From sequence record OM362897.1: a stretch of 64,000 nucleotides of DNA; one strand, 5' to 3'. Source of the DNA: Escherichia phage SKA64. Both the position numbers and the translations under genes were made by a program. Within the stretch, counting starts at the first letter, position 1; the number at the start of each line of letters is the position of its first letter. Below, piece by piece: positions 1 to 64,000 of this stretch. The notes under the pieces are model-generated. The model searched no databases, was not told the origin of the DNA, and worked only from the letters and a program-made list of their open reading frames with translations.

Positions 1-47
1 CCAGTGTTGATCGTTATCCAGACGCAGAACAAACCACAGGAGGTTAC

Positions 48-1178
48 ATGTTAGATCTGATTCTTAAGAAATCAGGGTTATTGGGAATCGAAGACGTTTT
101 CGTAGATGCAGATAGTTTATCATTAGGAGATGTTGTTAAACTACTGGTAGACTTTAGATTTGCAACAGGTAAAAGCTTCTGGAAGCCAGAAGATGCTGAA
201 CGTTTGAAGACAATCGATCCAAGTATGTATGAACTGCCACAATATAAAGATAAACAATTCCGCAAGGTTATCTTCTTTGATCGTCAAGCAGGCTTAGATG
301 CAATGCATATTGAAGTTGGGGATTTACCACGCCCACACTCTGCTGCTACTGGTGATCGCGGCCTTGTAGAAGTCACGGCTCAAGAATTTAAAAATATGTT
401 TGCTGCGAAATACGATGAAGCTGCGCCTGTGCCAAGTATTGAGGAGCAAGAGGAAGAACAGTTTGTAGCGGAAGATACTGCATTTGAATATCTGCCGAAC
501 ACAGGTGTTATGCCTTCAGAAGATTTCGTGCAGGTTCGCTTCAACAATGGTCAAACAGATGTTGCTAAGGGAACAGTATTCACTTGGAATATCGACAATC
601 TGGAAGAGTGGGCGATTAAAGAATACTTCATTCTCCCGCGCACGGCAAAATACAACTATAATAATGGTGGACACCGCCCTTGTGGTGGTCACGTAGAAGT
701 TCTCTTTCGTGACGGAACTACGGATAGTGGATCGGCTACGCATTTCACTTGGGGTCATGTTGGATATGATCGGGATATTGTTGGTTGGCTTCCAACTAAC
801 AACCCTAAACCACGTTACCGTAAGCCTCGTAAGAAGCCTCCGGTAGGTAAGAAGAGTGTCGTTCGTGTCCTCTACACTACACAACAGACATACACATTTA
901 AAAATGTGGTTGATGTGCAAGTAACCGAGGAGCGGGTTTATATTCAATATGATCGTGAAGTTACAGAGGGTATCAAAGAATCGGTTACTACCGAAATTGA
1001 AAATAAGCTTGTTATGGCTATCATTGTGGAAGAAAGTAAAGTAGAGAACGGTAAAGCCTATACTGTTCGTGATAGCTTCTTGCGTAATATCGATGGAACT
1101 TGGGATTATAATGGACACGATGGGACCGCTGTAAAGAACGGTAAGATCATGGGAAGACAATTCCTCTCCAAACGATAA
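48..1178 (+). CDS. hypothetical protein (376 aa)
   Basis: Long ORF, GGAGG RBS about 6 nt upstream of ATG at 48; no motif recognised. Confidence 0.6.
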   Translation: MLDLILKKSGLLGIEDVFVDADSLSLGDVVKLLVDFRFATGKSFWKPEDAERLKTIDPSMYELPQYKDKQFRKVIFFDRQAGLDAMHIEVGDLPRPHSAATGDRGLVEVTAQEFKNMFAAKYDEAAPVPSIEEQEEEQFVAEDTAFEYLPNTGVMPSEDFVQVRFNNGQTDVAKGTVFTWNIDNLEEWAIKEYFILPRTAKYNYNNGGHRPCGGHVEVLFRDGTTDSGSATHFTWGHVGYDRDIVGWLPTNNPKPRYRKPRKKPPVGKKSVVRVLYTTQQTYTFKNVVDVQVTEERVYIQYDREVTEGIKESVTTEIENKLVMAIIVEESKVENGKAYTVRDSFLRNIDGTWDYNGHDGTAVKNGKIMGRQFLSKR

Positions 1179-1185
1179 AACTTAA

Positions 1186-1207
1186 AGGCGCACTTTGCGC
1201 CTTTTTT
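1186..1207 (+). terminator. rho-independent terminator
   Basis: GC-rich stem AGGCGCA/TGCGCCT with short loop followed by TTTTTT, directly after the stop of the first CDS. Confidence 0.6.
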
Positions 1208-1278
1208 GATTTTCCTCAAAGCTTTTTTCGGTTGGAAGAGGTAGAATAATAGTTCTACTCACAAAATAAGGATTAATA

Positions 1279-3093
1279 ATGAAAGATTTGTACCAAGATG
1301 TTTTTTCTTTTTTAGATCGCACTTCAGAAACATACACTAGAGAGAATGCAAACAAACCTTCCCACCTCGTTAACACACATAGGGATCTCTTGGCGGGGAT
1401 TTTAAGCAAACATATGGCAATGACACAGATACTGCCAAAAAACTTGTCAGAATGGCATACAGAAGGTTTTGGACATATTCACGACTTGGATTATCTGCTC
1501 TCTCCTCTTACAAACTGTTGTCTTGTTAATTATCAAGATATGTTAGAAAATGGTTTTAAGATCGGTGCCGCACAAATAGAAAAACCAAAATCTATTGGAG
1601 TAGCTACCACAGTGCTAACTCAAATCATCCAAGCTGTTGCCTCCAGTCAGTATGGAGGTCAGACGTGTGCGCACATTGATAAAGGTCTTAGTCCTTATGT
1701 TGAAGCTAGTTTCCTTAAAAACATGGAGATAACCAAACGTCGCTACGGTTGTTATGCAAGGAAAGAAGCCCTAGAAATGACCGAACAAGATGTATACGAT
1801 GCTATGCAAACTCTCTTGTATCAGGTTAATACTTTAATGAGTGTTAATGGACAATCTCCTTTTATTACAATCAGTATGGGTCTGGATACCTCTGTTTTTG
1901 GCAGAATGATCACAGCTAACTATCTTAAAGTGCATAGTAATGGTCTAGGCAAAGATCATGTAACGCCTGTATTCCCTAAAGTTATTTTCTTTTTACAAGA
2001 AGGTGTTAACATGAAACCTAGTGATCCTAACTATGACCTTAAGCAACAAGCTTTGGCATGTTGTGCTGATCGTATTTATCCAGATTTTATTTCTGTTCCT
2101 TTGAACAAAGAAGTTACGGGATCAGCAGATGGCACTGTTACGAGTATGGGTTGTCGTTCCTTTTTGTCGTACTATGCCACCGAACAAGGAGAAAAATACG
2201 ATGGACGATTCAACCTTGGAGTAGTTTCTATCAACTTACCTCTGATCGCTGCGGAAGCGAGAAGTAAAGGAGAATCTTTCACCGATCTTCTTAATAAACA
2301 TATGGAGATAGCCTACGATGCTCACATGCTACGTGTAAACCGTATCAGACATACCAAAGCATCTGAAAACCCTATTCTTTTCATGGAAGGGGCTTTAGCT
2401 CGTTTAAATGCCAACGATGAAATTGGTGTTTTGTTTGAAGGTGGTTATGCTTCTATTAGTATTGGTTATGTAGGTCTTGCCGAAGCTTTGGAAATCCTTT
2501 ATCCAGAAGAAAAAGATAAAAAGGAACTTGGTAAAAACATTCTGCAACATATGAAAGATGTGTGTGCTGTGTTTAAAGAACGATCTAATTTGGCGTTTAG
2601 TCTCTATGGAACTCCAGCAGAATCTTTGTGCTATAAGTTTGCAACAGCTTTAAATGAAAAATACCCAGGTTTGGTAGAAAGAGACTATCTTACTAACTCT
2701 TTTCATCAACCTGTGTGGTTGGTAACAAACCCTTTTGAAAAATGGGATTATGAAGCAGGTTTTGCACAGATTAGTAATGGTGGTAACATAAGTTATGTCG
2801 AAACACCAAACTTAAAGAATAACTTAGAAGCTTTGGAGACTTTAGTAGACTACGCTTATGAACATATTCACTATTTTGGTATTAATCAGCCCGTGGATCA
2901 ATGCTTTAAGTGTGGTTTTCATGGGGAATTTAAGGCAACGGCTAAAGGGTTTGAGTGTCCTGATTGTGGCAACCATGAAGAAGAAACTATTTCTGTAGTT
3001 AGACGTGTGTCAGGGTATCTTTCTGCCCCTAACTCACGCCCTTACAACAAAGGTAAAATGCAGGAAGTTTTGCAAAGGGAGAAACATCTTTGA
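1279..3093 (+). CDS. nrdD: anaerobic ribonucleoside-triphosphate reductase (class III), NrdD
   Basis: 604 aa; C-terminal zinc ribbon CFKCG...CPDCG followed by glycyl-radical loop RRVSGYL; size and layout typical of phage NrdD. Confidence 0.85.
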   Translation: MKDLYQDVFSFLDRTSETYTRENANKPSHLVNTHRDLLAGILSKHMAMTQILPKNLSEWHTEGFGHIHDLDYLLSPLTNCCLVNYQDMLENGFKIGAAQIEKPKSIGVATTVLTQIIQAVASSQYGGQTCAHIDKGLSPYVEASFLKNMEITKRRYGCYARKEALEMTEQDVYDAMQTLLYQVNTLMSVNGQSPFITISMGLDTSVFGRMITANYLKVHSNGLGKDHVTPVFPKVIFFLQEGVNMKPSDPNYDLKQQALACCADRIYPDFISVPLNKEVTGSADGTVTSMGCRSFLSYYATEQGEKYDGRFNLGVVSINLPLIAAEARSKGESFTDLLNKHMEIAYDAHMLRVNRIRHTKASENPILFMEGALARLNANDEIGVLFEGGYASISIGYVGLAEALEILYPEEKDKKELGKNILQHMKDVCAVFKERSNLAFSLYGTPAESLCYKFATALNEKYPGLVERDYLTNSFHQPVWLVTNPFEKWDYEAGFAQISNGGNISYVETPNLKNNLEALETLVDYAYEHIHYFGINQPVDQCFKCGFHGEFKATAKGFECPDCGNHEEETISVVRRVSGYLSAPNSRPYNKGKMQEVLQREKHL

Positions 3094-3560
3094 ATTTTGC
3101 AGGATATGAACCTGTAGATCTTATTAATGGCGAGGGAGTTAGGTGCTCCCTCTGGGTTAGTGGTTGTAGCCACGGTTGTCGTGGCTGTTTTAACCAAAAA
3201 GCCTGGTCTTATTCTTATGGGAAACCGTTCACTCACGAAAATGTAGAGCAAGTTTTAAAAGATTTGTCAAGACCGTTTGTAAAAGGTTTAACAATTTTAG
3301 GAGGAGAGCCATTAGATCCACAGAATATTTACAATGTTAAAAACCTTATAGAAAAGGTTAGAGACGTTTATGGGTCAAGCAAAGATATAATGGTGTATAC
3401 AGGGTATACTTTTGAGGAAGTGCCTTTGTATATTAAAAATCTTGTTGACATTATTGTAGACGGAAAGTATGAAATAAACAATCCAACTACAAAACCTTTC
3501 AGAGGGTCAGATAATCAAAGATTATGGACCAAAACGGCAAGTGGTTGGCAATCAGATTAA
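3090..3560 (+). CDS. nrdG: anaerobic ribonucleotide reductase activating protein (radical SAM), NrdG
   Basis: 156 aa; Cys cluster CSHGCRGC (Cx3Cx2C) near N-terminus; TTG start overlapping nrdD stop, AGGGAG RBS upstream. Confidence 0.8.
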   Translation: MNFAGYEPVDLINGEGVRCSLWVSGCSHGCRGCFNQKAWSYSYGKPFTHENVEQVLKDLSRPFVKGLTILGGEPLDPQNIYNVKNLIEKVRDVYGSSKDIMVYTGYTFEEVPLYIKNLVDIIVDGKYEINNPTTKPFRGSDNQRLWTKTASGWQSD

Positions 3561-3573
3561 CTTAGGAGGTTTC

Positions 3574-3765
3574 ATGGTTACATATTTTGCTGTAGGAGAT
3601 AGAGTAGGGACGGCAGGAGAACTTTTGAAGAACAGTGATCGGGACGTTAAGGACATTCTTGCAACCCTTGTGGATATTTTACAAAGAAAAGAGTTGCTTT
3701 CTGATCGAGATGTTGCTAAATTACTTGATATCGGAGGAGATGAACTTCAAAGACTTCCATTTTAA
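3574..3765 (+). CDS. hypothetical small protein
   Basis: ATG at 3574 preceded by AGGAGG; the track ORF from 3541 (GTG) overlaps nrdG, so the internal ATG start is preferred. Confidence 0.5.
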   Translation: MVTYFAVGDRVGTAGELLKNSDRDVKDILATLVDILQRKELLSDRDVAKLLDIGGDELQRLPF

Positions 3766-3780
3766 GTGAGGAGATAAGTA

Positions 3781-4386
3781 ATGCAACATAGTGTAGTAGT
3801 CAACATGCCGAATAGTGGGGATAAATCTTTTGGTGTCCCTGCTAAAAAAGTGTGGAAAGCCCATTTTCATCTTACTTTATCTAACGTTAGTTCTGAAGAG
3901 TTGATGAAAGCAGCTAAGATTATTGGTGCCAAATGCACAACAATTGATTTACATCGGGATACAAAGTCTCAACGTGATCGTATGTTAACAAAGTATCAAA
4001 GCGATCTCGACACTACTTTAATGTTGCAGTGTGTAGAAAAACTTGAGAATGCAGGTTTCAATGTTGTTCGTTACAAACTGGAACGAATGTTTAAACATGT
4101 TGCCTGTGTTCTTTTCATGGATCTAAGTAAAGAAAATTACGGAGAAGTTCACATTAAGACTTCAGCAAGTGATCCCGAAGTAGAAACAAACTTCTTCCGT
4201 ATTTCTTCTAATGCTGAAGAAATTGATTACCGATTTTATAATGCTCGCTTATATTCCGCAGAAGATAAGTTGCGTTTCAATGAAGCGTATGATATGCTCT
4301 TGAACAGTGGGATACAGATAAAAGGCTACCACATAGAACAAGTGGTAGTGGACAGTAATCTTAACTTAGACGCATGGTGGGCTTAA
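3781..4386 (+). CDS. hypothetical protein (201 aa)
   Basis: ORF with GAGGAG RBS; first gene of the HAD/PRTase/macro run; no secure motif. Confidence 0.6.
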   Translation: MQHSVVVNMPNSGDKSFGVPAKKVWKAHFHLTLSNVSSEELMKAAKIIGAKCTTIDLHRDTKSQRDRMLTKYQSDLDTTLMLQCVEKLENAGFNVVRYKLERMFKHVACVLFMDLSKENYGEVHIKTSASDPEVETNFFRISSNAEEIDYRFYNARLYSAEDKLRFNEAYDMLLNSGIQIKGYHIEQVVVDSNLNLDAWWA

Positions 4387-4387
4387 T

Positions 4388-5044
4388 ATGACTATTAAAC
4401 ATATCTCTTTTGATGTATGGAACACACTGATCACAGCAAACTCCAATTACGCAGACATGCGAGCCTGGACTATCGCAAAATATGGAGATATTACGGAAGT
4501 TGAAGCAAGAGCAGCTTATAAAAAGATCAAAAAGGAACTGGATAATGCAGCACTTCAAGGCAAAGCCGAGTGTGCAGCATACGCCTGGGAAAGACTTGGT
4601 TCTGAACTTGGGATAACGCCTTGGAAGTCTGCAAAGCTTCGTTTCGAGTGTGAACAGTGGTTCCTTAAGTTTCCACCACACGTAGCCGTAGATCTGCCGA
4701 TGTACTTGCTGTATCTTTCTGGGCGTTATGATTTGAGTATTAAGAGCAATACCAACTTCATATCAGGGGATATTCTGCGTCGTGCTTGTAAGTTTGATAG
4801 TTGGAATTGTTTTGAGTTCACCCATTTCTCGGATGAAGCTTTACTTTGTAAACCAGATCCGCGATTCTTTGCTCGCACGCTCACGTATTCTCCGATCCCT
4901 CTGTTAGGGCACGAAGTGTTGCACGTAGGCGATAGTGAAGAATATGATGGAAAATGTGTTGACTTAGGGTTTAACTTCTGTCATATTAAGAACCCTAACG
5001 ACTTACTAGAGAAACTTAAAAGAGGAGAAATTGTAAATGCGTAA
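4388..5044 (+). CDS. HAD-like hydrolase (tentative)
   Basis: N-terminal FDVWNTL (variant HAD motif I) and C-terminal VGDSEEYD (HAD motif IV-like); assignment by motif only. Confidence 0.45.
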   Translation: MTIKHISFDVWNTLITANSNYADMRAWTIAKYGDITEVEARAAYKKIKKELDNAALQGKAECAAYAWERLGSELGITPWKSAKLRFECEQWFLKFPPHVAVDLPMYLLYLSGRYDLSIKSNTNFISGDILRRACKFDSWNCFEFTHFSDEALLCKPDPRFFARTLTYSPIPLLGHEVLHVGDSEEYDGKCVDLGFNFCHIKNPNDLLEKLKRGEIVNA

Positions 5045-5864
5045 TCAAACTCAAATTTTTGCAAATAAATTTGATGACCTGGAAACTGCTACTTTTGATA
5101 TCCAAGATTATTCAAAATTGAAATTTGGTAGTAACCAAGCTGCGCGTCGTATGGGTAAAGAATTGGCACTTCAGTTTTTTGCTCAAGTGGCAATGAAACA
5201 TATTGGGGAACAATTTGTTATCATTCCTTCTCCTTACAACCATGTGCATAATGCTGCAACAATGATGACAGATCATTTTATTAATTACTTCAATATGTTG
5301 CAAGCACAATATGATCAAGGTCGTTCAGCAGAACTGGACATTATTCATCGTAAAGTTAGCTATATCAACGATTATGGTTTCTTGGATAAAGCTAGTCGTA
5401 AGAAACTTATTGATGGGGATACATTCTACTGTAACAAAGAATTCTGGGGTGATAAGAAGCTTGTGTTTATTGATGATGTAAATATCACTGGAACTCATGA
5501 AGACAAACTGATTGAGATCCTTGATGAAAATCAAGTTAAAAATGATGTTTACTTCTTGTATTTTGCAAAATACGAAGGTAATCAAGCAGATACCGAAGCT
5601 AAACTGAATTTTAATTATATTAATACACCAGAAGCGTTTGTTAAAATGATTAATGAAGAACGTGATGCACAGTGTCTTGTTCGTCCTATTAAGTATCTTA
5701 TGGGCCAAAATCACGAAGACTTCAAAATCATTCTTAGCCAATTACCACACTACTATGTAGAGCAACTTTTCTTCGGATGTTTGGGAGAAGGTTACAACCG
5801 AATTTCAAAGTATGCCGAAAACTTTGAATTCTTGGATCGTTACACAAAACAACACATTCTGTAA
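5037..5864 (+). CDS. phosphoribosyltransferase-like protein (type I PRTase fold)
   Basis: PRPP-binding signature LVFIDDVNITGTHE (hydrophobic run, DD, TG-T); ATGCGTAA overlap with upstream gene. Confidence 0.55.
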   Translation: MRNQTQIFANKFDDLETATFDIQDYSKLKFGSNQAARRMGKELALQFFAQVAMKHIGEQFVIIPSPYNHVHNAATMMTDHFINYFNMLQAQYDQGRSAELDIIHRKVSYINDYGFLDKASRKKLIDGDTFYCNKEFWGDKKLVFIDDVNITGTHEDKLIEILDENQVKNDVYFLYFAKYEGNQADTEAKLNFNYINTPEAFVKMINEERDAQCLVRPIKYLMGQNHEDFKIILSQLPHYYVEQLFFGCLGEGYNRISKYAENFEFLDRYTKQHIL

Positions 5865-5877
5865 TAAGGAGCTAAAA

Positions 5878-6351
5878 ATGCTTAAAATGAAAACAGGTAA
5901 TCTTATTGATGCCGCTAAAGCAGGTGAAGTAACTGTTATTGCTCATTGTTGCAATTGTATGTGTAATATGGGGGCAGGTATTGCCCCACAAATCAAACGA
6001 GCATTTCCTTACGCATATGCAGCAGACTTAGACACAATGGCTGGTGATCAAAGTAAACTAGGTTGTTTTAGTTTAGGGGTGCCAGACGAACAATCAGATC
6101 CTTTGGTATATAATCTATACGGGCAGTATCGTTATGGATACAATGCTAAAGGTCGTCAGTTGGACTATGATGCACTTTACGATGCACTAATAGCTATGGC
6201 TAACGATTTGCTTCTCCGTGACCAAAAATGTAAGATCGGCTTACCTATGATTGGCGCTGGATATGCTGGAGGTAATTGGGCTATCATCCAAGTGATGATT
6301 GAAGAAACTTTAGTAAAAACAGGTCACGATGTGACTATTTATAAACTTTAA
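5878..6351 (+). CDS. macro domain protein (ADP-ribose binding/processing family)
   Basis: GNLID...VIAHCCNC...MGAGIA...IKRAF and later IGLPMIGAGYAGG match macro-domain motifs; start set at ATG 5878 with AAGGAG RBS rather than track start 5812. Confidence 0.6.
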   Translation: MLKMKTGNLIDAAKAGEVTVIAHCCNCMCNMGAGIAPQIKRAFPYAYAADLDTMAGDQSKLGCFSLGVPDEQSDPLVYNLYGQYRYGYNAKGRQLDYDALYDALIAMANDLLLRDQKCKIGLPMIGAGYAGGNWAIIQVMIEETLVKTGHDVTIYKL

Positions 6352-6363
6352 GAGGAGATTAGT

Positions 6364-6585
6364 ATGGGTGTTTTTGCAGGTATTGTTGCAGTGGTAAGCT
6401 TTTTTGTTATTGCTTTTATGCTTAGTTTGATTCCAGCTTGGTTACTGTTGCTGGCTTACAACTATGTTGCTGAAGTTATGGGTCATGCAGATATCACTGT
6501 CCCAGTAACCTTCTGGACCGTGGTTTGTGTTTCGTTTATTCTGGCTGTATTACGAGGAATCTTTTCCTCTCATTCAACAAAATAA
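6364..6585 (+). CDS. small hydrophobic membrane protein (73 aa)
   Basis: GAGGAG RBS; two predicted transmembrane helices. Confidence 0.55.
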   Translation: MGVFAGIVAVVSFFVIAFMLSLIPAWLLLLAYNYVAEVMGHADITVPVTFWTVVCVSFILAVLRGIFSSHSTK

Positions 6586-6588
6586 GTG

Positions 6589-6616
6589 TTGACATAGTTC
6601 TTAAAAAGAGTAAGAT
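6589..6616 (+). promoter_or_regulatory. sigma70-like promoter (TTGACA-16-TAAGAT) upstream of TerC gene
   Basis: Exact TTGACA -35 in the intergenic gap, acceptable -10 at 16-nt spacing; a 7-bp hairpin (GCGGGGA/TCCCCGC, about 6629-6647) lies in the short leader. Confidence 0.45.
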
Positions 6617-6664
6617 ATATCACATGAAGCGGGGAATAGTTCCCCGCAAAGAGAGGAGAAAAGA

Positions 6665-7639
6665 ATGCAACTTGGTTTCCCCATTATTGATGTAGTTGTT
6701 TTAGTTGGTATTTTAGCATTGTCTATTGGTATCGATTTCTTTGGTCACAAAGAAAATAAAGAAATTTCATTCAAATCCGCAGTTGATTGGTCGATCTTTT
6801 GGATTGGTGTATCATTAGCTTATTATGGTTTTGTATACTTCCAACATGGTGCCGATTTTGCTAACTTGTTTTTAAGTGGATATGTGTTGGAAAAATCTTT
6901 GTCGGTAGATAACTTAGTAGTATTTGTAGCAGTATTCGCAAGTTTTGGTATTAAAAGCACACACTTGCAGCACAAGATTCTACTTTGGGGTATTGCAGGT
7001 GCGATTGTCTTCCGAGGTGTGTTTGTAGCAGTAGGCACTTACTTGTTAAGTTTGGGCTGGTATGTTAATATCTTCTTCGGTGCGGTCATCCTTTTCTGTG
7101 CAGCTAAAATGGTATTTGCTGGAGATAATGACGCAGAAGTTGATTACTCTAAACACTGGGCTACCCGTATTGTTCGTAAACTGTTCCCTGTATCTAATAA
7201 AATGGATGGGGAGAAGTTCTTCACAATCGAAAATGGTGTTCGTGTAGCAACTCCAGCTTTGGTTTGCGTATTCGTGATGGAAATGGTGGATGTAATCTTT
7301 GCAGTAGATTCGGTTCCAGCGGTGATCGCAGTGACACAAGAACCCCTACTTGTATTCTCTTCGATGTTATGTGCAATCTTAGGTCTACGTGCTCTGTTCT
7401 TTGTTCTTAGTGTCGCACTGAAGTATCTGGTTCACTTGGAGAAAGCAGTTATTGTGGTTCTGGTGTTTGTAGGCGTTAAACTGATGTATCACCCGTTTGC
7501 AGAAACATTGCATGAGAAAATGAGTTTCCTGCCAGCACATATTGATCCAACTATTAGTATGTATATCGTGCTTGGTACTTTGGCCCTTGGTGTTATTGCA
7601 AGCTTTATCTTCCCTGAAAAAGAAGAAGCTACTATTTAA
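6665..7639 (+). CDS. TerC-family integral membrane protein
   Basis: 324 aa polytopic membrane protein containing YVLEKSLSVDNLVVF, matching the conserved E-x-SLSVDN signature recalled for the TerC family. Confidence 0.7.
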   Translation: MQLGFPIIDVVVLVGILALSIGIDFFGHKENKEISFKSAVDWSIFWIGVSLAYYGFVYFQHGADFANLFLSGYVLEKSLSVDNLVVFVAVFASFGIKSTHLQHKILLWGIAGAIVFRGVFVAVGTYLLSLGWYVNIFFGAVILFCAAKMVFAGDNDAEVDYSKHWATRIVRKLFPVSNKMDGEKFFTIENGVRVATPALVCVFVMEMVDVIFAVDSVPAVIAVTQEPLLVFSSMLCAILGLRALFFVLSVALKYLVHLEKAVIVVLVFVGVKLMYHPFAETLHEKMSFLPAHIDPTISMYIVLGTLALGVIASFIFPEKEEATI

Positions 7640-7645
7640 TAAATG

Positions 7646-7670
7646 AGCCTCCTTCGGGAGGCTATTTTAT
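7646..7670 (+). terminator. rho-independent terminator
   Basis: Stem AGCCTCC/GGAGGCT with TTCG loop followed by ATTTTAT just after TerC stop. Confidence 0.6.
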
Positions 7671-7681
7671 AGGAGAGACTT

Positions 7682-8032
7682 ATGAGTAATTTTGATGAAA
7701 TTCAAGAACTTGTTTGGGATTTATCTGGTGATGTGGATTACATTTCAGATTATCTTTCAAAAGTTTACCCTGGGGTAAGCGTTATGATTGTGACCAAAGA
7801 TCCAATTAGTTTGCCTCCCAATGTTGTAGCTTGTTGTGGAAGTGGTTCAGGAGAAGTAGAGCCTGTATCTCGTTGGGAATTAACTAAAGCTGTTTCAAAA
7901 CGAAACGGTGAAGTTTTGAATATTGATATTGAGCAAATATGGACTTCTCCAGCAGCCAAATGGAATGATCCAAATGGTTGGGATTTGTTCTTCTGGGATA
8001 ATGAGACTGATGATGAGGTGTTTTTAAAATGA
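7682..8032 (+). CDS. hypothetical protein (116 aa)
   Basis: ORF with RBS; acidic C-terminal half. Confidence 0.55.
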   Translation: MSNFDEIQELVWDLSGDVDYISDYLSKVYPGVSVMIVTKDPISLPPNVVACCGSGSGEVEPVSRWELTKAVSKRNGEVLNIDIEQIWTSPAAKWNDPNGWDLFFWDNETDDEVFLK

Positions 8033-8274
8033 AATACTTGTTGGTTGTGTTTGAAAATATCTGTTTTGCAATAGGGTTGTTTGTTGTAATTTTTGTATTG
8101 ACAAGCGTAATCAACGGCAGTAAAGTGAGTTTATACCGAGATGGAGAGCAACTTTATTGCTTCTCTGGAGATTTCAAACACAGATGTATTAATAGCCAAA
8201 ACGAGGAAAGCAAATATGAAAAAACTAGCCCTGATTTTAATTGGTTGTATCTTTTTAACAGCTTGCGAGGATGA
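8029..8274 (+). CDS. hypothetical small membrane protein (uncertain)
   Basis: ATGA start/stop overlap with upstream gene; hydrophobic N-terminus; overlaps the lipoprotein gene in another frame. Confidence 0.3.
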   Translation: MKYLLVVFENICFAIGLFVVIFVLTSVINGSKVSLYRDGEQLYCFSGDFKHRCINSQNEESKYEKTSPDFNWLYLFNSLRG

Positions 8275-8653
8275 AACAAATCCTGCACAATACCAACAAC
8301 CTCCTCAACAATACGCTCAACAAGGATCTGACGGAGATACAACTATTATCAACAATGGTGGCGGTTCTAGTAGTAGCGGTGTTGGTGAGTTTGCTACAGG
8401 TATGTTGTTAGGGCATATGATGAGTGGCGGTAGTAATCGTAGCAGTGGGGATTATAACGATAACAGAACGATTATTAATAAGCATTATAATACACCTAAA
8501 CCGAAAACTAATTTTTATGGTAAGCCTAAACAAGAGATAAAAACTTATGAAAAGCCGAGACAAACTTTTAAAACAAATAGTAGCTATACAACTCGTAAAT
8601 CTTACAATAGCCCTTTAAGTAAAAAGAGTTCATCTCGTAGCAAGCGACGTTAA
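8216..8653 (+). CDS. putative lipoprotein (Gln/Gly/Ser-rich, basic C-terminus)
   Basis: MKKLALILIGCIFLTAC signal peptide with lipobox LTAC; GAGGAAAG RBS; internal ATG chosen over track start 8141. Confidence 0.6.
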   Translation: MKKLALILIGCIFLTACEDETNPAQYQQPPQQYAQQGSDGDTTIINNGGGSSSSGVGEFATGMLLGHMMSGGSNRSSGDYNDNRTIINKHYNTPKPKTNFYGKPKQEIKTYEKPRQTFKTNSSYTTRKSYNSPLSKKSSSRSKRR

Positions 8654-8667
8654 TAAGGAGAAAAACA

Positions 8668-9261
8668 ATGACAATTTCTATTCGTACTTCCATTACAGGT
8701 GTTAAAAGTTTGCCTAATGCTTTGCAAATCACACGTGCTTTGAGGGATACGTTCTCTGCTGTGGATGAGCATAAGATGCTCGATAATCTCTCAAATTGGC
8801 CCTATTTTCATTATTTTAAAAATGAAGACGACGAGTTTATAGACGCTGTTTCTTACGGTTATGATTTCGGTAAGGAGGTTTCCCCTGAAGAATTTGTAGC
8901 TACGGTGTTCCCAAACGGTTTGCCTACTCGCAGTAAACGTAAAAAAGGACCAAAAAACAAGAAACGTGCTACTAATAAAGCTACCATTTTCTTTACTGAT
9001 GGCACACAATATACGATTAAAGACTTTGAAGAGGTATCTTATACAGCAGGTGGGAGTCTTTCTTTCTACACCATCAAAAAACAAAACTATACGTTCAGCC
9101 ATGTTTCTAACATGATTGAAATGTTAGTAGAAGATATTGAAAGCGTGGCTGTGTTAGGTATGCATAAAAGCTTTTTAATTACAAATATTTCAGATTTCAG
9201 TGCAAGTTTATCTGGCCCTGATTTTGAAGCCACGACCACGCATTTCGCTTTTAAGGTGTAA
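8668..9261 (+). CDS. hypothetical protein (197 aa)
   Basis: ORF with GGAGAAAAA RBS; no motif recognised. Confidence 0.55.
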   Translation: MTISIRTSITGVKSLPNALQITRALRDTFSAVDEHKMLDNLSNWPYFHYFKNEDDEFIDAVSYGYDFGKEVSPEEFVATVFPNGLPTRSKRKKGPKNKKRATNKATIFFTDGTQYTIKDFEEVSYTAGGSLSFYTIKKQNYTFSHVSNMIEMLVEDIESVAVLGMHKSFLITNISDFSASLSGPDFEATTTHFAFKV

Positions 9262-9264
9262 GTT

Positions 9265-9855
9265 ATGCATACCGAGAGAGACTTGCAACTCTTGTGGTGG
9301 GAAGTGATGCAGGAAATAAAAGAAGATTTTCCTGTTTACTACAACATGTTACGTGAAGCAGGATATAAAGCTTGTGTTAGAAACAAAGTGAATAACTCTT
9401 TCGGTTGGTGCAACTACCGAGATAAAATTGTTGTTGTAAATTGGCACTTGCATAAGAACTCCACAAGAGATATGATCGTGGATACAATGAAGCACGAAAT
9501 TGCTCATGCTATTGATGGTTGTATGGGTAAGTTTAGTAGGCACGGTGCTCATTGGCAAAAACTGGCAGCAGAATTAGGGGCTAATCCTAAAGCCACTTCC
9601 AAAGAGCCGTTGAACCACGAATATAAATATGTTCTTGTTCTGGTAGATAGGTTTGCGACAAGATGTGTTAGAGGTTATAATCGTAAACCTAATCGCATGT
9701 ACCCAGGTAAGCAACCTAATATGTGGTTGAAATCAGATAAAGAAGGGACCGAAGGAAAATTATGGTTGTATAAATGGGACGATTGGGTTAAAGTAGCTAA
9801 AGAGTACGGTGTTTCACCATATATAAGAGATGCAGAAGAGGAGAATGAAGAATGA
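9265..9855 (+). CDS. SprT-like zinc metallopeptidase domain protein
   Basis: IVDTMKHEIAHAIDG (HExxH zinc-binding motif in SprT-like context). Confidence 0.55.
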   Translation: MHTERDLQLLWWEVMQEIKEDFPVYYNMLREAGYKACVRNKVNNSFGWCNYRDKIVVVNWHLHKNSTRDMIVDTMKHEIAHAIDGCMGKFSRHGAHWQKLAAELGANPKATSKEPLNHEYKYVLVLVDRFATRCVRGYNRKPNRMYPGKQPNMWLKSDKEGTEGKLWLYKWDDWVKVAKEYGVSPYIRDAEEENEE

Positions 9856-10964
9856 CAAGTCCATTTTTAAAAGCAGCTACTGGTGGTCAGAAGAAGCCTG
9901 AAATGAGCGTATTTGCTGCAACAACAGATGCAAGTAAATCTGTATTCGCTCCAAGCGTGTTAGATGCCAGTCCTGTTTATGCACCAGCGGCACCGCAAGA
10001 AGTTCCAGTTTTGCCTTCTATGACCCGACAAGAGATTGAAGAGATTGGGGCAGAGGCAGGAACAACCTTGCGTTCCTTGAATGCCGAGGTGTTAAAACAT
10101 CAACGTAGTAATCAAGGCGATCAGATGAGTGAACGACTCACAGCTTTGATTAAACAGGCAAAACAACTTGATCCAAACTCTATTAAACAAAGCAAGGGTA
10201 TTACTAAACTCATTAAAAAAGTTATGGGTATGAAAGAAGACCTGTTCGGGGAGTTTGATAATGTTAATAACCGTATTGAAGAGTTGGTAAAGAACCTTCA
10301 AATGGATATTCGCAAAGAAGAAGATTCCTTGGTATATCTTGAAAAGCTACATCAAGCTATTGGACAATATGCTGCAAGTTTGAACCGAGATATGCAGCTT
10401 CTAACAGCAACCTATGAAAAAGAAGAACAAGCTTTGGCTGCTCTTCCAGAAGATGCAGTAGAACAGCGACAAGTGATCCGAGATACTTTGGATCTTCTGG
10501 AGATTCGTATTGCAGATTTAAAAGCATTGCGCCTACTGTGTGTCCAAATGGGACCGCGTGTACAAGGTATGCAAAAAGTTTCTGCAAGCTTAATGCGATC
10601 TGCGCGTAACATAGTAAATAATGTTATTCCTGCTTACTCTGCTAACTTCTCAATGTATATCGAGAGCTTACGTCAAATGAAAGCAGCAGAGACGCAGAAT
10701 AACGTTCTTGATGAATTTAACCTGGCAATTAAACTGGGTAGCGATCTTGCCACACAGAATCAGATCGAAGCAGCAGCACTGGCTAACCGTCAAGTGTTGG
10801 ATATTGAAACTCTGCGTCACGATCAGGAAAACTTGGTTAAGATGCTGGAAGAAACTAACCGCATCAATACGGAAGCCCGTGCTGCTCGTGTTGATTATAT
10901 TAATGAAGTTCAATCTCTGGAAGACGGGATGGTAGCTGCTGTGAAACGAGGGCTTGGTAAATGA
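9852..10964 (+). CDS. TelA/KlaA-like toxic-anion-resistance family protein (tentative)
   Basis: 370 aa, largely alpha-helical/coiled-coil, size and composition consistent with TelA; assignment supported mainly by TerC/TerD context. Confidence 0.4.
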   Translation: MTSPFLKAATGGQKKPEMSVFAATTDASKSVFAPSVLDASPVYAPAAPQEVPVLPSMTRQEIEEIGAEAGTTLRSLNAEVLKHQRSNQGDQMSERLTALIKQAKQLDPNSIKQSKGITKLIKKVMGMKEDLFGEFDNVNNRIEELVKNLQMDIRKEEDSLVYLEKLHQAIGQYAASLNRDMQLLTATYEKEEQALAALPEDAVEQRQVIRDTLDLLEIRIADLKALRLLCVQMGPRVQGMQKVSASLMRSARNIVNNVIPAYSANFSMYIESLRQMKAAETQNNVLDEFNLAIKLGSDLATQNQIEAAALANRQVLDIETLRHDQENLVKMLEETNRINTEARAARVDYINEVQSLEDGMVAAVKRGLGK

Positions 10965-11158
10965 GAATCCGTATCTATATAATTGATGAAGACATTGGTG
11001 TCCGTTATGATGACGAAAAACGATTCGCACCGATGGGAGGCATATATCCCCCAAGTGTTCTAGCAGTTTGTCGTGATTGTTATATTTATGAAGGTTGTCG
11101 TAACTTCCGTAAATTCGAACTCCTTGCAGATATTGACTTCAATGAGGAGGAGGAGTAA
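10961..11158 (+). CDS. hypothetical small protein with Cys pairs
   Basis: 65 aa, CRDCYIYEGC; ATGA overlap with upstream gene. Confidence 0.45.
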   Translation: MRIRIYIIDEDIGVRYDDEKRFAPMGGIYPPSVLAVCRDCYIYEGCRNFRKFELLADIDFNEEEE

Positions 11159-11331
11159 TGAAAATATTACGAGTGAATATTGAAACTGCTTGGTGTGGAT
11201 GCAATGAGGTTGTGGATATCGAAATTGAAGATGATATGTCTCAAGAGGATATAGAAGATCTTGCACACGAAACCTTTCAGGATTATTGTAATTACGGGTT
11301 CCATATTTTAGAGGAGGAAGAAGATGTATAA
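11158..11331 (+). CDS. hypothetical small acidic protein (57 aa, below track cutoff)
   Basis: ATG overlapping upstream TAA, GAGGAGGAGG RBS; found by manual translation. Confidence 0.35.
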   Translation: MKILRVNIETAWCGCNEVVDIEIEDDMSQEDIEDLAHETFQDYCNYGFHILEEEEDV

Positions 11332-11722
11332 TCCAACAGGTATTCTTTTAAAACTTACAGTAACAGACCCTACTCTTTTCATCAAGTTAGCAAGTGGTGA
11401 AGTTTATGAAGTAATGAAAGATGATGACGGTTGGTGTTATCTTTGTGGCTACTTCCTCTGTGATGCAGAAGAGTTAGAATCCATTGTAACTAAAGGTTTT
11501 TATGAAGAACCAGGGTTCCGTGTGGAAACTACGCAGAAACCTGATACCATTACGTTGACTCGACAGGAACTGATCACAATCATTGAAGATGCTTTTATTG
11601 ATGGCTGGAATACACAAGATAATGACTGGGGTGGACCCGAAGCTTTTCTGGAACATCATAAAGCTTATGGAGAATTTTGTGAAACCACTGTAGCTCTTGA
11701 TAATCTGAAGGAGGGTTTGTAA
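11324..11722 (+). CDS. hypothetical protein (132 aa)
   Basis: ORF with GAGGAGGAAG RBS. Confidence 0.55.
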   Translation: MYNPTGILLKLTVTDPTLFIKLASGEVYEVMKDDDGWCYLCGYFLCDAEELESIVTKGFYEEPGFRVETTQKPDTITLTRQELITIIEDAFIDGWNTQDNDWGGPEAFLEHHKAYGEFCETTVALDNLKEGL

Positions 11723-12285
11723 TGGGTTGTTTTAGCTTTTTGTGCAAAGAATCGGGCAAAGCTGCCCTTTCTACTTCTTTCGACGGATCACCTTGCTACC
11801 TCTTTCTTTTGAAGGACGGTGTTGTTATTGAAGAGATGTATGGCAACTATGATAGTTATGGTTGTGTTTTCTCTGGAAAGGAGGATGAAAATGGTGTTCG
11901 TGAACGATTTGAATGGGCTATGGATTGGAGTAAGGTTTGTGATTTGATGCATTCCTCAAATCCAAGAGACGGTATCGCTATGGTGCTGGAAGAGTACTTT
12001 ACAGGTGAAATCCCTACAGAACAATCTGACGGAGATCCTAACCAAGGTTGGGGTGATGGTGAAGAAGATCCAGATTGTTTTTTCAGCACAGAAAAGAATA
12101 AGTTTAAACGTGTTGACAACCCTTATCACAAAGTGCATAATACTCTCATTGAAACAGAAGATGACAAGATGGAAATTGAAGAAGATGATCCTCTTGTAAC
12201 ACTTCCTATAAGTGAGTTACAAAAGATCACTAAGGAAGCTTACGATTTGGGCTTCAAAATTGGTAGAGGAGGTATGCGTGTTTAG
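11722..12285 (+). CDS. hypothetical acidic protein (187 aa)
   Basis: ORF with GGAGGG RBS; Asp/Glu-rich. Confidence 0.55.
   Translation: MGCFSFLCKESGKAALSTSFDGSPCYLFLLKDGVVIEEMYGNYDSYGCVFSGKEDENGVRERFEWAMDWSKVCDLMHSSNPRDGIAMVLEEYFTGEIPTEQSDGDPNQGWGDGEEDPDCFFSTEKNKFKRVDNPYHKVHNTLIETEDDKMEIEEDDPLVTLPISELQKITKEAYDLGFKIGRGGMRV
12113..12141 (+). promoter_or_regulatory. possible sigma70-like promoter (TTGACA-17-CATAAT), intragenic
   Basis: Consensus hexamers at proper spacing about 140 nt upstream of the paralog-A/vWA gene pair, but inside a CDS. Confidence 0.3.
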
Positions 12286-12556
12286 ATTCAATATTCAAGA
12301 AGAAAAAAGTCAAGATTTACCTATTGCTTTCGAAGATCTTGACGTAGGGGCAACATTCATGTATTATGATGCCTATGAAGACGCAGGGTTGGATACGTAC
12401 CGTAACTTGGTGTTCATTAAAAATTCCACAAACAGTGCGATTTGTATTAATGGATCACTAGCACAACGAGGCTATACTCATTGCATCCCACCAGATACAA
12501 ATATGGTGGAAGTAGATTTAGAAGTTACCAATATTACACTTAAGAAGGAGAAATAA
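12278..12556 (+). CDS. small conserved protein, paralog A (pairs with 13578..13847)
   Basis: GTG start with AGAGGAGG RBS; shares DLDVGxTF...GLD...ITLK pattern with paralog B. Confidence 0.5.
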   Translation: MFRFNIQEEKSQDLPIAFEDLDVGATFMYYDAYEDAGLDTYRNLVFIKNSTNSAICINGSLAQRGYTHCIPPDTNMVEVDLEVTNITLKKEK

Positions 12557-12557
12557 T

Positions 12558-13352
12558 ATGTCCGAGAAAATCAGCCTGAAAAAACGTCAAGAAAACCTTG
12601 CTTTCTCTCTGAAAAAGAATAAGAACCTGAATGAAGGTAAGATTGTTCTTCGTGTAGCATGTGCTCTAGATATTTCTGGTAGTATGCATGGTCTATATTC
12701 TAGTGGGGTAGTGAGTGATTTTGTAGGTAAACTGCTTCCTTTTGGTATGTTGTTCGACGATAATCAACAAATTGATATGTGGGCCTTCAATACGAGTTCC
12801 CAAGAGCTTACTCCAGCAACAGCAGACGTTTACGACGACTATGTTGGTAAATGTATGCGTAATGTTCGTATCGGAGGTGGAACAAATTACGCCCCTGTAA
12901 TGGCAGATATCTACGATGAGTATTTTGGCACTGTTACCAAATATATTACCACTAAACAAGTGGTACAAGAGGAGGCTCCAAAGAAAGGCTTCTTTAATCG
13001 TCTGCTTGGTAAAACTGAAACAGTGTCTGTAGAGCGTGAAAAAGTTGTAGCTGTATCAGAACCAGGTGCTGACGTTACCCCTGGTGTTGTATTCTTCCAG
13101 ACGGATGGTGAGAATGGTGATCCTAGTGCTGTTCGTCGTCTTATCGAAGAGAATAAGAATAAACCTATTTATTGGTTCATGGTTGGCGTTGGTAATGAGA
13201 AGTTTGGCTTCCTGAAAGAACTGGCAAATGCTTATGATAATGTTGGTTTTATTGGCATTAAAGATTTAGACTTGACAGATTCAGAGCTTTATGACAAACT
13301 CTTATCTGAAGAGTTCGGAGAGTGGGTTGTTAAAGTAGGTGCTAAAAAATGA
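12558..13352 (+). CDS. TerF-like protein: TerD-type N-terminus fused to von Willebrand factor A domain
   Basis: N-terminal KISLKK segment like TerD; MIDAS motif LDISGSM plus GGGTNY and FFQTDGENGD. Confidence 0.6.
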   Translation: MSEKISLKKRQENLAFSLKKNKNLNEGKIVLRVACALDISGSMHGLYSSGVVSDFVGKLLPFGMLFDDNQQIDMWAFNTSSQELTPATADVYDDYVGKCMRNVRIGGGTNYAPVMADIYDEYFGTVTKYITTKQVVQEEAPKKGFFNRLLGKTETVSVEREKVVAVSEPGADVTPGVVFFQTDGENGDPSAVRRLIEENKNKPIYWFMVGVGNEKFGFLKELANAYDNVGFIGIKDLDLTDSELYDKLLSEEFGEWVVKVGAKK

Positions 13353-13597
13353 TCGACGAGCTTGCCTCTCAAGTCATAGAAAATTATTGGCGCGAGAGAG
13401 AAGCTTTCATTATGCGCAGTCTCAAAGAGTATTTCATTGGGACTGTGCGAATGGAAGATATTGTAAGTAGAGTGGAGATTCATGTATGGCCCGATTATGA
13501 AGAATGGGTTGACAAAGAAAATGAAAATGCTATAATTCTTCGTATATACAAACCGGAGATAACATTAGGAGGAAGAAGTGTTAAACTTCGAAATTGA
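13349..13597 (+). CDS. hypothetical protein (82 aa)
   Basis: ATGA overlap with upstream gene; contains a promoter-like sequence near its end. Confidence 0.45.
   Translation: MIDELASQVIENYWREREAFIMRSLKEYFIGTVRMEDIVSRVEIHVWPDYEEWVDKENENAIILRIYKPEITLGGRSVKLRN
13509..13536 (+). promoter_or_regulatory. possible sigma70-like promoter (TTGACA-16-TATAAT), intragenic
   Basis: Perfect -35 and -10 hexamers upstream of paralog B and TerD, inside a CDS. Confidence 0.35.
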
Positions 13598-13847
13598 TGA
13601 GCAAAAAGTAAATAAACGATGCCTTACCATTAAAGATTTGGATGTAGGAGATACTTTCGTCTATGAAAATGCATTTGACGAAAATGGTTTAGACCTTAGT
13701 GAAATCATTGTTTATTTAAAAGTAGATGATGGGGAAAATGATTATTCTGCTGTAGAACTAAACCATCATGCACAATTAGTATCAATCCAAAGCACATCTA
13801 AGCTTTTGGAAGTAGAATTGACTGTAACTGGTATTACACTTAAATAA
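13578..13847 (+). CDS. small conserved protein, paralog B (pairs with 12278..12556)
   Basis: GTG start with AGGAGG RBS; shared motif pattern with paralog A. Confidence 0.5.
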   Translation: MLNFEIDEQKVNKRCLTIKDLDVGDTFVYENAFDENGLDLSEIIVYLKVDDGENDYSAVELNHHAQLVSIQSTSKLLEVELTVTGITLK

Positions 13848-13862
13848 TAGAGGAGACAAAAG

Positions 13863-14465
13863 ATGACTGATAAAATTTCCCTGAAAAAAGGCTCTAGCGA
13901 AAAAATTTCCCTGAAGAAGGTTGCTCCGGCTCTGAAAGAACTGCGCCTGGAATTCTCTTGGAAGTCTGATTCTAAACTGGATCTGGATGTAAGTGCACTG
14001 GTTTGTCGTCACAATGCCGCTGGCAATCCTGAAATGCTGTCTGCACGTCATCTTGTTTGCTATGCTAACAAGTTTGATCCTGAACGTTCTACCTTCGCTG
14101 GTGACGATGTTCGTGATGGCACTGGCAGCATGGAGCAGATCGATATTACTCTGGCTAAAATCTCTCCTGATGCACAAGAGATTGCCTTTGTTCTGACCAT
14201 TGATGATGATACAGGTCTGAAACGTTTTGGTCATGCTTCTGAAGGTATGCTTAAAATCTTCGACTCCGAGCGCAATGTGGAAATTCTGGATTTTGACTTC
14301 CTGGCTCCTGAAGTAGCTGGCAACACAATCTGCCACGTGGCTTCCTTGGTTCGTGAAGATGGGGAATGGAAGCTGAAAGCATATGGTGTAGGCAAAGCTG
14401 GTCTGGATATTTGTGATGTGGTGATGGCCTTCGGTGGTAAAAAAGAATGGTATGAATGTCCATAA
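13863..14465 (+). CDS. TerD-domain stress protein
   Basis: 200 aa; N-terminal KISLKKG...LDLDVSALV and GDDVRDGTG...IDDD pattern typical of TerD; codon usage biased to CTG/CGT/GGC. Confidence 0.75.
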   Translation: MTDKISLKKGSSEKISLKKVAPALKELRLEFSWKSDSKLDLDVSALVCRHNAAGNPEMLSARHLVCYANKFDPERSTFAGDDVRDGTGSMEQIDITLAKISPDAQEIAFVLTIDDDTGLKRFGHASEGMLKIFDSERNVEILDFDFLAPEVAGNTICHVASLVREDGEWKLKAYGVGKAGLDICDVVMAFGGKKEWYECP

Positions 14466-14483
14466 TAATTAACAAATGATTTT

Positions 14484-14503
14484 GAGGGGGAGAAATCCCC
14501 CTC
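14484..14503 (+). terminator. stem-loop / possible weak terminator after TerD
   Basis: GAGGGGG-AGAAAT-CCCCCTC hairpin; weak U-tract, so efficiency uncertain. Confidence 0.35.
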
Positions 14504-14532
14504 TTGCAATAAAGCCTCTATCGTGTTATACT
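14504..14532 (+). promoter_or_regulatory. sigma70-like promoter (TTGCAA-17-TATACT)
   Basis: Intergenic, immediately after hairpin and upstream of hydrolase gene. Confidence 0.5.
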
Positions 14533-14564
14533 AGAAATTCGTTAACTTAAAAAGGAGGCAAAAT

Positions 14565-15086
14565 TTGCTGATAAAAAACTTTGTAACAGTTGCGTTACTA
14601 TCCTTAACTGCTTTTACATTTACACCTGTTGTGGCGAAAGCCGAAGCTGCAAACGTAAAAACCGCTAAAGTAGTTCACAAATGTACAAAGCAATATAATG
14701 ATAAAATTCTATTAGCTTGTGCAATTTACGCAGAAGGTCGCGGTCTGGGTAAAAAAGGAATGAATGCCGTTGGGAATGTGGTAATCAACAGAAGAAATGA
14801 TACCTACTTCCCTAACACAGTCAGAGGGGTCTTGTTCCAGAAAGGGCAATTCTCATATGCGAAAACTTTTAACGTAACAGAGAAAGATAAGTGGCAGGAA
14901 GCAAAAGCAATAGCGGAGCGTTTACTTTATTTAGAGAAACATTTTCCTGAATTGCGGTCTGTTTTAGATGTTACTAAAGGTGCTCTATACTTCAAGAAAC
15001 GGAATATAAGGACACACTGGGAACGTGATATGCGTCTTGTTTATCGAGATAAAGTGCATGGTTTCTATCTACCAAAGGGGAGTTAA
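14565..15086 (+). CDS. secreted cell-wall hydrolase, SleB-like domain (candidate endolysin)
   Basis: TTG start with AAGGAGG RBS; Sec-type signal peptide ending AKA-EA; AIYAEGRG...VGNVVINR...QKGQFSYA matches SleB-type hydrolase motifs. Confidence 0.65.
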   Translation: MLIKNFVTVALLSLTAFTFTPVVAKAEAANVKTAKVVHKCTKQYNDKILLACAIYAEGRGLGKKGMNAVGNVVINRRNDTYFPNTVRGVLFQKGQFSYAKTFNVTEKDKWQEAKAIAERLLYLEKHFPELRSVLDVTKGALYFKKRNIRTHWERDMRLVYRDKVHGFYLPKGS

Positions 15087-15087
15087 A

Positions 15088-15372
15088 ATGCAAGAAGATA
15101 ATACTGTTGTTGTAGCAAGTTACCTGGTTGTCGGTCTTACTGAAGAGGATGTATACTACACCCGTAAGCATTTAGAAGCATACGCTACTTTGTTTATGGA
15201 AGATGAAAAGGATGTAGATAAATATAGCATTGACATGATCAACGACAGTATTTATCCTTGTATGGTTCTTAAAGTAGATGCTGTGTTGTGGGAGCGTTTT
15301 GCAAGGACTCATGATGCTGTAGAATGCTCCGCAGTAATGTCTCAAAACAACATTTTAGGGGAGATTCATTGA
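15088..15372 (+). CDS. hypothetical protein (94 aa)
   Basis: ATG at 15088 with AAGGGGAG RBS, 1 nt after hydrolase stop. Confidence 0.5.
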   Translation: MQEDNTVVVASYLVVGLTEEDVYYTRKHLEAYATLFMEDEKDVDKYSIDMINDSIYPCMVLKVDAVLWERFARTHDAVECSAVMSQNNILGEIH

Positions 15373-15602
15373 TGGGAGAAGTCATTGAAGTCAATTTTCG
15401 CACTAAACAGAAAGTGCAAAAATATGTCGTTATTAAAAACATTTGCGTTGTCTGCTTCAATACAGTAATATACGACTCACGACGCGGAGAAAACGAAAAT
15501 GAACCTTACATTGAAATTTCTAAGAACAAAGGTCAATGTATTTGTAAGAACTGTGCAGTAGCTATTAAGGAGGTTGTAAATGAAAACGCTTGGGACCAAT
15601 GA
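15372..15602 (+). CDS. hypothetical protein with two Cys pairs (possible zinc ribbon)
   Basis: CVVCF...CICKNC; start overlaps upstream stop. Confidence 0.45.
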   Translation: MGEVIEVNFRTKQKVQKYVVIKNICVVCFNTVIYDSRRGENENEPYIEISKNKGQCICKNCAVAIKEVVNENAWDQ

Positions 15603-15771
15603 AACTGGCGAGATCTCTCTTCAAGAAGTGACAAACGACAAACTGATTAAACTACGGGACGTAGCCCGTGACCATCTCCAAGAATCTTTTAAAGAATATA
15701 TGGAAGCACGAGATCGTGTGATTCAGATCCAACAAGAAATGATTAAACGTGGGATTGTAGCTGACAGTTAA
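15580..15771 (+). CDS. hypothetical small protein
   Basis: AAGGAGG RBS. Confidence 0.45.
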   Translation: MKTLGTNETGEISLQEVTNDKLIKLRDVARDHLQESFKEYMEARDRVIQIQQEMIKRGIVADS

Positions 15772-15787
15772 TATAACGGAGGGGAGA

Positions 15788-16351
15788 ATGATTTATTATA
15801 TTACTCCCTATCTGACAGGAAATATCGGCAAGGCTATCAATGAAGCCATTGCCGTTCTTCCAGATGATAGTTGGGTGTGTTTAAGAGATACCGATACAAT
15901 GTTCCTCCTACCTGATCAACCATCTATGCTTGAAGAGCTTGTTATGTCAAACCCGCCTTTTGATGTAATAGGTGCAACTTGTAACAGGTTAGGTAGTGGT
16001 TATCAGCTTTTCTCTAACCAAATTAACGATGATCCCGATATTCTAAACCATATAGAATATGCTAAGATTGCAAGAGAATATCATAAAGTGAGTGTTGAAG
16101 AAGTTCCTTTCGGAACACCTCTGGCAGGTTTCTTTTTGCTTTTTAGAAAATCATTGTGGAATGAAATTCCTTTCGAAGAAAAATCTATCCAATTCGACTT
16201 AATTTTCTCTCGCACTTTACATGAAAAAGGAAAGAGGTTAGGATTGATGCGGGGAATGTATCTGTTTCACATTTACAGATTAGGTCAAACAAATCCTCAA
16301 CGGTCTATACATCATTTATTACACTGTCATGATCACAGTAAAACTATTTAG
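15788..16351 (+). CDS. putative nucleotide-sugar transferase-like protein (weak)
   Basis: LRDTDTMF DxD-like segment; first gene of glycosyltransferase-like run. Confidence 0.3.
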   Translation: MIYYITPYLTGNIGKAINEAIAVLPDDSWVCLRDTDTMFLLPDQPSMLEELVMSNPPFDVIGATCNRLGSGYQLFSNQINDDPDILNHIEYAKIAREYHKVSVEEVPFGTPLAGFFLLFRKSLWNEIPFEEKSIQFDLIFSRTLHEKGKRLGLMRGMYLFHIYRLGQTNPQRSIHHLLHCHDHSKTI

Positions 16352-16359
16352 GAGAGAAA

Positions 16360-17043
16360 ATGGAAAATATTAAAATCGGAGTGGGTGTTATCACTGTAGG
16401 TGTCCGTCCACTTAAAGACTACCTTGTAACAGATCCACGTGCAGATTTTCGAGTATTCAACGATCCAGATCGTAAAGGTGTAGCTTATGCCAGGAATGAA
16501 CTTATGCACCAGTTTTATGAAGAAGGTTATGATTATTGGTTTATTTTTGACGATGATTGCTACCCAGTCATGGAGGGATGGGAAACATACTTTGTAGATC
16601 AAGCTGTCTCTGGAGGATGGGATTTCTTTGGTATGCCGGAGTATTTCAAAGATAAAGTTGTTGGAAGCAAAGGAGAAGTTATTCTCTGGGAACTTGCAAT
16701 GTGTCAATTTGCAATGTATTCTCGTGCCGTTGTTGAGAAGATGGGTTATTTCCGTCCTTACACTCACGGTTATGGTTTTGAAGATGCTGAATGGGGACAC
16801 CGTTTGCAAGCTGCTGGTTTGAATCATGGTATTCAGGCAACACCTTGTCCACTTCGTATCATGGCTTATATCCACCCAGACGATGTTTTTGGAAACAATC
16901 CTATGCCTTTTGCTAACCTGACAAAAGAAGAGAAAGAGGCTGCTATTGGGATTAACTGGGAAGAATATAAAGCATCTTTAGAGGATATTAAAAATGGGAA
17001 AATCCGAATTTCCTATGAGGAGGCACTAGCACATGTCAAATAA
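16360..17043 (+). CDS. glycosyltransferase family 2-like (GT-A fold)
   Basis: KGVAYARNEL and FIFDDDCYP (DxD) motifs. Confidence 0.5.
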   Translation: MENIKIGVGVITVGVRPLKDYLVTDPRADFRVFNDPDRKGVAYARNELMHQFYEEGYDYWFIFDDDCYPVMEGWETYFVDQAVSGGWDFFGMPEYFKDKVVGSKGEVILWELAMCQFAMYSRAVVEKMGYFRPYTHGYGFEDAEWGHRLQAAGLNHGIQATPCPLRIMAYIHPDDVFGNNPMPFANLTKEEKEAAIGINWEEYKASLEDIKNGKIRISYEEALAHVK

Positions 17044-17980
17044 AAAATGGTCTAAACTAAAAATTGATGCAAAACCTCACAGCGGTTGTGACTATCATCG
17101 TATTGTTATACCATTTAACAACAATAATATTCAACCTAAGAAAGATGTTGTTGTGTTTAACCGTATCCACTCTAAAGGTGCAGAATACGTTTTATCTTTG
17201 AAACGTCAAGGTGTTAAGGTTGTTGTAGACTTAGATGATTTTTACCAACTTAATCCAGAACATTATTTAGCAAGTCTATACGAGTCAAACACTCATGCTA
17301 TTGTAGCTATGGTTAAGCTTGCTGATGTGGTTATTGTGACTACGGAATATTTGGCATATAAGATCCGTCACTTAAATAGGAATGTTGTTGTGATCCGAAA
17401 TGCACTTCCTTTTGATAGCGGACAATTCACTTTGTCAAATGATCGTTCATCCGGTACCCCTGTTGTATGGGCTGGCGGTGCTAGTCACGAACCAGACTTA
17501 CGACTAGTCTCTAATACTTTCGATGATGAACTTCTTACTATTGCGGGATATGAAGCATCACAAAGCATCACGGGACAAGAGTGGATTAAGATTCGCAGAA
17601 ATTTACCAAATGCCAAATATAAAGCCGCTGTAAAAGATTTAGATAATTACATGAGTGTTTACGAAAGTCATGCTATTGCTATAGCTCCTTTGGTAGATAA
17701 TGATTTTAATAATTGTAAAAGTAATCTCAAAATCCTGGAAGCTGGAGCAAAAGGTATTCCAATTGTTTGTTCTAAGGTATTACCTTATTTTAACCCTGTA
17801 GATGCTCGCGCTGTTGCTTACGCAGAGAATAAAGCAGAATGGCATTACGAAATTGTTAAGCTTCTTCGCAATCCAAACTATCGGGAAGATCGTGGCTTGT
17901 TCTTGGCTGAACATGTTCGAACACATTATAATCTGGCAGATGCAAACGAGTTGCGACGCCAGGTTATTGAAAGTTTGTAG
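17033..17980 (+). CDS. glycosyltransferase-like protein, paralog 1 (GT-B-like)
   Basis: NCKSNLKILEAGAKGIPIVCS resembles GT-B donor-binding helix; paralogous to next gene. Confidence 0.4.
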   Translation: MSNKKWSKLKIDAKPHSGCDYHRIVIPFNNNNIQPKKDVVVFNRIHSKGAEYVLSLKRQGVKVVVDLDDFYQLNPEHYLASLYESNTHAIVAMVKLADVVIVTTEYLAYKIRHLNRNVVVIRNALPFDSGQFTLSNDRSSGTPVVWAGGASHEPDLRLVSNTFDDELLTIAGYEASQSITGQEWIKIRRNLPNAKYKAAVKDLDNYMSVYESHAIAIAPLVDNDFNNCKSNLKILEAGAKGIPIVCSKVLPYFNPVDARAVAYAENKAEWHYEIVKLLRNPNYREDRGLFLAEHVRTHYNLADANELRRQVIESL

Positions 17981-17987
17981 GTGAAGT

Positions 17988-18932
17988 ATGGGACAAATAA
18001 TTCTTGACAATCGTAACGGAATCAATTATAGTGTCTGCGATTTCCATAGGGTAGTGCTGCCTTACTCAAGGCAGTTCTCTTCACAACCTAAACACAACGT
18101 TTTCGTTTTTAACGGAGTGCCAACAAAAGGTAAAGAGGGCTTTTTAGCCCTTAAAAACCTAGGCTTTAAAATGGTTATGGATTTGGATGACTCTTTAGTT
18201 ATTCCAAAAGGACACATGTTAGAAGGTATTTTTGAATCAGGTATTCGTGAACATTTAAAATGGTTTTTAGAGCACAGCGATCTTGTTACAACTACGACAC
18301 CTGCTTTGCAAGTTGAACTTTCACAATACAATGATAATGTGCACATAATCCCTAATGGTCTTCCTTACGATGAAGGTCAATTTGTGTTGACCCGTGATCG
18401 CTACTCCAAAACTCCATTAGTCTGGGCGGGAAGTGAAACACATAAACAAGATTTGGCTATCTTGCCCGATTTTGGTAAAGATCTTACGATATGTGGTTTT
18501 CGTAGGGATTCTGAAGTTTTAAGTAGTCGTGAATGGTCTGTGATCAGAGAAAATGTAGCACCAACTTGTGTTTATGAAGGTGTAAGACCATATGCCAACT
18601 ACATGGAATCTTACGATGGTCATCAAATCAGTCTTGCGCCATTGATTGATAACGTGTTTAATAATGCAAAAAGCAATCTTAAAATTCTTGAGGCAGGTGC
18701 TAAGGGTTTACCTTTGATCTGTTCTCCTCGTGAGAATTATCATACACAAGAGTTTAAAGATTTGTTATTCTTTGCTGAAACGCCTTCCGAGTGGAAAGAT
18801 ATTACGGAATACTTATTAAGTGCTCCCGATGTTTGCATGGAGAAAGGATTAGCATTAGCTAAGTATGTCAGGACTCATTATCACATTGATGTGTTGAATG
18901 AGCGTCGTAGACTTTTATTTGAGGAGCTATAA
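17988..18932 (+). CDS. glycosyltransferase-like protein, paralog 2 (GT-B-like)
   Basis: NAKSNLKILEAGAKGLPLICS; conserved N-terminus C-D-F/Y-H-R-V/I with paralog 1. Confidence 0.4.
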   Translation: MGQIILDNRNGINYSVCDFHRVVLPYSRQFSSQPKHNVFVFNGVPTKGKEGFLALKNLGFKMVMDLDDSLVIPKGHMLEGIFESGIREHLKWFLEHSDLVTTTTPALQVELSQYNDNVHIIPNGLPYDEGQFVLTRDRYSKTPLVWAGSETHKQDLAILPDFGKDLTICGFRRDSEVLSSREWSVIRENVAPTCVYEGVRPYANYMESYDGHQISLAPLIDNVFNNAKSNLKILEAGAKGLPLICSPRENYHTQEFKDLLFFAETPSEWKDITEYLLSAPDVCMEKGLALAKYVRTHYHIDVLNERRRLLFEEL

Positions 18933-19210
18933 TGATTAACACTTTTGATTTTGAATACACCACTCGTAACGGGAAAGCTTTAGTCGTGGAGGTGGATTAC
19001 TATTATGAAGAGCCTAACCCGCTTTCTCGTGAAAGTGATTGGGATTACCACGGAGGGCTTTTAATTGACGGTATTCGTTTTTATGAAGGCTCTACAGAAG
19101 TTTTTGAAAAAGATTTAAATGTGACTGTAGCAGAAATTGCTTTCCAATTTAGAAAGCATATGGAAGAACTAGAAGCAGAATATATGATGGAGACTAACGA
19201 ACCATTTTAA
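18932..19210 (+). CDS. hypothetical protein (92 aa)
   Basis: ATGA overlap. Confidence 0.5.
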   Translation: MINTFDFEYTTRNGKALVVEVDYYYEEPNPLSRESDWDYHGGLLIDGIRFYEGSTEVFEKDLNVTVAEIAFQFRKHMEELEAEYMMETNEPF

Positions 19211-19222
19211 CAGGAGAACAAA

Positions 19223-21001
19223 GTGTCGCACATTATAACTAAATATGGATTTGATGTTGATCTTAGCAAGGAAGGGCATACAGGTTGTCCGCGCTGCATG
19301 AAAAATGGCAAGGATCGCTCTCGTAATAACCTGATGGTTTATGGATTAGATTCTAATGGAGAGCATAAAGGTGCTAAGTGCTTTGCGTGTGAATACACTA
19401 TTCCTAGCGTAGAATGGTTACGAGAAAATGGTGAAGTTTTAGAAGAAGAGGAGGAGATTGTGGGTTCGGAATTTAATAAACAGATTCATCGTAAAATTGT
19501 TCAAGAAACATCAACCAACCCACGTGGTTATCGAGGCATTAAAGAAAAAGTTTCATCTTTCTATGGTGTTCGTTATGAATACCGTCAGGAAGGGGATCAG
19601 ATGGTAGTAGAAAGTTGTTTATATCCAACTACTATCGGTAAAGAGTTGGTTGGTTTTAAGCGTCGTATTCATCCTAAAGATTTCAGTAAACCTATTGGTC
19701 AAGTAGGTAAAGATGTAGATCTTTTTGGACAAATTCGTTTTGCAGACCGTTCTCATACTGTGGTAATTACAGGTGGTGAACACGATGCTCTGGCAGCTTA
19801 TCAAATGCTGTCTGAAAACTTGGACAACAAATATGAACTTCCAGCAGTAGTTAGTGGCACAACTGGTGAAACCAGTATGTATAAACAAGTTCAGGCACAA
19901 TATCCTTTCTTTGAAAAATTTAAGAAGATTATTGTTTGCATGGATAATGACAAAGCAGGTAATGAGGCATTTGAAAATATTGTTAAGGTGCTGCCTCGTA
20001 ACAAAGTCTACCGTATGCAGATGGATCTTAAGGATGCCAATCAGTATCTGGAAGAAGGTCGTGCAAAAGATTTCGTAAAAGCTTTTTGGAGTGCTCGTCT
20101 ATACACCCCAGCAGGTGTTTATGCTTCTAATGTCTTGTATGAAGCTGCATTAGAATGCTTGGAATCCAAGATGATTACCTTGCCTCCTTTTATGCGTGTT
20201 GCTGCAAATATGCTGGGTGGTGGTTTAGTAGAGGAAGAGATTACAGTCATCCTGGCAAAGACCAGTATCGGTAAAACTTTGATGGTGAATGAGATCACCA
20301 AACATATTATTGTTGCACACCCAGAACATACCCTAGGTATTCTGTCCTTGGAAGCAACTTATAAGAAATATTCTCGTAACCTGTTGTCCTCGTTCCTGCA
20401 TATTCCTCTACACAGGAAAACACCGGAAGAGAAATTTCAAATCTTGGAAGAGAATAAAGAAAAAATCTTAGATTTTTACGAAAGAGAAGATGGATCGCCA
20501 CGTTTTTATGTGTGTGATGATCGTGGAGCAGATGTGGAGTCTATCAAAGAAAAAGTTTTGGAGATGATCATCTATTTTGGAGTAACAATTCTTGTTATCG
20601 ACCCTTATTCTGATTTGCTTTCTGGTATGGATGTTCAAGCCCAGGAAGAGTTAGCAACATGGTTGAAGCGCATCATGAAAGAGTATGCTATAACTATTAT
20701 CGTCATCTCACACGTTAAGAAATCGGCTAATGGTGGCAATGAACACTTAACAGAGGACGATGCAATGGGTAGTAGTTTCTTGGCTAAAGGTGCTGGTATT
20801 ACCTTGGCTTTGGAACGAGATAAAGCCGCTGAAGATCCTGTAGAACGTAATACGACTCATTGCTTTATCCTAAAAAACCGTGAGTTCTCGGAAACTGGTC
20901 CGGCAGGGCAGTTTTACTATGACATTAGAACTGCAACTCTGCATGACAAAGAGCAGTATTTCAACAATCCTGCTAATTTGCCTACGGATAGCAACTATTA
21001 A
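19223..21001 (+). CDS. bifunctional DNA primase/helicase (T7 gp4-like)
   Basis: GTG start with AGGAG RBS; N-terminal zinc finger CPRC...CFAC, TOPRIM-like VVITGGEHD...CMDNDKAG, helicase Walker A KTSIGKT and ILVIDPYSD. Confidence 0.75.
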   Translation: MSHIITKYGFDVDLSKEGHTGCPRCMKNGKDRSRNNLMVYGLDSNGEHKGAKCFACEYTIPSVEWLRENGEVLEEEEEIVGSEFNKQIHRKIVQETSTNPRGYRGIKEKVSSFYGVRYEYRQEGDQMVVESCLYPTTIGKELVGFKRRIHPKDFSKPIGQVGKDVDLFGQIRFADRSHTVVITGGEHDALAAYQMLSENLDNKYELPAVVSGTTGETSMYKQVQAQYPFFEKFKKIIVCMDNDKAGNEAFENIVKVLPRNKVYRMQMDLKDANQYLEEGRAKDFVKAFWSARLYTPAGVYASNVLYEAALECLESKMITLPPFMRVAANMLGGGLVEEEITVILAKTSIGKTLMVNEITKHIIVAHPEHTLGILSLEATYKKYSRNLLSSFLHIPLHRKTPEEKFQILEENKEKILDFYEREDGSPRFYVCDDRGADVESIKEKVLEMIIYFGVTILVIDPYSDLLSGMDVQAQEELATWLKRIMKEYAITIIVISHVKKSANGGNEHLTEDDAMGSSFLAKGAGITLALERDKAAEDPVERNTTHCFILKNREFSETGPAGQFYYDIRTATLHDKEQYFNNPANLPTDSNY

Positions 21002-21020
21002 GGGCTTCGGCCCTTTTATT
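21001..21020 (+). terminator. rho-independent terminator
   Basis: AGGGC-TTCG-GCCCT hairpin followed by TTTTATT. Confidence 0.55.
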
Positions 21021-21031
21021 AAAAATACCTG

Positions 21032-21060
21032 TTGACAACTTTACGGAAGGGACTTATACT
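21032..21060 (+). promoter_or_regulatory. sigma70-like promoter (TTGACA-17-TATACT)
   Basis: Consensus hexamers in intergenic gap just after terminator. Confidence 0.55.
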
Positions 21061-21093
21061 TGTCTCATCAACCAAACAAGAGGAGAAGTAAAA

Positions 21094-21525
21094 ATGCGTA
21101 TGACAATCGATCTGAATGCAAAAGTTAAAGCTGCTGGTGCTCTGGGTGCTGGTGTTATTAAACACAAACAAGCGTTGGCATTTGCCATCCCACATATGAT
21201 TGTTGAGGATCATCCTGAAGAGTTTGCTGTAAAAGTTGTTGAGAACAATGTCTCTGTTATTGAACATCTTCCAACTGGACGTTCTTACCGTGTTGTTTCT
21301 TCTAAAGGTTTCCGTTTCGATGTAAGCCCTTCTTTCACAAAAGGTGCTGGTCGTAGTAAAGTGGGTATTCTTTCTTACAAATATTATATCGATAAAGTTG
21401 CAGATGGTGTCGCATTCTGTCGTGTAAGTGAAGGTAAAGTAGATATCATCTTTAAAAATACCAAAAACATGGTTATTTCTGACGATGGTAAAGTTGACCT
21501 CACTATTGAGTTCGCTAACAACTAA
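21094..21525 (+). CDS. hypothetical protein (143 aa), probably highly expressed
   Basis: Strong promoter and AGAGGAG RBS; codon usage biased to CTG/CGT/GGT. Confidence 0.6.
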   Translation: MRMTIDLNAKVKAAGALGAGVIKHKQALAFAIPHMIVEDHPEEFAVKVVENNVSVIEHLPTGRSYRVVSSKGFRFDVSPSFTKGAGRSKVGILSYKYYIDKVADGVAFCRVSEGKVDIIFKNTKNMVISDDGKVDLTIEFANN

Positions 21526-21534
21526 GGAGGACTA

Positions 21535-22329
21535 TTGAGCAAGTTGAATACACTTGATCAATATTACACTAACCCCGCTTATGCGGGGTTCTTATGTGAT
21601 AAGATCAAAGAAATTTTTGGAGAGGAAGCTAACTACGTAGAACCATCTGCGGGAGAAGGAGCTTTCTCTTCTTGTTTTAAAAACATAACTTCTTTTGATA
21701 TTGACCCTAAGTTTGAAGATTGTATTGAGGCAGATTTTTTAGCTCAATCTGTTGAGTCTGTTGGCAGTGTAACTGCTTTTGTCGGTAATCCTCCGTTTGG
21801 AAAAAATGCCAGTCTTGCCATTAAGTTCTTTAACCATTGTGCTGAAATGTTGGATAACGAAGGTGGTATTTGTTTTATCTTGCCTCGCACATTTCAAAAA
21901 ATCTTTTTTGCACACAAACTAAATCCCCACATGCATCTTCTTTACGAAGAAGAATGTCCAAAAGGATCTTTTATTCTTCATGGAGAACCTTGGGATGTTC
22001 CTTGTGTATTCCAGATATGGATTAAACGCAACGAGAAGCGTTCTCCCGTTGTTTTAGGAGAGAATCGACTGTTCGTATTAGGTAACAGTAAAGACTACGA
22101 TATAGCCGTTAGGAGAGCGGGAGCAAGTGCAGGTAAAGTGTTATCAGAAGAGGATTCTTTATCTGAAGCATCTACCTATTTTTTAAAAACCTTGACTTCT
22201 GATCTTAAAACGCGTATCATTGAGGCTTACCCGTTACTTAAAGCTGAAGCTAGTAAAACTGCGGGAGTAAGAAGTTTAAGTTTAAAAGAACTTCAGTGGG
22301 TTCTGGAGAACATTAGAAAGGAGGAATAG
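21535..22329 (+). CDS. orphan DNA N6-adenine methyltransferase
   Basis: TTG start with AAGGAGG RBS; motif order DQYYTNP, VEPSAGEGAF (SAM binding), GNPPFG (catalytic NPPF); no adjacent restriction enzyme. Confidence 0.7.
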   Translation: MSKLNTLDQYYTNPAYAGFLCDKIKEIFGEEANYVEPSAGEGAFSSCFKNITSFDIDPKFEDCIEADFLAQSVESVGSVTAFVGNPPFGKNASLAIKFFNHCAEMLDNEGGICFILPRTFQKIFFAHKLNPHMHLLYEEECPKGSFILHGEPWDVPCVFQIWIKRNEKRSPVVLGENRLFVLGNSKDYDIAVRRAGASAGKVLSEEDSLSEASTYFLKTLTSDLKTRIIEAYPLLKAEASKTAGVRSLSLKELQWVLENIRKEE

Positions 22330-24926
22330 TGAGTAAGTTTACATGGGATATTGAAGCAAACGGATTGTTGAATAATGACACTATTGATTATTTAGCTAGT
22401 CCTTATCGTCTCAAAGACACATTTCAAATGCACTGTATTGTCTTAGAGAACCATGAAACAGGAGAAATAGTAGCTTTCCACGATGGCCCTAAATACATCT
22501 TTGATGGGCGTCCTTATGAAGAGTCAGATGGTAAATACACATATGTTCTTAAAGAGTATGTGGCGCAAGATTACACACATTTTCAACTAAAAGATTTCCC
22601 AGATTTTATTAATCATGAAGGTTATTTTAAAGACAAGCCTGAATATCTGGTTGAAATGGCTGTGGCTCACAACGGTATCAACTACGACTGGTTGGCTACA
22701 AAACTGTTTTATGGATTAGATTACAGTGTTAAATATAATACGTGGGGCAAAAATAAGGTAAAACTTATTGACTCCTTGATTTTGAGTAAAGTGTTAAACC
22801 CAGATCGAAAGATTGAGGGCAAATCAGGACATAGCTTGGCAGCACTTTCTCGAAAAGCAGGTGGTGATGTAAAAATAGATTTCCGTAAAGAGATCCCAGA
22901 AGAAGATCGATTTAAGACTTTTGCTGCGGATATGCTTTATTACTGTATCTATGACAACAAAGCCAATACGAGCGTATATAATTACCTTATGGAAGAATGG
23001 GGTGATTATGATAAATGGGAAGGTCCATTTGAACTTGAACAACGGGTAGCAGACATTATTACACGCCAGGAACACCGTGGGTTTGCTTTTAACATGAAAC
23101 AAGCAGAAGAGAACCTTGCTTTTTTGGATGCAGAAATGGAGCGTCTTCGTTTACTCGTTGAGCCTATTTTGCCACCTAAACCAGCAACAAAAGGTTATCT
23201 TAAGGCTTTTATTCCACCTAAGTTGCAAATTAAAAAGAACTTAGAGCCAACTAACCATATGATCAATTTTGCTAAGAAACATGATGGTCATTTGGAAGAG
23301 AGGGATGGCGATTGGTGGTTAGTTATGTTGGGGAAAGAGTGGAAACTGCCAGTTGCAGCAGATGAGCCTCTATGTGATCCTAACATTCCTGCAACATTGA
23401 ACGATACAACCCATATTAAAAACTGGCTTGTAGGATTAGGTTGGGTACCGTCTGAATATAAAGATAAAGACTTGACTCTTAAATCTGGCACCAAGATTAA
23501 AAAGAGCGAGGAAGAACTTCAGAAAGGTATTCGAGCTTACGTTGAGCAAACTCTATCTTCTAATTTTTGTCAGGATCGTTGTGATCATCTGGAGTGCACA
23601 CCGGAAACCCTGGAAAGGAAGATTCAAGAGCGTATAGCAAAAGGTAAAGGTCGCGGTCTTAAAGTATTGACTAACCCATGTTTTACCAAAGGTCAGGAAA
23701 AAGAAATTTGTCCTAACCTGCAAGCTTTGGGTGAGAAGTTTCCTTATGCTACACAGATTGTAGAATACTTAACGTATAAACATCGTAGGAACTCTATTTT
23801 AGGTGGCGGTGCTGATTGGGAAGAAGATGAAGAAGATCAAGAATACGATAAAGGTTTCTTAGCCGCAGTAAGGGCGGATGGGCGTATTCCTACCCCAGCC
23901 GCTACATGTGATGCTGCAACCTCTCGTATGAAGCATAGATCTGTAGCTAATATTCCTCGTGTCACATCTTTGTTTGGATGGGAGATGCGTAACTTGTTTG
24001 GTGTAGAGGTTCCTAAATACTTCCAGATCGGCTACGACTTCGACTCTTTGGAAGCAAAAATTGAATCACACTACTGTTGGCGGTACGAGCCGGAGCCACA
24101 CGAATATTGTAACGCTCTGTTGTTAGAGAAACCTAACGATGTTCACACAATGATGGCAAAACGTATCACTGAAACTATTGGACGTAAATTTGAACGTAGT
24201 CCTGCTAAATCTGTTAAGTATGGTATTACCTATGGTGCACAAGCCGACAAGGTTGCTAAAACAATTGGTAGCGATAAGTTTACAGGTCAATTAGTGTTTG
24301 ATGCTTTCTGGGAAGCTGCATTCCCATTGGCGCGTCTTAAAGAACGTTTAAACGATTTCTGGGTTAAGACTGGTAAACAATATGTTTTGGGTATTGACGG
24401 TCGTAAGGTTCCTACTCGTTCTGCTCACGCGATTCTTAACTCTCTGTTCCAAAGTGGTGGGGTTATCTGTGCTAAACGTGCAATGGTTATTTATGACGAC
24501 ATGATCGAAGAAGAAGGACTAAGTGTTGACTTCTTTAAAGATGACTGGAAGAATAAAGACTTCGTGCAACAAATGATTGCATATCACGATGAAGCCCAGC
24601 TTGAAGTTTCTCGTAACCTCGTAGAATTTAAATGGTTTTCACCTGAATCATTAGGTTGGAAGAAAGTAGACGATCCTGAAGAACAAAAGAAAATTGATAA
24701 AGAATGCCTTGCTAAAGTTGAAGAATGGAAGCATAATAAGGAAAAAGAGACGGGACAAATTTGGGCTAACATTCATGAATCTCCCAAAGGTGGATGGTTT
24801 ACAGCCTATAGTCGGGCAGGTGAACTTGCTGCCTTAGCTGTTACTAAGGCTGGAGAATTTTACAATCTTAATGTTCAGCTTACTGCCGGATATGATGTGG
24901 GTAATTCCTGGGCATCCTGTCATTGA
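22329..24926 (+). CDS. DNA polymerase, family A, with 3-prime-5-prime exonuclease domain
   Basis: GTG start; exo motif WDIEANGL; pol motifs GYDFDSLEAKI (A), KSVKYGITYG (B), YHDEAQLE (C). Confidence 0.85.
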   Translation: MSKFTWDIEANGLLNNDTIDYLASPYRLKDTFQMHCIVLENHETGEIVAFHDGPKYIFDGRPYEESDGKYTYVLKEYVAQDYTHFQLKDFPDFINHEGYFKDKPEYLVEMAVAHNGINYDWLATKLFYGLDYSVKYNTWGKNKVKLIDSLILSKVLNPDRKIEGKSGHSLAALSRKAGGDVKIDFRKEIPEEDRFKTFAADMLYYCIYDNKANTSVYNYLMEEWGDYDKWEGPFELEQRVADIITRQEHRGFAFNMKQAEENLAFLDAEMERLRLLVEPILPPKPATKGYLKAFIPPKLQIKKNLEPTNHMINFAKKHDGHLEERDGDWWLVMLGKEWKLPVAADEPLCDPNIPATLNDTTHIKNWLVGLGWVPSEYKDKDLTLKSGTKIKKSEEELQKGIRAYVEQTLSSNFCQDRCDHLECTPETLERKIQERIAKGKGRGLKVLTNPCFTKGQEKEICPNLQALGEKFPYATQIVEYLTYKHRRNSILGGGADWEEDEEDQEYDKGFLAAVRADGRIPTPAATCDAATSRMKHRSVANIPRVTSLFGWEMRNLFGVEVPKYFQIGYDFDSLEAKIESHYCWRYEPEPHEYCNALLLEKPNDVHTMMAKRITETIGRKFERSPAKSVKYGITYGAQADKVAKTIGSDKFTGQLVFDAFWEAAFPLARLKERLNDFWVKTGKQYVLGIDGRKVPTRSAHAILNSLFQSGGVICAKRAMVIYDDMIEEEGLSVDFFKDDWKNKDFVQQMIAYHDEAQLEVSRNLVEFKWFSPESLGWKKVDDPEEQKKIDKECLAKVEEWKHNKEKETGQIWANIHESPKGGWFTAYSRAGELAALAVTKAGEFYNLNVQLTAGYDVGNSWASCH

Positions 24927-24944
24927 TCTAACGTATTGTTTTAT

Positions 24945-24965
24945 AAGGGGCTTCTGCCCCTTTAT
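24945..24965 (+). terminator. stem-loop / probable terminator after DNA polymerase
   Basis: 7-bp stem AAGGGGC/GCCCCTT with TTCT loop and short T-run. Confidence 0.45.
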
Positions 24966-24975
24966 AGGAGAAGAT

Positions 24976-25167
24976 ATGAGTTACGATTTAGATTATTTTG
25001 GTATGCCTTACCTACCAGATGAATTTGAAGGTGAAGAAGAACGTGAATGGGACGATGGGGATATCCGTTGTTGGTCTTGTGGTAAAGATATGTCTTATGA
25101 ACAACATATGCACAATGATGGTTTCTGTATACATTGTTATAATGAAATTGATCTGGAGGAAGATTAA
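24976..25167 (+). CDS. small Cys-rich protein (possible zinc ribbon)
   Basis: AGGAG RBS; CWSCGKD...CIHCYNE; internal start chosen over track start 24871. Confidence 0.45.
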   Translation: MSYDLDYFGMPYLPDEFEGEEEREWDDGDIRCWSCGKDMSYEQHMHNDGFCIHCYNEIDLEED

Positions 25168-25325
25168 TGGGAAATGGTATCATGATTTGCTATAAAATTG
25201 TGCGTATTGTCGGAGACGAAGTTACCACTCGGTATTTTATGATAGAGTCTCAAGCCGATGAGGTTTACAATGACTGGCTTGAAAAGGTGGATACGATTTT
25301 GTATCTAAAGAAACTTTCCGTTTAG
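25167..25325 (+). CDS. hypothetical small protein (52 aa, below track cutoff)
   Basis: ATG overlapping upstream TAA, GGAGG RBS; manual translation. Confidence 0.3.
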   Translation: MGNGIMICYKIVRIVGDEVTTRYFMIESQADEVYNDWLEKVDTILYLKKLSV

Positions 25326-25343
25326 AAGTATAAGGAGAAAACA

Positions 25344-25562
25344 ATGCGTAAATTAGTGAGCTTTAATGTTTCAATTCTTGTTGATGAACAAAATGAAGAT
25401 GTTATTAAAGGTCTTGCAAATAAGATTGCAGGTGGAATGACGGAAGCTGAAGTGTGGGAAGAATGCGCTCGACTTTATGAGGAAGGTGTTATTGAGGTCT
25501 TGGGGGATGAGATTAATATGGACGATGTTGTAAAAGTAACTGTGGAGCGTATCAATGACTAA
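25344..25562 (+). CDS. hypothetical protein (72 aa)
   Basis: AAGGAGAAAA RBS. Confidence 0.5.
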   Translation: MRKLVSFNVSILVDEQNEDVIKGLANKIAGGMTEAEVWEECARLYEEGVIEVLGDEINMDDVVKVTVERIND

Positions 25563-26148
25563 ATCAAAACAAATCAATATTGCCAAAGAAATTCTTACCA
25601 TACTAAAGATCGCTGATCCTAATTCTGTCTTGGCTGGCGGTGCTGTTCGTGATTGGCGTATTCTTGATATTGCTGGACGTGATCTGGATTTCTATACATC
25701 CCTTCCTGCACATCGGACTGAAGAACAAATACAAGGATTAATTGCATCTGCTTTAATGGGAACCAATATTCGTAAACTAGGAAACAAAGAGGCTTCTGAC
25801 AATTATGAAGGTGTTACTGGTCTTAAACACGTTTTTGAGTTTGAACGTGATGGTCAGCTTTGCAACCTTATGATTATGGAACCAAGCGTAATGACAACCT
25901 TTCTAAATGAGTTCGATCTGTCCATCTGCCAGGCTGCATTTGATGGGAAGGACTGTTATTATTCTAAAGATTTTGAAACAACCTTGGAAACAGGGATCTG
26001 CTTCTTGCACAAAGATGTTAGAGAAGATGCCAAACATGTTATTAAAATTGCTACACGTTTCCCATATCTTCGTTTTGTGAAAGAGGTTAAGGTTCCACGT
26101 CCACCTCAAGTAGATACCAGATTGGAAGAAGATGATATTCCTTGGTAA
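25555..26148 (+). CDS. hypothetical protein (197 aa)
   Basis: ATGA-type overlap; no motif recognised. Confidence 0.55.
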   Translation: MTKSKQINIAKEILTILKIADPNSVLAGGAVRDWRILDIAGRDLDFYTSLPAHRTEEQIQGLIASALMGTNIRKLGNKEASDNYEGVTGLKHVFEFERDGQLCNLMIMEPSVMTTFLNEFDLSICQAAFDGKDCYYSKDFETTLETGICFLHKDVREDAKHVIKIATRFPYLRFVKEVKVPRPPQVDTRLEEDDIPW

Positions 26149-26155
26149 TTAAAGC

Positions 26156-26185
26156 TTGACAATATTAAACATTTTATGATAGGAT
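26156..26185 (+). promoter_or_regulatory. sigma70-like promoter (TTGACA-18-TAGGAT with upstream TG)
   Basis: Intergenic; -10 lies only about 8 nt before the ATG at 26194, implying a leaderless or near-leaderless transcript. Confidence 0.4.
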
Positions 26186-26193
26186 AGCATTCA

Positions 26194-26586
26194 ATGACTG
26201 AACGTTCTAAGATAGCTGTTGAAACTGTTTATGGAAACTATACCAGTTTGACACTAGTTGAGAAAAATGTTGTAGGTCTTGACAACTCTTTTTATTTTCA
26301 AATTTTGGTTATTCAAGGTGGAAACAAGAAGCTAACTGCTCGTGTCGAAACATCTGAAATAATTGAAACCACTGTTACAAACAAAGAATTCATTTCACTG
26401 CAAGATACAATCCGAAACGTTATAGACGAAGAAGGCAAAGCTGCCACAATTAAACTCGGAGGTTTCCCAGTGCAAATAGTTCATTTTCCTAATGGTGAAA
26501 TTGGAGTTGGAATAGGTAAAGGTAAATACCTGTTAGAGCAAGATGATATGGAAAGACTCCGCTCTTTCTGTGCAAAATTAATGTAA
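26194..26586 (+). CDS. hypothetical protein (130 aa)
   Basis: ORF after promoter; no obvious SD. Confidence 0.5.
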   Translation: MTERSKIAVETVYGNYTSLTLVEKNVVGLDNSFYFQILVIQGGNKKLTARVETSEIIETTVTNKEFISLQDTIRNVIDEEGKAATIKLGGFPVQIVHFPNGEIGVGIGKGKYLLEQDDMERLRSFCAKLM

Positions 26587-26602
26587 TGTAGAGGAGATAA
26601 TA

Positions 26603-27490
26603 ATGTCCGTAATTAATACTGAAACTGATCGTAAAGGCAAAACCGTAACTTATGCAACTGGTATCGTAGACTACGTTAAACTGGATAAATTCGCTGAACC
26701 TAAAACCTTCCATTGGGAAGGAAAAACGATTGTTTCAACTCACCGAGCTTCTCTTGTTCTGAAAGAGAAAGGTGCTAAACCAGATGAGAAAGGTGTTTGG
26801 ATTTCTCTTGGTGACATTGAACTGAAAGAAGGTTATGAAAACCTGCAAGTCAAAGAAGGTGATAATTGGATCACTATTGAAAAAGGTGTAGAAGTAAGTA
26901 TTGATATTGATCGCGTTGATAATAAAGGCGGTAAAACTTACTACAATACTAAAAAATCTCGTATTACAGTATTGTCTACCGATGGTGTTCAGAAGTCTAA
27001 CAAATCTTCTGGCAATAAAGGTTCCAACGATGCTGCTCCTAAGCAGTCCTATAAAAAACGTGATACCGTAGGTCTGGAAACTGGTCACGCAGTAAATGGT
27101 GCACTGGAACTGATTCGTAATGGTGTTAAAGGCGATGCTTTCGATATCGCTGGGGTTGTTCAATCTGCAACTGTCACGCTGAAATCTGAAATTGCTGAAT
27201 CTCGTGGCGTTGATATTAATGATTATGATCTTGGGGCATCTGTTGGTCACGCTATTCTCAATGCTTGTAAAGACCATACCATTAAGACTGTCTCTGTAGA
27301 AGATCTGATTGATTCTGCTCGTAAAGTTCTGGCTCTGTCTGATAAAGTTGCTGCTGCCATTCGTGGTTCCGCAGAACAACCTAAGAAAGAAGAGAAGAAA
27401 GAAGTTAAGAAACCTGAACCACAACCAGAACCAACTCCAAGCAATCAAGAAGAACCTCCAATGGACTTCGACGATGATATTCCGTTCTGA
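26603..27490 (+). CDS. single-stranded DNA-binding protein-like, with E. coli SSB-type C-terminal tip
   Basis: C-terminus ...EEPPMDFDDDIPF equals the host SSB interaction tail; GAGGAG RBS; highly biased codon usage; N-terminal body not E. coli SSB-like. Confidence 0.55.
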   Translation: MSVINTETDRKGKTVTYATGIVDYVKLDKFAEPKTFHWEGKTIVSTHRASLVLKEKGAKPDEKGVWISLGDIELKEGYENLQVKEGDNWITIEKGVEVSIDIDRVDNKGGKTYYNTKKSRITVLSTDGVQKSNKSSGNKGSNDAAPKQSYKKRDTVGLETGHAVNGALELIRNGVKGDAFDIAGVVQSATVTLKSEIAESRGVDINDYDLGASVGHAILNACKDHTIKTVSVEDLIDSARKVLALSDKVAAAIRGSAEQPKKEEKKEVKKPEPQPEPTPSNQEEPPMDFDDDIPF

Positions 27491-27520
27491 TCTTATTGAT
27501 TTATAAAGAGTTTTTATAAA

Positions 27521-27553
27521 AGAAAAGGGAACCTTTGCTGGTTCCCTTTTTTA
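27521..27553. terminator. bidirectional rho-independent terminator between convergent gene blocks
   Basis: Stem GGGAACC/GGTTCCC with 6-nt loop, flanked by A-run upstream and T-run downstream; functional in both orientations. Confidence 0.65.
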
Positions 27554-30229
27554 TTAGTCGTAATATTTCAAACCTGTAATGAACTTCGATCCCCAATCCG
27601 CACTTGCGGCGGTGAACGTCAACATCCAAGTTGTAGCTGTACCAGTGAAGACCTCTCGTTGCACAGTACCATCAGTGTGGTAAATGTCCACGCCAGTATG
27701 TCCATTCTTAGGAATAGTGAAGGTAACAGCACTGGTAGTGTCTCGTGCATAAGAACAAACAAATGGTGTCCCCGCCCAAACTGGATTTGTCATATCGCCC
27801 ATCTCAAGCTGTGGAACCCAAGCAATAAGACCTGCCGTACCATCTCCTGCGAAAGTGTCTGATCCACTTGCATTCAAAGCTATAATCTCATAGGTTATAG
27901 ATGCTTGTTTGGCAACTGTCACTTTGTGTAGAATTACACGATACCAACCATTCCCCATATCGATTATGTTTGCATCTGCACCTGTAAATGTTCCAGCTAC
28001 AAGATCATAAGTCCCTTCGTTAATCTCATCTCCTGAAGTCAATTTGAGTTTCACTTTAGTGATCCCATCTGGCTTCAAGAATACGGATGCCGCCCAGTGC
28101 TTACCTGCTGTAATATCAGAAGCTGTATTCACTGCTGATAAAATATGTTGTCCTGAAGTTGTAGAAGGTGTTAACTTGTAAGTGTTAGCTGTAGTTCCAA
28201 CCGGAGAGTTGATTGTTGATGCTGTGACTGTCAAGTTCGTCTTCAACCACGGGGAAGCTGTTGTCAAGTTATTGTTGATAAAGATATGTGTACGGTTGGC
28301 TGCTACAACACGTCTACCTTGTGGAGTTGTACCAACATATTCTAAAGGTGCTACGGGAGCAGAACTCTCTGTAGGTACAAGGATATCTCCAGAAGCCCTG
28401 GCATAACGGTTACTCCTGTTGACCTTTACATCCGCCGGAATAGTTTCTTGCGTCAAATCATAGTCCATCACAATCACCACAGCATTCACTGTGAGATAAG
28501 AACTATCTTCGGCAGTTACCACACCTTGATAAGTTGCTCTACAACCGATACGACAACCTCCATCAGCAACCGCTGTAATAACGCCTGTAACGGGGTCAAC
28601 TGTTGCTACCGTAGGGTCATTAGAGAAATACTCAACAACCATACCAGGTAAGCTTGCTGCTCCTGTTGGCGTTATTTCTGCTACCATTGTTTGTGTTGTT
28701 CCTACATCCATCGCAGATAAGCTAGGAGTGTAAACGCTCAATGTTGAAGCATATCCTCCAGAGGTATCTGATAAAGTTGTTCCTTCGGCGTTTAAGGCTG
28801 TCATACCTGCATCAAAACCACCTTCTGCATGGAAAGTCATTAAACCAGTAGATGATATTGTCATGTTTGCAGGGGCAGAAGAAGTGTATTTAATATTGAA
28901 AAGTTTACCTCCTTCTGGGCTAACAGAATGTGTCAACTGTTTAGTTCCACCTACAATACAAATTCCTAAAGAATCTGTAGTTAAGCCAGTTGCCAGAATA
29001 TCACCCGTAATCACGGAGCTTGCTATTGGTGTGAATTTATTATAGTTTAGACCGCTATTGAACAGATACGAGGCTTTCCCATCTTTCCAAATACCGGAAT
29101 AATACATATCTCCATTATAAACGAAAAAGGTTCCTTGATAACCTAATTGGTTAGTAACATCCATATTCAGCGTATGAACGCTTGTGAGCTTGTTTATATC
29201 CCAAGAACCCACTCCTTCAGGTTTAACTGGTTTTCCCACTTGGAGTGGATCTCCGCTCGCAGAATCATACCCCAAACCTAAGTTTGCAGTGTAGTTCTTA
29301 CCAATAGCCCACAAGGAATTATTGATCCCAACGAAAAAAGAGTGGCGGCTTGGTGGAAACTTCCATGTTGAGAAACCTGCTGCAAAGGTATCCAGTTTAG
29401 TGTAGGTTGTTTCTGTATTAGACCTAACATATAAGTAGTTTACTGTACCCGTGCCACCGGAGGTATCTCCTACAACTATTGTCTGGGAAACTGTATTGAT
29501 GTAATCTTTGACATACACTGTTTCAGTAGCGGATATCTTAGCATTGACAAAAGCTGTTGTTGTGTTATTATTACCTGCTAAACCTTTACTAGCTCCACAA
29601 ACACGCAAGGTTCCCACATTGTTGACATAAGAGCATTGGTTGTAACCTGCATCAAAAGCAACTGCTGCACTTGTTATCTGACGAGGAGTAGAAACTTCGT
29701 TAGTAGTACTTGCACCTAAACTACCTACTGTGTTTTGACCAGATCCGTAAAGAACACCACTATTCATTAACCAGAGAGTGTTGTTATATCCTCCCTTAAC
29801 CTCTTTAAGATTGGCTAAAGAGATAGTCCCTGTTATTACAGATGGAAAGCTGGTCCAAGTAGTTACACATGCGTCCGTACCACCTGCTGCTATAGATCCT
29901 ACCAATCCTGCTGTCAATCCTGAATATTGCCATCCCCCACTGTTAGTTTTAATAACAAAACAACGATCTGCGGTAAACACATCCGCTACTACAGTAGAAG
30001 CTAAGTGGAAATTATTGAATCGTGCACTACGAGTTCCATCTGCAATTTCACCAAAAAGGTTTGCGCCTTGAGTAAACAATCTACCATCATTAAGCAAAAT
30101 TGCTAAACTGCTATTAGAATTACCAGCATTATCTGGGTAATCTAAAGTGATTACTTTTTTAACAATACCCGCTGGCAGAGGAACGACACCAGTGCTGGTC
30201 ATAATAGTAAATATTGGAATTGGAAACAT
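27554..30229 (-). CDS. tail fibre protein (891 aa)
   Basis: Last gene of late operon; Gly/Thr/Ser/Asn-rich beta-rich composition; GGAGGG RBS. Confidence 0.45.
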   Translation of the reverse strand: MFPIPIFTIMTSTGVVPLPAGIVKKVITLDYPDNAGNSNSSLAILLNDGRLFTQGANLFGEIADGTRSARFNNFHLASTVVADVFTADRCFVIKTNSGGWQYSGLTAGLVGSIAAGGTDACVTTWTSFPSVITGTISLANLKEVKGGYNNTLWLMNSGVLYGSGQNTVGSLGASTTNEVSTPRQITSAAVAFDAGYNQCSYVNNVGTLRVCGASKGLAGNNNTTTAFVNAKISATETVYVKDYINTVSQTIVVGDTSGGTGTVNYLYVRSNTETTYTKLDTFAAGFSTWKFPPSRHSFFVGINNSLWAIGKNYTANLGLGYDSASGDPLQVGKPVKPEGVGSWDINKLTSVHTLNMDVTNQLGYQGTFFVYNGDMYYSGIWKDGKASYLFNSGLNYNKFTPIASSVITGDILATGLTTDSLGICIVGGTKQLTHSVSPEGGKLFNIKYTSSAPANMTISSTGLMTFHAEGGFDAGMTALNAEGTTLSDTSGGYASTLSVYTPSLSAMDVGTTQTMVAEITPTGAASLPGMVVEYFSNDPTVATVDPVTGVITAVADGGCRIGCRATYQGVVTAEDSSYLTVNAVVIVMDYDLTQETIPADVKVNRSNRYARASGDILVPTESSAPVAPLEYVGTTPQGRRVVAANRTHIFINNNLTTASPWLKTNLTVTASTINSPVGTTANTYKLTPSTTSGQHILSAVNTASDITAGKHWAASVFLKPDGITKVKLKLTSGDEINEGTYDLVAGTFTGADANIIDMGNGWYRVILHKVTVAKQASITYEIIALNASGSDTFAGDGTAGLIAWVPQLEMGDMTNPVWAGTPFVCSYARDTTSAVTFTIPKNGHTGVDIYHTDGTVQREVFTGTATTWMLTFTAASADWGSKFITGLKYYD

Positions 30230-30240
30230 TTAAACCCTCC

Positions 30241-30267
30241 ATAAAAAGAAAGCCCCTTTCGGGGCTT
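30241..30267 (-). terminator. rho-independent terminator after collagen-like fibre gene
   Basis: Minus-strand hairpin AAGCCCC-GAAA-GGGGCTT followed by TCTTTTTAT. Confidence 0.5.
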
Positions 30268-30270
30268 CTG

Positions 30271-31920
30271 TTATCGTGTTACAACAACCATGTCCACGAT
30301 ATCACCCACACCAGGATACGTTAATTGCAAAATTGTTACTGCGTTAGCAGTAGTTGCTATTTCTGTATCATTTAGTGCTCCATAAGACGCATCTAGTGTA
30401 ACCGTGTGTCCCGTTGTATCTTGAATCAAATAAATCATTGCTGAAAACGCTTTAGGTTTTGTAGAGCCAGTGACACCAGGCCATGCTCCAACTGTCAGAG
30501 CGTCAGTTACTGTAACAACATACATATTGGAAGTTCCAGAAGGAGTCCAAGATGCTCCAGAGTTGGCAGTAGTTGTTTCAAGTTCCATGAAACCTGCTGT
30601 AACTCTAGTTGGTGTTATAGCTTCCGTAGGATCTGATCCTGATATTTCGATCCAGTTTCCATCAGAACGACCATACGTCAAGCCGTCTTGAGGGGCTTCT
30701 GGTATACTAGGAAGAGTTCCTATAAGTGTCCACGTAGAAGAATCTGTTTTCTTAAACACTGCTCCAGTGGTAGTATTGAAGGCGTAATCATTGATAACAC
30801 CGTCTCCTGCGACTGGATTAGTTGTTGCTACAAACCACTGTGCGCCGTCCTTACCGTTGGTCCCATCAGTACCGTTGGTTCCGTTTGTTCCAGGATCACC
30901 CTTATCTCCTTTATCCCCTTTTTCACCTTTGTCGCCTTTAATACTTCCCATGTCAACAAAAGATGCGGAATTGGTGTCTTGATCGTAGGTATAGATGTAA
31001 AGATTACTAGTGTCTTCAGTTAAGTAAGCATCACCATAGTTATTGTAAACAGGGAGAGCTTCACTGTTCGGAACATGACCTTTAGCTGTAATTGATGTTC
31101 CTCCGAGACTGCCAACATTCATCCATTCCGTAGCATCTTGGACCCAAACATACAAATCATTATTAATTTTATATGCATCACCTACTTCTCCCGTCGGAGG
31201 AAGTTCAGCTTCGCTGTTCAGAACCCCGATAATCTCTAAGCCTGATCCTGTTGCGCCTACTGGTCCTTGTGGACCTAATTCGCCTTGTGGACCTCGCTCT
31301 CCTTGATCACCCTTGTCTCCTTTTGGACCTTTAAGCGAGGCAATAAAATCTACTTCTGTCCCTTCATTACCAGCATCCAGCCAACTTTGATATGCAGATT
31401 TCCCTTCATCTCCATCTGTTCCATCTAGACCGTCTTTACCTGCCTCACCTTGTGGACCTTGAGGACCAACAATATTACCCATGTTGACCCAAGCTGTCCC
31501 ATTAGAGACATAAAGATTACCACTGATAGAATAAGCTTGGCTTACGTTTTCAGAGTTAGGTTGTGGTAAGTTACTTGTAGAAGGCAAATCTCCACGATAA
31601 TCAAAACCGTTGGCGTTAACACCAGGTGCTCCCTGTGGCCCTGTAGGACCAACATCGCCTTTATCACCTTTTATAGAGGTAAGAAAATCATAAACAGATC
31701 CTGTATTACCATCTGCCAACCATACCTCGTAAGCTGATTTACCTTCTGGTCCAAGAGAAGAAATAAGTTTCCAAACAGAACCATCCCAAGCGTAGATTAC
31801 ATCGCCTACGATATAACCATCCCCTGCAACGTTACCTGTAGATGGTAGTTCACTAGTGCTTGCTAATGATCCTTTAATATTGAGTTGAGCACCAGTATCC
31901 CTTTCAAAGAGGCAAGCCAT
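30271..31920 (-). CDS. tail fibre protein with collagen-like Gly-X-Y repeats and phage-fibre repeats
   Basis: Runs such as GPQGPQGEAGKDGLDGTDGDEG, GDKGEKGDKGDKGDPGTNGTNG; repeated GKSAY..WL..GN.G...F..SLKG modules. Confidence 0.65.
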   Translation of the reverse strand: MACLFERDTGAQLNIKGSLASTSELPSTGNVAGDGYIVGDVIYAWDGSVWKLISSLGPEGKSAYEVWLADGNTGSVYDFLTSIKGDKGDVGPTGPQGAPGVNANGFDYRGDLPSTSNLPQPNSENVSQAYSISGNLYVSNGTAWVNMGNIVGPQGPQGEAGKDGLDGTDGDEGKSAYQSWLDAGNEGTEVDFIASLKGPKGDKGDQGERGPQGELGPQGPVGATGSGLEIIGVLNSEAELPPTGEVGDAYKINNDLYVWVQDATEWMNVGSLGGTSITAKGHVPNSEALPVYNNYGDAYLTEDTSNLYIYTYDQDTNSASFVDMGSIKGDKGEKGDKGDKGDPGTNGTNGTDGTNGKDGAQWFVATTNPVAGDGVINDYAFNTTTGAVFKKTDSSTWTLIGTLPSIPEAPQDGLTYGRSDGNWIEISGSDPTEAITPTRVTAGFMELETTTANSGASWTPSGTSNMYVVTVTDALTVGAWPGVTGSTKPKAFSAMIYLIQDTTGHTVTLDASYGALNDTEIATTANAVTILQLTYPGVGDIVDMVVVTR

Positions 31921-32053
31921 TGTGCTTCTGTTCCAACAAAACCATTATCAAGTGCGATCTGATAAGCCGATTTACCCCTTTCAAAGAGGCAAGCCATTGT
32001 GCTTCTGTTCCAACAAAACCATTATCAAGTGCGATCTGATAAGCCGATTTACC
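31899..32053. repeat. exact 77-bp direct tandem duplication (two copies)
   Basis: Copy 1 about 31899-31975 and copy 2 about 31976-32052 are identical by eye; spans the 3-prime end of ORF 31904..32371 and the ATG of ORF 30271..31920. Confidence 0.85.
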
Positions 32054-32371
32054 AGCTTCAGGTATTGTTTCCGACAGATCATCAATTTGTTGCTGCATTG
32101 CCGTAAACTTGGCATTGATAATTGCTATGTCATCAGCGGTCCCAACACTTTGCCATGCAAGGGAAGAAATACCACCTGTGGTGGCTGGCGTAGAGTTTGC
32201 TGGAACTACTTTAGGAAAAGTTCCTTTCCATTGGTAATAATTCCCTTCTGCTGCTAACAGCAAAACTTCACGGGAATTACGTAATGTAAAACCTGCCTCA
32301 AAGCTGCGACGTTTTCGATAAGTAGCTTCTACCAGATCGGCTATCGCACTATTAGGTCTTGTTAAATTCAT
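31904..32371 (-). CDS. tail fibre N-terminal segment (155 aa), C-terminus altered by tandem duplication
   Basis: Ends with a GKSAYQIALDNGFVGTEAQWLASLKG fibre module, then 23 out-of-frame residues derived from the second repeat copy. Confidence 0.45.
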   Translation of the reverse strand: MNLTRPNSAIADLVEATYRKRRSFEAGFTLRNSREVLLLAAEGNYYQWKGTFPKVVPANSTPATTGGISSLAWQSVGTADDIAIINAKFTAMQQQIDDLSETIPEAGKSAYQIALDNGFVGTEAQWLASLKGVNRLIRSHLIMVLLEQKHNGLPL

Positions 32372-32432
32372 TTATCTCTCCTATCATTAGACCATTCTAT
32401 TGGAAGAAGAGGGGAGATTCCCCTCTATTCCA

Positions 32433-35400
32433 TTAGGTTGTTGGCACATCTACTACTGGCGTTGGGCGAATAACCGCAGTATTACCTACAGAAACATTAC
32501 TGGAATCATTAGGTATGGTTTTAATTCTAACTCCAGCACTTGTAGGCGTTACAATTGGATCTGCAATGTCTATTTTAACTGGGTTAGTCCACGTATCATT
32601 ATCTTGATAAGGTGCACGAGTAATAACTGTGTCCAAATCTGCTCCACCTACGCCAGCACCAGGAATACGAATACGTGTCCCTGCTGACAGAGGGTAATGA
32701 TACAACCAAGAAGCATTTGTTGCTGTCCCGTTAGGAGTCAAGTTCTGTGTCAGGAAGGTATCTCCTGCCTGTGTAGCTCGAATACCGAAAGCTGGGATAT
32801 CTGGAATATATGCCCCACTTGTTGTTACAAGGAAGAACGTATTATCCGCCTTGACTATCATATCACCTTTGTCAAACTCTTTCCCTGTTGGGAAATGCAT
32901 TCCATCAATGTTTCGACTAGGATTAGGCTCTAAGTAATAAACTTTGCCCGTTGTCCCTACAATAGCTCCAATACCACCTGCGATATTGGTATACATATTA
33001 GCTTCAACATTACAGTTGACACGATGAATATCCGAGTAACGGCAACGGCTCCACTGTGGACGACCAGTAACCATCGTCTTGCCATCTGGGTAACAGTTTA
33101 CGTTAACCATTTCAAGAACAGATTTTTCTCTACGGAAGAATCCATCATAAAATGTCCCTGGACCAGATTCAGGTTGACCAACACAATCGAAGATATTACA
33201 GGTGATGTTAGACATTGAAAGCCAAGAAGCTATACCGAACAACTGCAATGCAGCGCAACGAATATTTTCAAAGCTAACTCTGTTTTCATAACCTGGCCCA
33301 GCGGAAACTCCCGCAAAAACACGCCCAGTTTTGGTGTGAATGTTACGAACAGAATAGTTAAAGCATGGGTTTGAAGGTCTACCCTGTGCCGGAACTACCG
33401 GATTACCCTCTTCGTCCAGAACTGCGTTAGTTCCCCACTCCAAATAAATCATACGGATATTACTTGCAAGTGTGCTACCGTCTGTTTTAGGCTCTCCGTA
33501 AACACCGTCAATCGTAAAATCTTTACTTCCATACATTACAACTGCGCCAGTTGCCAAACCTGTCCCAACAGATACGGTCTGGTCTGGATCGCCATGAATG
33601 TTTTCGATAGAGATATTACGACCAACTTCTACGTGGACAATCTGACGACAACGTTTTGCAAAAACGTTACGAATTGTAATATTCTTACAATATTGATCAT
33701 CAGGGATTCCGTAACCATATGGTCCTTTACCAGCTACACCGATACCGATACCCCAGTTGGACAGAGGAATAGGAGCGTTAGTCCCATCGATATTAGACAG
33801 GTAAATATTCTCAATCACACAACCATCGTCATAATGTTTATTGATGACGTTCAGTTCTATTGCATCACCTTGCATGTCCATGAAGGTAAGGTTACGGAAG
33901 ACACCACGTGTTACTGGTTCCCCTGTTCCTTGTTGAAGGATGCCATACAACCCGTTTTTAAAAGTACAGTTATCAATTTCAAAAGTACCTGATATTGGGT
34001 TGCCTTGGAATACCAAGCTACCAACTTGACCTGCGCGAGGAGCACCGTCCCACAAACAATCGAACATGCGCACAGCACCACCCCAATACATAACACGAGA
34101 GTTACGGAAAGTTGTGCCTTCTACTGTAGCATTTTGCACACGATAGTCGCGTTGACCACGGAACACACCCCCACGCAAAGTGATACCTTGAATATCAAAA
34201 GAGCTTGTCGTGAAAGTCATATCGCAACCGTAAGCATCGAGAATCTTGCTTTTCGAAGCTTTTGCTGCTAACAGTGCCGCCTGGAAAGCTGCTTCTGGTG
34301 TGGTATAGGTAGTTGTATTGTTAGCAAATTCTGACAAGTAGACAACATCGAATAAATCGTTGTATGTTCCACCACGAGGGGTTAACAGTCCTTCCGTATT
34401 AGTTAGAACCCATGCGTTTGGACCTAATCCACCGCTTGTCTCTAATGTGTCAGAGGCCAAAATACTTTTTGGTAAACTTCCAGCCCAACGATAACGACCA
34501 GCACCACGTCCAATCGTCTGATTTTTAGCTGTCAGGGTTACGTTATTACCAAAGCTTGTAGGCAAATGGACAAATTGTCCACGTTCAACAGCCAGTGCGG
34601 AAAGATCTACAGATCCCCCAGAATAAGTCATTACTCCAGAAACAGACAAAGATGTTAAAGTTCCTGTGATGTTAGGAGGTAATGTGTAGGAAGACTGTGC
34701 TACCGGATCATACAGAGCTTTAATCCCTGTTAACGATTGCCCTGCTGTTGCGTAAGCCACCTCATCATCTAACAAACCATATTTACGAGCAATAGTTTGC
34801 AGAGGGACTTTATCCATGCTTTCTGTTAGTTCTTCCGTTTTTGTTTCTAAACTAACAAGACGGTTCTCTAGATTAGGATCTGTATCTGCTGAAGCTACGA
34901 TTTTACCAATATAAGCGAAAAGCTTGTTTGGCAGTCCTGTTGCAGGATCGTGTCCCAAAGGTTCAGATAAGATGATCTTACTATCTTCTATACGGAAAGC
35001 TTCCCCCAGAACCTGAATAACACCATTGATCGTAACAATAGCACTATCAAAGATGTAAGGAGGACTGATTACTGTTTCATAACCAGTTGCACCAGAATAT
35101 ACCCAAGGTGTGACTTCTGTTGCCAATTGTTCTGTCTTCAATCCCCACAATACCCAGTTGTTATCTCCTACTGGAGTACCTTGCATAGGGATTGGGTTTA
35201 CCAATGTAGCATTAGGAGCATAATAATAACCGCTCAATACCCCATTCTGAAAATAACGAAGTTGGTTAAAAACTGTTTCGTTTGTGCCTTGCGCCCAATC
35301 CAATGGGCTTTTAAAGAAAAAGTTGTCAACAAGGGCTTTTCTCAGGGTTGGTATCAACCCTGATTCTGTTTCAATACTCTCTGTAGCACTTCCATTAATA

Positions 35401-35486
35401 ACATCATGGAGTTGGTTAGATGAGAAAATAACCAGGTCTACGCCCTGTTCGAGAGACGTTGCTGGATATGTTGGGAATGTTGCCAT
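32433..35486 (-). CDS. tailspike protein (1017 aa), probable beta-helix enzymatic spike
   Basis: Size, Asn/Gly/Thr/Val-rich repetitive composition, position among receptor-binding genes; no catalytic motif assigned. Confidence 0.45.
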   Translation of the reverse strand: MATFPTYPATSLEQGVDLVIFSSNQLHDVINGSATESIETESGLIPTLRKALVDNFFFKSPLDWAQGTNETVFNQLRYFQNGVLSGYYYAPNATLVNPIPMQGTPVGDNNWVLWGLKTEQLATEVTPWVYSGATGYETVISPPYIFDSAIVTINGVIQVLGEAFRIEDSKIILSEPLGHDPATGLPNKLFAYIGKIVASADTDPNLENRLVSLETKTEELTESMDKVPLQTIARKYGLLDDEVAYATAGQSLTGIKALYDPVAQSSYTLPPNITGTLTSLSVSGVMTYSGGSVDLSALAVERGQFVHLPTSFGNNVTLTAKNQTIGRGAGRYRWAGSLPKSILASDTLETSGGLGPNAWVLTNTEGLLTPRGGTYNDLFDVVYLSEFANNTTTYTTPEAAFQAALLAAKASKSKILDAYGCDMTFTTSSFDIQGITLRGGVFRGQRDYRVQNATVEGTTFRNSRVMYWGGAVRMFDCLWDGAPRAGQVGSLVFQGNPISGTFEIDNCTFKNGLYGILQQGTGEPVTRGVFRNLTFMDMQGDAIELNVINKHYDDGCVIENIYLSNIDGTNAPIPLSNWGIGIGVAGKGPYGYGIPDDQYCKNITIRNVFAKRCRQIVHVEVGRNISIENIHGDPDQTVSVGTGLATGAVVMYGSKDFTIDGVYGEPKTDGSTLASNIRMIYLEWGTNAVLDEEGNPVVPAQGRPSNPCFNYSVRNIHTKTGRVFAGVSAGPGYENRVSFENIRCAALQLFGIASWLSMSNITCNIFDCVGQPESGPGTFYDGFFRREKSVLEMVNVNCYPDGKTMVTGRPQWSRCRYSDIHRVNCNVEANMYTNIAGGIGAIVGTTGKVYYLEPNPSRNIDGMHFPTGKEFDKGDMIVKADNTFFLVTTSGAYIPDIPAFGIRATQAGDTFLTQNLTPNGTATNASWLYHYPLSAGTRIRIPGAGVGGADLDTVITRAPYQDNDTWTNPVKIDIADPIVTPTSAGVRIKTIPNDSSNVSVGNTAVIRPTPVVDVPTT

Positions 35487-35489
35487 TAA

Positions 35490-35825
35490 TTACCCCTTAT
35501 TCTGTGTACGTTTAACTATGTCATCTAGCATCATTTGGATAGTCGCATTCTTGAGGTCCATAATCTTTTCAATTTTTTGCTCAAGGGTGTTGTTATTTGC
35601 CATTAATGTAGAGTTAATTTGATTTAGCATCTGGGTAAGTTCGGCTTTAGTTGCGTAAGTTGATTCAACAAAGACCAACTTCTTCTCTAGCTCTCGACTT
35701 TTCTCCTCCATTTCCTCAAGATCAGAGCCGAATTTATCCATTTTTTGTTTGAAAAAGAACCAGATGACTCCGATTAAAGGGATTATTGCATCCTTTGCAA
35801 GTCCCCATGCTTCTTGAAATTCCAT
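35490..35825 (-). CDS. hypothetical membrane-anchored coiled-coil protein (111 aa)
   Basis: N-terminal hydrophobic helix IIPLIGVIWFFF then charged helical region. Confidence 0.4.
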   Translation of the reverse strand: MEFQEAWGLAKDAIIPLIGVIWFFFKQKMDKFGSDLEEMEEKSRELEKKLVFVESTYATKAELTQMLNQINSTLMANNNTLEQKIEKIMDLKNATIQMMLDDIVKRTQNKG

Positions 35826-35834
35826 AGTGATCCC

Positions 35835-36380
35835 TTATTCCGTCGGTAATGTAGGCCAATCTATAGTGTAAGGATAATCTTTTTGAAGCGGAACACGATT
35901 TAGTTTAACCACATAAACTTGAAGATTTTTAAGATAAGCTAATTCTTCTTCAGTAGCCATTTCTAAATCTTTAGCATACTGTAAAGGTGTTATAAGTGCT
36001 ACCGCTGTTTCTTGTAAAGAGCGAATTTTTGCACTAGCTTGTGTCATCAACTCTTCACGGGAATACTCTTTATCCTTAAGAGTCAAAGTTTCTAAATCCA
36101 GAACCTTGTTTCTAATATCCTCAAAAGTGTCTATATTAAAGTCCACTTGTGCTATAGAAAGATCTTCAGGGCAAAGTAATGTAGGATCAGTGTTCCAAAA
36201 CACAATACGATTTTGATCGTCAAAAACGACTTTCATTTTATCGTTATTGAATTCTGTGCTACGTAAATCATACCAATCGTAACCTTGATCGCAACGAAGA
36301 AAAAGAATGTTCTCTACTTCTACCAATTCTTTTAGTTCGGGATCTTCGGGAATATATCTTTTAAAATTTGTAAATATCAT
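35835..36380 (-). CDS. hypothetical protein (181 aa), possibly tail fibre assembly
   Basis: Position downstream of fibre-like gene. Confidence 0.35.
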   Translation of the reverse strand: MIFTNFKRYIPEDPELKELVEVENILFLRCDQGYDWYDLRSTEFNNDKMKVVFDDQNRIVFWNTDPTLLCPEDLSIAQVDFNIDTFEDIRNKVLDLETLTLKDKEYSREELMTQASAKIRSLQETAVALITPLQYAKDLEMATEEELAYLKNLQVYVVKLNRVPLQKDYPYTIDWPTLPTE

Positions 36381-37442
36381 TTAGCCTCCGATATCGTACC
36401 AGTTTCCGTTAACGTTGCGCTGGAGGCGTTTGAAATAAACCCCACCGATGTTATCCGCAGAACTACGCCCTGTTTCCTGGACAATAATACCAGAAAGAAC
36501 ATAACCAGAAGAACAGATATAAGTCCAAGAAACTTCGTTCCCTGGTGGATAATACACACCTTGGCTAGTGTAACGAATATCTCTTACAAAGGTTCCGTTA
36601 GCATAATTGTAGTTGTTTGTAATCTGACTTTGATGATTACTTTCTACATTGTTTATACGGGAAGAGAGGTTGCTGTTAACACTATTCAGGTTGTTTTGAA
36701 CAGTGTTAATATTCGTCTGCAATGTGTTCTGAAGAGAAGTCAAACGAGAATTCAGATAATCTAAGCGAACTAAAGCATTTCCGTTAGAAGTATCTTGTCC
36801 ACTGTTTGATCTTGGACTGTCTATTAGAACATAACCTGCATCATATAAACGAACACCTGCTGATACACTACCTGTGCTAGGATTTCTACGATAAATATAA
36901 AGCTGACCTCCACTTTGGTATTCGGCAGAAATCTCACCATTAGTTTGTCCTGCAAAGTTTTTGAAAAACAGTGTCGCAGGATCTGTTGTGGAAGTACCGT
37001 TAACATAAACATCACCACCATAAATAGCACCACCCGCATCACGTTTTACCAACACGTTTGGTGTTACTGTTGAACTAGTGGCATCTGTAATGTTTGCCGA
37101 CAAGTGATTATGACTGTTATCTTGAACTTGGATAGATAAAGTAACTTCTTTATTACCATTCCAAGTAGCCTCACCAGTAGCATCACCTGCCATTGTAATC
37201 TTAGTTCCAACTAAAGGCAAGTAAGTATCAGGTAAAGTTGGAAGAAAGTCATCCACCAAATAGCGAATCCATAAACCGATATTATTAAGAATCCAGTTCA
37301 TTTCTTCGCAAGTCATGATTTGACCATAATCCATACCAACTGTGCGGATGGTTTCTTTAGGTCTAATTTTGTTTGTGTTTAAAGTTCCTGGGAGCGTTAC
37401 AGTTTGTGTAGCCCAGTCAGGATAATATATTGGCTTCGCCAT
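36381..37442 (-). CDS. tail fibre-like protein (353 aa)
   Basis: Asn/Ser/Thr-rich with heptad-like LNSRLTSLQNTLQTNINTVQNNLNSV segment. Confidence 0.4.
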   Translation of the reverse strand: MAKPIYYPDWATQTVTLPGTLNTNKIRPKETIRTVGMDYGQIMTCEEMNWILNNIGLWIRYLVDDFLPTLPDTYLPLVGTKITMAGDATGEATWNGNKEVTLSIQVQDNSHNHLSANITDATSSTVTPNVLVKRDAGGAIYGGDVYVNGTSTTDPATLFFKNFAGQTNGEISAEYQSGGQLYIYRRNPSTGSVSAGVRLYDAGYVLIDSPRSNSGQDTSNGNALVRLDYLNSRLTSLQNTLQTNINTVQNNLNSVNSNLSSRINNVESNHQSQITNNYNYANGTFVRDIRYTSQGVYYPPGNEVSWTYICSSGYVLSGIIVQETGRSSADNIGGVYFKRLQRNVNGNWYDIGG

Positions 37443-37451
37443 TTAAACTCC

Positions 37452-38081
37452 TTAATCTATTTGCTTGAGAAGCGTACACATGCGTCCTGTTTCATCCCCA
37501 GTAGATTCCATGTACAGGGAACCTAAACCACCAATACCATGAGGCGGTTTGGTAGCATAATAAGAACTAAAACCAAAAGCTGATCCTGCTTTTGCTCCAA
37601 GACGGTAGCTACTAATAATAGGGAAAACACTTAGCAACTGCTCTAAAGCTTGATCAGATTGAAGACACAGGTTGTAGAAAAACACATCAAAGGTTTTATT
37701 CAAACCTACGTAAGTATTAAGCGTTTCACGCTCTGTTCCTGTGAAACGGGCGAAGATATCAATTATGTCACCACGAGTCCCCGATGAGGCTACGCGGTAA
37801 GCCCTGATTTTTAATATTGTTCTATACTCTTCATCATCAGAGCCATTACGTTCGATCCCCATTTCTTCTCCTAAGATATCTAGGTATTTGCCTGTGGCTG
37901 TGGAGATCAAGCGGTGTTTAGCAAGATAGATCATTGCCTGATCTATCTTTTGCTTTTCACTGGATACGATGTAGAGGAGCTTGACAATGTTAGGAGAAGA
38001 TTTAAAATCTTCAATCAGAAGGTTTTTAACATCTTCATTGATACTGGCCCAAGTTGTTACATGGTCAACACTCACTGCCAT
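37452..38081 (-). CDS. baseplate/tail structural protein (209 aa)
   Basis: Position in baseplate region. Confidence 0.35.
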   Translation of the reverse strand: MAVSVDHVTTWASINEDVKNLLIEDFKSSPNIVKLLYIVSSEKQKIDQAMIYLAKHRLISTATGKYLDILGEEMGIERNGSDDEEYRTILKIRAYRVASSGTRGDIIDIFARFTGTERETLNTYVGLNKTFDVFFYNLCLQSDQALEQLLSVFPIISSYRLGAKAGSAFGFSSYYATKPPHGIGGLGSLYMESTGDETGRMCTLLKQID

Positions 38082-38083
38082 TT

Positions 38084-39571
38084 TTACACTCCATACTCGT
38101 AAGAAATGTTATCAAGGTCAAAAGAAGGGACAACATTATAAGCAGGAACTATATTATTCTCTGTATATTTACTGTCATCCTCAGTATTAAGTTTAACATA
38201 AACACGAAGAGAAGTCAAGCGTCCAAAAGCAAGTGCTGCATAAATAACACCTTTGATTTGATCGTTCGTTACTGAAGAACCTAACTCAAAGTAAGCTTGC
38301 AGGTTTTGTAAAGCTTCTACGATGTTTTGTTTTTCTGTTCCACTTAAAGTTGTTCCGTTGACAGTTTGATAAACAAGTTTTACGGAATACGTAGCAGAAG
38401 CACCAGGAGAAAAACGAATAATTTCTTGTCCTCCGTCTTCTGTTGTAACAGTTATGTTGGTTGTTCCATGTGTCAAACTGTTGATTGGTTTAGTTTTGTA
38501 AATAACTTCAGCAACTTCTTCAGCACTCCCTCCATAAACTATAGTCTGGAAAGTCATAGCTGGAGCATGTTCTTGATCATGTAACGTAGGGTTATCATAA
38601 ATCTTCACCTTAGTAACACCATCTGTAAGTAGCAGAGCTTTCACAATAGCTGCTCGTGTCCCTGCGTTAGCTTCATCAACGTTGTCATTGAAACGAGAGC
38701 GGAATTCTGCGTCTGTCTCAACATCTCGACCAGGAGAAAATGAATAGAAGTTACCACTGTCAAGATAACCTGTAAAGGTAGAAGATATCCCTGTAATAGA
38801 CTCCACACCAACAGGATTGTATCCTTTCTCTGCTGCAACTACCGGAATCTCACTCCACTTGGTTCCAACCGGAACACTAGCATAAAATTTAATGGGAGTT
38901 ACCAGTCCCACTGGCGTATCACTGGTTAAAGAAGTAAAACCAACTGATAAGTTACCCGAATCAGAAAATACAAGACTACGATCAGCTTCTGTTAAATTCG
39001 CCTTGATAAAAGTTTCAAGATCTGTTATAAATGTAGAAGAACCAGGTGCAAGTGTTTTACTGTTTAGTCCTCCGTCTACCGCACTTTGTGCATAAAAAGT
39101 AATATTTGGAACACCTGTAGCAGTTGCATTAGCACGAGAGATTTGATAAGCTGCAATCTTAGCATTCAACATAGTTGGTGTGCTAACATAGTAGTTCATA
39201 TCACTATCAGAGTTGAAGTAAATATCCGTGCCTAACTCATAAGTCCAAGCTGCTTTGTTATTACTCTTAACATAGGCATAACCTGTACTTGCTGCTGCCC
39301 CTGCTCGATAGAAACCGCGTTTAGAAAAGATTTCGTCAAGATAAATACCTTCTGCACCATCCAGTGTTTGAGTATTATAAACCCCTTGCATACCTTCCCA
39401 CAATGTGTAATCTGTGTATGCAATTATTCTAAACAGTTGTCCGATCACAGTATCTTCCGAAGTGGCTGCATCTGCACCAAATGTGTTTTTTACTGCTGTC
39501 ATGTAGTTGTTTAAAACATCGTCAAAAGTCGGGATTACAAATCCCGCATCTGTCAAACCATATTCGTCCAT
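38084..39571 (-). CDS. baseplate wedge-like structural protein (495 aa)
   Basis: Size and position. Confidence 0.35.
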   Translation of the reverse strand: MDEYGLTDAGFVIPTFDDVLNNYMTAVKNTFGADAATSEDTVIGQLFRIIAYTDYTLWEGMQGVYNTQTLDGAEGIYLDEIFSKRGFYRAGAAASTGYAYVKSNNKAAWTYELGTDIYFNSDSDMNYYVSTPTMLNAKIAAYQISRANATATGVPNITFYAQSAVDGGLNSKTLAPGSSTFITDLETFIKANLTEADRSLVFSDSGNLSVGFTSLTSDTPVGLVTPIKFYASVPVGTKWSEIPVVAAEKGYNPVGVESITGISSTFTGYLDSGNFYSFSPGRDVETDAEFRSRFNDNVDEANAGTRAAIVKALLLTDGVTKVKIYDNPTLHDQEHAPAMTFQTIVYGGSAEEVAEVIYKTKPINSLTHGTTNITVTTEDGGQEIIRFSPGASATYSVKLVYQTVNGTTLSGTEKQNIVEALQNLQAYFELGSSVTNDQIKGVIYAALAFGRLTSLRVYVKLNTEDDSKYTENNIVPAYNVVPSFDLDNISYEYGV

Positions 39572-39813
39572 TAGTCATCCTCTTTGGTAGATTGTGATCT
39601 GCCCCAGCGTAAATCAATAAGATTTTTCATGAGGCGAGAAGGAGTTATCATGAAAACAAAAGCCCAACCCATCCATTCAGGAATTTCTTTTTCTATTCCT
39701 AAAAAGATAAACATGCCTGTCATAACCGACATGCCTACAGCGTTCCAGACTTTCGTAGAACTGACTTTATTATCAGGATATGTACAGAACATACCTATTA
39801 AAAATTTTCTCAT
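39571..39813 (-). CDS. small membrane protein (80 aa)
   Basis: Two hydrophobic segments and charged C-terminus. Confidence 0.4.
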   Translation of the reverse strand: MRKFLIGMFCTYPDNKVSSTKVWNAVGMSVMTGMFIFLGIEKEIPEWMGWAFVFMITPSRLMKNLIDLRWGRSQSTKEDD

Positions 39814-40154
39814 AGTGCGTTCTCATTACTTTTTAAATCACGATATACAGCTAATTCCCCAAGGTCTACAGAACCCGCTGAATGCACAAGTACAGCAGCA
39901 CTAAGACTAATGGCAGTAGTACCTGGGGCAATATCAGCAGGTAGGGAATACGCCCTTTGCGTCTCCTTATCATAGATAACCTTATACCCACCCAAATCCA
40001 CACCAATCTGGACAATGGTGTACGCGATAGCTGCAACGTAGAACCATTCGTTCAGTGTAAATCCGAAGAAGAACCGACTGGCACCATCAGCCGCAGCGGT
40101 CCCGACGATAGGAGAGGCTTTAAGGATCTCATTCTTGAAGTCTAACTCAATCAT
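39810..40154 (-). CDS. hypothetical membrane protein (114 aa)
   Basis: Hydrophobic central region. Confidence 0.4.
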   Translation of the reverse strand: MIELDFKNEILKASPIVGTAAADGASRFFFGFTLNEWFYVAAIAYTIVQIGVDLGGYKVIYDKETQRAYSLPADIAPGTTAISLSAAVLVHSAGSVDLGELAVYRDLKSNENAL

Positions 40155-40201
40155 AAAAACTCCAGTTTAAAGCGGGTCGTCCTTGACCCAAAGTTGTTAC
40201 C

Positions 40202-42751
40202 CTACGTTCGTGAGAACCCAAAGTTGGCTTCCATTTCCACCAGATAAGTACCAGCAGTACGCTTGAACACACCGATTTTACCTGAAGTCACCGCAGTGGT
40301 GTATAAAGGTGTCGCAATGACTCTGCCATCATCTGTTACAATTGTAAATGAGTAGCGACCGCTAGCGTCTGTGTAGACCCACACAGTAAACCCGACACCA
40401 ACGAAGTTAGTGGTCGTAATATCACCGAGTAAAGTCCAGTCAGTTGGTTCAGCGCCCATCCATGTACCAATGGCCATTCTGCCATCACTTGCTACACCAA
40501 CAAGAACAGCGGTCCCAGACAGCGAGTCCCAGTTCAGTGCAACGTAGGTGTTTAGGCCAAGACCAGACTTGACGTATACTCTGCCTACCAGTGTTTGTTG
40601 GTTAATATAAGCATCAGACGTCATTGCCCCAGCAGAGCCAGAGAATACGTTAGACAGCACATGGTCATCAAACTGGTTCCCGTCAGAGATAAAGCTAGTT
40701 GGAGCACTAGACTGGGAGATTGCTAAACGTGTCATCGGAATGTTGATACCATCGGTTCGCACACTGCCAAACTTGAGAGCGGGATACCATACATTTGGTA
40801 ACTGACCGCCATTAATTATGGTTATAAGATTTAACCCCTTACGCAGGCGTCCAGCATAAGTTGTAAGGGTCTTAGATCCTCCAAGATATGATGAGGCCAG
40901 CTTACCTACAGCAAATTTAGCGTATGAGTTTATTTTAGTATTCCTTTCAGAATATGATGGGTCAGATTCATTCAGCTCGATGCCAGCAGGTGCAATAACC
41001 CTTAAGTGGTTGTAATCCCCAACCTTACCTGCACCACTCCAAGGCTCCAGCACTGTCAGTGTCATATCCTCCTCCTCACACCATACAAACGTGTTGAATG
41101 TAATATTCTCACCATTTGTTGGTGCCAGAGGTATATATCCAAAGGTATTCAGCTTCGGAGTACCACTAGCTTTATGGTAATGAGGACGGAGGTGATTCTG
41201 TGATGGATAAGTCACGGCATCCCAATAGTTCTCTACCACTGACGTGTTCATCATATCACCCGGACGTACACGGCGAACGTACTTCTCACCAATGGTCTGC
41301 ATGAACATGGAGCCACCCATAACCCTCTGTCCCAACTCTTGTGGGTGAGTAGTATCGTACTGAGGTTCCTTCTTCACGTAGTAATAATCCATGCCTTGCA
41401 TGTTGATGTTAGACATCTCGGTAAGGTCTGGACCTAAGTTGAAGTAGTCGATACCCAATGTCTCGCACATCTGACGCTTGGTAGCTCCCTCGAAACCAAT
41501 ACGCGACCAGTCGTTGTCGTTAACAGTCACGATACCAACCGTGCATCCATAACCCCATGCCTTGCGTACAAACATGTCAATCTGATCTCGGTATGTCGCC
41601 ATGTCCTGACTTGAGTCATTCCACCCCATCGCTAAGAGACAGACGCGAGGTGCTTTGGCCCCATATCGAATGTTACCGAAGAACCCTCGGTCAAAGTTAC
41701 GGTATCCCCACCCATCGGATAACTTAGCTCCTGATAGAGACGCGTTATAAACTTGGAAGATAGCCTCACTAGACCAGCGTGACTGGACCGTGTTCATAAG
41801 CCACTGCCAGTGAGCACACCAAGAGTGTGAACCTCCAGCCAGACTGTGGTTGTAGTCTATCGGAGCAGCCAAGTCTCGATTGGAATCCAGAGGAGGGGAA
41901 CTCCAGTTCTGTTTACCCCAAGCACCGTCAGTGATGGAGTCACCAACAATGCCAATAGTACCATCTTCATACCTTTGAGAACGAACAGCTTCTAATAGAA
42001 CGGATTTAACAGAACGTCCATTACCATTGGTTGCCTTCTCTACGTCAAACAGCATGTCACCACCGTAGAACTGGTTCTTGACGATAAGTTTACCTTCGCC
42101 AACGAACTTACGGACATCATCATCAGGCAGCAGGTTTACACGGATAGTTACATCACGAGGGATGTAAATCTTACCGGCAAACGCATAGGCTGCAGCACGG
42201 TTATCAACCGAAGTGTTAAAGTTGATGTTCGGTACATAATAGACGGACTCAGCTCCTTCGAACTTGAAGCGTCCCCTCAGCATTTCTGTACGCAACGTTG
42301 CATCACCAACATTAACCCACGCGCCTAATCCAATTCCACCAGTGCTATCTGGAGTTGAACCAGCAGCTACTGTTTTGGGAAATTCGCCCCCCCACGTATA
42401 GCATTGACCGCCAGCAATGTGCCAAACAGCATCTGTTGCCTTAGTGACTGTAGCCCCTTCTTCAAAACTACCATCAACAAGAGTTAACCCAGCCTCGGCA
42501 AGACTACGACGCCACTGTTCACGATCATTAAGAAGATTGTTATTCAACTCTTCCTGAACAGTATTACCATTTGAGGATTGTATTAAATCTGCTCCATCTG
42601 TATCTTTCAACTGGGTGGCTAAAACCACCCCAGTGTCAGTAAGAAAGTTGGAAACTGTGCTTTTAACAGTTTTATCAGGTTGATCTAAAACCAGGTAATC
42701 TGAACCATTAACTTTTGATGTTTCGGGTAAATTAGTAATTGTAGTTGACAT
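40202..42751 (-). CDS. tailspike protein with SGNH/GDSL esterase domain
   Basis: GIVGDSITDGAWG (GDS block I) and downstream DTTHPQ (DxxH block V); N-terminal anchor region. Confidence 0.6.
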   Translation of the reverse strand: MSTTITNLPETSKVNGSDYLVLDQPDKTVKSTVSNFLTDTGVVLATQLKDTDGADLIQSSNGNTVQEELNNNLLNDREQWRRSLAEAGLTLVDGSFEEGATVTKATDAVWHIAGGQCYTWGGEFPKTVAAGSTPDSTGGIGLGAWVNVGDATLRTEMLRGRFKFEGAESVYYVPNINFNTSVDNRAAAYAFAGKIYIPRDVTIRVNLLPDDDVRKFVGEGKLIVKNQFYGGDMLFDVEKATNGNGRSVKSVLLEAVRSQRYEDGTIGIVGDSITDGAWGKQNWSSPPLDSNRDLAAPIDYNHSLAGGSHSWCAHWQWLMNTVQSRWSSEAIFQVYNASLSGAKLSDGWGYRNFDRGFFGNIRYGAKAPRVCLLAMGWNDSSQDMATYRDQIDMFVRKAWGYGCTVGIVTVNDNDWSRIGFEGATKRQMCETLGIDYFNLGPDLTEMSNINMQGMDYYYVKKEPQYDTTHPQELGQRVMGGSMFMQTIGEKYVRRVRPGDMMNTSVVENYWDAVTYPSQNHLRPHYHKASGTPKLNTFGYIPLAPTNGENITFNTFVWCEEEDMTLTVLEPWSGAGKVGDYNHLRVIAPAGIELNESDPSYSERNTKINSYAKFAVGKLASSYLGGSKTLTTYAGRLRKGLNLITIINGGQLPNVWYPALKFGSVRTDGINIPMTRLAISQSSAPTSFISDGNQFDDHVLSNVFSGSAGAMTSDAYINQQTLVGRVYVKSGLGLNTYVALNWDSLSGTAVLVGVASDGRMAIGTWMGAEPTDWTLLGDITTTNFVGVGFTVWVYTDASGRYSFTIVTDDGRVIATPLYTTAVTSGKIGVFKRTAGTYLVEMEANFGFSRT

Positions 42752-42759
42752 TTTTACTC

Positions 42760-44913
42760 CTATATATAAAATTTTTGTGTTGTTACTAAATCTTCTCCAG
42801 ATTTAGTGGCTAATGTAATTCCACTTATGGTGGCAATCTCAACATTTACCTGTTTAAGAGTGATATCCTGTAAATAAACGTTCAAAGGCACGTTACCCAT
42901 ATAGAAAACTTGGGATTGAGAATTAACTACCGTGATAGAATCATGCATTATTTGAGGATAGGCCCATATATATTGTGTAAGTCCGTCAAACTTATTGGCG
43001 TTCAACACTATATTACCTATAATCATTTTCCAAAGATACGTGCGGTAGTTTGATTCAGGATCAAAGCCATACAAAGGTGCAAGAGTAGCATCTGGAACAA
43101 AACCTGCAAGATAGTGAATATCAGAATATTCAAAACCTAATTTTTCATGTGGTATGGTAATTGCATCAAATGCTTTCATCATTTTACCTTCCAGAAGCCA
43201 GTCGTAACACTCTGAACAGTAAAAATCAAAAGCTTCAGGAATGTAGTAATCAGACGGAAAGTTAACTTTCTCCATCAAACCGTTGCCGATAATCGATGGT
43301 AAGAACGGAAGCAATGTTACTTTAGCTCCTGGGTAAGTTGCTCTAGTATCTGTTGCAAACTTTGTAACTCTTAATCCTAGTTTACGAGACAAAAACGCAT
43401 AGTATTCGTCAAACGGCGTTCCTGTTTTATAATTATCTATTGTTCCTGCATCTTGTGCAAATAAGCCAGTTTCTGTGTTGAATGCCAGTTTGGTAGTGTA
43501 ATCGTATATGCAAGGCATTTTACTTGCTGTATTATACCACCACCAAGGTTCACCAATTTGAATGACGACTGGAATGTTATTAGCTTGAGAAATAGATGCT
43601 ATTTTGTTAATAACATTTTGCAAATATTCCATGCCTTCGTCAATAGTTGGAGACAACACGTAACTAGGAGGCTTATACCCTGTTGCTGCAAGAGCATCGT
43701 TCCAATCATGCTGGACCCATTCAACAGGACAAACTGTGCTCATCAACTCAAAACTCAAAGAGTTCATTATTGTGTAGCCATTTTCATTAGCTATAGAATG
43801 GAAACTGTTAAGCCAAGCTTCTGTAGCCGGATTCAGGAAAACAGATCTATTTAAAGCCCAAGATGTTCCGTTCCATGAGAACTCATAATAGTGAGACATT
43901 CCGTTGTAATGGTTAATCATTCCACGATAACCTAGTGCATATGTATTATAAATAACTCTCTCTGGAGTCAGGTTATACATATCATCATAAGATGTGCACA
44001 TGCGAATATCATGTTCAGGCTGGACAAGGTTGCTGACTTTCATCATACTGTAACCAGAAGTAGGTTCAAGAAGAGTGAAAGTAAACCAAGCCTCTTGACT
44101 GGCAATAGGTACAATCTCTTCTATTTCTTCATACCTTGCTGTAATCAAAGAGAAGAAAATATTATCTACAGCATTCATATCCAAAGGAATATCATTATTA
44201 GGGCCAGAAAAGATATTACCAAAATCTAACTTTATTGTGGCTGTTTTACCATCTTCTGAAATATCTGAAGCGTAGAATCCTAAACTGACATAATGAACAC
44301 TTTTATCCAGGAGAGTTACAGTCAAAGTCGGCACCAAAGGTTCTTCTTTAAAACCTGGCATGTTTTGACTAATTTCCATTTTAAACCAAAGTTTCTCTGA
44401 ACTTAAATCTGTGTGAGGCAAATACCCAACACCTTTATGGTCATATTTGTCAACTGTGCTCCAGATAACCCCTGCCAAACCTGCTGTTGTTCTGTTTACA
44501 AATCTTGCAGTAAAAGAGTCTCCATGAGATACAATAGAACAACTTTCCGTTGCTTGAGAATCTATTGTCCAATACATAGGAGAGAACATTTTAACGTCTT
44601 TTGTAGTCCAAGTTATTGGAGTAGTATTTTCTTGGATAGTAGTTATAATACAATTGATGGTTGTTTCAACCATCATGTTATTTTGACTAATCCCTGAAAC
44701 TTGGAGGGAGAAGTTAAGATCTATTGAGTTCTTTGGTCGTTCAAATACTTCAACCACAATAGTAGCAGAATCAGCATCATCAGGGAACACAAGTGTTCCC
44801 GATTTTGCAATATAATCTCTACCAGCGACTGCTGTTCCGTCAACAGTCGTGTAGTTAAATGAACTCGCATTTACTCTCTTGTCTCGCGTGACAGTAAATA
44901 TAGCTTGTTTCAT
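42760..44913 (-). CDS. large tail-associated protein (717 aa)
   Basis: Size and position between baseplate and tailspike genes. Confidence 0.45.
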   Translation of the reverse strand: MKQAIFTVTRDKRVNASSFNYTTVDGTAVAGRDYIAKSGTLVFPDDADSATIVVEVFERPKNSIDLNFSLQVSGISQNNMMVETTINCIITTIQENTTPITWTTKDVKMFSPMYWTIDSQATESCSIVSHGDSFTARFVNRTTAGLAGVIWSTVDKYDHKGVGYLPHTDLSSEKLWFKMEISQNMPGFKEEPLVPTLTVTLLDKSVHYVSLGFYASDISEDGKTATIKLDFGNIFSGPNNDIPLDMNAVDNIFFSLITARYEEIEEIVPIASQEAWFTFTLLEPTSGYSMMKVSNLVQPEHDIRMCTSYDDMYNLTPERVIYNTYALGYRGMINHYNGMSHYYEFSWNGTSWALNRSVFLNPATEAWLNSFHSIANENGYTIMNSLSFELMSTVCPVEWVQHDWNDALAATGYKPPSYVLSPTIDEGMEYLQNVINKIASISQANNIPVVIQIGEPWWWYNTASKMPCIYDYTTKLAFNTETGLFAQDAGTIDNYKTGTPFDEYYAFLSRKLGLRVTKFATDTRATYPGAKVTLLPFLPSIIGNGLMEKVNFPSDYYIPEAFDFYCSECYDWLLEGKMMKAFDAITIPHEKLGFEYSDIHYLAGFVPDATLAPLYGFDPESNYRTYLWKMIIGNIVLNANKFDGLTQYIWAYPQIMHDSITVVNSQSQVFYMGNVPLNVYLQDITLKQVNVEIATISGITLATKSGEDLVTTQKFYI

Positions 44914-44921
44914 TTTACCCC

Positions 44922-47798
44922 TTACTCGGTAACGTCCACACTAATGTTTGCCATTGTCAAAACAGTAAGTGCAGGAATATTGCTCGAATCCAAAACAGGT
45001 AATGCATTTTGGGGATTAAGTTTTTTGTATAAAGCATACAACCCAAAACCACGTAACAACTCTCCAGCGTGGAAGCCAAAGAAGACTCCGTTATCACTGT
45101 CTGGTCTAGGAGCAGCACTCCAACAACCATTCATAACGTGATTAGGACCAAGAACAATATAGTTTTCCTGAATAAGTTCAAAACAGCGGTCTGCTACTAT
45201 TTTAATGTTAGGAATTTCTGAATCATATCCAGCCATCCCCATTATAGCACATCCCGCCATAAAGAGCGCAGACATGTGACTTGTAAAGTCATCTACAGGT
45301 GCAGCCACTTCTCCGTTGGGATAAAATATTGTTGGTGTTCTTCCTTCGTTGTTATCTTGGAACCACTTCAGGTAGTTGATCCAGTTTTTACAAACTGTTA
45401 AAAGTTTTTCAGGAACTTCGGCTCCTCGTCGCTTTAGTTCGTATACCGTATGACACGCACAGAAGAATGCTCGTGCTTCATAACCATCCCAAGCTTTATC
45501 GTTCCAATGATACATTGTGAACTCATTTTTGTTTCCATATTTATGAGCATCCCAACGATCCCAAACATAAGCTTGTGCCATTGGCCCAGGCATTACAGGG
45601 GCAAACTTATTATAAAACCACATTTGTGAATCATATAAAAAGTCTATACTGTTGTTCATACGAACCCAGTCAATATCTCTCCCTTTAAAACAATATAAGG
45701 ATGGGTATTGATAACCTGGGTAAGGAATACCACGCCAACCGTCATATAATGCTGTGTTAGGATCACTAATATTGGAAAATGGAATGATTCCTGGAGTATA
45801 ATTCAAACTGTCAAGTTTGTAGTCCAGTATTGTACAATCTCCAAGTTTTGCTGTATAAGGATTTTCAGATGAAACTGTAACCCTGAAATACATTGTGTAA
45901 TCATCGCCAGCGGCTGAAGAATACAAAGATGGGATATCGTTAACGCAATAAAAGTCGATTGCCCCTGTCAAGCCATTTGCAGGTTCAGAATCCAATGCAA
46001 TATTGATCTGATCAACAGCAGTCAGGTTTATTGACGAAGGTTTTGCCTCTGTGTCTTCGTGATTAGGTTGCCAAGTACTTAATTTGAAATCGGCAGGACT
46101 TAAAGCTTTAGTAACCCATGCAGAATTTGTTTTTTCTAACATGGCCCACCATCTCCAACCTGCGGAATCCGTAATAGTGATGTTAAAATCATCTGCGTAT
46201 GAACGATACGTAATAGATTTTAAATTGGCTGTTTTAGTTGGTGTTAACCAAAACCCAACAGTAAAACCACCATCTGAATCCATATTAGCAGAAACTATCT
46301 GATCACTATTTGTCCCAGCAATACCAGTTGCATATTTATATTGTATCACAGTATTGCTTCCCCAGTCAACAATAATTCTGGGTTCAGCAATAATATATAC
46401 ACCACCTCCAGGAGGTTCGGTGCGCATAAAACTAGATAAAGGTATATCCATCTTAGTCATATTAGCTGCACCAAGAGGTAAGCCACAACGATATGTCACT
46501 GTGTCTGTTTCACTCTTAGTTTTGCTTAATTCTAGCTCTGGACGGAAAAGAACACCTTCCCCTGCATCATCTACACCTTGAAACTCAATACGCAGTTTTG
46601 AATTCTGATCTACTCTGAACCAAACTGCCTGTTGTTCTAGAGTTGTTTGTGCTGAAACATCTTGGCGAATTACTGTGTATCCTAATTCGTCACGAGAATA
46701 TTTAGGTATTGCTGTAGATGGGTATGAGTAATCATACGAGATACCATCTGTAAAAGGAATTATTGCTGTCGTAGATCTACGGAAGAATTTATCAAACATA
46801 TCGATGTTTGAGTAGTCTTGACACAACAATAAAGAAGATTGCCAGCAAAGCCAGTATTTTCTCTCTCCTGTGATCTGATACATCAAGTAGTTTGCATCAC
46901 ACCACCACGTTTCAGCATCGGAAGCATTGTCTTGATAACCTAACTCTACCGGAACGTTTACAGGACGGTTATGCCACATCTCATTACGCTTAAGCAGATA
47001 TCCACCGTGTTCTACAGGGTTGCATGTAGCGTAGTTGAATTTATAGTCACCGTTCACAGAAGCGTTTTTAAGTTGCACTGTTCCATATTCTGCAAAGCTA
47101 TGCCCAGTGGATAAAATATTACCATCCCAATCAACTTTACGTCCTAGACGATCTATAATCCATTCAACGTCCCACTGATCTCCATATTCTTTCCAGTTGG
47201 TTGAACCATCTGGGTTAGTTGCATACACTGTTGCGTTAACAGAGTTCCAACCAAGATTACCATTGAAAGCAAACCAAGCTTTATCTAAGTATTCTCCCCA
47301 ATGTGGCGCACCTTTAGGAATAACAGTCCTTCCGTTAATCCAAGTCATCATGCTACCTTTGAACCCGCCGTGCGTAGGATACCCATCATCTGTGAGAGGG
47401 TAATGTGCTAAACGTGGTTCTTTACCATTGATGATCCAATTGGGACGATATTTAGCTGGAGGATCAGGAATAGGTTGGCCCCCGAAGAAGTGATCTATAT
47501 AGGCTTGCCAATACTTCTCGGCAGATTCAAGATATTTTTTATCCCCTGTAGCCAAATATGCATAAGCAAAACCAGTGATAAGCACAGATTGACCTTCGGT
47601 AGTAGCGTCACCGTTTGGTTGCCCTTCCTGCGCTGTCCAGTTAATAAAGTGTCTGTTGTTCGCCAATACGTTTTGTGGGTTGATAATGTAATGCTGAACC
47701 GTAGGATCTATGGTAAGCCCAGTATTTCTTTCCAAAAACTGAACCAACCCTTCAATCAACTGAAACGTGTTGTCAATATTGTGCTTAACTCTTGACAT
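44922..47798 (-). CDS. large tail-associated protein (958 aa), possibly polysaccharide-degrading
   Basis: Trp/Tyr/Asp-rich composition; no catalytic motif assigned. Confidence 0.45.
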   Translation of the reverse strand: MSRVKHNIDNTFQLIEGLVQFLERNTGLTIDPTVQHYIINPQNVLANNRHFINWTAQEGQPNGDATTEGQSVLITGFAYAYLATGDKKYLESAEKYWQAYIDHFFGGQPIPDPPAKYRPNWIINGKEPRLAHYPLTDDGYPTHGGFKGSMMTWINGRTVIPKGAPHWGEYLDKAWFAFNGNLGWNSVNATVYATNPDGSTNWKEYGDQWDVEWIIDRLGRKVDWDGNILSTGHSFAEYGTVQLKNASVNGDYKFNYATCNPVEHGGYLLKRNEMWHNRPVNVPVELGYQDNASDAETWWCDANYLMYQITGERKYWLCWQSSLLLCQDYSNIDMFDKFFRRSTTAIIPFTDGISYDYSYPSTAIPKYSRDELGYTVIRQDVSAQTTLEQQAVWFRVDQNSKLRIEFQGVDDAGEGVLFRPELELSKTKSETDTVTYRCGLPLGAANMTKMDIPLSSFMRTEPPGGGVYIIAEPRIIVDWGSNTVIQYKYATGIAGTNSDQIVSANMDSDGGFTVGFWLTPTKTANLKSITYRSYADDFNITITDSAGWRWWAMLEKTNSAWVTKALSPADFKLSTWQPNHEDTEAKPSSINLTAVDQINIALDSEPANGLTGAIDFYCVNDIPSLYSSAAGDDYTMYFRVTVSSENPYTAKLGDCTILDYKLDSLNYTPGIIPFSNISDPNTALYDGWRGIPYPGYQYPSLYCFKGRDIDWVRMNNSIDFLYDSQMWFYNKFAPVMPGPMAQAYVWDRWDAHKYGNKNEFTMYHWNDKAWDGYEARAFFCACHTVYELKRRGAEVPEKLLTVCKNWINYLKWFQDNNEGRTPTIFYPNGEVAAPVDDFTSHMSALFMAGCAIMGMAGYDSEIPNIKIVADRCFELIQENYIVLGPNHVMNGCWSAAPRPDSDNGVFFGFHAGELLRGFGLYALYKKLNPQNALPVLDSSNIPALTVLTMANISVDVTE

Positions 47799-48271
47799 TA
47801 AATAACTCCTGCTAAAACTAAGCTACCTGTCCAAGTTGCTCCATTATCATAACTGATAAACTCAAAAGTGTCTGTTGCACCTTGACGATAACTCAAAACT
47901 GGGGGGCGACCAAAACTCCATTTTACAGAAGAAGGCCATACGACTTTATTTGCACCACTTCCTTGACGCAAAGCTAAAGTAAAGTTTAAAACTGCATTTG
48001 TTGCTACTGGAATATTAGTAAAACTAATTGTGCACGTTGCAGAAGATAAAGTTGCAGAAAAATATTCTGCTGAACTAATATCTAATGCCAAGGTGCTAGT
48101 TACTGTTCCCCGTGCATTCAGACGGTTTCTAGTTACCCCTGCACCACTCAACAGCACTTTCAAAGAAGTTTTCTTTGTTATTCCAGCCTGATCTGTTACA
48201 AAGAAATCTGTATCAGACACAGAGGTTGTTTGTGTAAGATCAGAAATTTTGATCGTAGTTAAATCTGCCAT
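47798..48271 (-). CDS. baseplate protein (157 aa)
   Basis: Position; overlapping start/stop. Confidence 0.4.
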   Translation of the reverse strand: MADLTTIKISDLTQTTSVSDTDFFVTDQAGITKKTSLKVLLSGAGVTRNRLNARGTVTSTLALDISSAEYFSATLSSATCTISFTNIPVATNAVLNFTLALRQGSGANKVVWPSSVKWSFGRPPVLSYRQGATDTFEFISYDNGATWTGSLVLAGVI

Positions 48272-48897
48272 TACTCTTCTACTCCTGTCATAGCTGTTAT
48301 ACCGAAGTCATTGTTTGTAGCTAATGCATCACCTTTTTCGTTAACCATGATTCTTTCCACTGCTGACTCTGTAGACCATTCATTCCACCAAGTAGAGTAG
48401 GTATCACGTGGCAAACCAACAAAGTTGATAAAGCGATAAAGTCTATTCGAATTCTCAACAATACTGTAAGCTTCACAAATGATCGCTGCATTGTCTTCAC
48501 CAGCTTCAGGGTAAATAAACTCTTCAGAAGGTTGAGTATTGAATATAGATGTTACTGTATCTGCTCCAACTGTGACCATAACTGTCATTGAGTAATAACG
48601 TTGGTCCATATCATAAGCAGATTTATAACTGTTTATTGTATCTACGTAAACGTTTTTGGCAATCTCTGCTAAAAATATTCTATCTACAATATCTTTCTTT
48701 CTGGCAACACCAATAATCTCTTGTAAATAAGGAACACCGAAGTTAGTATTTAAAAACCACTCTCCACGATACGTGTTCAGAGTTATCCCAAGAGTTTGTG
48801 CTGCAATTTCTGTTCTGGTTGTGGTAAGGACCAAATCCCCATCGTCCATGATGAGGTCGTTGTTTGGTCCAAGTTTTAAGTCAAAAGGGATTCCCAT
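48271..48897 (-). CDS. baseplate protein (208 aa)
   Basis: Position. Confidence 0.4.
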   Translation of the reverse strand: MGIPFDLKLGPNNDLIMDDGDLVLTTTRTEIAAQTLGITLNTYRGEWFLNTNFGVPYLQEIIGVARKKDIVDRIFLAEIAKNVYVDTINSYKSAYDMDQRYYSMTVMVTVGADTVTSIFNTQPSEEFIYPEAGEDNAAIICEAYSIVENSNRLYRFINFVGLPRDTYSTWWNEWSTESAVERIMVNEKGDALATNNDFGITAMTGVEE

Positions 48898-48898
48898 G

Positions 48899-49633
48899 TT
48901 AGGCTCCTGTTGGTTTTAAGGACTCGGCACTTGAGCTACCGCTCTGAATATTACGAACCGTGTGCGTGTGAGTATGGAATCCGATGCCATTACCATCTGT
49001 CATCAAACCGTTCTGATCTATTTTAAGACCATTGATATCTGCTACGCCGCCTTTGAAAGTTAAATTACCACCTTTTAGATCCAAAGTCCCTGTGCCGTCT
49101 GTAATAGTAATACCGGAGGTAGTAATATCTATTTTCATCCCTTGACTATTCCATATTGAAATATTACCTGTAGGGTCGAAAGAAGCGTACGTGTTTTTGT
49201 TATTAGAAATAACTACCTTTTCAGAATCTACAGCTTCTGTTGAATCTGTTCCTGTAGCTATTTTAGGAATAAAACAAATAGGGTATAATCCACAAGGCTG
49301 CATAAAAGTGGATGATGAAGAGGTTTCCCCACTAGTTTGCAGTGCATTAGAAGGATCTCTTTCAGAAAATATAACAGTTCCTAAATCGCCAGCTTTAATA
49401 GGGAATGAGATTCTTCCTGTCCCACCACCATTAACCATAAAAGGAACATCTTCAAAAGTAGGATAATCTATTTCATCTTCACTAGATCGTGTGTTTTTAA
49501 CAATAGATTCTAAGGTGACAGTTTTAGCACCATAATTAACGCCAGTCACACGGACTGGCAAGGCTGTATGGACTTCTGCTAATTGTTCTGTCATTAAGCC
49601 ACGCATTGCTGTGACAAAATTCAATGCATCCAT
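48899..49633 (-). CDS. baseplate spike-like protein (244 aa)
   Basis: Gly/Thr-rich beta-helix-like repeats ITITDGTGTLDLKGGNLTFKGG and His-rich HTHTHT near C-terminus. Confidence 0.45.
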   Translation of the reverse strand: MDALNFVTAMRGLMTEQLAEVHTALPVRVTGVNYGAKTVTLESIVKNTRSSEDEIDYPTFEDVPFMVNGGGTGRISFPIKAGDLGTVIFSERDPSNALQTSGETSSSSTFMQPCGLYPICFIPKIATGTDSTEAVDSEKVVISNNKNTYASFDPTGNISIWNSQGMKIDITTSGITITDGTGTLDLKGGNLTFKGGVADINGLKIDQNGLMTDGNGIGFHTHTHTVRNIQSGSSSAESLKPTGA

Positions 49634-50643
49634 TATTTCTCCTTAGTCATTATTTCAGACACGGATACACATTCCACTTCAGTAACCCACTCTTTACCTT
49701 CTTTATCTCCGTTGTGAGAAACAGAAACTACTTTAAATGGACCATCATAATCTCGGCTTTTTAACCAGATTGTTTTTTCTGGTAATATTGCACCATTCAT
49801 TTGGCATTTGAATTTAACACCATCTGTAGGTTTCTTTGCCTTCTTAGAGGATTTGGTAACTTTTTTAGTAGGTTTTATATCGTTGTGGAATGGTTCTGGA
49901 CTTCCTATCAGACCAGTTTCAGGGCTAATATAGGCGCTACGTGCACTAGACATTTGTGAACGAGGAGTGACATAAACAGACCCATCTTGTATTGACACAT
50001 TGTGATCAATACTTTTACAAATATGTTCTAGGTAATGTGAAGTGTTTCCACACATAGCTGTTGCTGAAGATAAGGTTTGATCATTATCTACGTGTATATT
50101 ACCTTCTGTAGTTCCTAAATCCTTTACCAAATCTGTCACAACACGTTTGATTTTAGTTCCTTTTGGATAACTGCGGCTTGTTCTTGCTTCTGCAATGTTA
50201 ATACCGCCATCCAAACAGTGTAAAGTGGTTTTCCTGTCTACCGAGTCAAAAGTATCACTAACCCACTGGATAGTTCCTTTGAAGATCATAACCAACTCTT
50301 CACCTTCGTATCCTACCGCTAAAGCAACAGCCAAGTTATTTCGGATACCACGGTTTATATAGTTAACAGTATCATCCGAAAGGTTATAAACTACAATCTC
50401 TGCTTGGTTAGGATCTTTGTTATTATCTTTCTTAATACTGAAGGTTATTTGATGGTCTTGCAACAAATACAAATTAGAAGAGGATTTTTCTGTTGTCCCT
50501 AACTTGGTATCCAAATCTACTGTAGATTTAAATGCCGAGTTCTTAGTTCTCTTCTGTATTGTGTTTGTGGCAGAACCAATTAATAATTTGTATGCCCTGT
50601 TTAAATTAGGGGCAGGAGCTTTTGTATACTCTCTTTCTGCCAT
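49633..50643 (-). CDS. baseplate hub-like protein (336 aa)
   Basis: Position after tape measure. Confidence 0.35.
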   Translation of the reverse strand: MAEREYTKAPAPNLNRAYKLLIGSATNTIQKRTKNSAFKSTVDLDTKLGTTEKSSSNLYLLQDHQITFSIKKDNNKDPNQAEIVVYNLSDDTVNYINRGIRNNLAVALAVGYEGEELVMIFKGTIQWVSDTFDSVDRKTTLHCLDGGINIAEARTSRSYPKGTKIKRVVTDLVKDLGTTEGNIHVDNDQTLSSATAMCGNTSHYLEHICKSIDHNVSIQDGSVYVTPRSQMSSARSAYISPETGLIGSPEPFHNDIKPTKKVTKSSKKAKKPTDGVKFKCQMNGAILPEKTIWLKSRDYDGPFKVVSVSHNGDKEGKEWVTEVECVSVSEIMTKEK

Positions 50644-50652
50644 ATTATCTCC

Positions 50653-51066
50653 TTACGCCTGATTAGGTTTGTTATCAATATAAACCAATACAAAACGTTT
50701 ATCTCGACCTGTAGTTGTATACCCAGGACGACCATTAATCTTAACTGTATCTACTATATACAATTGACCATCTGGCACACTTTCAAGATATTTATAAGGT
50801 TTAAGAAGATCTAAACCATTTGTAACTTTGAAACTTATACTTGGATCATCTCCAGATAATCCAATCTGACATTGCCAAGACTCGTCCCTAGTGTTCCACC
50901 TTAAACGAATGTCATAATCAACTCCATCCAATGTAACCGTATATGTTTGATCAGGATACTCTTCAGTTTTCAGGTACCATGCAAAATAAGTAGAATGGTC
51001 CTCTAGATAAACTGCACTGTAGCCTGTATTACTTGTAGACCTTGTTGTTTTAGAATAAGTTGTCAC
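50653..51066 (-). CDS. tail structural protein (137 aa)
   Basis: Position. Confidence 0.4.
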   Translation of the reverse strand: MTTYSKTTRSTSNTGYSAVYLEDHSTYFAWYLKTEEYPDQTYTVTLDGVDYDIRLRWNTRDESWQCQIGLSGDDPSISFKVTNGLDLLKPYKYLESVPDGQLYIVDTVKINGRPGYTTTGRDKRFVLVYIDNKPNQA

Positions 51067-51068
51067 TA

Positions 51069-51770
51069 TTAACCTCCGTTGTTTGTTGGGGTATTAGTAG
51101 CTTCAGCAGTTCTTACTGTAATATCTGACTTAGGCCCATTCGAAGCAACTTGACCTTTCACATCACCACCCGTCGATTTATTTGGTGCTGTTTTTACAGC
51201 AATAGCATTAGTAGTGGCCTTAGAAACGAGACGGATTTGTTCAAACTCTAAATCAAATTGCATAGCAAATTCAGATTTATAATCATACGAATAACCTTTG
51301 AGAATAACATTTTCAAAAGTTCTGTGTTCTGTCAAAAGAACTATTGGTTGTCTTGACTCAAATATTTGATCTAGATATTCTATTGCTTGAGAAATCCTTG
51401 CACCATTTACACCTGCACTGTATAATTGATCTCGCATAAGCCGAATTGGTGTTTCGGTAATTATACCTGAAAGTTTAAATCTGTTGTTTTTTATTTGAAC
51501 GTGGTCACTTACATCCGATCCTGATTCTACTGGAAAACTTGTAACATCTGCCTCACGAGTTACACCTACTTCAGGGACCGAATCGAAAGTAATTGCTTTA
51601 AAGTTTTGAATGTATTGATCACTTGAACTATTATAAACACTTGCTAAAATGCAGAAACCATTATCACCCTTTACAGTAGATGCCGAGGTATTTTTATTCT
51701 CGGTAGAGTTGATTTCCTGTTCTGCCTTATAGACGGCTCTCACCGACTGTTGTGGAGTCATTGCTGCCAT
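51069..51770 (-). CDS. tail structural protein (233 aa)
   Basis: Position after tape measure. Confidence 0.4.
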   Translation of the reverse strand: MAAMTPQQSVRAVYKAEQEINSTENKNTSASTVKGDNGFCILASVYNSSSDQYIQNFKAITFDSVPEVGVTREADVTSFPVESGSDVSDHVQIKNNRFKLSGIITETPIRLMRDQLYSAGVNGARISQAIEYLDQIFESRQPIVLLTEHRTFENVILKGYSYDYKSEFAMQFDLEFEQIRLVSKATTNAIAVKTAPNKSTGGDVKGQVASNGPKSDITVRTAEATNTPTNNGG

Positions 51771-51829
51771 GATAACCTCGTAGTAATGATAATGCCAAAA
51801 GGAAGATGCAAGATCTTCCCATATTGATT

Positions 51830-51859
51830 ATTGTAACACATATAGAAACTTCGTGTCAA
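51830..51859 (-). promoter_or_regulatory. sigma70-like promoter on minus strand (TTGACA-18-TACAAT)
   Basis: Intergenic, just after the tape-measure terminator. Confidence 0.4.
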
Positions 51860-51865
51860 GGGAAA

Positions 51866-51890
51866 CGAAAAAACCCCGCCGAAGCGAGGT
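51866..51890 (-). terminator. rho-independent terminator after tape measure gene
   Basis: Minus-strand RNA stem CCUCGC/GCGGGG (one G-U pair) with UUCG loop followed by TTTTTT. Confidence 0.55.
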
Positions 51891-51896
51891 ATTTTA

Positions 51897-53885
51897 TTAA
51901 CCACCAGTGTTAGATTGTCCACTTAGAGTTGAAAGAGACAAACGTTGGAAAATACTATTTCCGCTATTTTGAATTCTTGCATCAAGAATATTTCCAAACT
52001 CTGAAGAAGGGCTGATCGTAACTTTGATAAGATCACTTGGTATTGCTACCGTATTCTCAACAACAGGTTGATTACGAGCCAAACTTACGTTAGGTGTATA
52101 GGCTGATTCACGTAAATCTTCAAGAGGATTACCAAATCCAAAAGCACGTGTCCTTGTTTGTTCTCCTCTCCACATACGACCAATATCTTGTGTATCAATA
52201 CCTGTTAAATTGTACAACCAATCTGCTACAGGATTGCTGTCTCCACTTTGCGTTGCCTCGTATGCTTTTTGTGCCATAGATTTATTAGGATCTGTGTTGT
52301 CTCCAAATGTATCTGGGAATGTTTCTTTAAGCCAATTGGTAAAAGATCCGAAACCATCTCCCAATTCTTTAGCAAAACCTCCTAATTGAACTGTTGTCTT
52401 ACCGAGTTCTTCACCTAAATCTTTGGCAAACTGATCTAGCACTTTAACGTTATCCAGCCAAGAATCATCTTTAGGTAAGGCTTTCACAAAACCCTCTAAG
52501 AAGTGGTTCTGCATACCTTGACCTACAAGCTGAACTGTTGCAGCAAAACGAGTAAACTCTTTAGAAGCATCTATTTGTTCTTGAGTTAATGTTGCACCTG
52601 TTCTTTGAAGCATTTTCAATACTTCATTATACCCTTCGCCGTTTTTACTAAACATACGTTGGTAGTGCATAAGGTCATCACCAAGGTTTTCAAGAAGTCG
52701 CCCGATTTGAGCAGAGTTCATACCTCGACGCTCACCTTCATTAACAGTAGCCTGAATAAAAGCTAAAGGATCGTTCTGTAAAGGTTTAAGCTGTTCTGGA
52801 TTCCATCCAAACAAGTTCATAATGTCATTTATGCCATTATCACCGCCTTTCCACTTCCCTTCTTTCTCATTCCATTTTGAGGCTAAAACTGTATTACCAA
52901 GACGTTCACGAACGTCTTTAATATTATCTATTGACTTAATAATATTTGCAGAGTCTACACCGTTCTGTTCACCCCAAGCTGTCATTGCCAAAATAGCGTT
53001 GGCGTTTGTCTGAACGTTTTCAGCACCACGACTTACAAGTTTAATTCTTTCGTTAGTATTCATCAACGTGTTACCAACTACAGAACCACCTGCAAACAGC
53101 CCAGCACCTATCAAAGAGGATGCAATCATGCGTGGATTAAGACCTGCTGCACCTTCTTTTAATTGTCCATATCGACGATCACGATCACGTTTTTGTTGAG
53201 CTAATTCACGCTTACGGTTGCGTTCTATATCTCTAAGTTCACGATTTCGCATACGTATACGCATTTTAGCTTCTGCTTCTAGCTCTCTACGAATACGGCG
53301 ACGACCGCGAACCTCGTCTTCTATTTCGGCATTCTTTTCACGATGAGATCTGCGTAAGGCATCTAACTGGTGAGCAAGAGCTTGGTTCATACGTTGAAGA
53401 GTTATTTCACCCTTTTTGTATTGCTCTACAGCTTTACCCATAACGTCCCTAGCTTCTTGCATAGCACCAGGACTGGCTTTACTAAATGCTCTTGCTCGGT
53501 AGTTAAAGTTCTGCAAACGAAGATTACCTAAATCTTCCCTACGTGCTGCTGCTTTAGCTTCGCGTTCAGCAGCTTTACGAGCTTTTTCTTCTTCTCTTCC
53601 TTGCGGGGTTTTAGGAGTTCTAGGTCTACCAGATCCGCCTACAGGAGCACCCGCTCCAGCGGGAGTAGGTGCTCGCATAGGTTTTTGACTTTGAGTTTGA
53701 GCTTTCTTAAGTTCACGCTCAATCTCTTTCATTTGTTGTCTAAACTTGGTCATGTTCATAGTGGGTTGCATTTTATTTGCAAACTTCTGAACACTCAACA
53801 CGGCATCTTTTGCTTCCTTGAGACTGTTCTTGTCCACCTTAAACGTAACCACGTTACTAATTTTGGAGGCGTTAATTTCTAACAA
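51897..53885 (-). CDS. tail tape measure protein (662 aa)
   Basis: Immediately after frameshifted chaperone pair; long Arg/Glu/Lys coiled-coil region. Confidence 0.7.
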   Translation of the reverse strand: MLEINASKISNVVTFKVDKNSLKEAKDAVLSVQKFANKMQPTMNMTKFRQQMKEIERELKKAQTQSQKPMRAPTPAGAGAPVGGSGRPRTPKTPQGREEEKARKAAEREAKAAARREDLGNLRLQNFNYRARAFSKASPGAMQEARDVMGKAVEQYKKGEITLQRMNQALAHQLDALRRSHREKNAEIEDEVRGRRRIRRELEAEAKMRIRMRNRELRDIERNRKRELAQQKRDRDRRYGQLKEGAAGLNPRMIASSLIGAGLFAGGSVVGNTLMNTNERIKLVSRGAENVQTNANAILAMTAWGEQNGVDSANIIKSIDNIKDVRERLGNTVLASKWNEKEGKWKGGDNGINDIMNLFGWNPEQLKPLQNDPLAFIQATVNEGERRGMNSAQIGRLLENLGDDLMHYQRMFSKNGEGYNEVLKMLQRTGATLTQEQIDASKEFTRFAATVQLVGQGMQNHFLEGFVKALPKDDSWLDNVKVLDQFAKDLGEELGKTTVQLGGFAKELGDGFGSFTNWLKETFPDTFGDNTDPNKSMAQKAYEATQSGDSNPVADWLYNLTGIDTQDIGRMWRGEQTRTRAFGFGNPLEDLRESAYTPNVSLARNQPVVENTVAIPSDLIKVTISPSSEFGNILDARIQNSGNSIFQRLSLSTLSGQSNTGG

Positions 53886-53905
53886 AGTATGTTCCTCGTG
53901 TTGGA

Positions 53906-54654
53906 TTAAACAAGTTTCTTAAACAAATCTGACATTTTATTTGTCTGGTTTTGATGTTTTCTCTTTATTGAAGTGTCTTTAACATACATGGCTTCAACAT
54001 ACTCTTCGTATGTTAAATACTCATATAGTTTTAAAAGATAATCTACACCGTAGTTATCCAATGTTTTCAGTGTTTCCGAGGTATCTTTAACGACTTTGCA
54101 AAGAATAACCTCATACCACTTCAAAGTAAGGGTTTTCGTTGCTGTGTCGATAGCATGTTCAATCGCAGGTGTTAATTTGCTGCTAAACTCGTCATCGCCT
54201 GAAGCTGTGTGAACAGTTTTCCGAAACCTCGTTTGAAAAAAGGGCCGTAGTTTACCTCCAGAACTTTAGCAGTAAGATCTAACACTAGTTCTGGGTGAGC
54301 CATAAATAATTCATCAAAATTTTCTGCAACGTTATAACCGTCTTGAGTATAAACCTCATCTAAAATTTTACGCAAAAAGACCGTTAAATTCTTTTCTTCC
54401 AAACCTGCAAAAAGTTGGATCAGTGCCATAGCAATACGTGACTCAAGGTCTTCGTCTGCGGACATTGTTGCTGTGCTATACATAGTCATAGGAACAACCA
54501 GAACACTACCCAATTCTGGAATCCTGTCAAACACTTTAGATGGACTCCACTTCATAATACGGAAAGTAACAGATCTGTTTCCATCTAACGGAATCTCAAC
54601 TACTTCTTCTGGTCGAGCATATTTTTGAATTGTGTTATCTTGTTCTTGTGACAT
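53906..54654 (-). CDS. tail assembly chaperone, -1 frameshift-extended product (GT-like)
   Basis: -1 frame is open from the slippery site through ORF 53906..54124; manual translation across the junction gives ...YGPFF-QTRFRKTVH...TLTLKWYEVILCK... Confidence 0.45.
54172..54654 (-). CDS. tail assembly chaperone (G-like, 160 aa)
   Basis: Located between tube and tape measure; acidic. Confidence 0.55.
   Translation of the reverse strand: MSQEQDNTIQKYARPEEVVEIPLDGNRSVTFRIMKWSPSKVFDRIPELGSVLVVPMTMYSTATMSADEDLESRIAMALIQLFAGLEEKNLTVFLRKILDEVYTQDGYNVAENFDELFMAHPELVLDLTAKVLEVNYGPFFKRGFGKLFTQLQAMTSLAAN
54235..54241 (-). other. -1 programmed ribosomal frameshift slippery heptamer T_TTT_TTC
   Basis: Zero-frame codons CCT TTT TTC (P-F-F) about 20 codons before the chaperone stop. 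Confidence 0.5.
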
Positions 54655-54671
54655 ATTTTCCTCTCTAATGA

Positions 54672-54697
54672 TAAAAAGGGCATTTCTGCCCTTTATT
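54672..54697 (-). terminator. stem-loop / attenuating terminator after tail tube gene
   Basis: AAAGGGCA-GAAA-TGCCCTTT hairpin followed by T-rich run. Confidence 0.5.
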
Positions 54698-54699
54698 TA

Positions 54700-55179
54700 T
54701 TATTGAATTGTCAGAGCAGAGATTGAGTTAAGGGTGCTCAAACCTACACCAACTTCATTACGCAGAAGGCTTGCATCTTTAAGACCAATAACCCATTGGT
54801 TCTCTGTAATCATTTCGCCAATAGTATCTTCAGGCTGACTTTGAATCCATCCAATCGTGCTAATGTAATAGCCACGTGGGTCTTCCAAGTAAACACTGAA
54901 CGCTACTTGACGAGTAGAATACATTGTTTGTGCATATGTTGCAAGTACTTCGTTAGCTGGAGATGTGCGTTGCAAAGACATTGTGAGTGTTCCTAAACGG
55001 TTACGACTCAAAGCTAGTGAAACGTCGCCATCAGTCCCTGAATAAGGGTTGATAATATCGTTAGATTTAGCAATAACGATTTTAGTATCAGCCGCAAAAC
55101 CCCACGGTTCCCAACCACCTAATGAAAGGATAACTTGAGATGGGTCGTAGGCCATTACGCCAGTAAGCATTTTATCCAT
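54700..55179 (-). CDS. tail tube protein (159 aa)
   Basis: Small gene between sheath-sized gene and chaperones. Confidence 0.5.
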   Translation of the reverse strand: MDKMLTGVMAYDPSQVILSLGGWEPWGFAADTKIVIAKSNDIINPYSGTDGDVSLALSRNRLGTLTMSLQRTSPANEVLATYAQTMYSTRQVAFSVYLEDPRGYYISTIGWIQSQPEDTIGEMITENQWVIGLKDASLLRNEVGVGLSTLNSISALTIQ

Positions 55180-55225
55180 TATAGATCCTCTTTATTTTGA
55201 TAACGGGGGCTTAACCCCCGCCGTA

Positions 55226-56599
55226 TTAGTTTGCAGTACGGTTAGTCAGGACGTTGACCTGAACTTTAACGTAATGGAAGAAGCCAGCGTAAACATATTC
55301 AATCTTCATCCCATCGACCAGACGAGCATTGATTTGCGCATCAGTCATATCGGCACGAGAAGGAATATAAACAATAGGTTTCAGATCGACACGCAAACCA
55401 GTCTCTTCAGAAGTAACAACTTCATTAGCGATGGAACCGTTGAGGATACCTACTTGGATCGGGTTAGCCAGAACAGCTTGTCGGATCAAAGCCAGACCGT
55501 TTGAAGTAGCACGAACACCACCACCCAGCATAGACTGTTGTTTAAACAGTGTAAACAGTGATTCTTCTGTGCGAGCTTTAAACCACAAAGCATGAACAAC
55601 ATAGTCAACAAAGAAACCGCTAACCATCAATCCATCACGATAGAACAGAGTTCCATGCTCTTTACGATAGATGTTACCGTTCTGTTGAACAATATTGTTT
55701 TCCGAAGTCTGATCCAGTTTCTCGATCTCTACACCTACCAGTGTTTTACCGTGAAGAGTAGTTAAACCAGGTTGACGAGAACAGATTGCACCAACAACTG
55801 CTGCTTCTGGGAATACAGAATCTGCATCGGTCATCCACAAAGCAAAGCAAGTGTTATTATAACCGAGGTCATTCAGTCGTTCCAGAACGTTATCTTCTGC
55901 TTTCGTTTTAATTCCAGGTTCAGAGCTAGAGAAGAAGTAAACTTTATCATTCTCTTCTACCCATGCAGCCAAAGCTAGAACATCTTCTGTTTCATGGGAA
56001 TCTGAAAGGGTCCAGAACCAGCTACTATCAATATCATGCAGAGCAGCAATATCTTCCGTAATAGCATTAGCATAGACAGTTTCTTGGGTGAAACCTGTGC
56101 TGTCAATAGAACCAAACTTACCTTCTACTGGAGTGAAAGTCATTGCAGCGCCGTTGTTAGCTACTGTAAACAGTGGGCCATAAACAAGATCTGCATTGAT
56201 CATTTCAGTCAGACCAACTACAATCTCTTGTGCAGTTGCAGTGTCATCAGCAATGAATTTAAATTCTTTTTTCTTGGTACCATTTTTGATGGTAATTGTG
56301 TAAGTTGCACTATCTTCTACGATTGGAGTTAGAGTAAAGTTTGTAACTTCACGCTTACCAACCATGACTTGATCTGGTGGGAACAAACCGTTAAACAGTT
56401 TGACTGCCATAATATACGCTGGATCATTTAATCCATAACCTGCTTCCAAAAGTGCATCGGAAGAAGAGTAATATTGAATCGCTTCGCCAGTTACGTTCTG
56501 ACCTGTAAGGATCAGGGGAATATCGAACTGGGTTTCACGAATTGATGTAGCACCATACAGTAAAGTTACGGTTGCTACCTTTTCACGAAAAGTTGCCAT
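55226..56599 (-). CDS. tail sheath protein (457 aa)
   Basis: Sheath-sized gene upstream of tube/chaperone/tape-measure order typical of contractile tails. Confidence 0.55.
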   Translation of the reverse strand: MATFREKVATVTLLYGATSIRETQFDIPLILTGQNVTGEAIQYYSSSDALLEAGYGLNDPAYIMAVKLFNGLFPPDQVMVGKREVTNFTLTPIVEDSATYTITIKNGTKKKEFKFIADDTATAQEIVVGLTEMINADLVYGPLFTVANNGAAMTFTPVEGKFGSIDSTGFTQETVYANAITEDIAALHDIDSSWFWTLSDSHETEDVLALAAWVEENDKVYFFSSSEPGIKTKAEDNVLERLNDLGYNNTCFALWMTDADSVFPEAAVVGAICSRQPGLTTLHGKTLVGVEIEKLDQTSENNIVQQNGNIYRKEHGTLFYRDGLMVSGFFVDYVVHALWFKARTEESLFTLFKQQSMLGGGVRATSNGLALIRQAVLANPIQVGILNGSIANEVVTSEETGLRVDLKPIVYIPSRADMTDAQINARLVDGMKIEYVYAGFFHYVKVQVNVLTNRTAN

Positions 56600-56633
56600 T
56601 TATGCTCCTGTTAGAAACTTAATTCCAATGAGT

Positions 56634-57293
56634 TTATTCGGTAGGGTTGTTAAATAATGATCCATTTTGATTGACTGACGAGTATTCGCCTGGAACCAAA
56701 GTAATTGCATAAACCCTGTTTAGAATTAAATCTAAAGGGATAGGATCATTGTAACTATCTCTGAATGAACGGATGTGCATGTTGATTGCTTCTATTGGTG
56801 TAGTAGCAATATCTTCAATACTCATACGAGTGTTGAACGTCATAACCATACGCGCTCTTAATTCAGTCTTATCTCCGTCTACAATTGTATTGGCTTGAGC
56901 TATATTAGAGGCTCCTAAAAAACCAAGACCTTTAGAATAGAGATGTTTGTATTTTAATTCCTCTGCACCACGGAGAGCAGCCAGAACATAGCTCATCAAA
57001 GTGGTAGGTCTTCCACGATAGGCTACAAGTTCAATCTCGTAGGTATTATCCATCTCGTAGGAATACATATCATTTTGAATAGAGCTTCGGTAAGACCAAC
57101 CTCCAGAATCGCTGGAAGTGATAATACGTAGTGCTAGGTAAGGAGTATCCGGTTTAATGAATGGCTTATCCATAACATAGACTGGCAACCCCACTAATTC
57201 TTGAAGGAAGCCACCTATATTTAAGTAGATGGCATTTTCGTATGCTTCTATTTGTTGGTAAATATTAGCCAAAGTTTCCTCCTTCTGTTCCAT
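56634..57293 (-). CDS. neck/tail completion protein (219 aa)
   Basis: Position between head and sheath genes. Confidence 0.4.
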   Translation of the reverse strand: MEQKEETLANIYQQIEAYENAIYLNIGGFLQELVGLPVYVMDKPFIKPDTPYLALRIITSSDSGGWSYRSSIQNDMYSYEMDNTYEIELVAYRGRPTTLMSYVLAALRGAEELKYKHLYSKGLGFLGASNIAQANTIVDGDKTELRARMVMTFNTRMSIEDIATTPIEAINMHIRSFRDSYNDPIPLDLILNRVYAITLVPGEYSSVNQNGSLFNNPTE

Positions 57294-57714
57294 AAGACCA
57301 GGAGTTGTTTTGATCGTCTAATATTGCAACACAGTGATGATGGACTAAGAAAGATGTTCTGGTCCAATCTTTAAGGGAATAAACAGAATACCATTTACCA
57401 TCTATCAATATCTGATCTGATAACTGTTCTGTTCCTTGTTGTAACCCCTTCATTTCTGTTTTAGTCCAGAAACTATATTGAGCCTTAGATCTGTAACCTT
57501 CAGGTAGTGCATTCAGTGTTTTACCAGATATCGGTTGTAAGCTTGCAGCTTCAATAGTAAATGGTTCATATTCTACACTACTTTCTAAGTTAGCAATAAC
57601 TGAACCAACGGCCTCTTTGTAGACTCGTCTACGACCTTGGTATTCAGTTAGATCAAGGAGAGTAAATTGATCTAGTAACACTTGTATCTCCTTTTTAGTA
57701 TACATCAAAAACAA
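57265..57714 (-). CDS. neck protein (149 aa)
   Basis: Position. Confidence 0.4.
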   Translation of the reverse strand: MFLMYTKKEIQVLLDQFTLLDLTEYQGRRRVYKEAVGSVIANLESSVEYEPFTIEAASLQPISGKTLNALPEGYRSKAQYSFWTKTEMKGLQQGTEQLSDQILIDGKWYSVYSLKDWTRTSFLVHHHCVAILDDQNNSWSYGTEGGNFG

Positions 57715-57726
57715 AGTTTATGCAAG

Positions 57727-58215
57727 TTATTTTTTAGACTTGCTTTTTGTGATTTTTGTTTCGATTGCATTTATCATGTGTGCCGTATCTATTAAGATAT
57801 GATTAGAATAGTTGCCTTTATCTTGTCGTATCTTAATTGTCACAGGAGATAAAGGACGATAACGTTGCATTGCAATCGCTTGAGCTATTCCTTCTCTAGA
57901 GGCTCTCGCTATAGGCTCAAAAACAGCTAACCCGACATTATTCATTAAGTAATTTGCAAACACCTGCTTCATCTTTTTAGCGATATCGTTCTGTGAGATA
58001 ACAGCACCATCTGTTATAAAAGGGCGAGCAGGTATGTTATTTGTTTCATTACCATATTGTTGAATAGCTGCTATTGCAGGAATAGTGAGATCTGATTCAG
58101 GATGCCTTTTGTTTGTTAAAAAACCAGCTTCGATTTGAACTTGTTCAAGGTCCATCATCTTTTTGATAATGGTTTCCCAATCTGTATCGTCACCTGGTAA
58201 GATCTCACTTTCCAT
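57727..58215 (-). CDS. head-tail connector protein (162 aa)
   Basis: Position. Confidence 0.4.
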   Translation of the reverse strand: MESEILPGDDTDWETIIKKMMDLEQVQIEAGFLTNKRHPESDLTIPAIAAIQQYGNETNNIPARPFITDGAVISQNDIAKKMKQVFANYLMNNVGLAVFEPIARASREGIAQAIAMQRYRPLSPVTIKIRQDKGNYSNHILIDTAHMINAIETKITKSKSKK

Positions 58216-58763
58216 TATTTGTCCCTACGATAAAAAGAAACAGGTCCGTAATTTCGCAAATAATTAACGTTGCGTGTATTACGATCAACACTTGCAACAT
58301 TACCAAGACCATTTACAGAGTTAGGATCACTGTTTACTCGATCAATCTCACGAGCATCAACACCACCAATAAGAACTTTACTGGTTGCTCCTCGTCCTGC
58401 CGTGCACCCAGGGATCACCATAAGACCATTTAAATAGTTATGATAGATATCTTCCCACGGAGATTTATAAGTGACTTGACCGTTGTTAAATTTAACTTCA
58501 ACTTCGACTTCACCCATCTTTTCTCTGCGGGACATAGCTCCTCCTGTTTGAGTACTGTTGTTAAGAACATCGTTGTTCCATAAATACTCTAAAACAGAAA
58601 TCAAGCTGTTCCACAATACTGCACACTTATCCTTATCTTCATTCCCTATAATATCAATCCAAGTTTGGATGATCTGAATCAGCATTGCATCTGGCAACAC
58701 TTCTTGAGAAGGGTTATAAACAAGAATTCGGATCAGTGGTGCCAACTCTACCGCATTCAGCAT
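58215..58763 (-). CDS. head-tail connector protein (182 aa)
   Basis: Position. Confidence 0.4.
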   Translation of the reverse strand: MLNAVELAPLIRILVYNPSQEVLPDAMLIQIIQTWIDIIGNEDKDKCAVLWNSLISVLEYLWNNDVLNNSTQTGGAMSRREKMGEVEVEVKFNNGQVTYKSPWEDIYHNYLNGLMVIPGCTAGRGATSKVLIGGVDAREIDRVNSDPNSVNGLGNVASVDRNTRNVNYLRNYGPVSFYRRDK

Positions 58764-58772
58764 AAGCCCACC

Positions 58773-59171
58773 TTATTTTTTACGAAGGGAACGTTTTTTA
58801 GCTGGAGTGTCTACCGCTTCTACTTTTAAAACTTCTTCTTTGATTTTTACAGGTGCATAGTCTTCGTAACTTACAAGATAGTAACCCATGTGTTCTTCAC
58901 TTGCAAAAGGATGCACAAGAATACCTGTTTCTTCTCTCAAACGCGTGAGGAAGTGAATGAAGTTTCCACCTAATGCAATACGACCATCTTTCAGATAGAA
59001 AGACATTGGTGGCGCAGATACTAATGTTTTATCAGCATCAATCAGTGGTGAAAGCGATTCGAAATCACGAATCATTTCGTGATAACTAAAGTAACGTTTC
59101 AATTCTGGGTTTGACATATCAATCTCCTCATTGTAAACTCTTATTGTAAACAGAAAAGGCTCGCCCATCAC
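58773..59171 (-). CDS. head completion protein (132 aa)
   Basis: GTG start lying inside the hairpin that follows the capsid gene. Confidence 0.4.
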   Translation of the reverse strand: MMGEPFLFTIRVYNEEIDMSNPELKRYFSYHEMIRDFESLSPLIDADKTLVSAPPMSFYLKDGRIALGGNFIHFLTRLREETGILVHPFASEEHMGYYLVSYEDYAPVKIKEEVLKVEAVDTPAKKRSLRKK

Positions 59172-59190
59172 GGACGAGCCTCTAATCTTA
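59150..59190 (-). terminator. hairpin after major capsid gene (terminator/attenuator)
   Basis: Minus-strand GGCTCG...CGAGCC stem with 11-nt loop followed by TTTTCTGTTT; loop contains GTG ATG of the next gene. Confidence 0.45.
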
Positions 59191-59201
59191 ACAGAGTTCT
59201 A

Positions 59202-60203
59202 TTAAGCCGTAGTCAGTTTAACTACCAGTTCTGGACGGGTGTTAACTGCGAGCAGCGAGAATTCAGACTGAAGCTGAATAGTGCGGTGCTGGCTGATCAT
59301 GAAGGTATACAGTTCACGAGCCTGGGTGTTAGCCAGTTCTGGAGTATCCGCAGGAGCGTAGTGCGCCTGGAACATACCTTCGATACCCATAGGCAGAACA
59401 TATGCTTCACCAGCAGGGATGTTACCGTGGATATCTTCAATGTAAGTTACACCGTTCCATTCGAACACCTGAACATCCATGTTACCGCTAAGGCGGTCAC
59501 GCAGAAGGTTAGGAGTTCCCTGGAAATACTGATATGCCTGGCGAACAAATGGAGAGTTAACCAGAGATGCGAAAAACTCACGAGAACACAGAGCTACGAT
59601 ACGGGTAGCGGTAGAGCCATCTTGTTTAGTATCGATGATGTAAGCACGAGCTTCTTGTTCGATAGTGGCTGCTGGAGAAACAGTGGTAGAAGCAAAGTCT
59701 ACAGCAACAGATTTCTGGGTAGCACCCCATTCGGTATACCAGTTGTATGCAGAGTTAGCTGCACCACCTACGCCGTTATAGGCACGACCCATAACTGCTT
59801 CTGCAAAGATTTTCTCTTTGGTTTTTGCTACGTCACGCAGAATCTGGGACATATAGCGGTTAACAACTTCAGCGTCTGTGCGCAGAGAGTCATTGATTCC
59901 TGCCATTGCAAAGCTACGGAAAGATTGAATATCTTGAGCTTTGATGTTTTTATCCAGAGGGAAGAACGGAATGCGGAACGCTTTCAGTTCTGGATTTTTC
60001 ATGGTCAGGAAGTTACGCTCACCACCACGCTCACGAGCGGAGATCAGAGCATCTTCAGCTTTTTCTTTACCGATTTCAATAGCGGTAGTTGAATGATAGT
60101 CAACACTGAACAGATTCAGGCTGGCAATCAGTGTATCAGGGGAATCCTGAAGTTCGATCATAGGGCTGAAATCTACAACCTGATCTAAAATTACTGCTGG
60201 CAT
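59202..60203 (-). CDS. major capsid protein (lambda gpE-like by size and gene order)
   Basis: 333 aa; follows portal/scaffold/decoration-sized genes; highly biased codon usage. Confidence 0.65.
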   Translation of the reverse strand: MPAVILDQVVDFSPMIELQDSPDTLIASLNLFSVDYHSTTAIEIGKEKAEDALISARERGGERNFLTMKNPELKAFRIPFFPLDKNIKAQDIQSFRSFAMAGINDSLRTDAEVVNRYMSQILRDVAKTKEKIFAEAVMGRAYNGVGGAANSAYNWYTEWGATQKSVAVDFASTTVSPAATIEQEARAYIIDTKQDGSTATRIVALCSREFFASLVNSPFVRQAYQYFQGTPNLLRDRLSGNMDVQVFEWNGVTYIEDIHGNIPAGEAYVLPMGIEGMFQAHYAPADTPELANTQARELYTFMISQHRTIQLQSEFSLLAVNTRPELVVKLTTA

Positions 60204-60224
60204 TATATTAATCTCCTATTAAAA

Positions 60225-60623
60225 TTAAGAAGTGAAAACGACTTTTTCGGTCAGTTTCAGATCATGTGTTTCCAGTGCTGCTACGCCAGCGTCATCTACC
60301 AGGGAGCCATCTTTGTAGTATACTGCAAAGCGGTTCAGAGTAAGATCACGTACGCCAACAACTGCGGTGAAAGTGTCACCTACTGCTACATCGTCAATAC
60401 CGAACAGAGCATCAGTCCAAATCAGAACTTTAGCAGCATCGGCAGCTTCAGCTTTAGCAGCTTCAGTGTTGTCAGCTTTCAGGATAGAACCAATTTTCAT
60501 GGTTGCTGTTTTAACCAGGTTAACTTCACGTACACAGTGTCCAAGGTCAGAGCTAAACACTCCACCCAGAACCAGGTGTCCGAATTCCTGGCGAGAGTTA
60601 GATAAAGTAATTCCTTTAGCCAT
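60225..60623 (-). CDS. head decoration protein (132 aa, tentative)
   Basis: Small gene immediately upstream of capsid gene as in lambda D-E order. Confidence 0.4.
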   Translation of the reverse strand: MAKGITLSNSRQEFGHLVLGGVFSSDLGHCVREVNLVKTATMKIGSILKADNTEAAKAEAADAAKVLIWTDALFGIDDVAVGDTFTAVVGVRDLTLNRFAVYYKDGSLVDDAGVAALETHDLKLTEKVVFTS

Positions 60624-60642
60624 TTAATTTAATCTCCTAAGA

Positions 60643-61758
60643 TTATTGTTTCTGGGCTTTTTTAAGTTCAGCAGCTTTCTGACTAATCAGTTCAGAAGAA
60701 GATTTAGCTACAGGTTGAGTATTGATCACATCAACACCACGTTCTGTTCCAAATTCTTTCTTAACTGCGTCCACTTCTGCACGTGCTTTTTCGAATGCTT
60801 TGACGATAGTTTCAGCGATATCTTTATTGTCTACCAGATATTTAACGAGAGCTTCAACTTTGTCTTCTTCTACGAAAGAATAGGATTTAACAACAGTTGT
60901 ATATTCTTCTTCGATACGAGCTTGTTCAGCTTTACGAAGTTCTTCTGCTTCCTGTTCTGCCTTAGCGATTTTTTCCTGTGCTTCAAGTTCTGCGGCTGCA
61001 CGTGCATCTGCTGCTGCTTTTTCTACAGCTTCAGCGATCTGTGCTTTCATCAGTTCTTGGAATTCAGCAGATTTCAGGAATTCTTCTTTGTTGATATTTT
61101 CCAAAGGGGTTTCTCCTTTATTGATTCCAGTTGTGTTTGCAGATTTATCACCTGCGGGGTTAGCCTCTGCATCCACAGAGTTTGTATTAGCTTTAGCGTG
61201 AGCTTTCACTAAATAATCTTTAACTTGACTTTGTTTCAAGGAACTCTTAACGAGATTACTCAAAGCATCGTCTAAAACGTCCTCAAAGAAATCAATGGAG
61301 ATCATTACATCACCATCAACAACTTGATAATCAGTAACACGAACAACAGGTTTAGCAACCTCTTCAACTTCAACATTCAGTCCGTCAACTTTAAAGCCAA
61401 CAGAGAACATACCGTTATCTGAACAGAAAATTGCAACGTTCGCATCGAAGTCAGCATCAATAACGTAAACCCAATCCCAACCAGCTTCAAATTTTTCACG
61501 CACTTTTTCAGAAATGCGATCCATCACTTGTTGAATATAGCTTTTACGTAACTCTGTAACATCTTCTCCCATTTTAGTGAGAGCTTCTAACTTTTCAAAA
61601 GTTATGTCTGGAGATCCGTCTGACTTAAATAAAAGGGGGGTATTGTAACCAGATGCCGCTCCACCTTGAAAATCAAAAGTGTAAGCAATATGAGCACCTA
61701 GTGACTCTTCCGTAGCTTTTCCAGAAAAGTCTACGTTAGTTAAATATGTATTTGCCAC
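60643..61758 (-). CDS. scaffolding protein (possibly protease-scaffold fusion)
   Basis: 371 aa with C-terminal Ala/Glu/Lys coiled coil AKAEQEAEELRKAEQARIEEE; between portal and capsid. Confidence 0.5.
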   Translation of the reverse strand: MANTYLTNVDFSGKATEESLGAHIAYTFDFQGGAASGYNTPLLFKSDGSPDITFEKLEALTKMGEDVTELRKSYIQQVMDRISEKVREKFEAGWDWVYVIDADFDANVAIFCSDNGMFSVGFKVDGLNVEVEEVAKPVVRVTDYQVVDGDVMISIDFFEDVLDDALSNLVKSSLKQSQVKDYLVKAHAKANTNSVDAEANPAGDKSANTTGINKGETPLENINKEEFLKSAEFQELMKAQIAEAVEKAAADARAAAELEAQEKIAKAEQEAEELRKAEQARIEEEYTTVVKSYSFVEEDKVEALVKYLVDNKDIAETIVKAFEKARAEVDAVKKEFGTERGVDVINTQPVAKSSSELISQKAAELKKAQKQ

Positions 61759-61760
61759 GA

Positions 61761-62240
61761 TTAGTCCTTCTTGACTTTAACGCCCATTGCGCCTATACTC
61801 AAACCTTTAAGAACGCCGTCTTTACGAGCTTGATATAATTCAGGGTCGTTGAATTGGATTTTAACGAGGGGAGTTCCTTCCACAACGAGTTCGTCACCAA
61901 TGTAACAATCGACTTCATTTACCCAAGCTTTAATTGGAGAAAACTTATCGGTGTTCTTCATGTGACCAAGATTACCACTAATGTTGGTAATATTCTCATT
62001 GAAGTTGTCAACCATCTTCCTGATTTCCAAATCAGACATGCGCTCTCCGTGGAGATCGTCTTCTTCAGGTGGACAATACAAGACCTCAATAACCTGCATC
62101 TTTTCTTCATCAAATTTATTTTGTTTGACTAGAGTTTCAGGTTTTTGAGATGGTATAGAATCTTGTTGGGATTCAGAATTCTCTTTAAAACCAGCGAAGG
62201 TTTTGAAGAGTTCCCACAGTGTATCTTTATTGAGTTCCAT
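61761..62240 (-). CDS. head morphogenesis protein (159 aa)
   Basis: Position between portal and scaffold. Confidence 0.4.
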   Translation of the reverse strand: MELNKDTLWELFKTFAGFKENSESQQDSIPSQKPETLVKQNKFDEEKMQVIEVLYCPPEEDDLHGERMSDLEIRKMVDNFNENITNISGNLGHMKNTDKFSPIKAWVNEVDCYIGDELVVEGTPLVKIQFNDPELYQARKDGVLKGLSIGAMGVKVKKD

Positions 62241-62275
62241 TTGAAACCTCTTAAAAACAGATATCCCATAAATCT

Positions 62276-62304
62276 TAGTCTACAGGATATTTGTTGTTTT
62301 GTCA
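62276..62304 (-). promoter_or_regulatory. sigma70-like promoter on minus strand (TTGACA-17-TAGACT)
   Basis: AT-rich intergenic gap between portal and downstream head genes. Confidence 0.4.
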
Positions 62305-62333
62305 ATAGAAAAATTAAAAAATATTAAATATTT

Positions 62334-63899
62334 TTAATTCGACAGGTTTTGTGCTGAAGGATCTAAAGCAGAAACAGTATCAGATGTTCCAGTTCCCGCT
62401 GTAGCTAAACCATCTCCTGATCGTGAAGTTTTGTCAGGCATATAGTTATCCATGAATTCAAAGAATTTCTCTTTATTGGCAACAATATCGTCAGGGATAC
62501 GATATTCAAAACCAATTTTTTCAAGGAACTCGTTAATAACTTCTGGGGTTAAAGGTATTGCACCAGAGGCTACCAACTGCTGAATAGCTTTAGCATTTAC
62601 TTCAATATCAGGATCACCCATTTCACCACTGACAAACTTAGGCATATCTTCATCAGAAAGGAAGATATTGTTTAGTCGTAGTGTTTGAGGGATTAGTTGA
62701 GAGTTTATAGCTTCTACAACAATATCTACATCTCGCTCAATAAAATGAGACAATAGTGTTTGTTTGTTGTCAGAAAGCGCAAAACTTCCTGCATCACCAT
62801 CACCCATAATCAACACACCCGCACCAAAGCGGTTATAAATATCTAGCTTGCGTTGTTTGATTAGTGCTTGAGTGTCAAACTGTTTACCCGTGCCATCAAC
62901 ACCTTGGAATACAAGATCGTATTGACGCATCACTGTGCCTTCATAAACGTCTGAAGGCAATACCATATAGGCTTGCTCACCAGAGTGCAGGTTAGCGATG
63001 TTGGCTTGGAGAACTCGAAGAGATTGTGCTTCATCCCCAGCAGGATCTAAAGATGCCCTGTTTAGAATGTCACTTGGAACCTTAAGAACTGGCATACCAC
63101 CTAAATCTTTAGATACCCCAATAACCTCAAATTCCTGAATAAGAGATTTTTCACGCCAGCTACGATATACAGCTAAAAGCGGACTAACTCCTAGTGGGTT
63201 ATTCTCTGTAATGTTGCTACCAACAAATAAAACTTTACTGAAAGGAATTTCTTTAATACCAGTTTCTAAAGTTTTATTACCTGGAGCTAACATCGTGTTG
63301 GTGATATTCTGGTTAACAGATAGAATAGAACGTCCGTCTGCCGAATATGTAAAAGGTTGAGCCATGTGAAGAGTGTCTTGTGGTCTAAAAGCCAGTTTGG
63401 TTAATCGCCAATACCCAAAGTAAGGACTTTTAGGATCTTCATCCAACTCATAAACTTTCTCTGCAAATGCAAAACCATATTGCTTATATGTCAAAAGTGA
63501 TCTAACATATTGACGTAGAGGGGCTTGCATATTGCGTAACATGTAATCAATAAACTTAGCAGCTTTTCTTGACTTTGCCGAGTTTACATTGTATTTTATC
63601 TTGAAATCAAAGAATGCTCTATCTACAAAGATATATGTAGCGTCAAGAGCAGTAGCTACATCAGGGTCTTCACCCATCTCTTTAAAAGTGCGAATACATT
63701 CTGGGAAACGAGTCTCATAAGGTTGCATGAAATTCGTAAATGCTTTGATTGAGTTTAATCCGATCGTTCCTATTTCAGGTGACAGGAGTAACGTTTTCTC
63801 TTTCTCTGCCTCTTTTGTTGGAGAGAGAGCAGCTTTATTTGCAGCACCTTTGTCCCAGTATTCTGACTTTTTAGTGTACGTTCTTTTTCCTGTTGACAC
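62334..63899 (-). CDS. portal protein (521 aa)
   Basis: GTG start with GGAGG RBS; size and position ahead of scaffold and capsid. Confidence 0.6.
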   Translation of the reverse strand: MSTGKRTYTKKSEYWDKGAANKAALSPTKEAEKEKTLLLSPEIGTIGLNSIKAFTNFMQPYETRFPECIRTFKEMGEDPDVATALDATYIFVDRAFFDFKIKYNVNSAKSRKAAKFIDYMLRNMQAPLRQYVRSLLTYKQYGFAFAEKVYELDEDPKSPYFGYWRLTKLAFRPQDTLHMAQPFTYSADGRSILSVNQNITNTMLAPGNKTLETGIKEIPFSKVLFVGSNITENNPLGVSPLLAVYRSWREKSLIQEFEVIGVSKDLGGMPVLKVPSDILNRASLDPAGDEAQSLRVLQANIANLHSGEQAYMVLPSDVYEGTVMRQYDLVFQGVDGTGKQFDTQALIKQRKLDIYNRFGAGVLIMGDGDAGSFALSDNKQTLLSHFIERDVDIVVEAINSQLIPQTLRLNNIFLSDEDMPKFVSGEMGDPDIEVNAKAIQQLVASGAIPLTPEVINEFLEKIGFEYRIPDDIVANKEKFFEFMDNYMPDKTSRSGDGLATAGTGTSDTVSALDPSAQNLSN

Positions 63900-63968
63900 T
63901 TGTTCCTCCAGTCAGGTATAAAATCGTTAAGGCAAGGCTGTATTATATACAACCTCACCTATCTAGTT

Positions 63969-63997
63969 ATAATACACTTTAAAGTGACTTTTGTCAA
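63969..63997 (-). promoter_or_regulatory. sigma70-like promoter on minus strand (TTGACA-17-TATTAT)
   Basis: Exact -35 and near-consensus -10 about 70 nt upstream of portal start. Confidence 0.5.
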
Positions 63998-64000
63998 CAA

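Follow-up and report, generated by a model that had tools for sequence, protein, structure and literature searches.

The two ends of a contig assembled by SPAdes from a de Bruijn graph share exactly k bases when the genome is circular or circularly permuted, and the default list of k values used by SPAdes for reads of ~150 nt tops out at 77. Short modules within phage fibres can also become duplicated in tandem. The His-box duplications in gp37 of phage T4 are in frame, and are reported to give a functional, longer fibre with an expanded host range. In the assembly of phage genomes an overlap of 77 bp between contig ends has been described (PMC9409062), as has an equivalent overlap of 127 bp (PMC5923482), and such artificial overlaps of length k need to be trimmed before the contig is circularised (PMC9409062; PMC5923482).

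Here we have analysed a stretch of 64 kb from the GenBank record of Escherichia phage SKA64, to which we refer as the window. The protein of a 52-aa ORF within it is UKM17333.1 of that phage. The phage is a Phapecoctavirus, an E. coli myovirus resembling phAPEC8; of the 70 phage records that match, 63 cover 80% or more of the region, mostly with 95-99.6% identity. In phages of this group several fibres and spikes are expressed together (PMC8594841; PMC12695924), including a 'TfpM2' class of 681 aa (PMC12695924), and SKA64 itself has gained a foreign G7C-like tailspike (PMC10282059). Within the window lies an exact tandem duplication of 77 nt, and we conclude that this is very probably an artefact of the assembly and curation of the SKA64 GenBank record.

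Results

The repeat

Two identical copies of 77 nt lie head to tail between positions 31899 and 32053. Tandem Repeats Finder (TRF) returns a period of 77 with 2.0 copies, 100% matches and 0 indels. Our own scan finds an exact matched run of 78 nt at period 77, the base at 32053 lengthening the match by one chance G. Both agree with the exact 77-bp duplication reported in a first-pass annotation of this DNA. The copies are named here in the direction of the gene.

31976..32052, minus strand: copy A, the first in the direction of the gene, GTAAATCGG...TTGAAAGGG, encoding native fibre residues ~107-132 (GKSAYQIALDNGFVGTEAQWLASLKG) in frame
31899..31975, minus strand: copy B, the second in the direction of the gene, identical to copy A and missing from all relatives and collections searched

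The string across the junction of copies A and B is TTTGAAAGGGGTAAATCGGC. The single-copy form carrying a run of four G nucleotides (G4) reads GAAGCTGGTAAATCGG...TTGAAAGGGGATACTGG, and in the single-copy form with three (G3) GGGATACTGG replaces TTGAAAGGGGATACTGG. An exact match of 77 nt cannot have arisen by chance. The repeat is the sole tandem duplication in the 64-kb window (TRF and our own scan, periods 8-1000), and a scan for 30-mers occurring twice shows that it is also the sole exact direct repeat there of at least 30 nt. Additional tandem repeats of k-like length would be a sign of manual joins between several contigs, and none was found within the window.

A fibre gene in two ORFs

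The repeat is flanked and overlapped by the following features.

31904..32371, minus strand: 155-aa ORF, comprising native residues 1-132 (31976-32371) and then 23 junk residues and a stop codon (31904-31975)
30271..31920, minus strand: 549-aa ORF (UKM17339.1, 'ORF 244'), comprising seven junk residues (MACLFER) and then native fibre residues 133-674
30249..30268, minus strand: terminator-like hairpin, directly 3' of the fibre stop codon; relatives have a terminator annotated at the same place
32433..35486, minus strand: upstream neighbour, a 1017-aa WcaM-like (colanic-acid-degrading) tailspike ('ORF 245', UKM17340.1)

The reading of the frames in the first-pass annotation stands. Copy A encodes the fibre module GKSAYQIALDNGFVGTEAQWLASLKG in frame, as had been stated. 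Copy B is out of frame for the upstream ORF, which ends after the 23 unrelated residues, and the ATG of the collagen-like ORF, at 31920, does lie inside this second copy. Copy B thus gives the 549-aa ORF both its start codon and its junk residues. What was misleading was the description of the site as the junction of two tail-fibre ORFs, since the junction falls inside what is a single gene with a 674-aa ORF in relatives.

The 155-aa ORF contains a Tail_spike_N virion-anchor domain at residues 12-77 (PF18668, E=5e-20), and is preceded by a strong Shine-Dalgarno sequence, AGGAG, at 32378-32382 that belongs to the true start of the fibre. It is left unannotated in the GenBank record. The 549-aa ORF carries collagen-like repeats (Collagen, E=1e-12) and a C-terminal domain, and no Shine-Dalgarno sequence was found before its ATG. 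The two tile phrog_15437 between them, the 155-aa ORF aligning with positions 1-132 and the 549-aa ORF with 131-655. With the anchor, the collagen repeats and this tiling the locus has the make-up of a Tail_spike_N-anchored collagen-like fibre. When one copy of the repeat is removed and the missing G restored, the resulting protein has 0 amino acid differences from the fibre of phage 10C3_SA_NWU, and 0-4 differences from those of the relatives, with the same neighbouring genes; nothing else in the gene has decayed. The two ORFs are therefore parts of one and the same conserved gene for a 674-aa tail fibre, which has a collagen-like shaft behind a Tail_spike_N anchor, and the hairpin at 30249..30268 marks the end of a single fibre transcription unit. 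By its size and family the 674-aa fibre probably corresponds to the 'TfpM2' class.

The locus in related phages

At this locus phAPEC8, 10C3_SA_NWU, PNJ1809-36 and Schickermooser each have one CDS of 2025 nt encoding a 674-aa tail fibre, with the 1017-aa WcaM-like tailspike on one side and an 891-aa tail protein on the other. Copy A aligns 1:1 with the single copy present in these four phages, and is the authentic copy. We also retrieved independent contigs through the identical upstream 1017-aa tailspike (n = 10, six of which are Logan assemblies of raw sequencing runs), and found a single fibre gene in 10/10, encoding 674 aa (677 aa in one). All 17 of the fetched loci that cover the site, Logan raw-run assemblies included, have one copy followed by G4.

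The string that spans the junction of the two copies was found in 0 of 60 phage records, and gave 0 matches in IMG/VR, GTDB species genomes, JGI metagenomes and complete E. coli RefSeq genomes. Both the duplication and the loss of the G nucleotide are private to SKA64 among the genomes compared. Exact-protein look-ups for an independent SKA64 assembly in Logan and ENA gave no match for the 155-aa, 549-aa, 849-aa or 52-aa products. It had been proposed that comparison with related phages might reveal the same duplication with two conserved, separate genes. The relatives have neither, having one copy and one continuous 674-aa ORF, and two conserved genes are ruled out by the single gene in the four GenBank relatives and the ten independent contigs (677 aa in one of these).

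The G-run adjoining the repeat

Immediately downstream of copy B in the direction of the gene there is a further difference from the relatives.

31899..31901, minus strand: G3 homopolymer (CCC on the plus strand), right before ...ATACTGG; G4 in all relatives

In the alignment the relatives have a single copy and then ...TTGAAAGGGGATACT..., and SKA64 has two copies and then ...TTGAAAGGGATACT.... The net insertion relative to them is therefore 76 nt, not 77, being a duplication of 77 nt minus one G. An extra base at the G-run is present in 48/48 of the relatives aligned across it, with 82 nt spanned by an 81-nt query, and G4 is likewise found in 17/17 of the fetched loci. By itself the loss of one G shifts the frame of the fibre gene from codon 133, with the duplication or without it. 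Neither this loss nor the fact that the ORFs are halves of one gene was included in the first-pass annotation.

The alignment with the closest relative, ~50 kb at ~98.8% identity, contains just four sites of indels, among them the change from G4 to G3 that touches the boundary of the repeat. For a contig break placed at random this adjacency of indel and repeat would be roughly a 1-in-10^5 coincidence. Elsewhere the sequence is clean. There are 0 gaps over blocks of 21.4 kb and 12.5 kb, and the window has two private small indels, compared with 2-6 in four relatives. The other private homopolymer change is from A5 to A4 near 25285; it is private with respect to 64 GenBank relatives, and recurs in an independent Logan contig. 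This A5 to A4 change therefore appears to be a real allele, not noise. An error-prone assembly with noisy homopolymers is ruled out by the gap-free blocks, by there being just two private indels and by the presence of the second in the Logan contig. Because the A5 to A4 change recurs and the assembly is otherwise clean, a real allele, perhaps present together with G4, is a likelier reading of G3 than noise, and random Illumina noise is an unlikely source of it.

The repeat and the assembly of SKA64

SKA64 was sequenced by Illumina MiSeq with a mean read length of 151 nt (PMC10282059), and assembled using 'PlasmidSPADES (version 3.13.2)' with default settings, the graphs being inspected in Bandage (PMC10282059). 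The length of the repeat equals the default top k for 150-nt reads, the paper itself giving no k value (PMC10282059). An origin from SPAdes at k = 77 had been predicted on the basis of the sequence, ahead of the identification of its source. The last base of the window is the first nucleotide after the stop codon of TerL, and across the repeat the numbering is continuous both for the ORFs (244 to 245 of 275) and for the accessions (UKM17339 to UKM17340). From the position of the window end and the unbroken numbering it follows that the record was re-cut after assembly, so that the raw ends now lie internally. The same continuity rules out that the repeat results from the extracted window wrapping round the raw contig.

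We simulated the assembly by constructing both single-copy alleles, G3 and G4, and comparing the branching vertex with the repeat unit at several values of k. The branching vertex, i.e. the last 77-mer common to the two alleles, is identical to the repeat unit only when k = 77. If a loop contig is made to start and end on this vertex along the G3 allele, and its ends are joined untrimmed, every base of the window is recovered at this k. The same simulated join failed to reproduce the window at k = 21, 33, 55, 99 and 127.

Discussion

We suggest that the repeat arose in the following manner. Assembly by plasmidSPAdes at k = 77 would give a circular contig with identical first and last 77 nt. 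If the reads differed by G3 or G4 a branch would be created in the assembly graph, and after bubble removal the only vertex left on the loop would be the last 77-mer shared by both alleles, corresponding to the repeated unit. The authors re-linearised the contig to start at the terminase gene, and the ends of the raw contig would then have been pasted together inside the record with the surplus copy of the overlap left in. The join would be located within the fibre gene because the one-nucleotide difference in G-run length sits there, and the loss of the G would thus explain the exact place of the break. We infer that the ends were joined manually without trimming, that the reads contained a mixture of G3 and G4, and that copy B is the overlap, at k = 77, between the ends of the contig from plasmidSPAdes, left untrimmed. 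The true genome would then have one copy and a length of ~152,324 bp, compared with 152,401 bp in the record. This one model explains the length, the exactness and the register of the repeat, together with the indel that adjoins it. The repeat has four marks of such an artefact, namely adjacent copies that are 100% identical, a length equal to the final k, the re-orientation of the genome, and its absence from relatives and independent assemblies. It may be noted that an overlap artefact pure and simple predicts an additional 77 nt where the record has 76 relative to the relatives, and a G3 allele in the reads is the extra assumption that this entails.

Could the duplication and the loss of G both be real? 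The 77 nt might have been duplicated by slipped-strand synthesis between the flanking G-runs, with a separate slip of -1 in G4, inactivating one of several receptor-binding fibres in a manner tolerated because it is dispensable on the propagation host. There is G/GG microhomology at each unit boundary, the remaining sequence looks accurate, and the loss of one fibre is made plausible by the several fibres and spikes co-expressed in these phages (PMC8594841; PMC12695924), as well as by the foreign G7C-like tailspike that SKA64 has acquired. Yet two independent rare events would be required within 80 nt, and the match in length to the k of the assembler would be a coincidence of roughly 1 in hundreds. 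The unit boundaries, GG upstream and GGG(G) downstream, are compatible with slippage but amount to just 1-3 nt. Slippage should moreover leave the downstream flank unchanged, so that a single event would leave G4 and not the observed G3 with a net gain of 76 nt. The register of the repeat at the k = 77 branch vertex and the rotation of the genome after assembly would remain as unexplained coincidences, and the duplication was found nowhere else in the relatives and collections searched. We consider that the two events are very unlikely both to be real. The proposal in the first-pass annotation of a recent duplication that remodelled the N-terminus of the fibre fails as well.

A functional role for the arrangement is scarcely credible. 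This might take the form of a split fibre, in which an anchor stub re-associates with a separately translated 549-aa shaft, or of a switch in expression based on repeat number or frameshifting. In its favor, owing to the loss of G the ATG of copy B shares its frame with the 542 native residues that follow. However, with one copy that ATG is in frame just as well, and nothing is gained from the duplication. The internal ATG is not preceded by a Shine-Dalgarno sequence, and a C-terminal product translated on its own would be without the Tail_spike_N anchor; on these two grounds translational restart to give a split fibre is ruled out. We modelled the reading frames for 0-5 copies in combination with G3, G4 and G5, and the full 674-aa protein was obtained only from one copy with G4. 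With G3, 1-5 copies all led to termination at 143-155 aa, none restoring the full ORF; the lone exception to termination with G3 was 0 copies, giving an in-frame deletion of 26 aa. The copy-number switch that had been raised as a second option is thereby excluded, since no copy number of one or more restores the frame with G3. A phase-variable switch in copy number is also ruled out by the presence of one copy and G4 in all relatives, and no split or repeat-variable gene was seen in any relative examined. Lastly, programmed ribosomal frameshifting gains no support, the relatives having one continuous ORF of 2025 nt and no overlapping ORFs, and the site lacking an X XXY YYZ heptamer, since the sequence TTG AAA GGG ATA has no canonical slippery heptamer. 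Among the three explanations initially offered for the duplication the assembly artefact is the only survivor, with the k = 77 vertex, the re-cutting at TerL and the single copy in relatives in its support.

The status of G3 is a narrower question. It is possible, though we think it the lesser chance, that only the duplication is artefactual and that G3 is an error of base calling or assembly, with the true SKA64 gene encoding an intact 674-aa fibre. This would be a sub-case of the artefact explanation and no true rival to it for the duplication. It is consistent with the occurrence of G4 throughout the 48 GenBank relatives and the 17 fetched loci, and with the 100% identity of the repaired protein to that of a relative. 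Against this, runs of 4 nt are seldom miscalled by Illumina, the private A5 to A4 change at ~25285 recurs in the independent Logan contig, and the best account of where the contig broke is that two alleles were truly present in the reads. If G3 is the majority allele SKA64 would make only a 143-aa anchor stub of the fibre, which is plausible in a phage with several other fibres and spikes and an acquired G7C-type tailspike. This would be an ordinary loss of function that involves no new mechanism. A genuine, reversible G3/G4 polymorphism within the lytic phage population, which turns one adsorption 'blade' ON or OFF with the OFF state being the anchor-only 143-aa stub, we consider quite improbable. 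If true it would be a bet-hedging of receptor-binding proteins that resembles phase variation, and the 77-nt duplication would still be an artefact.

On the preferred explanation of an untrimmed overlap, the SKA64 GenBank record probably contains 77 spurious bases. A conserved tail fibre would be mis-annotated as a protein of 549 aa with a false N-terminus (MACLFER...), its anchor domain going unannotated. A correction would take one 77-nt copy out of the record, probably OM362897.1 (otherwise OL741059), in which the repeat would lie at roughly 120,300-120,454 if the window forms its last 64 kb, and would re-annotate the fibre. SKA64 has been proposed for therapy or biocontrol, and its fibre proteins have contributed to phylogeny and to discussion of host range, so that a correct set of receptor-binding genes matters. 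A diagnostic rule can be drawn for phage and plasmid records in general. Where an exact tandem repeat of 55, 77, 99 or 127 nt is found inside such a record, an untrimmed k-mer overlap should be suspected first. The rule applies especially where the repeat adjoins a private indel, and the position of the repeat then marks heterogeneity in the reads. The value of the analysis lies in the correction of a record and in this transferable rule, and not in new biology; the repeat is very probably not a real feature, and the underlying gene is an ordinary one of the Tail_spike_N/collagen family of fibres.

Comparison with known systems

After repair the SKA64 gene encodes the same protein as phAPEC8 gp087, the mid-size tail fibre of Stephanstirmvirinae (phrog_15437; 674 aa, e.g. 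YP_007348547.1). It differs from that family as deposited, where it appears as two ORFs, one of 155 aa that is unannotated and one of 549 aa that is annotated. The His-box duplications of T4 gp37 resemble the SKA64 repeat as tandem duplications of a short fibre module, but the 77 nt of SKA64 (2 mod 3) break the frame and equal the k of the assembler. There is also some likeness to the homopolymer-tract contingency loci, at which phase variation occurs by strand slippage, in that a change of 1 nt in the G-run decides whether the fibre ORF is intact (G4) or truncated (G3). However, the tract of SKA64 has just 3-4 nt, which is far below a typical phase-variable length, and G4 is invariant in the 48 aligned relatives and 17 fetched loci. 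Compared with the usual terminal overlaps of SPAdes, that of SKA64 is internal, in a genome re-cut at TerL, and adjoins an allele difference of 1 nt. It is otherwise like the 'artificial overlaps' of 77 bp and 127 bp (PMC9409062; PMC5923482), all being exact, of a length equal to the final k, and found in Illumina assemblies of phage genomes.

Annotation of the divided fibre gene

The publication on SKA64 describes only part of the tail fibre. In Table S8 of PMC10282059, among ORFs 243-245, the sole fibre entry is the 549-aa C-terminal piece, named as a "putative phage tail fiber protein" and given 99% coverage against a 674-aa homologue. The 155-aa N-terminal ORF carries no annotation in the SKA64 GenBank record. 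With the 549-aa piece alone annotated and the 155-aa ORF left out, the truncation of the fibre therefore went unnoticed in the publication.

There is a terminator-like hairpin in the intergenic region that separates the fibre gene from the 1017-aa tailspike (window 32405-32425, - strand). The length of its stem differs from that of the closest relative, with GGGGAATCTCCCC in SKA64 and GGGGGAATCCCCCCCC in 10C3_SA_NWU. The difference is natural indel variation affecting the hairpin's G/C runs.

A second single-nucleotide homopolymer contraction

The shortening of a homopolymer by 1 nt beside the repeat is not the only one private to SKA64. A second is found at window 25280-25290, lying within an ORF at 25167-25325 (+), where SKA64 reads GAAAAGG vs GAAAAAGG in all of the GenBank relatives (64/64). 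The contraction affects a small gp081-like protein, whose C-terminus is altered and whose length becomes 52 aa vs 55 aa. A Logan contig also encodes this 52-aa form, differing by one substitution, and on this basis the contraction allele appears to be real rather than a sequencing error.

Placement of the window in the record

The last base of the window (64000) is the first nucleotide past the TerL stop codon, as located in relatives, and about 31 genes are left between ORF 245 (the 1017-aa tailspike) and the window end, from 275 ORFs overall. The window is therefore probably the final 64 kb of the SKA64 record, about 88,402-152,401. The record itself had been re-cut to begin at TerL on the complementary strand.

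The junction of the two 77-nt repeat copies (31975/31976) lies 24 nt away from the center of the 64,000-nt window (32000). No mechanistic reason for this position was found, because the ORF and accession numbering excludes a wrap-around window. The near-central position is treated as coincidence.

A probable G7C-type tailspike and its neighbor

Two adjacent features are relevant here:

40202-42751, - strand, 849-aa tailspike (ORF 253 of the paper), genome-specific
39810-40154, - strand, 114-aa ORF directly downstream of the foreign 849-aa tailspike

The smaller ORF is entered as a "tail spike protein" in the table of the SKA64 paper (PMC10282059). Its Pfam match is to a T7-family holin (Phage_holin_2_2, E=7.5e-20), and at the same position relatives have a protein of ~80-87 aa annotated as "membrane protein". 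One possibility is that this ORF and the 849-aa spike were transferred together from a T7-like phage; another is that it is merely mis-annotated.

The 849-aa tailspike gives no alignment to 10C3_SA_NWU, the closest Phapecoctavirus relative. Its Pfam domains are Tail_spike_N, G7C gp63 domain 3, G7C_GBD and G7C_C, with a weak match to GDSL esterase. From these domains it looks like a podovirus G7C-type spike, a putative O-antigen deacetylase, that has been grafted onto a conserved anchor. This make-up is consistent with the spike having been acquired horizontally from Kayfunavirus-like phages, a point also made in the SKA64 paper (PMC10282059).

Follow-up and report, generated by a model that had tools for sequence, protein, structure and literature searches.

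The experimentally characterised prototype of the O-antigen deacetylases is gp63.1 (PDB 4QNL) of the N4-like podovirus G7C (Gamaleyavirus), which strips O-acetyl groups from the O-antigen of Escherichia coli 4s and leaves the backbone intact (PMC10743462, PMC6393563). This deacetylation is essential for G7C infection (PMC10743462, PMC6393563), and wclK mutants, i.e. cells with a non-acetylated O-antigen, resist the phage (PMC10743462, PMC6393563, 10.1101/542787). Tailspikes with LPS esterase or deacetylase activity are also found in the Shigella phages Moo19 (gp82) and B2 (gp48/49) and in Pectobacterium phage Possum (gp66); these are distant in sequence from the spike described here (about 14% identity by structural alignment), with other hosts and substrates. 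Escherichia phage SKA64 is a published Phapecoctavirus, and the paper describing it likened its tail spike to those of the podophages Pisces and Penshu1 without mention of an esterase.

We analysed a 64-kb window of the SKA64 genome; all positions are numbered along this whole window, and the tailspike parts, the cassette, the spacer and the small ORF downstream all lie on the minus strand. The tailspike gene (40202..42751, ATG start) encodes 849 aa, in agreement with the coordinates, strand and length given in a first-pass annotation made from the sequence, and its product is 100% identical to UKM17348.1 (SKA64 ORF 253, putative tail spike protein). The reading of the product as a tail protein was likewise upheld, all four Pfam domains of the G7C tailspike being present. 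The flanks match the gp052 locus of the genus Phapecoctavirus, with an N4 gp65-like protein of 717 aa on one side and baseplate wedge genes on the other. Taken together, it is highly probable that the protein is a receptor-binding tailspike in which a native Phapecoctavirus anchor carries a Kayfunavirus-derived body of the G7C gp63.1 type, likely an O-acetyl esterase. As such it is a new representative of an already described kind. The gene was in GenBank before, and its type of chemistry became known in 2017.

The first 150 residues (42302..42751) form the native part, as indicated by nucleotide and amino acid identity to the genus and by PF18668. Residues 1-92 are a genus-specific anchor, modelled poorly at 1-64 and helical at 65-86, and residues 93-150 are the Tail_spike_N domain (PF18668). 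These are followed by ‘domain 3’ of gp63.1 (Gp63_3rd_G7C, PF21562; residues 173-237, 42041..42235, E=1.1e-28), an SGNH esterase domain predicted from motifs, conservation and AlphaFold2/Foldseek (residues ~255-505, 41237..41989), a galactose-binding-domain-like module (G7C_GBD, PF21988; residues 510-663, 40763..41224, E=1.5e-44) and a C-terminal beta-sandwich domain (G7C_C, PF22245; residues 667-841, 40229..40753, E=1.4e-30). The four Pfam families scored above threshold and stand in the order found in G7C gp63.1, which shares the layout from Tail_spike_N through to the C-terminus. Residues 91-842 aligned with residues 100-843 of 4QNL (E=5e-255), with 52-54% identity over ~750 residues and identical catalytic blocks. 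Identity to gp63.1 falls from 75% in domain 3 and 67.5% in the SGNH domain to 53% in the galactose-binding-like module and 38% in the C-terminal domain, the part of the spike that diverges most.

In contrast to this shared body, the N-terminal ~90 residues of gp63.1 (1-93), a TSP1-type domain, are absent from the SKA64 spike, where the 4QNL alignment begins only at residue 91 and the Phapecoctavirus anchor stands instead; in native Phapecoctavirus relatives, a domain of the TSP1/gp63.1 type is encoded by the small ORF next to the spike gene. Therefore, the spike is a chimera with a gp63.1 body rather than a whole-protein orthologue of gp63.1. In G7C, gp63.1 is reportedly anchored by the N-terminal part of gp66, according to Prokhorov et al. 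in 2017. The two spikes also differ in their carriers, G7C being a podovirus and SKA64 a contractile-tailed, multi-fibre myovirus.

An AlphaFold2 model of the spike, built as a monomer although the spike is presumably trimeric by analogy with gp63.1, reached a pLDDT of 85.7 and a pTM of 0.79, with values mostly between 85 and 97 for residues 255-505. It superposed on 4QNL with a TM of 0.81 (Foldseek), and its second-best structural match was 9d84, the esterase spike gp48 of Shigella phage B2. The central domain was predicted to adopt a three-layer alpha/beta/alpha fold and matched the SGNH hydrolases 4rsh (TMt 0.76) and EstA 3hp4 (0.71), as well as TesA (5tid/1jrl/1u8u, TMt 0.67-0.69) and 1fxw, all with a Foldseek probability of 1.00, while the galactose-binding-like module matched CBM66 and galectins. 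Therefore, the objection that the protein might lack an SGNH fold, raised in the first-pass annotation as grounds for rejecting its esterase reading, fails.

The catalytic motifs point in the same direction. Block I had been recognised as GIVGDSITDGAWG and was recovered at residues 267-279; it reads GIVGDSITDG, with the predicted nucleophile Ser272 encoded at 41936-41938. The DTTHPQ motif, also proposed earlier and matching the DxxH pattern of block V, was found at residues 466-471 (Asp466, 41354-41356; His469, 41345-41347). To these we add two blocks missing from the earlier list, namely block II, NASLSG at residues 336-341 (Gly341 codon, 41729-41731), and block III, GWND at residues 376-379 (Asn378 codon, 41618-41620). 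NASLSG resembles the NASISG motif of TesA. In an alignment of 51 relatives with 25-80% identity, G270, D271, S272, G376, N378, D379 and H469 were invariant, D466 was conserved in at least 90%, and Gly341 was kept in most. The four-block SGNH match is far above chance, and from these motifs Ser272, His469 and Asp466 probably constitute the catalytic triad, with Gly341 and Asn378 as the likely oxyanion hole. Ser272 corresponds to Ser276 of gp63.1 by the 4QNL alignment offset only, and no mutant of gp63.1 Ser276 turned up in a literature search. Taken alone, the spike scored below the cut-offs of the generic GDSL families (PF00657, 19.4 bits against 23.6; PF13472, 15.3 against 32.9), and an NCBIfam search gave no matches; of the 51 aligned relatives, 28 matched PF00657 and 22 matched PF13472, with a best E-value of 2e-8. 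The reading of the spike as an SGNH esterase is thus supported by its motifs, by homology to 4QNL and by the predicted fold, and the activity itself is a prediction.

While the anchor is native, the remainder of the tailspike gene was acquired, making it a mosaic. Residues 1-157 show 85-92% amino acid identity to many Phapecoctavirus tailspikes, and positions 42800-42300 show 90% nucleotide identity to Ro121c4YLVW (BLAST). Locus and neighbours are shared with the tailspikes of Ro121c4YLVW (gp052), EC.P2 and PaulScherrer, whose first ~150 residues are 85-92% identical. Their bodies, however, are unrelated to that of SKA64 and have beta-helix, pectate-lyase or sialidase-type Pfam matches. The closest characterised relatives of the SKA64 body are instead the spikes of the kayfunaviruses Pisces (QEG09597.1; 80.6% amino acid identity) and Penshu1 (QEG09817.1; 67.8%), which differ in starting with a T7 tail-fibre N-terminal domain (PF03906). 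The corresponding figure for G7C is 53.6%. Identity to Pisces is 98-100% at residues 151-237 (98.5% in domain 3), 93.6% in the SGNH domain, 76% in the galactose-binding-like module and 71% in the C-terminal domain.

Homology to Pisces spans positions 42366-40000 (BLAST), and we delimit a Kayfunavirus-type cassette of ~2.3 kb (40000..42300) consisting of the tailspike body with its stop codon, a spacer of 47 nt and 52 codons from the 5' end of a holin gene. Outside the cassette the window has a GC content of 0.395, whereas the cassette reaches 0.475 and the donor 0.53. In a three-way DNA alignment, the informative sites turn from recipient-like to donor-like within 42297..42377 (gene nt ~375-455, codons ~125-152), i.e. 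within the conserved C-terminal half of Tail_spike_N, and the native and donor BLAST blocks overlap at 42300-42366. The position of this left crossover zone corresponds to a recombination motif that ends the anchor domains of receptor-binding proteins (PMC10408124). The right junction (40000..40010) is an imperfect microhomology of 10-11 nt, reading CAGATTGGTGT in the window, CAGATTGGCGT in Pisces and CAGTTGGTGT in Ro121, and beyond it positions 40006-39567 show 99.3% nucleotide identity to Ro121c4YLVW (BLAST). A second genome (ENA contig L004) harbours the same cassette and scar, with 99.08% identity over 11.5 kb; among the 50,697 phage records searched, neither the junction nor the esterase body was found in any other Phapecoctavirus.

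The right end of the cassette is marked by what the donor left behind. In Pisces and Penshu1, the spike gene is directly followed at its 3' end by a spacer and a holin gene of this kind, while in other Phapecoctavirus genomes the tailspike gene precedes a terminator and a complete gp051 of 102 aa, neither of which is present in SKA64. There, the donor-derived spacer (47 nt, 40155..40201), with the donor ribosome-binding site GGAG, stands in place of the native terminator CCCCGCTTCGGCGGGG and a native spacer of ~250 nt. A hairpin in the donor spacer (GGGTC...GACCC) was considered as a replacement terminator and rejected, since it folds no better than shuffled sequence (z = -0.14) and a terminator scan did not call it. 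Downstream lies a chimeric ORF of 114 aa (39810..40154), whose residues 1-52 (codons 39999-40154) derive from a T7-type class II holin (PF10746, E=7.5e-20 on residues 4-52) and whose residues 53-114 equal the native small ‘tail protein’ (Ro121c4YLVW gp051) from residue 41 to 102, as seen in a three-way protein alignment. The spacer and the 5' end of the holin show 96.3% nucleotide identity to the corresponding genes and regions of many kayfunaviruses. The in-frame fusion of a holin fragment to a native small ORF indicates both the type of donor and the direction of transfer. Neither Pisces nor Penshu1 is the direct donor; Pisces was rejected because its DNA is 56-76% identical over the last third of the spike gene, as opposed to 92-96% in the spacer and holin.

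A Kayfunavirus-like (T7-like) podovirus very probably passed the module to this genome by recombination. A first crossover took place inside the shared Tail_spike_N sequence, and a second, illegitimate join at ~10 nt of microhomology within the donor holin gene left the holin fragment fused to the native small ORF. In the resulting spike, residues 1 to ~150 serve as the genus anchor that attaches it to the baseplate fibre network, and the G7C gp63.1-type module from residue ~150 onward, i.e. domain 3, the SGNH esterase, the galactose-binding-like domain and the C-terminal beta-sandwich, most likely binds an O-acetylated surface polysaccharide and removes its O-acetyl esters, as shown for G7C.

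The scar ORF joins the transmembrane segment of a T7-type holin in frame to an anchor domain of the TSP1/gp63.1 type, of which two-thirds remain, and it is intact in two genomes that differ elsewhere by 1-2%. We doubt, though, that it is a functional gene rather than debris. Its expression would bring a tailspike-docking fragment into the membrane, so that lysis timing or tailspike assembly could be affected; alternatively, it could mark the native small ‘tail protein’ as dispensable. The ORF has its own ribosome-binding site and sits in the late tail operon.

By analogy with gp63.1, the spike very probably hydrolyses O-acetyl esters of a surface polysaccharide and leaves the glycan backbone uncut. 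The weak scores against the generic GDSL families would suit an SGNH domain that has become a catalytically inactive, lectin-like module, with the spike merely binding its receptor; set against the invariance of Ser272, Asn378 and His469, the conservation of Asp466, the presence of Gly341 and block sequences near-identical to those of the active gp63.1, such a module is very improbable. Cleavage of the backbone by another domain, in addition to deacetylation or instead of it, would be in line with the majority of tailspikes, which are depolymerases, and with the G7C relative Alt63, which has a depolymerase in place of the esterase body. However, Pfam and Foldseek revealed no beta-helix, glycosidase or lyase domain in the spike, the non-SGNH matches being lectin- or CBM-like beta-sandwiches, and gp63.1 itself spares the backbone, which together make this reading very improbable as well. 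As for the substrate, E. coli 4s supports growth of Pisces, Penshu1 and G7C, the three nearest characterised phages with such a spike, and was the isolation host of each; we therefore infer that an O-acetylated, O22-like O-antigen such as that of E. coli 4s is the likeliest candidate. The common host of the three phages partly reflects the isolation strain chosen by the groups concerned. A neighbour-joining tree built from the receptor-binding region places the spike next to that of Pisces, inside a clade bounded by Penshu1 and G7C. Still, since the galactose-binding-like and C-terminal domains are those most diverged from G7C, the substrate could differ, i.e. an active esterase might act on another O-acetylated O-antigen, a capsule or some other acetylated glycan on the surface of avian pathogenic E. 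coli. This would be in keeping with the isolation of SKA64 on QZJM25, an avian pathogenic strain for which no serogroup was reported, with the 53%/38% (G7C) and 76%/71% (Pisces) identities of the two domains, with the other substrates of the SGNH tailspikes of Pectobacterium and Shigella phages, and with a report that a single substitution in gp63.1, R421P, shifts the host variant adsorbed. On the other hand, the spikes of G7C and Pisces go with one host strain despite being only 53% identical, and the SKA64 spike is nested among those of 4s phages, its receptor-binding region being 84% identical to that of Pisces; we therefore regard a substrate other than the 4s/O22 type as possible, if somewhat unlikely.

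The direction of transfer is inferred rather than observed, and one could imagine that the module passed from a Phapecoctavirus to the T7-like phages, or that the N-terminus of the 114-aa ORF resembles a holin by coincidence. Yet the holin is a core gene of T7-like phages, placed right behind the tail fibre gene, and the fragment in SKA64, with its 96.3% DNA identity to many kayfunaviruses, stops at codon 52 in the myovirus, where it is fused to a native ORF. The cassette is also shifted in GC content upward, towards the donor, and no further Phapecoctavirus among the records searched possesses the junction or the esterase body. Reverse transfer or coincidence is accordingly extremely unlikely, and our data favour acquisition of the cassette by the myovirus from a Kayfunavirus-like donor.

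Since both esterase chemistry and the modular swapping of receptor-binding domains were well documented before, the finding is useful rather than surprising. What is new, from sequence comparison and modelling, are the boundaries of the mosaic, the holin scar, the probable type of donor and direction of transfer, the likeliest substrate and the predicted esterase identity of the SKA64 spike. The locus provides a clean, datable case in which a T7-like podovirus passed a receptor-binding enzyme to a myovirus of 150 kb, with both junctions mapped, and the “unique” tail spike of this therapeutic candidate can be re-annotated as a predicted O-acetyl esterase. The host range of SKA64 should then follow the acetylation of an O-antigen that is probably O22-like, and resistance would be expected both in mutants that lose the acetyltransferase and in rough mutants, as in G7C. 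As a contractile-tailed phage, SKA64 also lends itself to testing the idea that spikes with deacetylase activity carry virions processively through the O-antigen layer.

The spike gene of SKA64 (40202..42751, minus strand, ATG start) encodes a protein of 849 aa, and these coordinates match exactly those of the first-pass annotation, which had read it as an SGNH/GDSL esterase tailspike. Both motifs on which that reading drew were recovered, i.e. block I with the catalytic serine, GIVGDSITDGAWG, at residues 267-279 and the DxxH block DTTHPQ at residues 466-471. Two further SGNH blocks that it had not mentioned were found, NASLSG (336-341) and GWND (376-379); codon coordinates were confirmed by translation. 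Within an alignment of the spike family (51 sequences, relatives 25-80% identical to the query), G267, G270, D271, S272, D275, G276, G376, N378, D379 and H469 never vary, and D466 reaches at least 90% conservation.

Above the Pfam thresholds, the spike contains Tail_spike_N (residues 93-150), Gp63_3rd_G7C (173-237), G7C_GBD (510-663) and G7C_C (667-841); the GDSL matches across residues 266-476 are weak and sub-threshold, with PF00657 being matched by 28 of the 51 family members and PF13472 by 22. In PHROGs it matches phrog_21878 ‘tail fiber protein’ (E=7e-216), and its best PDB match is 4QNL (E=5e-255, residues 91-842), i.e. gp63.1, the characterised esterase tailspike of the N4-like phage G7C. 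An AlphaFold2 model built from the 51-sequence alignment (mean pLDDT 85.7, pTM 0.79) shows disorder only in residues 1-64, and a Foldseek search against the PDB again ranked 4QNL first (TM 0.81 both ways, 52% identity), with 9d84, an esterase spike from Shigella phage B2, in second place. The model's central domain matches a set of classical SGNH hydrolases, all at probability 1.00, namely 4rsh (TMt 0.76), EstA 3hp4 (0.71), E. coli TesA (0.67-0.69) and PAF-AH 1fxw, and an SGNH fold is accordingly predicted. The distal domains resemble lectin- or CBM-like beta-sandwiches, and neither Pfam nor Foldseek revealed a beta-helix or glycosidase domain in the spike. Despite the sub-threshold Pfam score of the spike alone, the motifs, their conservation in the family, the fold and the transitive profile matches together support the assignment as a predicted SGNH/GDSL esterase tailspike. 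By alignment offset to 4QNL only, Ser272, Asp466 and His469 correspond to Ser276, Asp470 and His473 of gp63.1. While the body is common to both proteins, the TSP1-type N-terminal domain of gp63.1 is missing from the spike, and we therefore classify the latter not as a gp63.1 orthologue but as a chimera that has the gp63.1 body. Sequence and model thus support a putative gp63.1-type esterase body on a Phapecoctavirus anchor.

The gene itself is deposited (UKM17348.1, ‘putative tail spike protein’ of Escherichia phage SKA64, protein 100% identical), and that it arose by recombination has already been pointed out in the literature. SKA64 was described as a Phapecoctavirus with a 152.4-kb genome, its isolation host being the avian pathogenic strain QZJM25; ORF 253 (2550 bp, 849 aa) was singled out as unique in the genus, with Pisces and Penshu1 named as closest, recombination suggested and the narrow host range tied to the spike (PMC10282059). 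Esterase or SGNH is nowhere mentioned for ORF 253 in that account. Its claim that ORF 253 lacks homology to any Phapecoctavirus is wrong for the first ~150 residues: residues 1-150 (42302-42751) are 85-92% identical to tailspikes of many genus members, and the Phapecoctavirus match is limited to gene nt 1-450 (~87-93% identity). The 10 kb flanking the gene is 97-99% identical to Phapecoctavirus genomes. No record of the phage collection covers at least 80% of the spike gene at the DNA level, because the SKA64 record is not among its entries, and in a 5.8-billion-protein database the Phapecoctavirus N-terminus and the esterase body are joined in only one cluster, that of this spike.

Pairwise BLAST against the native relative Ro121c4YLVW delimited recipient-type sequence at 42800-42300 (90%) and 40006-39567 (99.3%), and against the Kayfunavirus Pisces donor-type sequence at 42366-40000. 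From informative sites, the left crossover maps to gene nt ~375-455 (42297-42377), within the conserved C-terminal half of Tail_spike_N, a position that coincides with that of the conserved 44/95-nt motif ending RBP anchor domains, proposed as a recombination hotspot (PMC10408124). GC content is 0.476 at 40-42 kb versus ~0.39 on both flanks, the value for the acquired block (40000..42300; 0.475) lying between those of the recipient (0.395) and Pisces (0.53).

In contrast to the left crossover in conserved sequence, the right junction consists of a short microhomology. Downstream of the tail spike gene, Pisces and Penshu1 have a ~40-nt spacer and then a class II holin gene; the window keeps the spacer and the first 52 holin codons (92-96% DNA identity). 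Donor homology ends at an imperfect microhomology of 10-11 nt, CAGATTGGTGT (40010-40000), where native sequence resumes. The result is an in-frame fusion of 114 aa (39810-40154, minus strand) of holin residues 1-52, comprising a T7-type class II holin portion with its transmembrane segment and preceded by the donor ribosome-binding site, and residues 41-102 of the small ‘tail protein’ gp051. This junction is absent from every record of the phage collection. Just the 47-nt donor spacer (40155-40201) separates the spike gene from the fusion. Both Ro121c4YLVW (L003 4392-4640) and G7C (L001 5294-5309) have a GC-rich terminator, CCCCGCTTCGGCGGGG, after the spike gene; the window lacks both this terminator and ~250 nt of spacer. 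The terminator is probably the counterpart of the terminator-like motif that PMC10408124 describes downstream. The first 40 codons of gp051 are likewise deleted, leaving a remnant at 39810-39998, which suggests that gp051 is dispensable. Native gp051 (102 aa; L003 4083-4391, minus strand) is in essence equivalent to the N-terminal ~93 residues of CBA120 TSP1 (4oj5, E=3.6e-49) and of G7C gp63.1 (4QNL residues 1-93, E=1.6e-43), and has the appearance of a tailspike anchor domain, either free-standing or fossil.

Since T7-like phages carry the holin as a core gene in this position and it occurs truncated and fused in this myovirus, the transfer points from podovirus to myovirus. Among characterised phages, the spike body is closest to those of the Kayfunavirus podophages Pisces (82.8% nt identity for nt 386-1745 and 80.6% aa identity for residues 82-847) and Penshu1 (67.8% aa), followed by G7C (53.6% aa). 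Pisces itself was nevertheless rejected as the donor, as the 3' third of its spike gene shares 56-76% DNA identity, versus 92-96% for the holin flank; the nearest relative also changes from domain to domain.

The arrangement exists in at least two non-identical genomes: a metagenome contig from ENA (L004) matches the window at 99.08% identity along 11.5 kb (37261-48754) and encodes this spike protein as well as the fusion, with its junction unchanged. It differs by one mismatch in the acquired block, by none from 38000 to 42000 and by two from 42000 to 43500, versus ~1.5-2% divergence from 43.5 to 49 kb, a pattern that suggests recent sharing or recombination of the surrounding block. Three further metagenome contigs harbour esterase-body relatives (43-82% identity) on quite different chassis, i.e. 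a small myovirus-like baseplate cluster (L005) and siphovirus tail-tip clusters downstream of the tape-measure gene (L006, L007). Kagunavirus siphophages, e.g. Snoke, possess a more distant version (~30% identity).

Gp63.1 acts as an acetyl esterase on the O-antigen: the E. coli 4s O-polysaccharide (O22-type with extra glucosylation) loses its lateral O-acetyl groups, and its backbone stays intact; this deacetylation is essential for G7C infection, and mutants without O-acetylation (wclK-) or without O-antigen are resistant (PMC10743462, PMC6393563, bioRxiv 10.1101/542787). Strain 4s is the isolation host of G7C, Pisces and Penshu1, and the Penshu1 and G7C spikes share one ‘4s/O22’ RBP subtype (PMC10408124). 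A neighbour-joining tree built on residues 173-841 pairs the SKA64 spike with Pisces (83.7% identity), with Penshu1 as sister and G7C further out. Bracketing among these three makes an O-acetylated O22-like O-antigen the likeliest substrate, a prediction that we hold with moderate confidence, given that divergence is greatest in the distal domains, that the use of one isolation strain for all three phages biases the sample and that no serogroup has been reported for the SKA64 host.

By analogy with the prototype, the native N-terminus would dock the spike on the fibre and baseplate network, beside other receptor-binding proteins, and the GBD and C-terminal domains would bind the polysaccharide. 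His469 and Asp466 would activate Ser272 for attack on the acetyl ester, and the oxyanion would be stabilised by Gly341 and Asn378. Cycles of binding and deacetylation, as proposed for G7C (review PMC10743462), may then let the virion travel along the O-antigen layer, or pass through it, to a secondary receptor.

The phage is multivalent, carrying several receptor-binding proteins. A second large one (1017 aa; 32433-35486, minus strand) has an internal Tail_spike_N at residues 302-361 and is annotated in relatives as a colanic-acid-degrading protein; an 891-aa protein with RCC1-like repeats and Big_2 (27554-30229), a collagen-repeat fibre of 549 aa (30271-31920) and a short fibre with chaperone (35835-37442) are also encoded nearby. 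The neighbouring 717-aa protein (42760-44913, minus strand), conserved in the genus, combines a Calx-beta domain with PF23844 and PF23845 (E=7e-79), the N-terminal and TIM-barrel domains of a ‘non-contractile tail sheath’; relatives bear that label, which is odd beside baseplate J, wedge and sheath-initiator genes. Next to it, a conserved 958-aa ‘tail protein’ (44922-47798, minus strand) matches only PHROG tail families, with no Pfam match. At ~27500 the coding strand flips from plus to minus, together with a sign reversal of the GC skew, whose cumulative curve has its maximum around 26-28 kb; the switch probably marks a boundary of divergent transcription modules.

Beyond the deposited gene and its published recombinant origin, our analysis adds the esterase assignment, the exact junctions and the holin-fragment scar, as well as the donor type, the direction of transfer and a receptor prediction. 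The esterase module occurs in podoviruses, siphoviruses and myoviruses alike, and its function evidently does not depend on tail type.

What the first reader, a model, noticed from the sequence alone, without database searches (positions are those of the whole stretch)
54172..54260. Programmed -1 frameshift in the tail assembly chaperone
The chaperone ORF contains T_TTT_TTC in the X_XXY_YYZ register, and the -1 frame is open from there through the following 72-aa ORF to a stop just before the tape measure gene. This is the conserved G/GT arrangement of tailed phages and independently supports the tail gene assignments.
Basis: partly seen in the sequence, partly recalled or inferred. Interest (0 to 1): 0.5.

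Follow-up and report, generated by a model that had tools for sequence, protein, structure and literature searches.

The report
Tail chaperone programmed -1 frameshift
A phAPEC8-like E. coli phage makes a short and a long form of its tail assembly chaperone by letting some ribosomes slip back one base on a run of Ts; this is the well-known lambda G/GT trick, real here but not annotated in this phage group's database records.

Summary
The window is a Phapecoctavirus, identical over this region to Escherichia phages nieznany and tuntematon. On the minus strand the order is sheath, tube, 160-aa tail assembly chaperone (54172-54654, Pfam Phage_TAC_15), a 72-aa "hypothetical" ORF, then the tape measure gene. 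T_TTT_TTC (54241-54235) sits in X_XXY_YYZ register and overlaps a second in-register heptamer, C_CCT_TTT. The -1 frame is open from 54265 to the stop at 53908-53906, giving a 249-aa fusion (...GPFFQTRFRK...).

One genome alone is weak evidence; comparison is decisive. All 58 related loci keep an in-register heptamer and a 74-98-codon -1 extension (one is cut by a contig end). Fifty-seven have T_TTT_TTC; Rheinheimera phage Barba1A has G_GGA_AAG. The extension evolves as protein and has no conserved start codon. Synonymous variation is suppressed at the site.

I found no downstream RNA structure. A GGAGGT lies 12 nt upstream and may stimulate slippage as in dnaX.

The homologous site in the Felix O1-like phage Moogle is already annotated as a frameshift, and a 2025 paper describes the motif in sister families. 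This is a new member of a known kind: it corrects annotation and is mechanistically ordinary.

The parts
54172..54654 (-). Tail assembly chaperone, short form (TAC-N, G-like), 160 aa, product of standard decoding
   Evidence: ORF. Pfam Phage_TAC_15 E=1.3e-23 and phrog_3840 E=2.8e-55. RefSeq names it 'tail assembly chaperone' in phage nieznany. AF2 model has pLDDT 73.6, and confidence falls after about residue 140.
54235..54244 (-). Slippery tract CCCTTTTTTC, made of two overlapping in-register heptamers: C_CCT_TTT (54244-54238) and T_TTT_TTC (54241-54235)
   Evidence: T_TTT_TTC is invariant in 57 of the 58 related loci. Both heptamers belong to the H_HH.U_UU.Y class, which is among the most efficient in E. 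coli (PMC4066793).
54254..54259 (-). Shine-Dalgarno-like GGAGGT, 12 nt 5' of T_TTT_TTC; candidate upstream stimulator (inferred)
   Evidence: Duplex with the anti-SD is -10.6 kcal/mol, in the top 0.4% of positions in the locus. A comparable motif is present in 21 of 31 distinct relatives and in Moogle. It is built from minority codons, GAG at 24% and GTA at 30%; relatives use GTG at 11%.
54175..54265 (-). Overlap window in which both the 0 frame and the -1 frame are open (91 nt)
53906..54235 (-). The -1 frame extension (T-like part): 109 codons plus a stop. The fusion CDS is complement(join(53906..54235,54235..54654)) and encodes 249 aa.
   Evidence: Third-codon-position substitutions dominate beyond the chaperone stop. 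The C-terminal domain is conserved in the -1 frame of outgroups at E=1e-20 and 3e-19.
53906..54124 (-). 72-aa ORF annotated as a separate hypothetical gene in some records; it is the 3' part of the extension
   Evidence: phrog_16039, unknown function. Annotated separately in ZCKP1 and phAPEC8 and omitted in nieznany. Its TTG has no SD and lies inside the conserved domain.
51897..53885 (-). Tape measure protein gene, starting 20 nt after the extension's stop
   Evidence: phrog_16051 tape measure, 1249 bits. RefSeq annotation.
54700..55179 (-). Tail tube protein gene, immediately upstream
   Evidence: phrog_280 and Pfam KPP10_Orf10. It follows the sheath gene at 55226-56599 (phrog_205).
54675..54694 (-). 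Terminator-like hairpin plus T-run between the tube and chaperone genes (context, not part of the frameshift signal)
   Evidence: Annotated as a terminator in phAPEC8.

Best explanation
This is a programmed -1 ribosomal frameshift in the tail assembly chaperone gene of a Phapecoctavirus.

Most ribosomes read the chaperone ORF to its stop and make the 160-aa short form. A minority slip back one base while decoding C_CCU_UUU_UUC. The tRNA-Phe pair re-pairs UUU/UUC to UUU/UUU, or one codon earlier the tRNA-Pro/tRNA-Phe pair re-pairs CCU/UUU to CCC/UUU. These ribosomes then read 109 more codons in the -1 frame and produce a 249-aa long form, M1-F140 followed by QTRFRK...KKLV. The long form shares the folded chaperone domain and replaces a roughly 20-residue tail with a variable linker and a conserved, probably helical, domain of about 70 residues.

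By analogy with lambda gpG/gpGT, the shared N-part coats the tape measure protein. The frameshift-only C-part recruits the tube protein. The slip frequency fixes the ratio of the two forms.

Shown here: the sequence anatomy, its conservation, and coding selection on the -1 frame. Inferred: that slippage is ribosomal, how efficient it is, that the upstream GGAGGT stimulates it, and which partners the two parts bind.
For: Anatomy:
- The heptamer is in register, the -1 frame is open from 54265 to 53906, and the junction is GPFFQTRFRK.
- Gene identities and the order sheath, tube, chaperone, extension, tape measure are confirmed.

Conservation:
- 15 GenBank loci from Stephanstirmvirinae and Vequintavirinae, with chaperone identity down to about 24-30%, all keep T_TTT_TTC in register and an 80-92-codon -1 extension ending just before the tape measure gene.
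- So do 39 IMG/VR loci, which carry 28 distinct complete extensions; one of the 39 is cut by a contig end.
- So do phi92 and Aeromonas phage 4L372D and the Felix O1-like phage Moogle.
- Rheinheimera phage Barba1A has no T-run. It carries G_GGA_AAG three codons downstream, followed by a homologous -1 domain. The signal was replaced but the function was kept.

Selection:
- Beyond the chaperone stop, substitutions in the -1 frame concentrate at third positions, for example 22/9/45 and 11/8/36.
- Conserved residues lie upstream of the only start-like codon. Four of 13 relatives have no ATG, GTG or TTG there at all, and no relative has a convincing SD.
- Synonymous-codon identity across 13 diverged chaperone genes peaks at 0.71-0.90 over residues 131-150, against 0.49 overall.
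- blastn between distant genera matches only the 56 nt around the site.

Mechanistic plausibility:
- Both heptamers are in the high-efficiency H_HH.U_UU.Y class in E. coli, and U_UU.U_UU.C is used by IS elements (PMC4066793).
- The AF2 model of the short form loses confidence after about residue 140, so the shift sits at a domain boundary.

Precedent:
- Moogle's homologous site is annotated as a joined CDS and reported as a translational frameshift.
- PMC12846349 infers the same GTTTTT-type frameshift in Vandenendeviridae and Andersonviridae.
Against: - There is no experimental evidence for the fusion protein in this phage group. The rV5 proteomics paper does not mention it, and chaperones are not expected in virions.
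- No stable or covarying downstream structure was found: z = 0.13 and 0.67, and only weak RNAalifold consensus. Efficiency may therefore be low. This also holds for lambda G/GT.
- The extension matches no Pfam family, including the lambda T and P2 E' families. Its binding partner therefore rests on analogy only.
- One of the two IMG/VR scan patterns contained the NYG[CP]FF motif. This biases sampling towards keeping the Phe-Phe pair, though not towards the synonymous codon choices.
- The SD-like motif is absent in 10 of 31 distinct relatives.
Confidence: 0.9

Rival explanations
1. Transcriptional slippage. RNA polymerase adds one extra U on the T6 tract, and ordinary translation of the U7 mRNA gives the identical 249-aa protein.
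For: The site is a homopolymer run, and the protein product cannot be told apart from the ribosomal one. Conservation of the T-run fits this model as well as it fits ribosomal slippage.
Against: The run is only 6 nt. Productive bacterial transcriptional slippage is described on runs of about 9 A or T (PMC5009743). The run is never lengthened in any of the 57 relatives that carry it. Barba1A replaces it with G_GGA_AAG, a classic ribosomal heptamer that is not a homopolymer. An SD-like element at dnaX-like spacing makes sense only for ribosomes.
Confidence: 0.05
2. Two independent genes. The downstream ORF is translated on its own from TTG at 54124, or from a non-canonical start, as current GenBank annotations imply, and the heptamer is incidental.
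For: Several records annotate a separate hypothetical protein. The ORF listing finds a 72-aa ORF starting at TTG.
Against: No SD-like sequence precedes the TTG. The TTG lies inside the conserved motif L-T-L-K-W, and conserved residues extend about 16 codons upstream of it. Annotated starts differ in every genus, and rV5 gp050 is given a CTG start at the slip site. Four of 13 relatives have no start-like codon at all. The -1 frame is never interrupted between the heptamer and the domain, even though the linker varies greatly in length and sequence. Synonymous sites at the heptamer are frozen.
Confidence: 0.04
3. A chance arrangement with no functional recoding, or a sequencing indel in a gene that is really a single ORF.
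For: Within one genome, an in-register canonical heptamer in a 30-codon overlap is expected about 13% of the time.
Against: The same two-frame layout appears in more than 120 independently sequenced Phapecoctavirus-like records and in hundreds of records from related genera. No single-ORF fusion homologue appears among the 41 database proteins; all are about 160 aa.
Confidence: 0.01

Closest known systems
Citrobacter phage Moogle (Ounavirinae, Felix O1-like) 'tape measure chaperone' with an annotated translational frameshift; also the GTTTTT-type TAC frameshift inferred for Vandenendeviridae and Andersonviridae (PMC12846349)
   Same: The chaperone is homologous in fold (BFVD hit to the Moogle chaperone, probability 0.96). 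The local motif matches: ANFGSFF against VNYGPFF. Both have T_TTT_TTC in register, GGAGG 13 nt upstream, and a -1 extension of 78 codons (Moogle) against 88 (window) ending at the tape measure gene. The Moogle record carries a joined CDS, and the paper states a translational frameshift. PMC12846349 uses the same kind of argument, an uninterrupted -1 frame and a conserved poly-T motif.
   Different: It is a different family or subfamily; the window is Stephanstirmvirinae. The window has an extra overlapping heptamer, C_CCT_TTT, because the preceding codon is CCT rather than AGT. Neither the Stephanstirmvirinae or Vequintavirinae records I inspected nor any paper in the searchable library annotates or describes the frameshift for this group.
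Phage lambda gpG/gpGT (Levin 1993; Xu, Hendrix & Duda 2004, 2013, 2014)
   Same: [quoted passage not shown] Both give a short major product and a long minor product sharing the N-terminus. Neither needs a strong 3' structure. The expected role is to set a fixed ratio for tail assembly (PMC5009743). Barba1A, a homologue of the window's chaperone, uses lambda's own heptamer G_GGA_AAG.
   Different: Lambda is a siphovirus, its heptamer is G_GGA_AAG, and there is no detectable sequence similarity. The window's extension matches no Pfam family, so the lambda T family was not matched. This phage is a contractile-tailed myovirus.
Phage P2 gpE/gpE+E' (from my own knowledge: Christie et al. 2002; slippery T_TTT_TTG)
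   Same: Both are myovirus tail chaperones with a -1 shift on a T6-type heptamer, between the tube gene and the tape measure gene. P2-type efficiency is reported as 2- to 3-fold above lambda's (PMC5009743).
   Different: There is no detected homology, since Pfam P2 GpE families were not hit. P2's extension overlaps the tape measure gene, whereas here it stops 20 nt before it. The P2 heptamer and citation are from memory and were not checked here.
E. coli dnaX -1 frameshift signal
   Same: A Shine-Dalgarno-like element lies about 10-14 nt 5' of the heptamer. The spacing rule is from my own knowledge (Larsen et al. 1994). Here GGAGGT sits 12 nt upstream with -10.6 kcal/mol.
   Different: dnaX also has a strong 3' stem-loop and shifts at about 50% on A_AAA_AAG. 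No 3' structure is detectable here, and the SD-like element is not universal among relatives.

Membership tests
G/GT-type tail assembly chaperone with programmed -1 frameshift (Xu, Hendrix & Duda 2004) | The gene pair lies between the major tail or tube gene and the tape measure gene | tested here: met
   The order on the minus strand is sheath 55226-56599, tube 54700-55179, chaperone 54172-54654, extension to 53906, tape measure 51897-53885.
G/GT-type tail assembly chaperone with programmed -1 frameshift (Xu, Hendrix & Duda 2004) | A second reading frame overlaps the 3' end of the first in the -1 frame and has no translation start of its own | tested here: met
   The overlap is 91 nt and the -1 frame is open from 54265 to 53906. 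The only start-like codon is an SD-less TTG inside the conserved domain, and 4 of 13 relatives have none.
G/GT-type tail assembly chaperone with programmed -1 frameshift (Xu, Hendrix & Duda 2004) | A canonical X_XXY_YYZ slippery heptamer in 0-frame register inside the overlap | tested here: met
   T_TTT_TTC at 54241-54235 and C_CCT_TTT at 54244-54238. Both are in an efficient class in E. coli.
G/GT-type tail assembly chaperone with programmed -1 frameshift (Xu, Hendrix & Duda 2004) | The arrangement is conserved in diverged relatives despite low sequence similarity | tested here: met
   All 58 related loci keep a heptamer and a -1 extension (one extension is cut by a contig end), and one lineage uses a different canonical heptamer. 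There is a peak of synonymous-site conservation at the site.
G/GT-type tail assembly chaperone with programmed -1 frameshift (Xu, Hendrix & Duda 2004) | The upstream protein belongs to a tail assembly chaperone family | tested here: met
   Pfam PF21822 Phage_TAC_15 at 84.3 bits against a cutoff of 22. phrog_3840. BFVD structural hits to annotated chaperones. No PDB relative by Foldseek, and only a weak sequence hit to 5ir0 at E=0.015.
G/GT-type tail assembly chaperone with programmed -1 frameshift (Xu, Hendrix & Duda 2004) | Both the short and the frameshifted long protein are made, in a set ratio needed for tail assembly | not testable with these tools
   This needs expression, Western or MS work and slip-site mutants. 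No such data were found in the searchable literature.
G/GT-type tail assembly chaperone with programmed -1 frameshift (Xu, Hendrix & Duda 2004) | The frameshift-only C-part is homologous to a known T-type domain (lambda T, P2 E') | tested here: not met
   No Pfam family matched the 72-aa ORF or the extension at E<=0.1. The only matches are phrog_16039, 10409 and 8811, all of unknown function. T-domains are not conserved across phage groups, so this does not count against a shared mechanism.
dnaX-type stimulated -1 frameshift signal | An upstream Shine-Dalgarno-like element at stimulatory spacing | tested here: met
   GGAGGT at 54259-54254, 12 nt from T_TTT_TTC, -10.6 kcal/mol, top 0.4% of positions. 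Whether it functions has not been tested.
dnaX-type stimulated -1 frameshift signal | A stable stem-loop or pseudoknot 5-9 nt downstream | tested here: not met
   MFE z-scores are 0.13 for 100 nt and 0.67 for 50 nt. RNAalifold consensus energies are -6.6 and -3.4 kcal/mol, with no supported downstream helix. There is no Rfam match.

The most novel reading that the evidence does not exclude
The signal may be composite and evolvable rather than a bare heptamer. It would consist of two overlapping high-efficiency heptamers (C_CCU_UUU_UUC), which give ribosomes two consecutive chances to slip, plus a dnaX-like upstream anti-SD pairing site (GGAGGU, 12 nt away). That site is maintained with rare codons from Felix O1-like phages to phAPEC8-like phages, and there is no 3' structure. 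This would set a higher short-to-long ratio than lambda's, possibly one sensitive to host physiology. The switch from T_TTT_TTC to G_GGA_AAG in Barbavirus would document wholesale replacement of a recoding signal within one protein family.
Probability: 0.3. Interest if true: 0.35.

Novelty: new member of a known kind. Interest (0 to 1): 0.25.

Why it matters
The main value is in annotation. phAPEC8-, phi92-, rV5- and PVP-SE1-like phages are common therapy and biocontrol candidates. The fusion query matched 358 phage records, and 135 of them covered at least 80% of it across the two frames. The records I inspected either list a spurious "hypothetical protein" with inconsistent starts or leave a gap, and none gives the 249-aa long chaperone. 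The correct feature is complement(join(53906..54235,54235..54654)) with ribosomal slippage.

The site also independently confirms the tube, chaperone and tape measure assignments. It gives a clean natural series for studying how slippery sites and optional SD-like stimulators are kept or replaced: the heptamer is invariant across at least four subfamilies or genera and is swapped for G_GGA_AAG in one lineage. It does not change what is understood about frameshifting or tail assembly.

Tried and rejected
- **Downstream stimulatory structure:** single-sequence folds of 50 and 100 nt are no better than shuffles. RNAalifold on 11 Stephanstirmvirinae-like and 13 Vequintavirinae sequences gives only weak helices without covariation, and one of them includes the slippery site itself. 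Rfam has nothing relevant. I conclude no 3' stimulator is detectable.
- **Conserved GGTTTCGG 7-9 nt downstream:** I considered it as a second slip site or RNA element. It is better explained by dual coding, G-F-G in frame 0 and R-F-R in frame -1. It is not a canonical heptamer.
- **Natural single-ORF fusion homologue:** I searched with the 249-aa fusion. All 41 hits are chaperones of about 160 aa covering 57-64% of the query.
- **Fold of the long form:** A single-sequence AF2 run on the extension gave pLDDT 47.7, which shows only helical propensity.
- **Structure searches with the short-form model:** PDB Foldseek found no match at E<=0.001. The PDB sequence-profile search gave only 5ir0 at E=0.015.
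- **Within-window null:** many ORFs have long -1 "extensions", but these are simply the next gene after a 1-40 nt overlap. This test therefore does not discriminate on its own.
- **+1 frame:** it closes after 4 codons.
- **Literature:** I found no description of this frameshift for rV5, phAPEC8, phi92, PVP-SE1, Stephanstirmvirinae or Vequintavirinae in the held library.

Full report
**What is in the sequence**

The genes around the finding lie on the minus strand. In order they are a tail sheath gene (55226-56599, phrog_205) and a tube gene (54700-55179, phrog_280). Next come a 160-aa ORF (54654->54172), a 72-aa ORF (54124->53906) and a 662-aa tape measure gene (53885->51897, phrog_16051). The 160-aa ORF is a tail assembly chaperone. 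It matches Pfam Phage_TAC_15 at 84.3 bits against a cutoff of 22, and phrog_3840 at E=2.8e-55. The 72-aa ORF matches only families of unknown function.

The chaperone reads ...GTA AAC TAC GGC CCT TTT TTC AAA CGA.... The -1 frame is open from 54265 to the stop at 53908-53906, 20 nt before the tape measure start. It passes through the chaperone's own stop (54174-54172) and the whole 72-aa ORF. The junction is ...GPFFQTRFRK... and the fusion is 140 + 109 = 249 aa. The +1 frame closes after four codons.

C_CCT_TTT (54244-54238) is a second canonical heptamer in register. It overlaps the first and gives the same protein. GGAGGT lies at 54259-54254, 12 nt upstream of T_TTT_TTC.

**Is it more than chance?**

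Within this genome alone, only weakly. Canonical in-register heptamers occur at 0.0043 per codon in the window's ORFs, so about 0.13 are expected in the 30-codon overlap. For T_TTT_TTC specifically the expectation is about 0.007. CCCTTTTTTC occurs once in 64 kb, at this site, against 0.26 expected anywhere. Many ORFs in the window are followed by a long -1 "extension", but that is simply the next gene after a short overlap, so this test does not discriminate. The case rests on comparison with relatives.

**Source**

The region is 100% identical to Escherichia phages nieznany and tuntematon (Phapecoctavirus, Stephanstirmvirinae). It is at least 99% identical to 64 records.

**Comparative evidence**

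tblastn with the fusion found 358 phage records. In 135 of them the two halves align in two frames and cover at least 80% of the query.

I examined 15 GenBank loci. They span Phapecoctavirus, Justusliebigvirus, KP13-16, Vequintavirus (rV5), Henunavirus, Seunavirus, Certrevirus, Avunavirus and unclassified Vequintavirinae. Chaperone identity to the window falls to about 24-30%. Every one has T_TTT_TTC in register. Every one has a -1 frame that opens just upstream of it and runs 80-92 codons past the chaperone stop, ending just before the tape measure gene.

The same holds for 39 IMG/VR loci carrying 28 distinct complete extension sequences; one locus is cut by the contig end. One caveat applies: one of the two scan patterns contained NYG[CP]FF. 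That biases sampling towards keeping Phe-Phe, though not towards particular codons.

phi92 and the more distant Aeromonas phage 4L372D also keep T_TTT_TTC. So does the Felix O1-like Citrobacter phage Moogle.

The most informative case is Rheinheimera phage Barba1A. It has no T-run at the homologous position. It has G_GGA_AAG, lambda's heptamer, in register three codons downstream, followed by a 74-codon -1 extension. A profile of the 13 extensions finds the Barba1A and 4L372D domains at E=3e-19 and 1e-20, and only in that frame. The signal was replaced while the frame link was kept.

**The extension is coding and has no start of its own**

The 13 predicted fusions align from end to end. They share a conserved VNYG(P/C)FF-x-RFR junction, then a linker that varies in length and is often rich in Gly and Ser. 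A conserved C-terminal domain of about 70 residues follows.

Beyond the chaperone stop, substitutions between relatives concentrate at third positions of -1 frame codons. Examples are 22/9/45, 11/8/36 and 18/10/52 for positions 1/2/3. Inside the overlap the pattern favours the 0 frame, as expected if the short form is the major product.

In the window, the only ATG, GTG or TTG in the -1 frame before the conserved domain ends is the TTG at 54124. It has no SD and encodes the second L of the conserved L-T-L-K-W motif. Conserved residues (TPAIEHAIDTATKT) lie upstream of it. Four of 13 relatives have no start-like codon there at all.

Annotated starts for the "hypothetical protein" differ from record to record. 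rV5 gp050 is given a CTG start at the slip site. Nieznany's RefSeq record omits the ORF altogether. None of 41 database homologues of the fusion is a single-ORF fusion; all are about 160 aa.

**Constraint at the site**

I measured how often identical residues use the identical codon across the 13 diverged chaperone genes. The fraction is 0.49 overall and 0.3-0.5 along most of the gene. It rises to 0.71-0.90 in windows covering residues 131-150. Nucleotide identity there is 0.75-0.79 against 0.55 overall. In line with this, megablast from rV5 to two distant phages matches only the 56 nt from the SD-like motif through the heptamer to GGTTT.

**How it most likely works**

Both heptamers are of the H_HH.U_UU.Y type. 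Sharma et al. list this type among the most efficient -1 motifs in E. coli, and U_UU.U_UU.C is used by IS elements (PMC4066793).

I found no downstream stimulator. Folding z-scores are 0.13 and 0.67. Comparative folding gives no supported helix. Rfam has no match.

The upstream GGAGGT pairs with the anti-SD at -10.6 kcal/mol, which is in the top 0.4% of positions in the locus. A comparable motif is present in 21 of 31 distinct relatives and in Moogle with the same spacing. It is built from minority codons: GAG is 24% of Glu codons, and GTG in relatives is 11% of Val codons. From my own knowledge of dnaX (Larsen et al. 1994), an SD-like element 10-14 nt upstream stimulates -1 shifting. I therefore propose it as an optional stimulator. 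This is inference.

The AF2 model of the short form has pLDDT 73.6 and loses confidence after about residue 140. The shift therefore swaps a floppy 20-residue tail for the linker and C-domain.

By analogy with lambda (PMC5009743), the shared N-part should bind the tape measure protein and the frameshift-only part should bind the tube protein. Neither form is expected in virions. That division of roles was not tested here.

**Rivals**

- *Transcriptional slippage* on T6 would give the same protein. The run is short compared with the roughly 9-nt runs described for bacteria. It is never lengthened in relatives. Barba1A's replacement heptamer is not a homopolymer.
- *Independent initiation* of the 72-aa ORF is contradicted.
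- *Chance or sequencing error* is excluded by hundreds of independent genomes.

**Comparison with what is known**

The kind is textbook: lambda G/GT, P2 E/E+E', and the survey by Xu, Hendrix and Duda (2004). The homologous site is already recognised in a related family. Moogle's GenBank record carries a joined "tape measure chaperone" CDS, and its paper states a translational frameshift. I confirmed that Moogle's site is AG T_TTT_TTC with GGAGG 13 nt upstream. The short-form model also hits Moogle's chaperone in BFVD.

A December 2025 paper infers a conserved -1 frameshift with a GTTTTT motif across Vandenendeviridae and Andersonviridae. It notes that these families are related to Vequintavirinae (PMC12846349).

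For Stephanstirmvirinae and Vequintavirinae themselves I found no record that annotates the join. This covers the related records I opened, the rows and the 60 sampled rows. I also found no paper in the held library that describes it.

**Verdict**

It is a new member of a known kind. It is useful for correcting annotation, with some mechanistic interest in the tandem heptamers, the optional SD-like element and the heptamer replacement. It would not surprise a specialist.

Noticed in passing
window 54675-54694 (minus strand): A terminator-like hairpin (AAAGGGCAGAAATGCCCTTT followed by a T-run) sits between the tube gene stop (54700) and the chaperone start (54654). phAPEC8's record annotates it as a terminator. 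It may lower chaperone and tape measure expression relative to sheath and tube.
   Followed up: partly
L056 (Rheinheimera phage Barba1A) 1530-1536 and 1832-2470: This distant homologue uses G_GGA_AAG instead of T_TTT_TTC for the chaperone frameshift. It also has a 639-nt reverse-strand 'putative DNA binding protein' gene inserted between the extension ORF and the tape measure gene.
   Followed up: partly
L007 (rV5) 1151-1519: rV5 gp050 is annotated as an ORF overlapping the chaperone gene by about 108 nt, with a CTG 'start' right at the slip site. The annotators saw the long -1 ORF but did not join it.
   Followed up: yes
GenBank MG0656xx records (e.g. MG065650, MG065652, MG065689): About 20 records labelled 'Campylobacter phage' with host C. 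jejuni are 98-100% identical here to E. coli Phapecoctavirus, Justusliebigvirus or rV5-like phages. They carry no annotation, and the host labels look doubtful.
   Followed up: no
window 7682-8032 (+) and 11324-11722 (+): Two other ORFs end with an in-register canonical heptamer in a short overlap with a long -1 frame ORF: T_TTA_AAA near 8023 and G_GGT_TTG near 11713, with overlaps of 13 and 16 nt. These are most likely ordinary adjacent genes with overlapping stop and start codons.
   Followed up: no
window 54220-54227 (minus strand; GGTTTCGG) and the homologous position in all relatives: The octamer GGTTTCGG, 7-9 nt downstream of the heptamer, is almost invariant across subfamilies. It encodes G-F-G in frame 0 and R-F-R in frame -1. 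Dual coding probably explains it, but a role in frameshifting cannot be excluded.
   Followed up: partly
L057 (phi92) 125-217: The phi92 RefSeq record annotates a 'Hypothetical tRNA' inside the tail sheath coding sequence, which is probably spurious.
   Followed up: no
L055 (Aeromonas phage 4L372D) 1905-2224: About 320 nt with no annotated gene lie between the end of the -1 extension and the tape measure start, whereas the gap is 20 nt in the window.
   Followed up: no

Follow-up and report, generated by a model that had tools for sequence, protein, structure and literature searches.

A terminator or attenuator behind the capsid gene is a familiar means by which phages adjust how much capsid protein is made relative to their other structural proteins. 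In phage T7, the terminator T-phi follows gene 10, where its presumed role is to raise the level of capsid mRNA and to leave the structural genes behind it to read-through. In the replicase operator of MS2 and in the early-transcript hairpin of the T4 e lysozyme gene, the codon enclosed by the hairpin is the functional start. In phage LUZ100, ONT-cappable-seq is reported to place a strong terminator right behind the capsid gene, an arrangement called "similar to T7" (PMC10134795).

The locus considered here belongs to Escherichia phage SKA64 (sequence record OM362897.1), from which a stretch of 64,000 nucleotides, referred to as the window, was analysed. A preliminary description of this DNA had reported, behind the stop codon of the capsid gene on the minus strand, a GC-rich stem and a T-run (59150-59190), and both the position and the description of this element are correct. 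With a probability of roughly 85%, we regard the hairpin as a leaky Rho-independent (intrinsic) terminator on the late minus-strand transcript, which would raise head-gene mRNA relative to neck and tail mRNA. A predicted terminator is already on record at this site: phAPEC8 and Schickermooser carry an ARNold terminator over these bases in their GenBank entries, the type phage since 2012.

Anatomy of the hairpin behind the capsid gene

Over 58700-60300, the DNA matches Escherichia phage Mt1B1_P17 with 99.9% identity and phAPEC8, which is the Phapecoctavirus type phage (Stephanstirmvirinae), with 99.6%. Judged by this similarity, the window is a phAPEC8-like Phapecoctavirus genome, in which the minus strand carries the late genes, as follows:

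62334-63899 (ORF), minus strand: portal gene, first in the listed order of head genes
between the portal and decoration genes, minus strand: genes of a 159-aa and a 371-aa protein
60225-60623, minus strand: head decoration protein gene (phrog_2680)
59202-60203, minus strand: major capsid protein gene, 333 aa (Pfam PF03864 Phage_cap_E, E = 9.7e-37; phrog_29 major head protein)
after the capsid gene, minus strand, in this order: a small gene for a 114-aa protein, two more unknown genes, a head completion protein gene (PF05521), and a neck/tail terminator protein gene (PF23961)
after the neck/tail terminator protein gene, minus strand: genes of a 457-aa putative tail sheath and a 159-aa putative tail tube protein

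Major head protein is also the annotation of the capsid gene in the 99.9% identical relatives. The tail sheath and tail tube identities are putative assignments from size and position, and the phAPEC8 record lists the 457-aa and 159-aa products both merely as "putative structural proteins". The head completion ORF (57265-57714, minus strand) begins with TTG, encodes 149 aa, and overlaps the next ORF by 29 nt; phAPEC8 gives this protein as 138 aa, which leaves its start codon in doubt.

On the minus strand, the capsid gene ends in ...ACG GCT TAA, with the stop codon at 59204-59202, and is followed by TAGAACTCTGTTAAGATTAGA GGCTCGTCC GTGAT GGGCGAGCC TTTTCTGTTT, in which GGCTCGTCC (59180-59172) is the left arm of the hairpin and GTGAT the loop, both written as DNA. 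The elements are:

59184-59201, minus strand: spacer of 18 nt from the stop codon to the extended stem (21 nt to the GC core)
59158-59180, minus strand: core hairpin with the arms GGCUCGUCC (59180-59172) and GGGCGAGCC (59166-59158) and the loop GUGAU (59171-59167)
59148-59157, minus strand: U-tract UUUUCUGUUU (as DNA, TTTTCTGTTT), 8 of 10 bases being U

The core stem comprises 9 bp (7 G-C, 1 A-U, and 1 G.U) closed by a 5-nt loop, and AGA/UUU pairing lengthens it to 12-13 bp (59183-59155); the core folds with -16.7 kcal/mol, the extended form with about -20.4 kcal/mol (-20.3 to -20.7). Folding of a 116-nt context (z = -3.0) retained the hairpin as the sole element of the centroid structure. A longer-range pairing of GAACUCU with AGAGUUU, which flanks the hairpin in the MFE structure, is lost in phiWec190 and phi92 and was treated as incidental. 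The U-tract UUUUCUGUUU is interrupted in the SKA64 window. Between this tract and the Shine-Dalgarno (SD) sequence of the next gene, there are two copies of the direct repeat GTTTACAAT (59151-59143 and 59138-59130, minus strand); it is not kept in phiWec190 or phi92 and is probably incidental.

In a consensus terminator scan of 50000-64000, the hairpin ranked first, with 13 pairs, 7 of them G-C. It also came out on top, at -20.4 kcal/mol, when both strands of the full 64 kb were scanned for T-rich tails preceded by a folded 36-mer, the runner-up reaching -16.8 kcal/mol. None of ten dinucleotide shuffles of the whole window attained its value, the margin over the best shuffle being narrow (-20.4 vs -19.7 kcal/mol), and its position and its conservation in relatives are the stronger evidence. 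A scan of 58800-59500 with the covariance models of Rfam 15 gave no match on either strand at E <= 1.

The hairpin is placed 18-21 nt past the capsid TAA, and its T-run ends 30 nt ahead of the conserved ATG of the next gene. Given the size of a ribosome footprint, a ribosome that terminates at the TAA should leave the stem uncovered at this distance. The element thus combines a stable GC-rich stem-loop, an adjoining U-tract, and an intergenic position on the coding strand, as an intrinsic terminator does. Termination in both directions was considered and rejected, since the antisense hairpin is 6 kcal/mol weaker (-14.5 vs -20.7 kcal/mol for the sense hairpin in the window) and has no T-run, and no plus-strand genes lie nearby.

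Conservation and transcriptional context

For comparison, the DNA 3' of the capsid gene was inspected in phages whose capsid proteins are 23-90% identical to that of SKA64. A GC-rich hairpin with an abutting T-run follows the capsid gene in phi92, in the Klebsiella phages phi1_175008 and 05F01, and in Aeromonas phage 4L372D, and a post-capsid hairpin with a T-run is likewise found in rV5-like nomo, phiTE (where it is annotated as a terminator), Klebsiella phage VIK251, Vibrio phage 166E36-1, ICP1, and Pakpunavirus JG005. The stems of these 10 lineages are different or unrelated in sequence, with energies from -16 to -23 kcal/mol. The T-run is a T6 in phi92, phiWec190, and the Klebsiella phages, and is thereby stronger than that of the window. 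FelixO1-like TP1 (Escherichia typing phage 1), whose capsid gene is distantly related, has no hairpin in its post-capsid gap of 21 nt (locus L016, 1506-1528). A putative post-capsid terminator is accordingly widespread, not universal, TP1 alone lacking the hairpin among the phages sampled, and its position is conserved over a broad range of myoviruses whose capsid genes are of the lambda-E type.

Within Stephanstirmvirinae, the stem occurs in two versions that align in register, type A (GGCUCGUCC/GGGCGAGCC) and type B (GCCUGCCC/GGGUGGGC). In the stem alignment, 96.5% of the cells are paired, and the five unpaired cells all stem from 05F01, which a 4-nt loop puts out of register. Two pairs are changed on both sides (G-C to A-U and U-A to C-G) and four on one side via G.U; this covariation reflects one evolutionary split with weak statistics, and is consistent with a conserved structure, not statistically decisive. 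The sense hairpin is more stable than the antisense hairpin in 11/11 phages owing to G.U pairs, a strand bias that points to selection on the coding-strand RNA rather than on a DNA palindrome. This comparative picture is the strongest evidence for the predicted intrinsic terminator.

According to the proposed mechanism, RNA polymerase would cross the portal, protease, scaffold, decoration, and capsid genes before meeting the hairpin and the U-tract, where a fraction of the transcripts would stop. The 3' hairpin would shield the terminated head-gene mRNAs from 3' exonucleases. The element would then be an attenuator that raises the ratio of capsid mRNA over neck/tail mRNA, and the shell proteins, needed in hundreds of copies, would get more mRNA than the downstream genes. 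The preliminary description had likewise foreseen higher capsid output and less read-through, and a terminator-type hairpin favouring capsid mRNA would fit all the evidence together with the ARNold annotation; the part that involved the start codon in this arrangement falls away (see below).

Upstream of the head genes, strong sigma-70-like promoters were detected before the portal gene (63997-63969, TTGACA-17-TATTAT, 11/12 matches) and before the 159-aa gene (62305-62277), promoter-like matches as a whole not being above chance (31 found vs 33.3 expected). The sigma-70 scan returned no minus-strand promoter in the interval from the capsid terminator to the next gene; the nearest match (59111-59139) lies on the plus strand, where there are no genes. 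TATAAT-like AT-rich words just before the SD sequence in relatives, noticed by eye, were rejected as a promoter, being apparently too near the SD sequence and absent in 05F01. The SD sequence of 05F01 begins 6 nt past the T-run, which leaves no space for a promoter. The neck and tail genes share the same orientation and are tightly spaced. Because no promoter precedes the next gene and the neck/tail genes are co-oriented with it, termination is probably partial, and the neck/tail genes would depend on read-through. We infer that termination occurs and that it is leaky. For the late promoters of the rV5/phi92 group, the rV5 paper proposed a T4-late-like motif, and a possible non-sigma-70 promoter downstream of the hairpin would remove the need for read-through. 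The literature yielded no relevant transcriptome for Phapecoctavirus, Stephanstirmvirinae, or Vequintavirinae, and the text of the PAK_P3 ONT-cappable-seq paper contains no discussion of a capsid terminator.

A hairpin that served chiefly as an RNA stabiliser or processing block for the 3' end of the capsid mRNA, with little or no termination, would be a rival reading. Any stable 3' hairpin can protect from exonucleases, the interrupted U-tract of the window could mean weak termination, and the downstream genes need to be transcribed, yet no promoter is visible. A pure stabiliser, however, needs no T-run, whereas every relative retains a T-run right next to the stem, a T6 in phi92, phiWec190, and the Klebsiella phages, which makes stabilisation as the main role unlikely. 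Nor does this role exclude the terminator, as a terminator hairpin stabilises the 3' end as well. For the preferred reading as an intrinsic terminator, the interrupted U-tract could limit termination to a modest efficiency.

The start of the next gene lies outside the hairpin

The preliminary description had taken a GTG/ATG in the loop for the start of the next gene. Both triplets are indeed present and in frame with the downstream ORF, the GTG within the loop and the ATG reaching the first base of the stem, but they are not the start of this gene. The features concerned are:

58773-59117, minus strand: next gene, 114-aa protein (phrog_15130), start ATG at 59117-59115
59124-59129, minus strand: Shine-Dalgarno GAGGAG, 6 nt upstream of ATG 59117, unpaired in the centroid fold
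59166-59171, minus strand: loop triplets GTG (59171-59169) and ATG (59168-59166), in frame here and the source of 131/132-aa calls

Read mechanically from the loop GTG, the ORF encodes 132 aa (58773-59171, minus strand). When this ORF was used as a tblastn query against 50,697 phage records, homologues from phi92-type phages (Justusliebigvirus), at 74% identity, aligned from query residue 19, which is the Met at 59117. A homologue search over 5.8 billion proteins found 25 clusters, 21 of which were aligned; 20 of these 21 begin at or after MS(N/T)P, that is, residue 19 of the 132-aa ORF, and the N-terminal extension is confined among them to the near-identical phAPEC8-type cluster. The PHROG profile gives the same boundary, residues 1-114 of the shorter protein covering positions 1-115 of the 116 of phrog_15130 (E = 6.3e-73).

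The reading frame between loop and ATG is broken in phages that keep the hairpin. In DE16, where the hairpin is identical base for base, an extra T after the U-tract brings the loop TGA into frame; this indel falls within a run of T residues and may be an error of sequencing, and the cases of phiWec190 and of an IMG/VR locus (L018) are independent of it. In phiWec190, again with an identical hairpin, the distance from the loop GTG to the ATG is 53 nt instead of 54, which puts the loop triplets out of frame, and in L018, also with an identical hairpin, an in-frame TGA lies 24 nt before the ATG. The loops of the type-B hairpins (phi92, Klebsiella phi1_175008, 05F01, and four IMG/VR loci) contain no ATG or GTG, and six type-B loci carry an in-frame stop 15 nt before the ATG. 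By comparison, GAGGAG, or GAGAGGA in phi92, is found 6-8 nt before the ATG in 12/12 aligned relatives. Across these alignments, the ATG at 59117-59115 is the conserved predicted start, and the loop GTG/ATG appears incidental.

It follows that the hairpin would not lower translation of the next gene by enclosing its start, as had been proposed, the real SD sequence and ATG 59117 being outside the hairpin and unpaired in the centroid structure. The next gene would instead be translated independently from ATG 59117 with its strong GAGGAG, in an unstructured stretch 30 nt past the U-tract.

We consider it very unlikely that the hairpin, besides terminating, sequesters a real start at GTG 59171 or ATG 59168 and so represses a 131/132-aa product. 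The loop triplets are in frame here, an AGAGG stands 7 nt before the GTG, and the loop ATG is used by the automated annotations of ESCO13, Schickermooser, and a RefSeq cluster of 29. Against this, all diverged homologues and the PHROG profile start at residue 19; DE16, phiWec190, and L018 preserve the hairpin with the loop triplets out of frame or stopped; and the type-B loops offer no start triplet, with six loci stopped 15 nt upstream of the ATG. Moreover, the AGAGG and the triplets are themselves inside the -17 to -20 kcal/mol stem, while a consensus GAGGAG is available 6 nt before the downstream ATG, and a stop-free stretch of 18 codons arises by chance in about 40% of cases, (61/64)^18. 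Because the loop triplets are not a functional start, the hairpin does not qualify as a start-codon-sequestering operator. Similarly improbable are two further variants: low-level use of the loop GTG/ATG on read-through transcripts, in the phAPEC8 clade only, giving a minor isoform with 17-18 additional N-terminal residues in amounts inverse to hairpin formation, or a regulated attenuator that a phage antitermination factor overrides late in infection.

The two starts are both found in existing records. The downstream ATG is annotated in phAPEC8, DE16, phiWec190, and phi92, giving 114 aa in the first three, and the loop ATG (131 aa) in ESCO13 (locus L002, 1633-2028), in Schickermooser (locus L008, 404-799), and in the RefSeq-containing cluster of 29 sequences. 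The Schickermooser CDS begins inside that phage's own annotated terminator. On the homologue and frame comparisons, the 131/132-aa form looks like a propagated gene-caller artefact. This is of value for annotation, as the gene is given 17 codons too many in numerous Phapecoctavirus records, among them the RefSeq entries ESCO13, Schickermooser, and anhysbys, and the comparison supports its correction to 114 aa.

The 114-aa protein itself shows good conservation within Stephanstirmvirinae, and its C-terminal motif VD(T/S)PAKKR is invariant. Neither Pfam nor a sequence search of the PDB gave a match, and a Foldseek search of the PDB with its AlphaFold2 model (mean pLDDT 78) returned nothing below E = 2.6. 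Its sole profile match is PHROG 15130, itself of unknown function, and the label of minor head protein given to it earlier is a guess from position.

Other hairpins in the window and comparison with known systems

It is extremely unlikely that the inverted repeat arose by chance and lacks a function, or that it acts at the DNA level, for instance as a palindrome bound by a protein: one of the ten shuffled windows (128 kb, both strands) did produce a candidate at -19.7 kcal/mol, but the hairpin sits exactly in the gap between the capsid gene and the next gene, is kept across many genera with changed yet still pairing stems, and has a G.U-based strand specificity that is a property of RNA, the absent Rfam match having also been counted against this explanation.

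The late string contains two further predicted terminators, and all three are annotated in phAPEC8:

54675-54694, minus strand: second late-string hairpin, AAAGGGCAGAAATGCCCTTT, directly after the tail-tube gene (54700-55179)
51890-51873 (within 51830-51890), minus strand: third terminator, ACCTCGC-TTCG-GCGGGGT plus a T-run, after a 662-aa gene

The hairpin AAAGGGCAGAAATGCCCTTT is flanked by an A-run and a T-run and scores on both strands. The SD sequence of the gene behind it lies about 13 nt past the T-run with no promoter, which repeats the attenuator-like layout seen behind the capsid gene. The third terminator borders on a promoter: immediately past it, a near-consensus sigma-70 promoter (TTGACA-18-TACAAT, 51859-51830, with a TG before the -10 element) precedes the gene at 51770, and 51830-51890 is a classic terminator-promoter junction that opens a new transcription unit for the genes that come next in the string. 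Elsewhere in the window, the palindrome AAAAGGGAACC...GGTTCCCTTTT (about 27515-27560) forms the second and third strongest hairpins, one on each strand (-16.8 and -16.5 kcal/mol), and looks like a bidirectional terminator, perhaps at a convergent-gene junction.

The post-capsid element holds little new biology, and its positional conservation could help to define late transcription units or to design engineered phages. Among known systems, it is closest to the intrinsic terminators recognised by ARNold or TransTermHP, with which it shares the stem-loop, the U-tract, and the intergenic coding-strand site; there is no structural difference, and the terminator is predicted here from its sequence. 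The likeness to MS2 replicase and T4 e is superficial, as it consists of an AUG/GUG in a stable loop upstream of an ORF, and the loop codon of SKA64 is not a start. With T7 and LUZ100, the element has in common a terminator after the gene of the most abundant virion protein and presumably the same role, which is an analogy, not homology. The terminators of T7 and LUZ100 act on a phage-encoded single-subunit RNA polymerase and are paired with a local phage promoter, whereas in SKA64 the enzyme is presumably the host polymerase, with sigma-70-like promoters that precede the head genes as a block.
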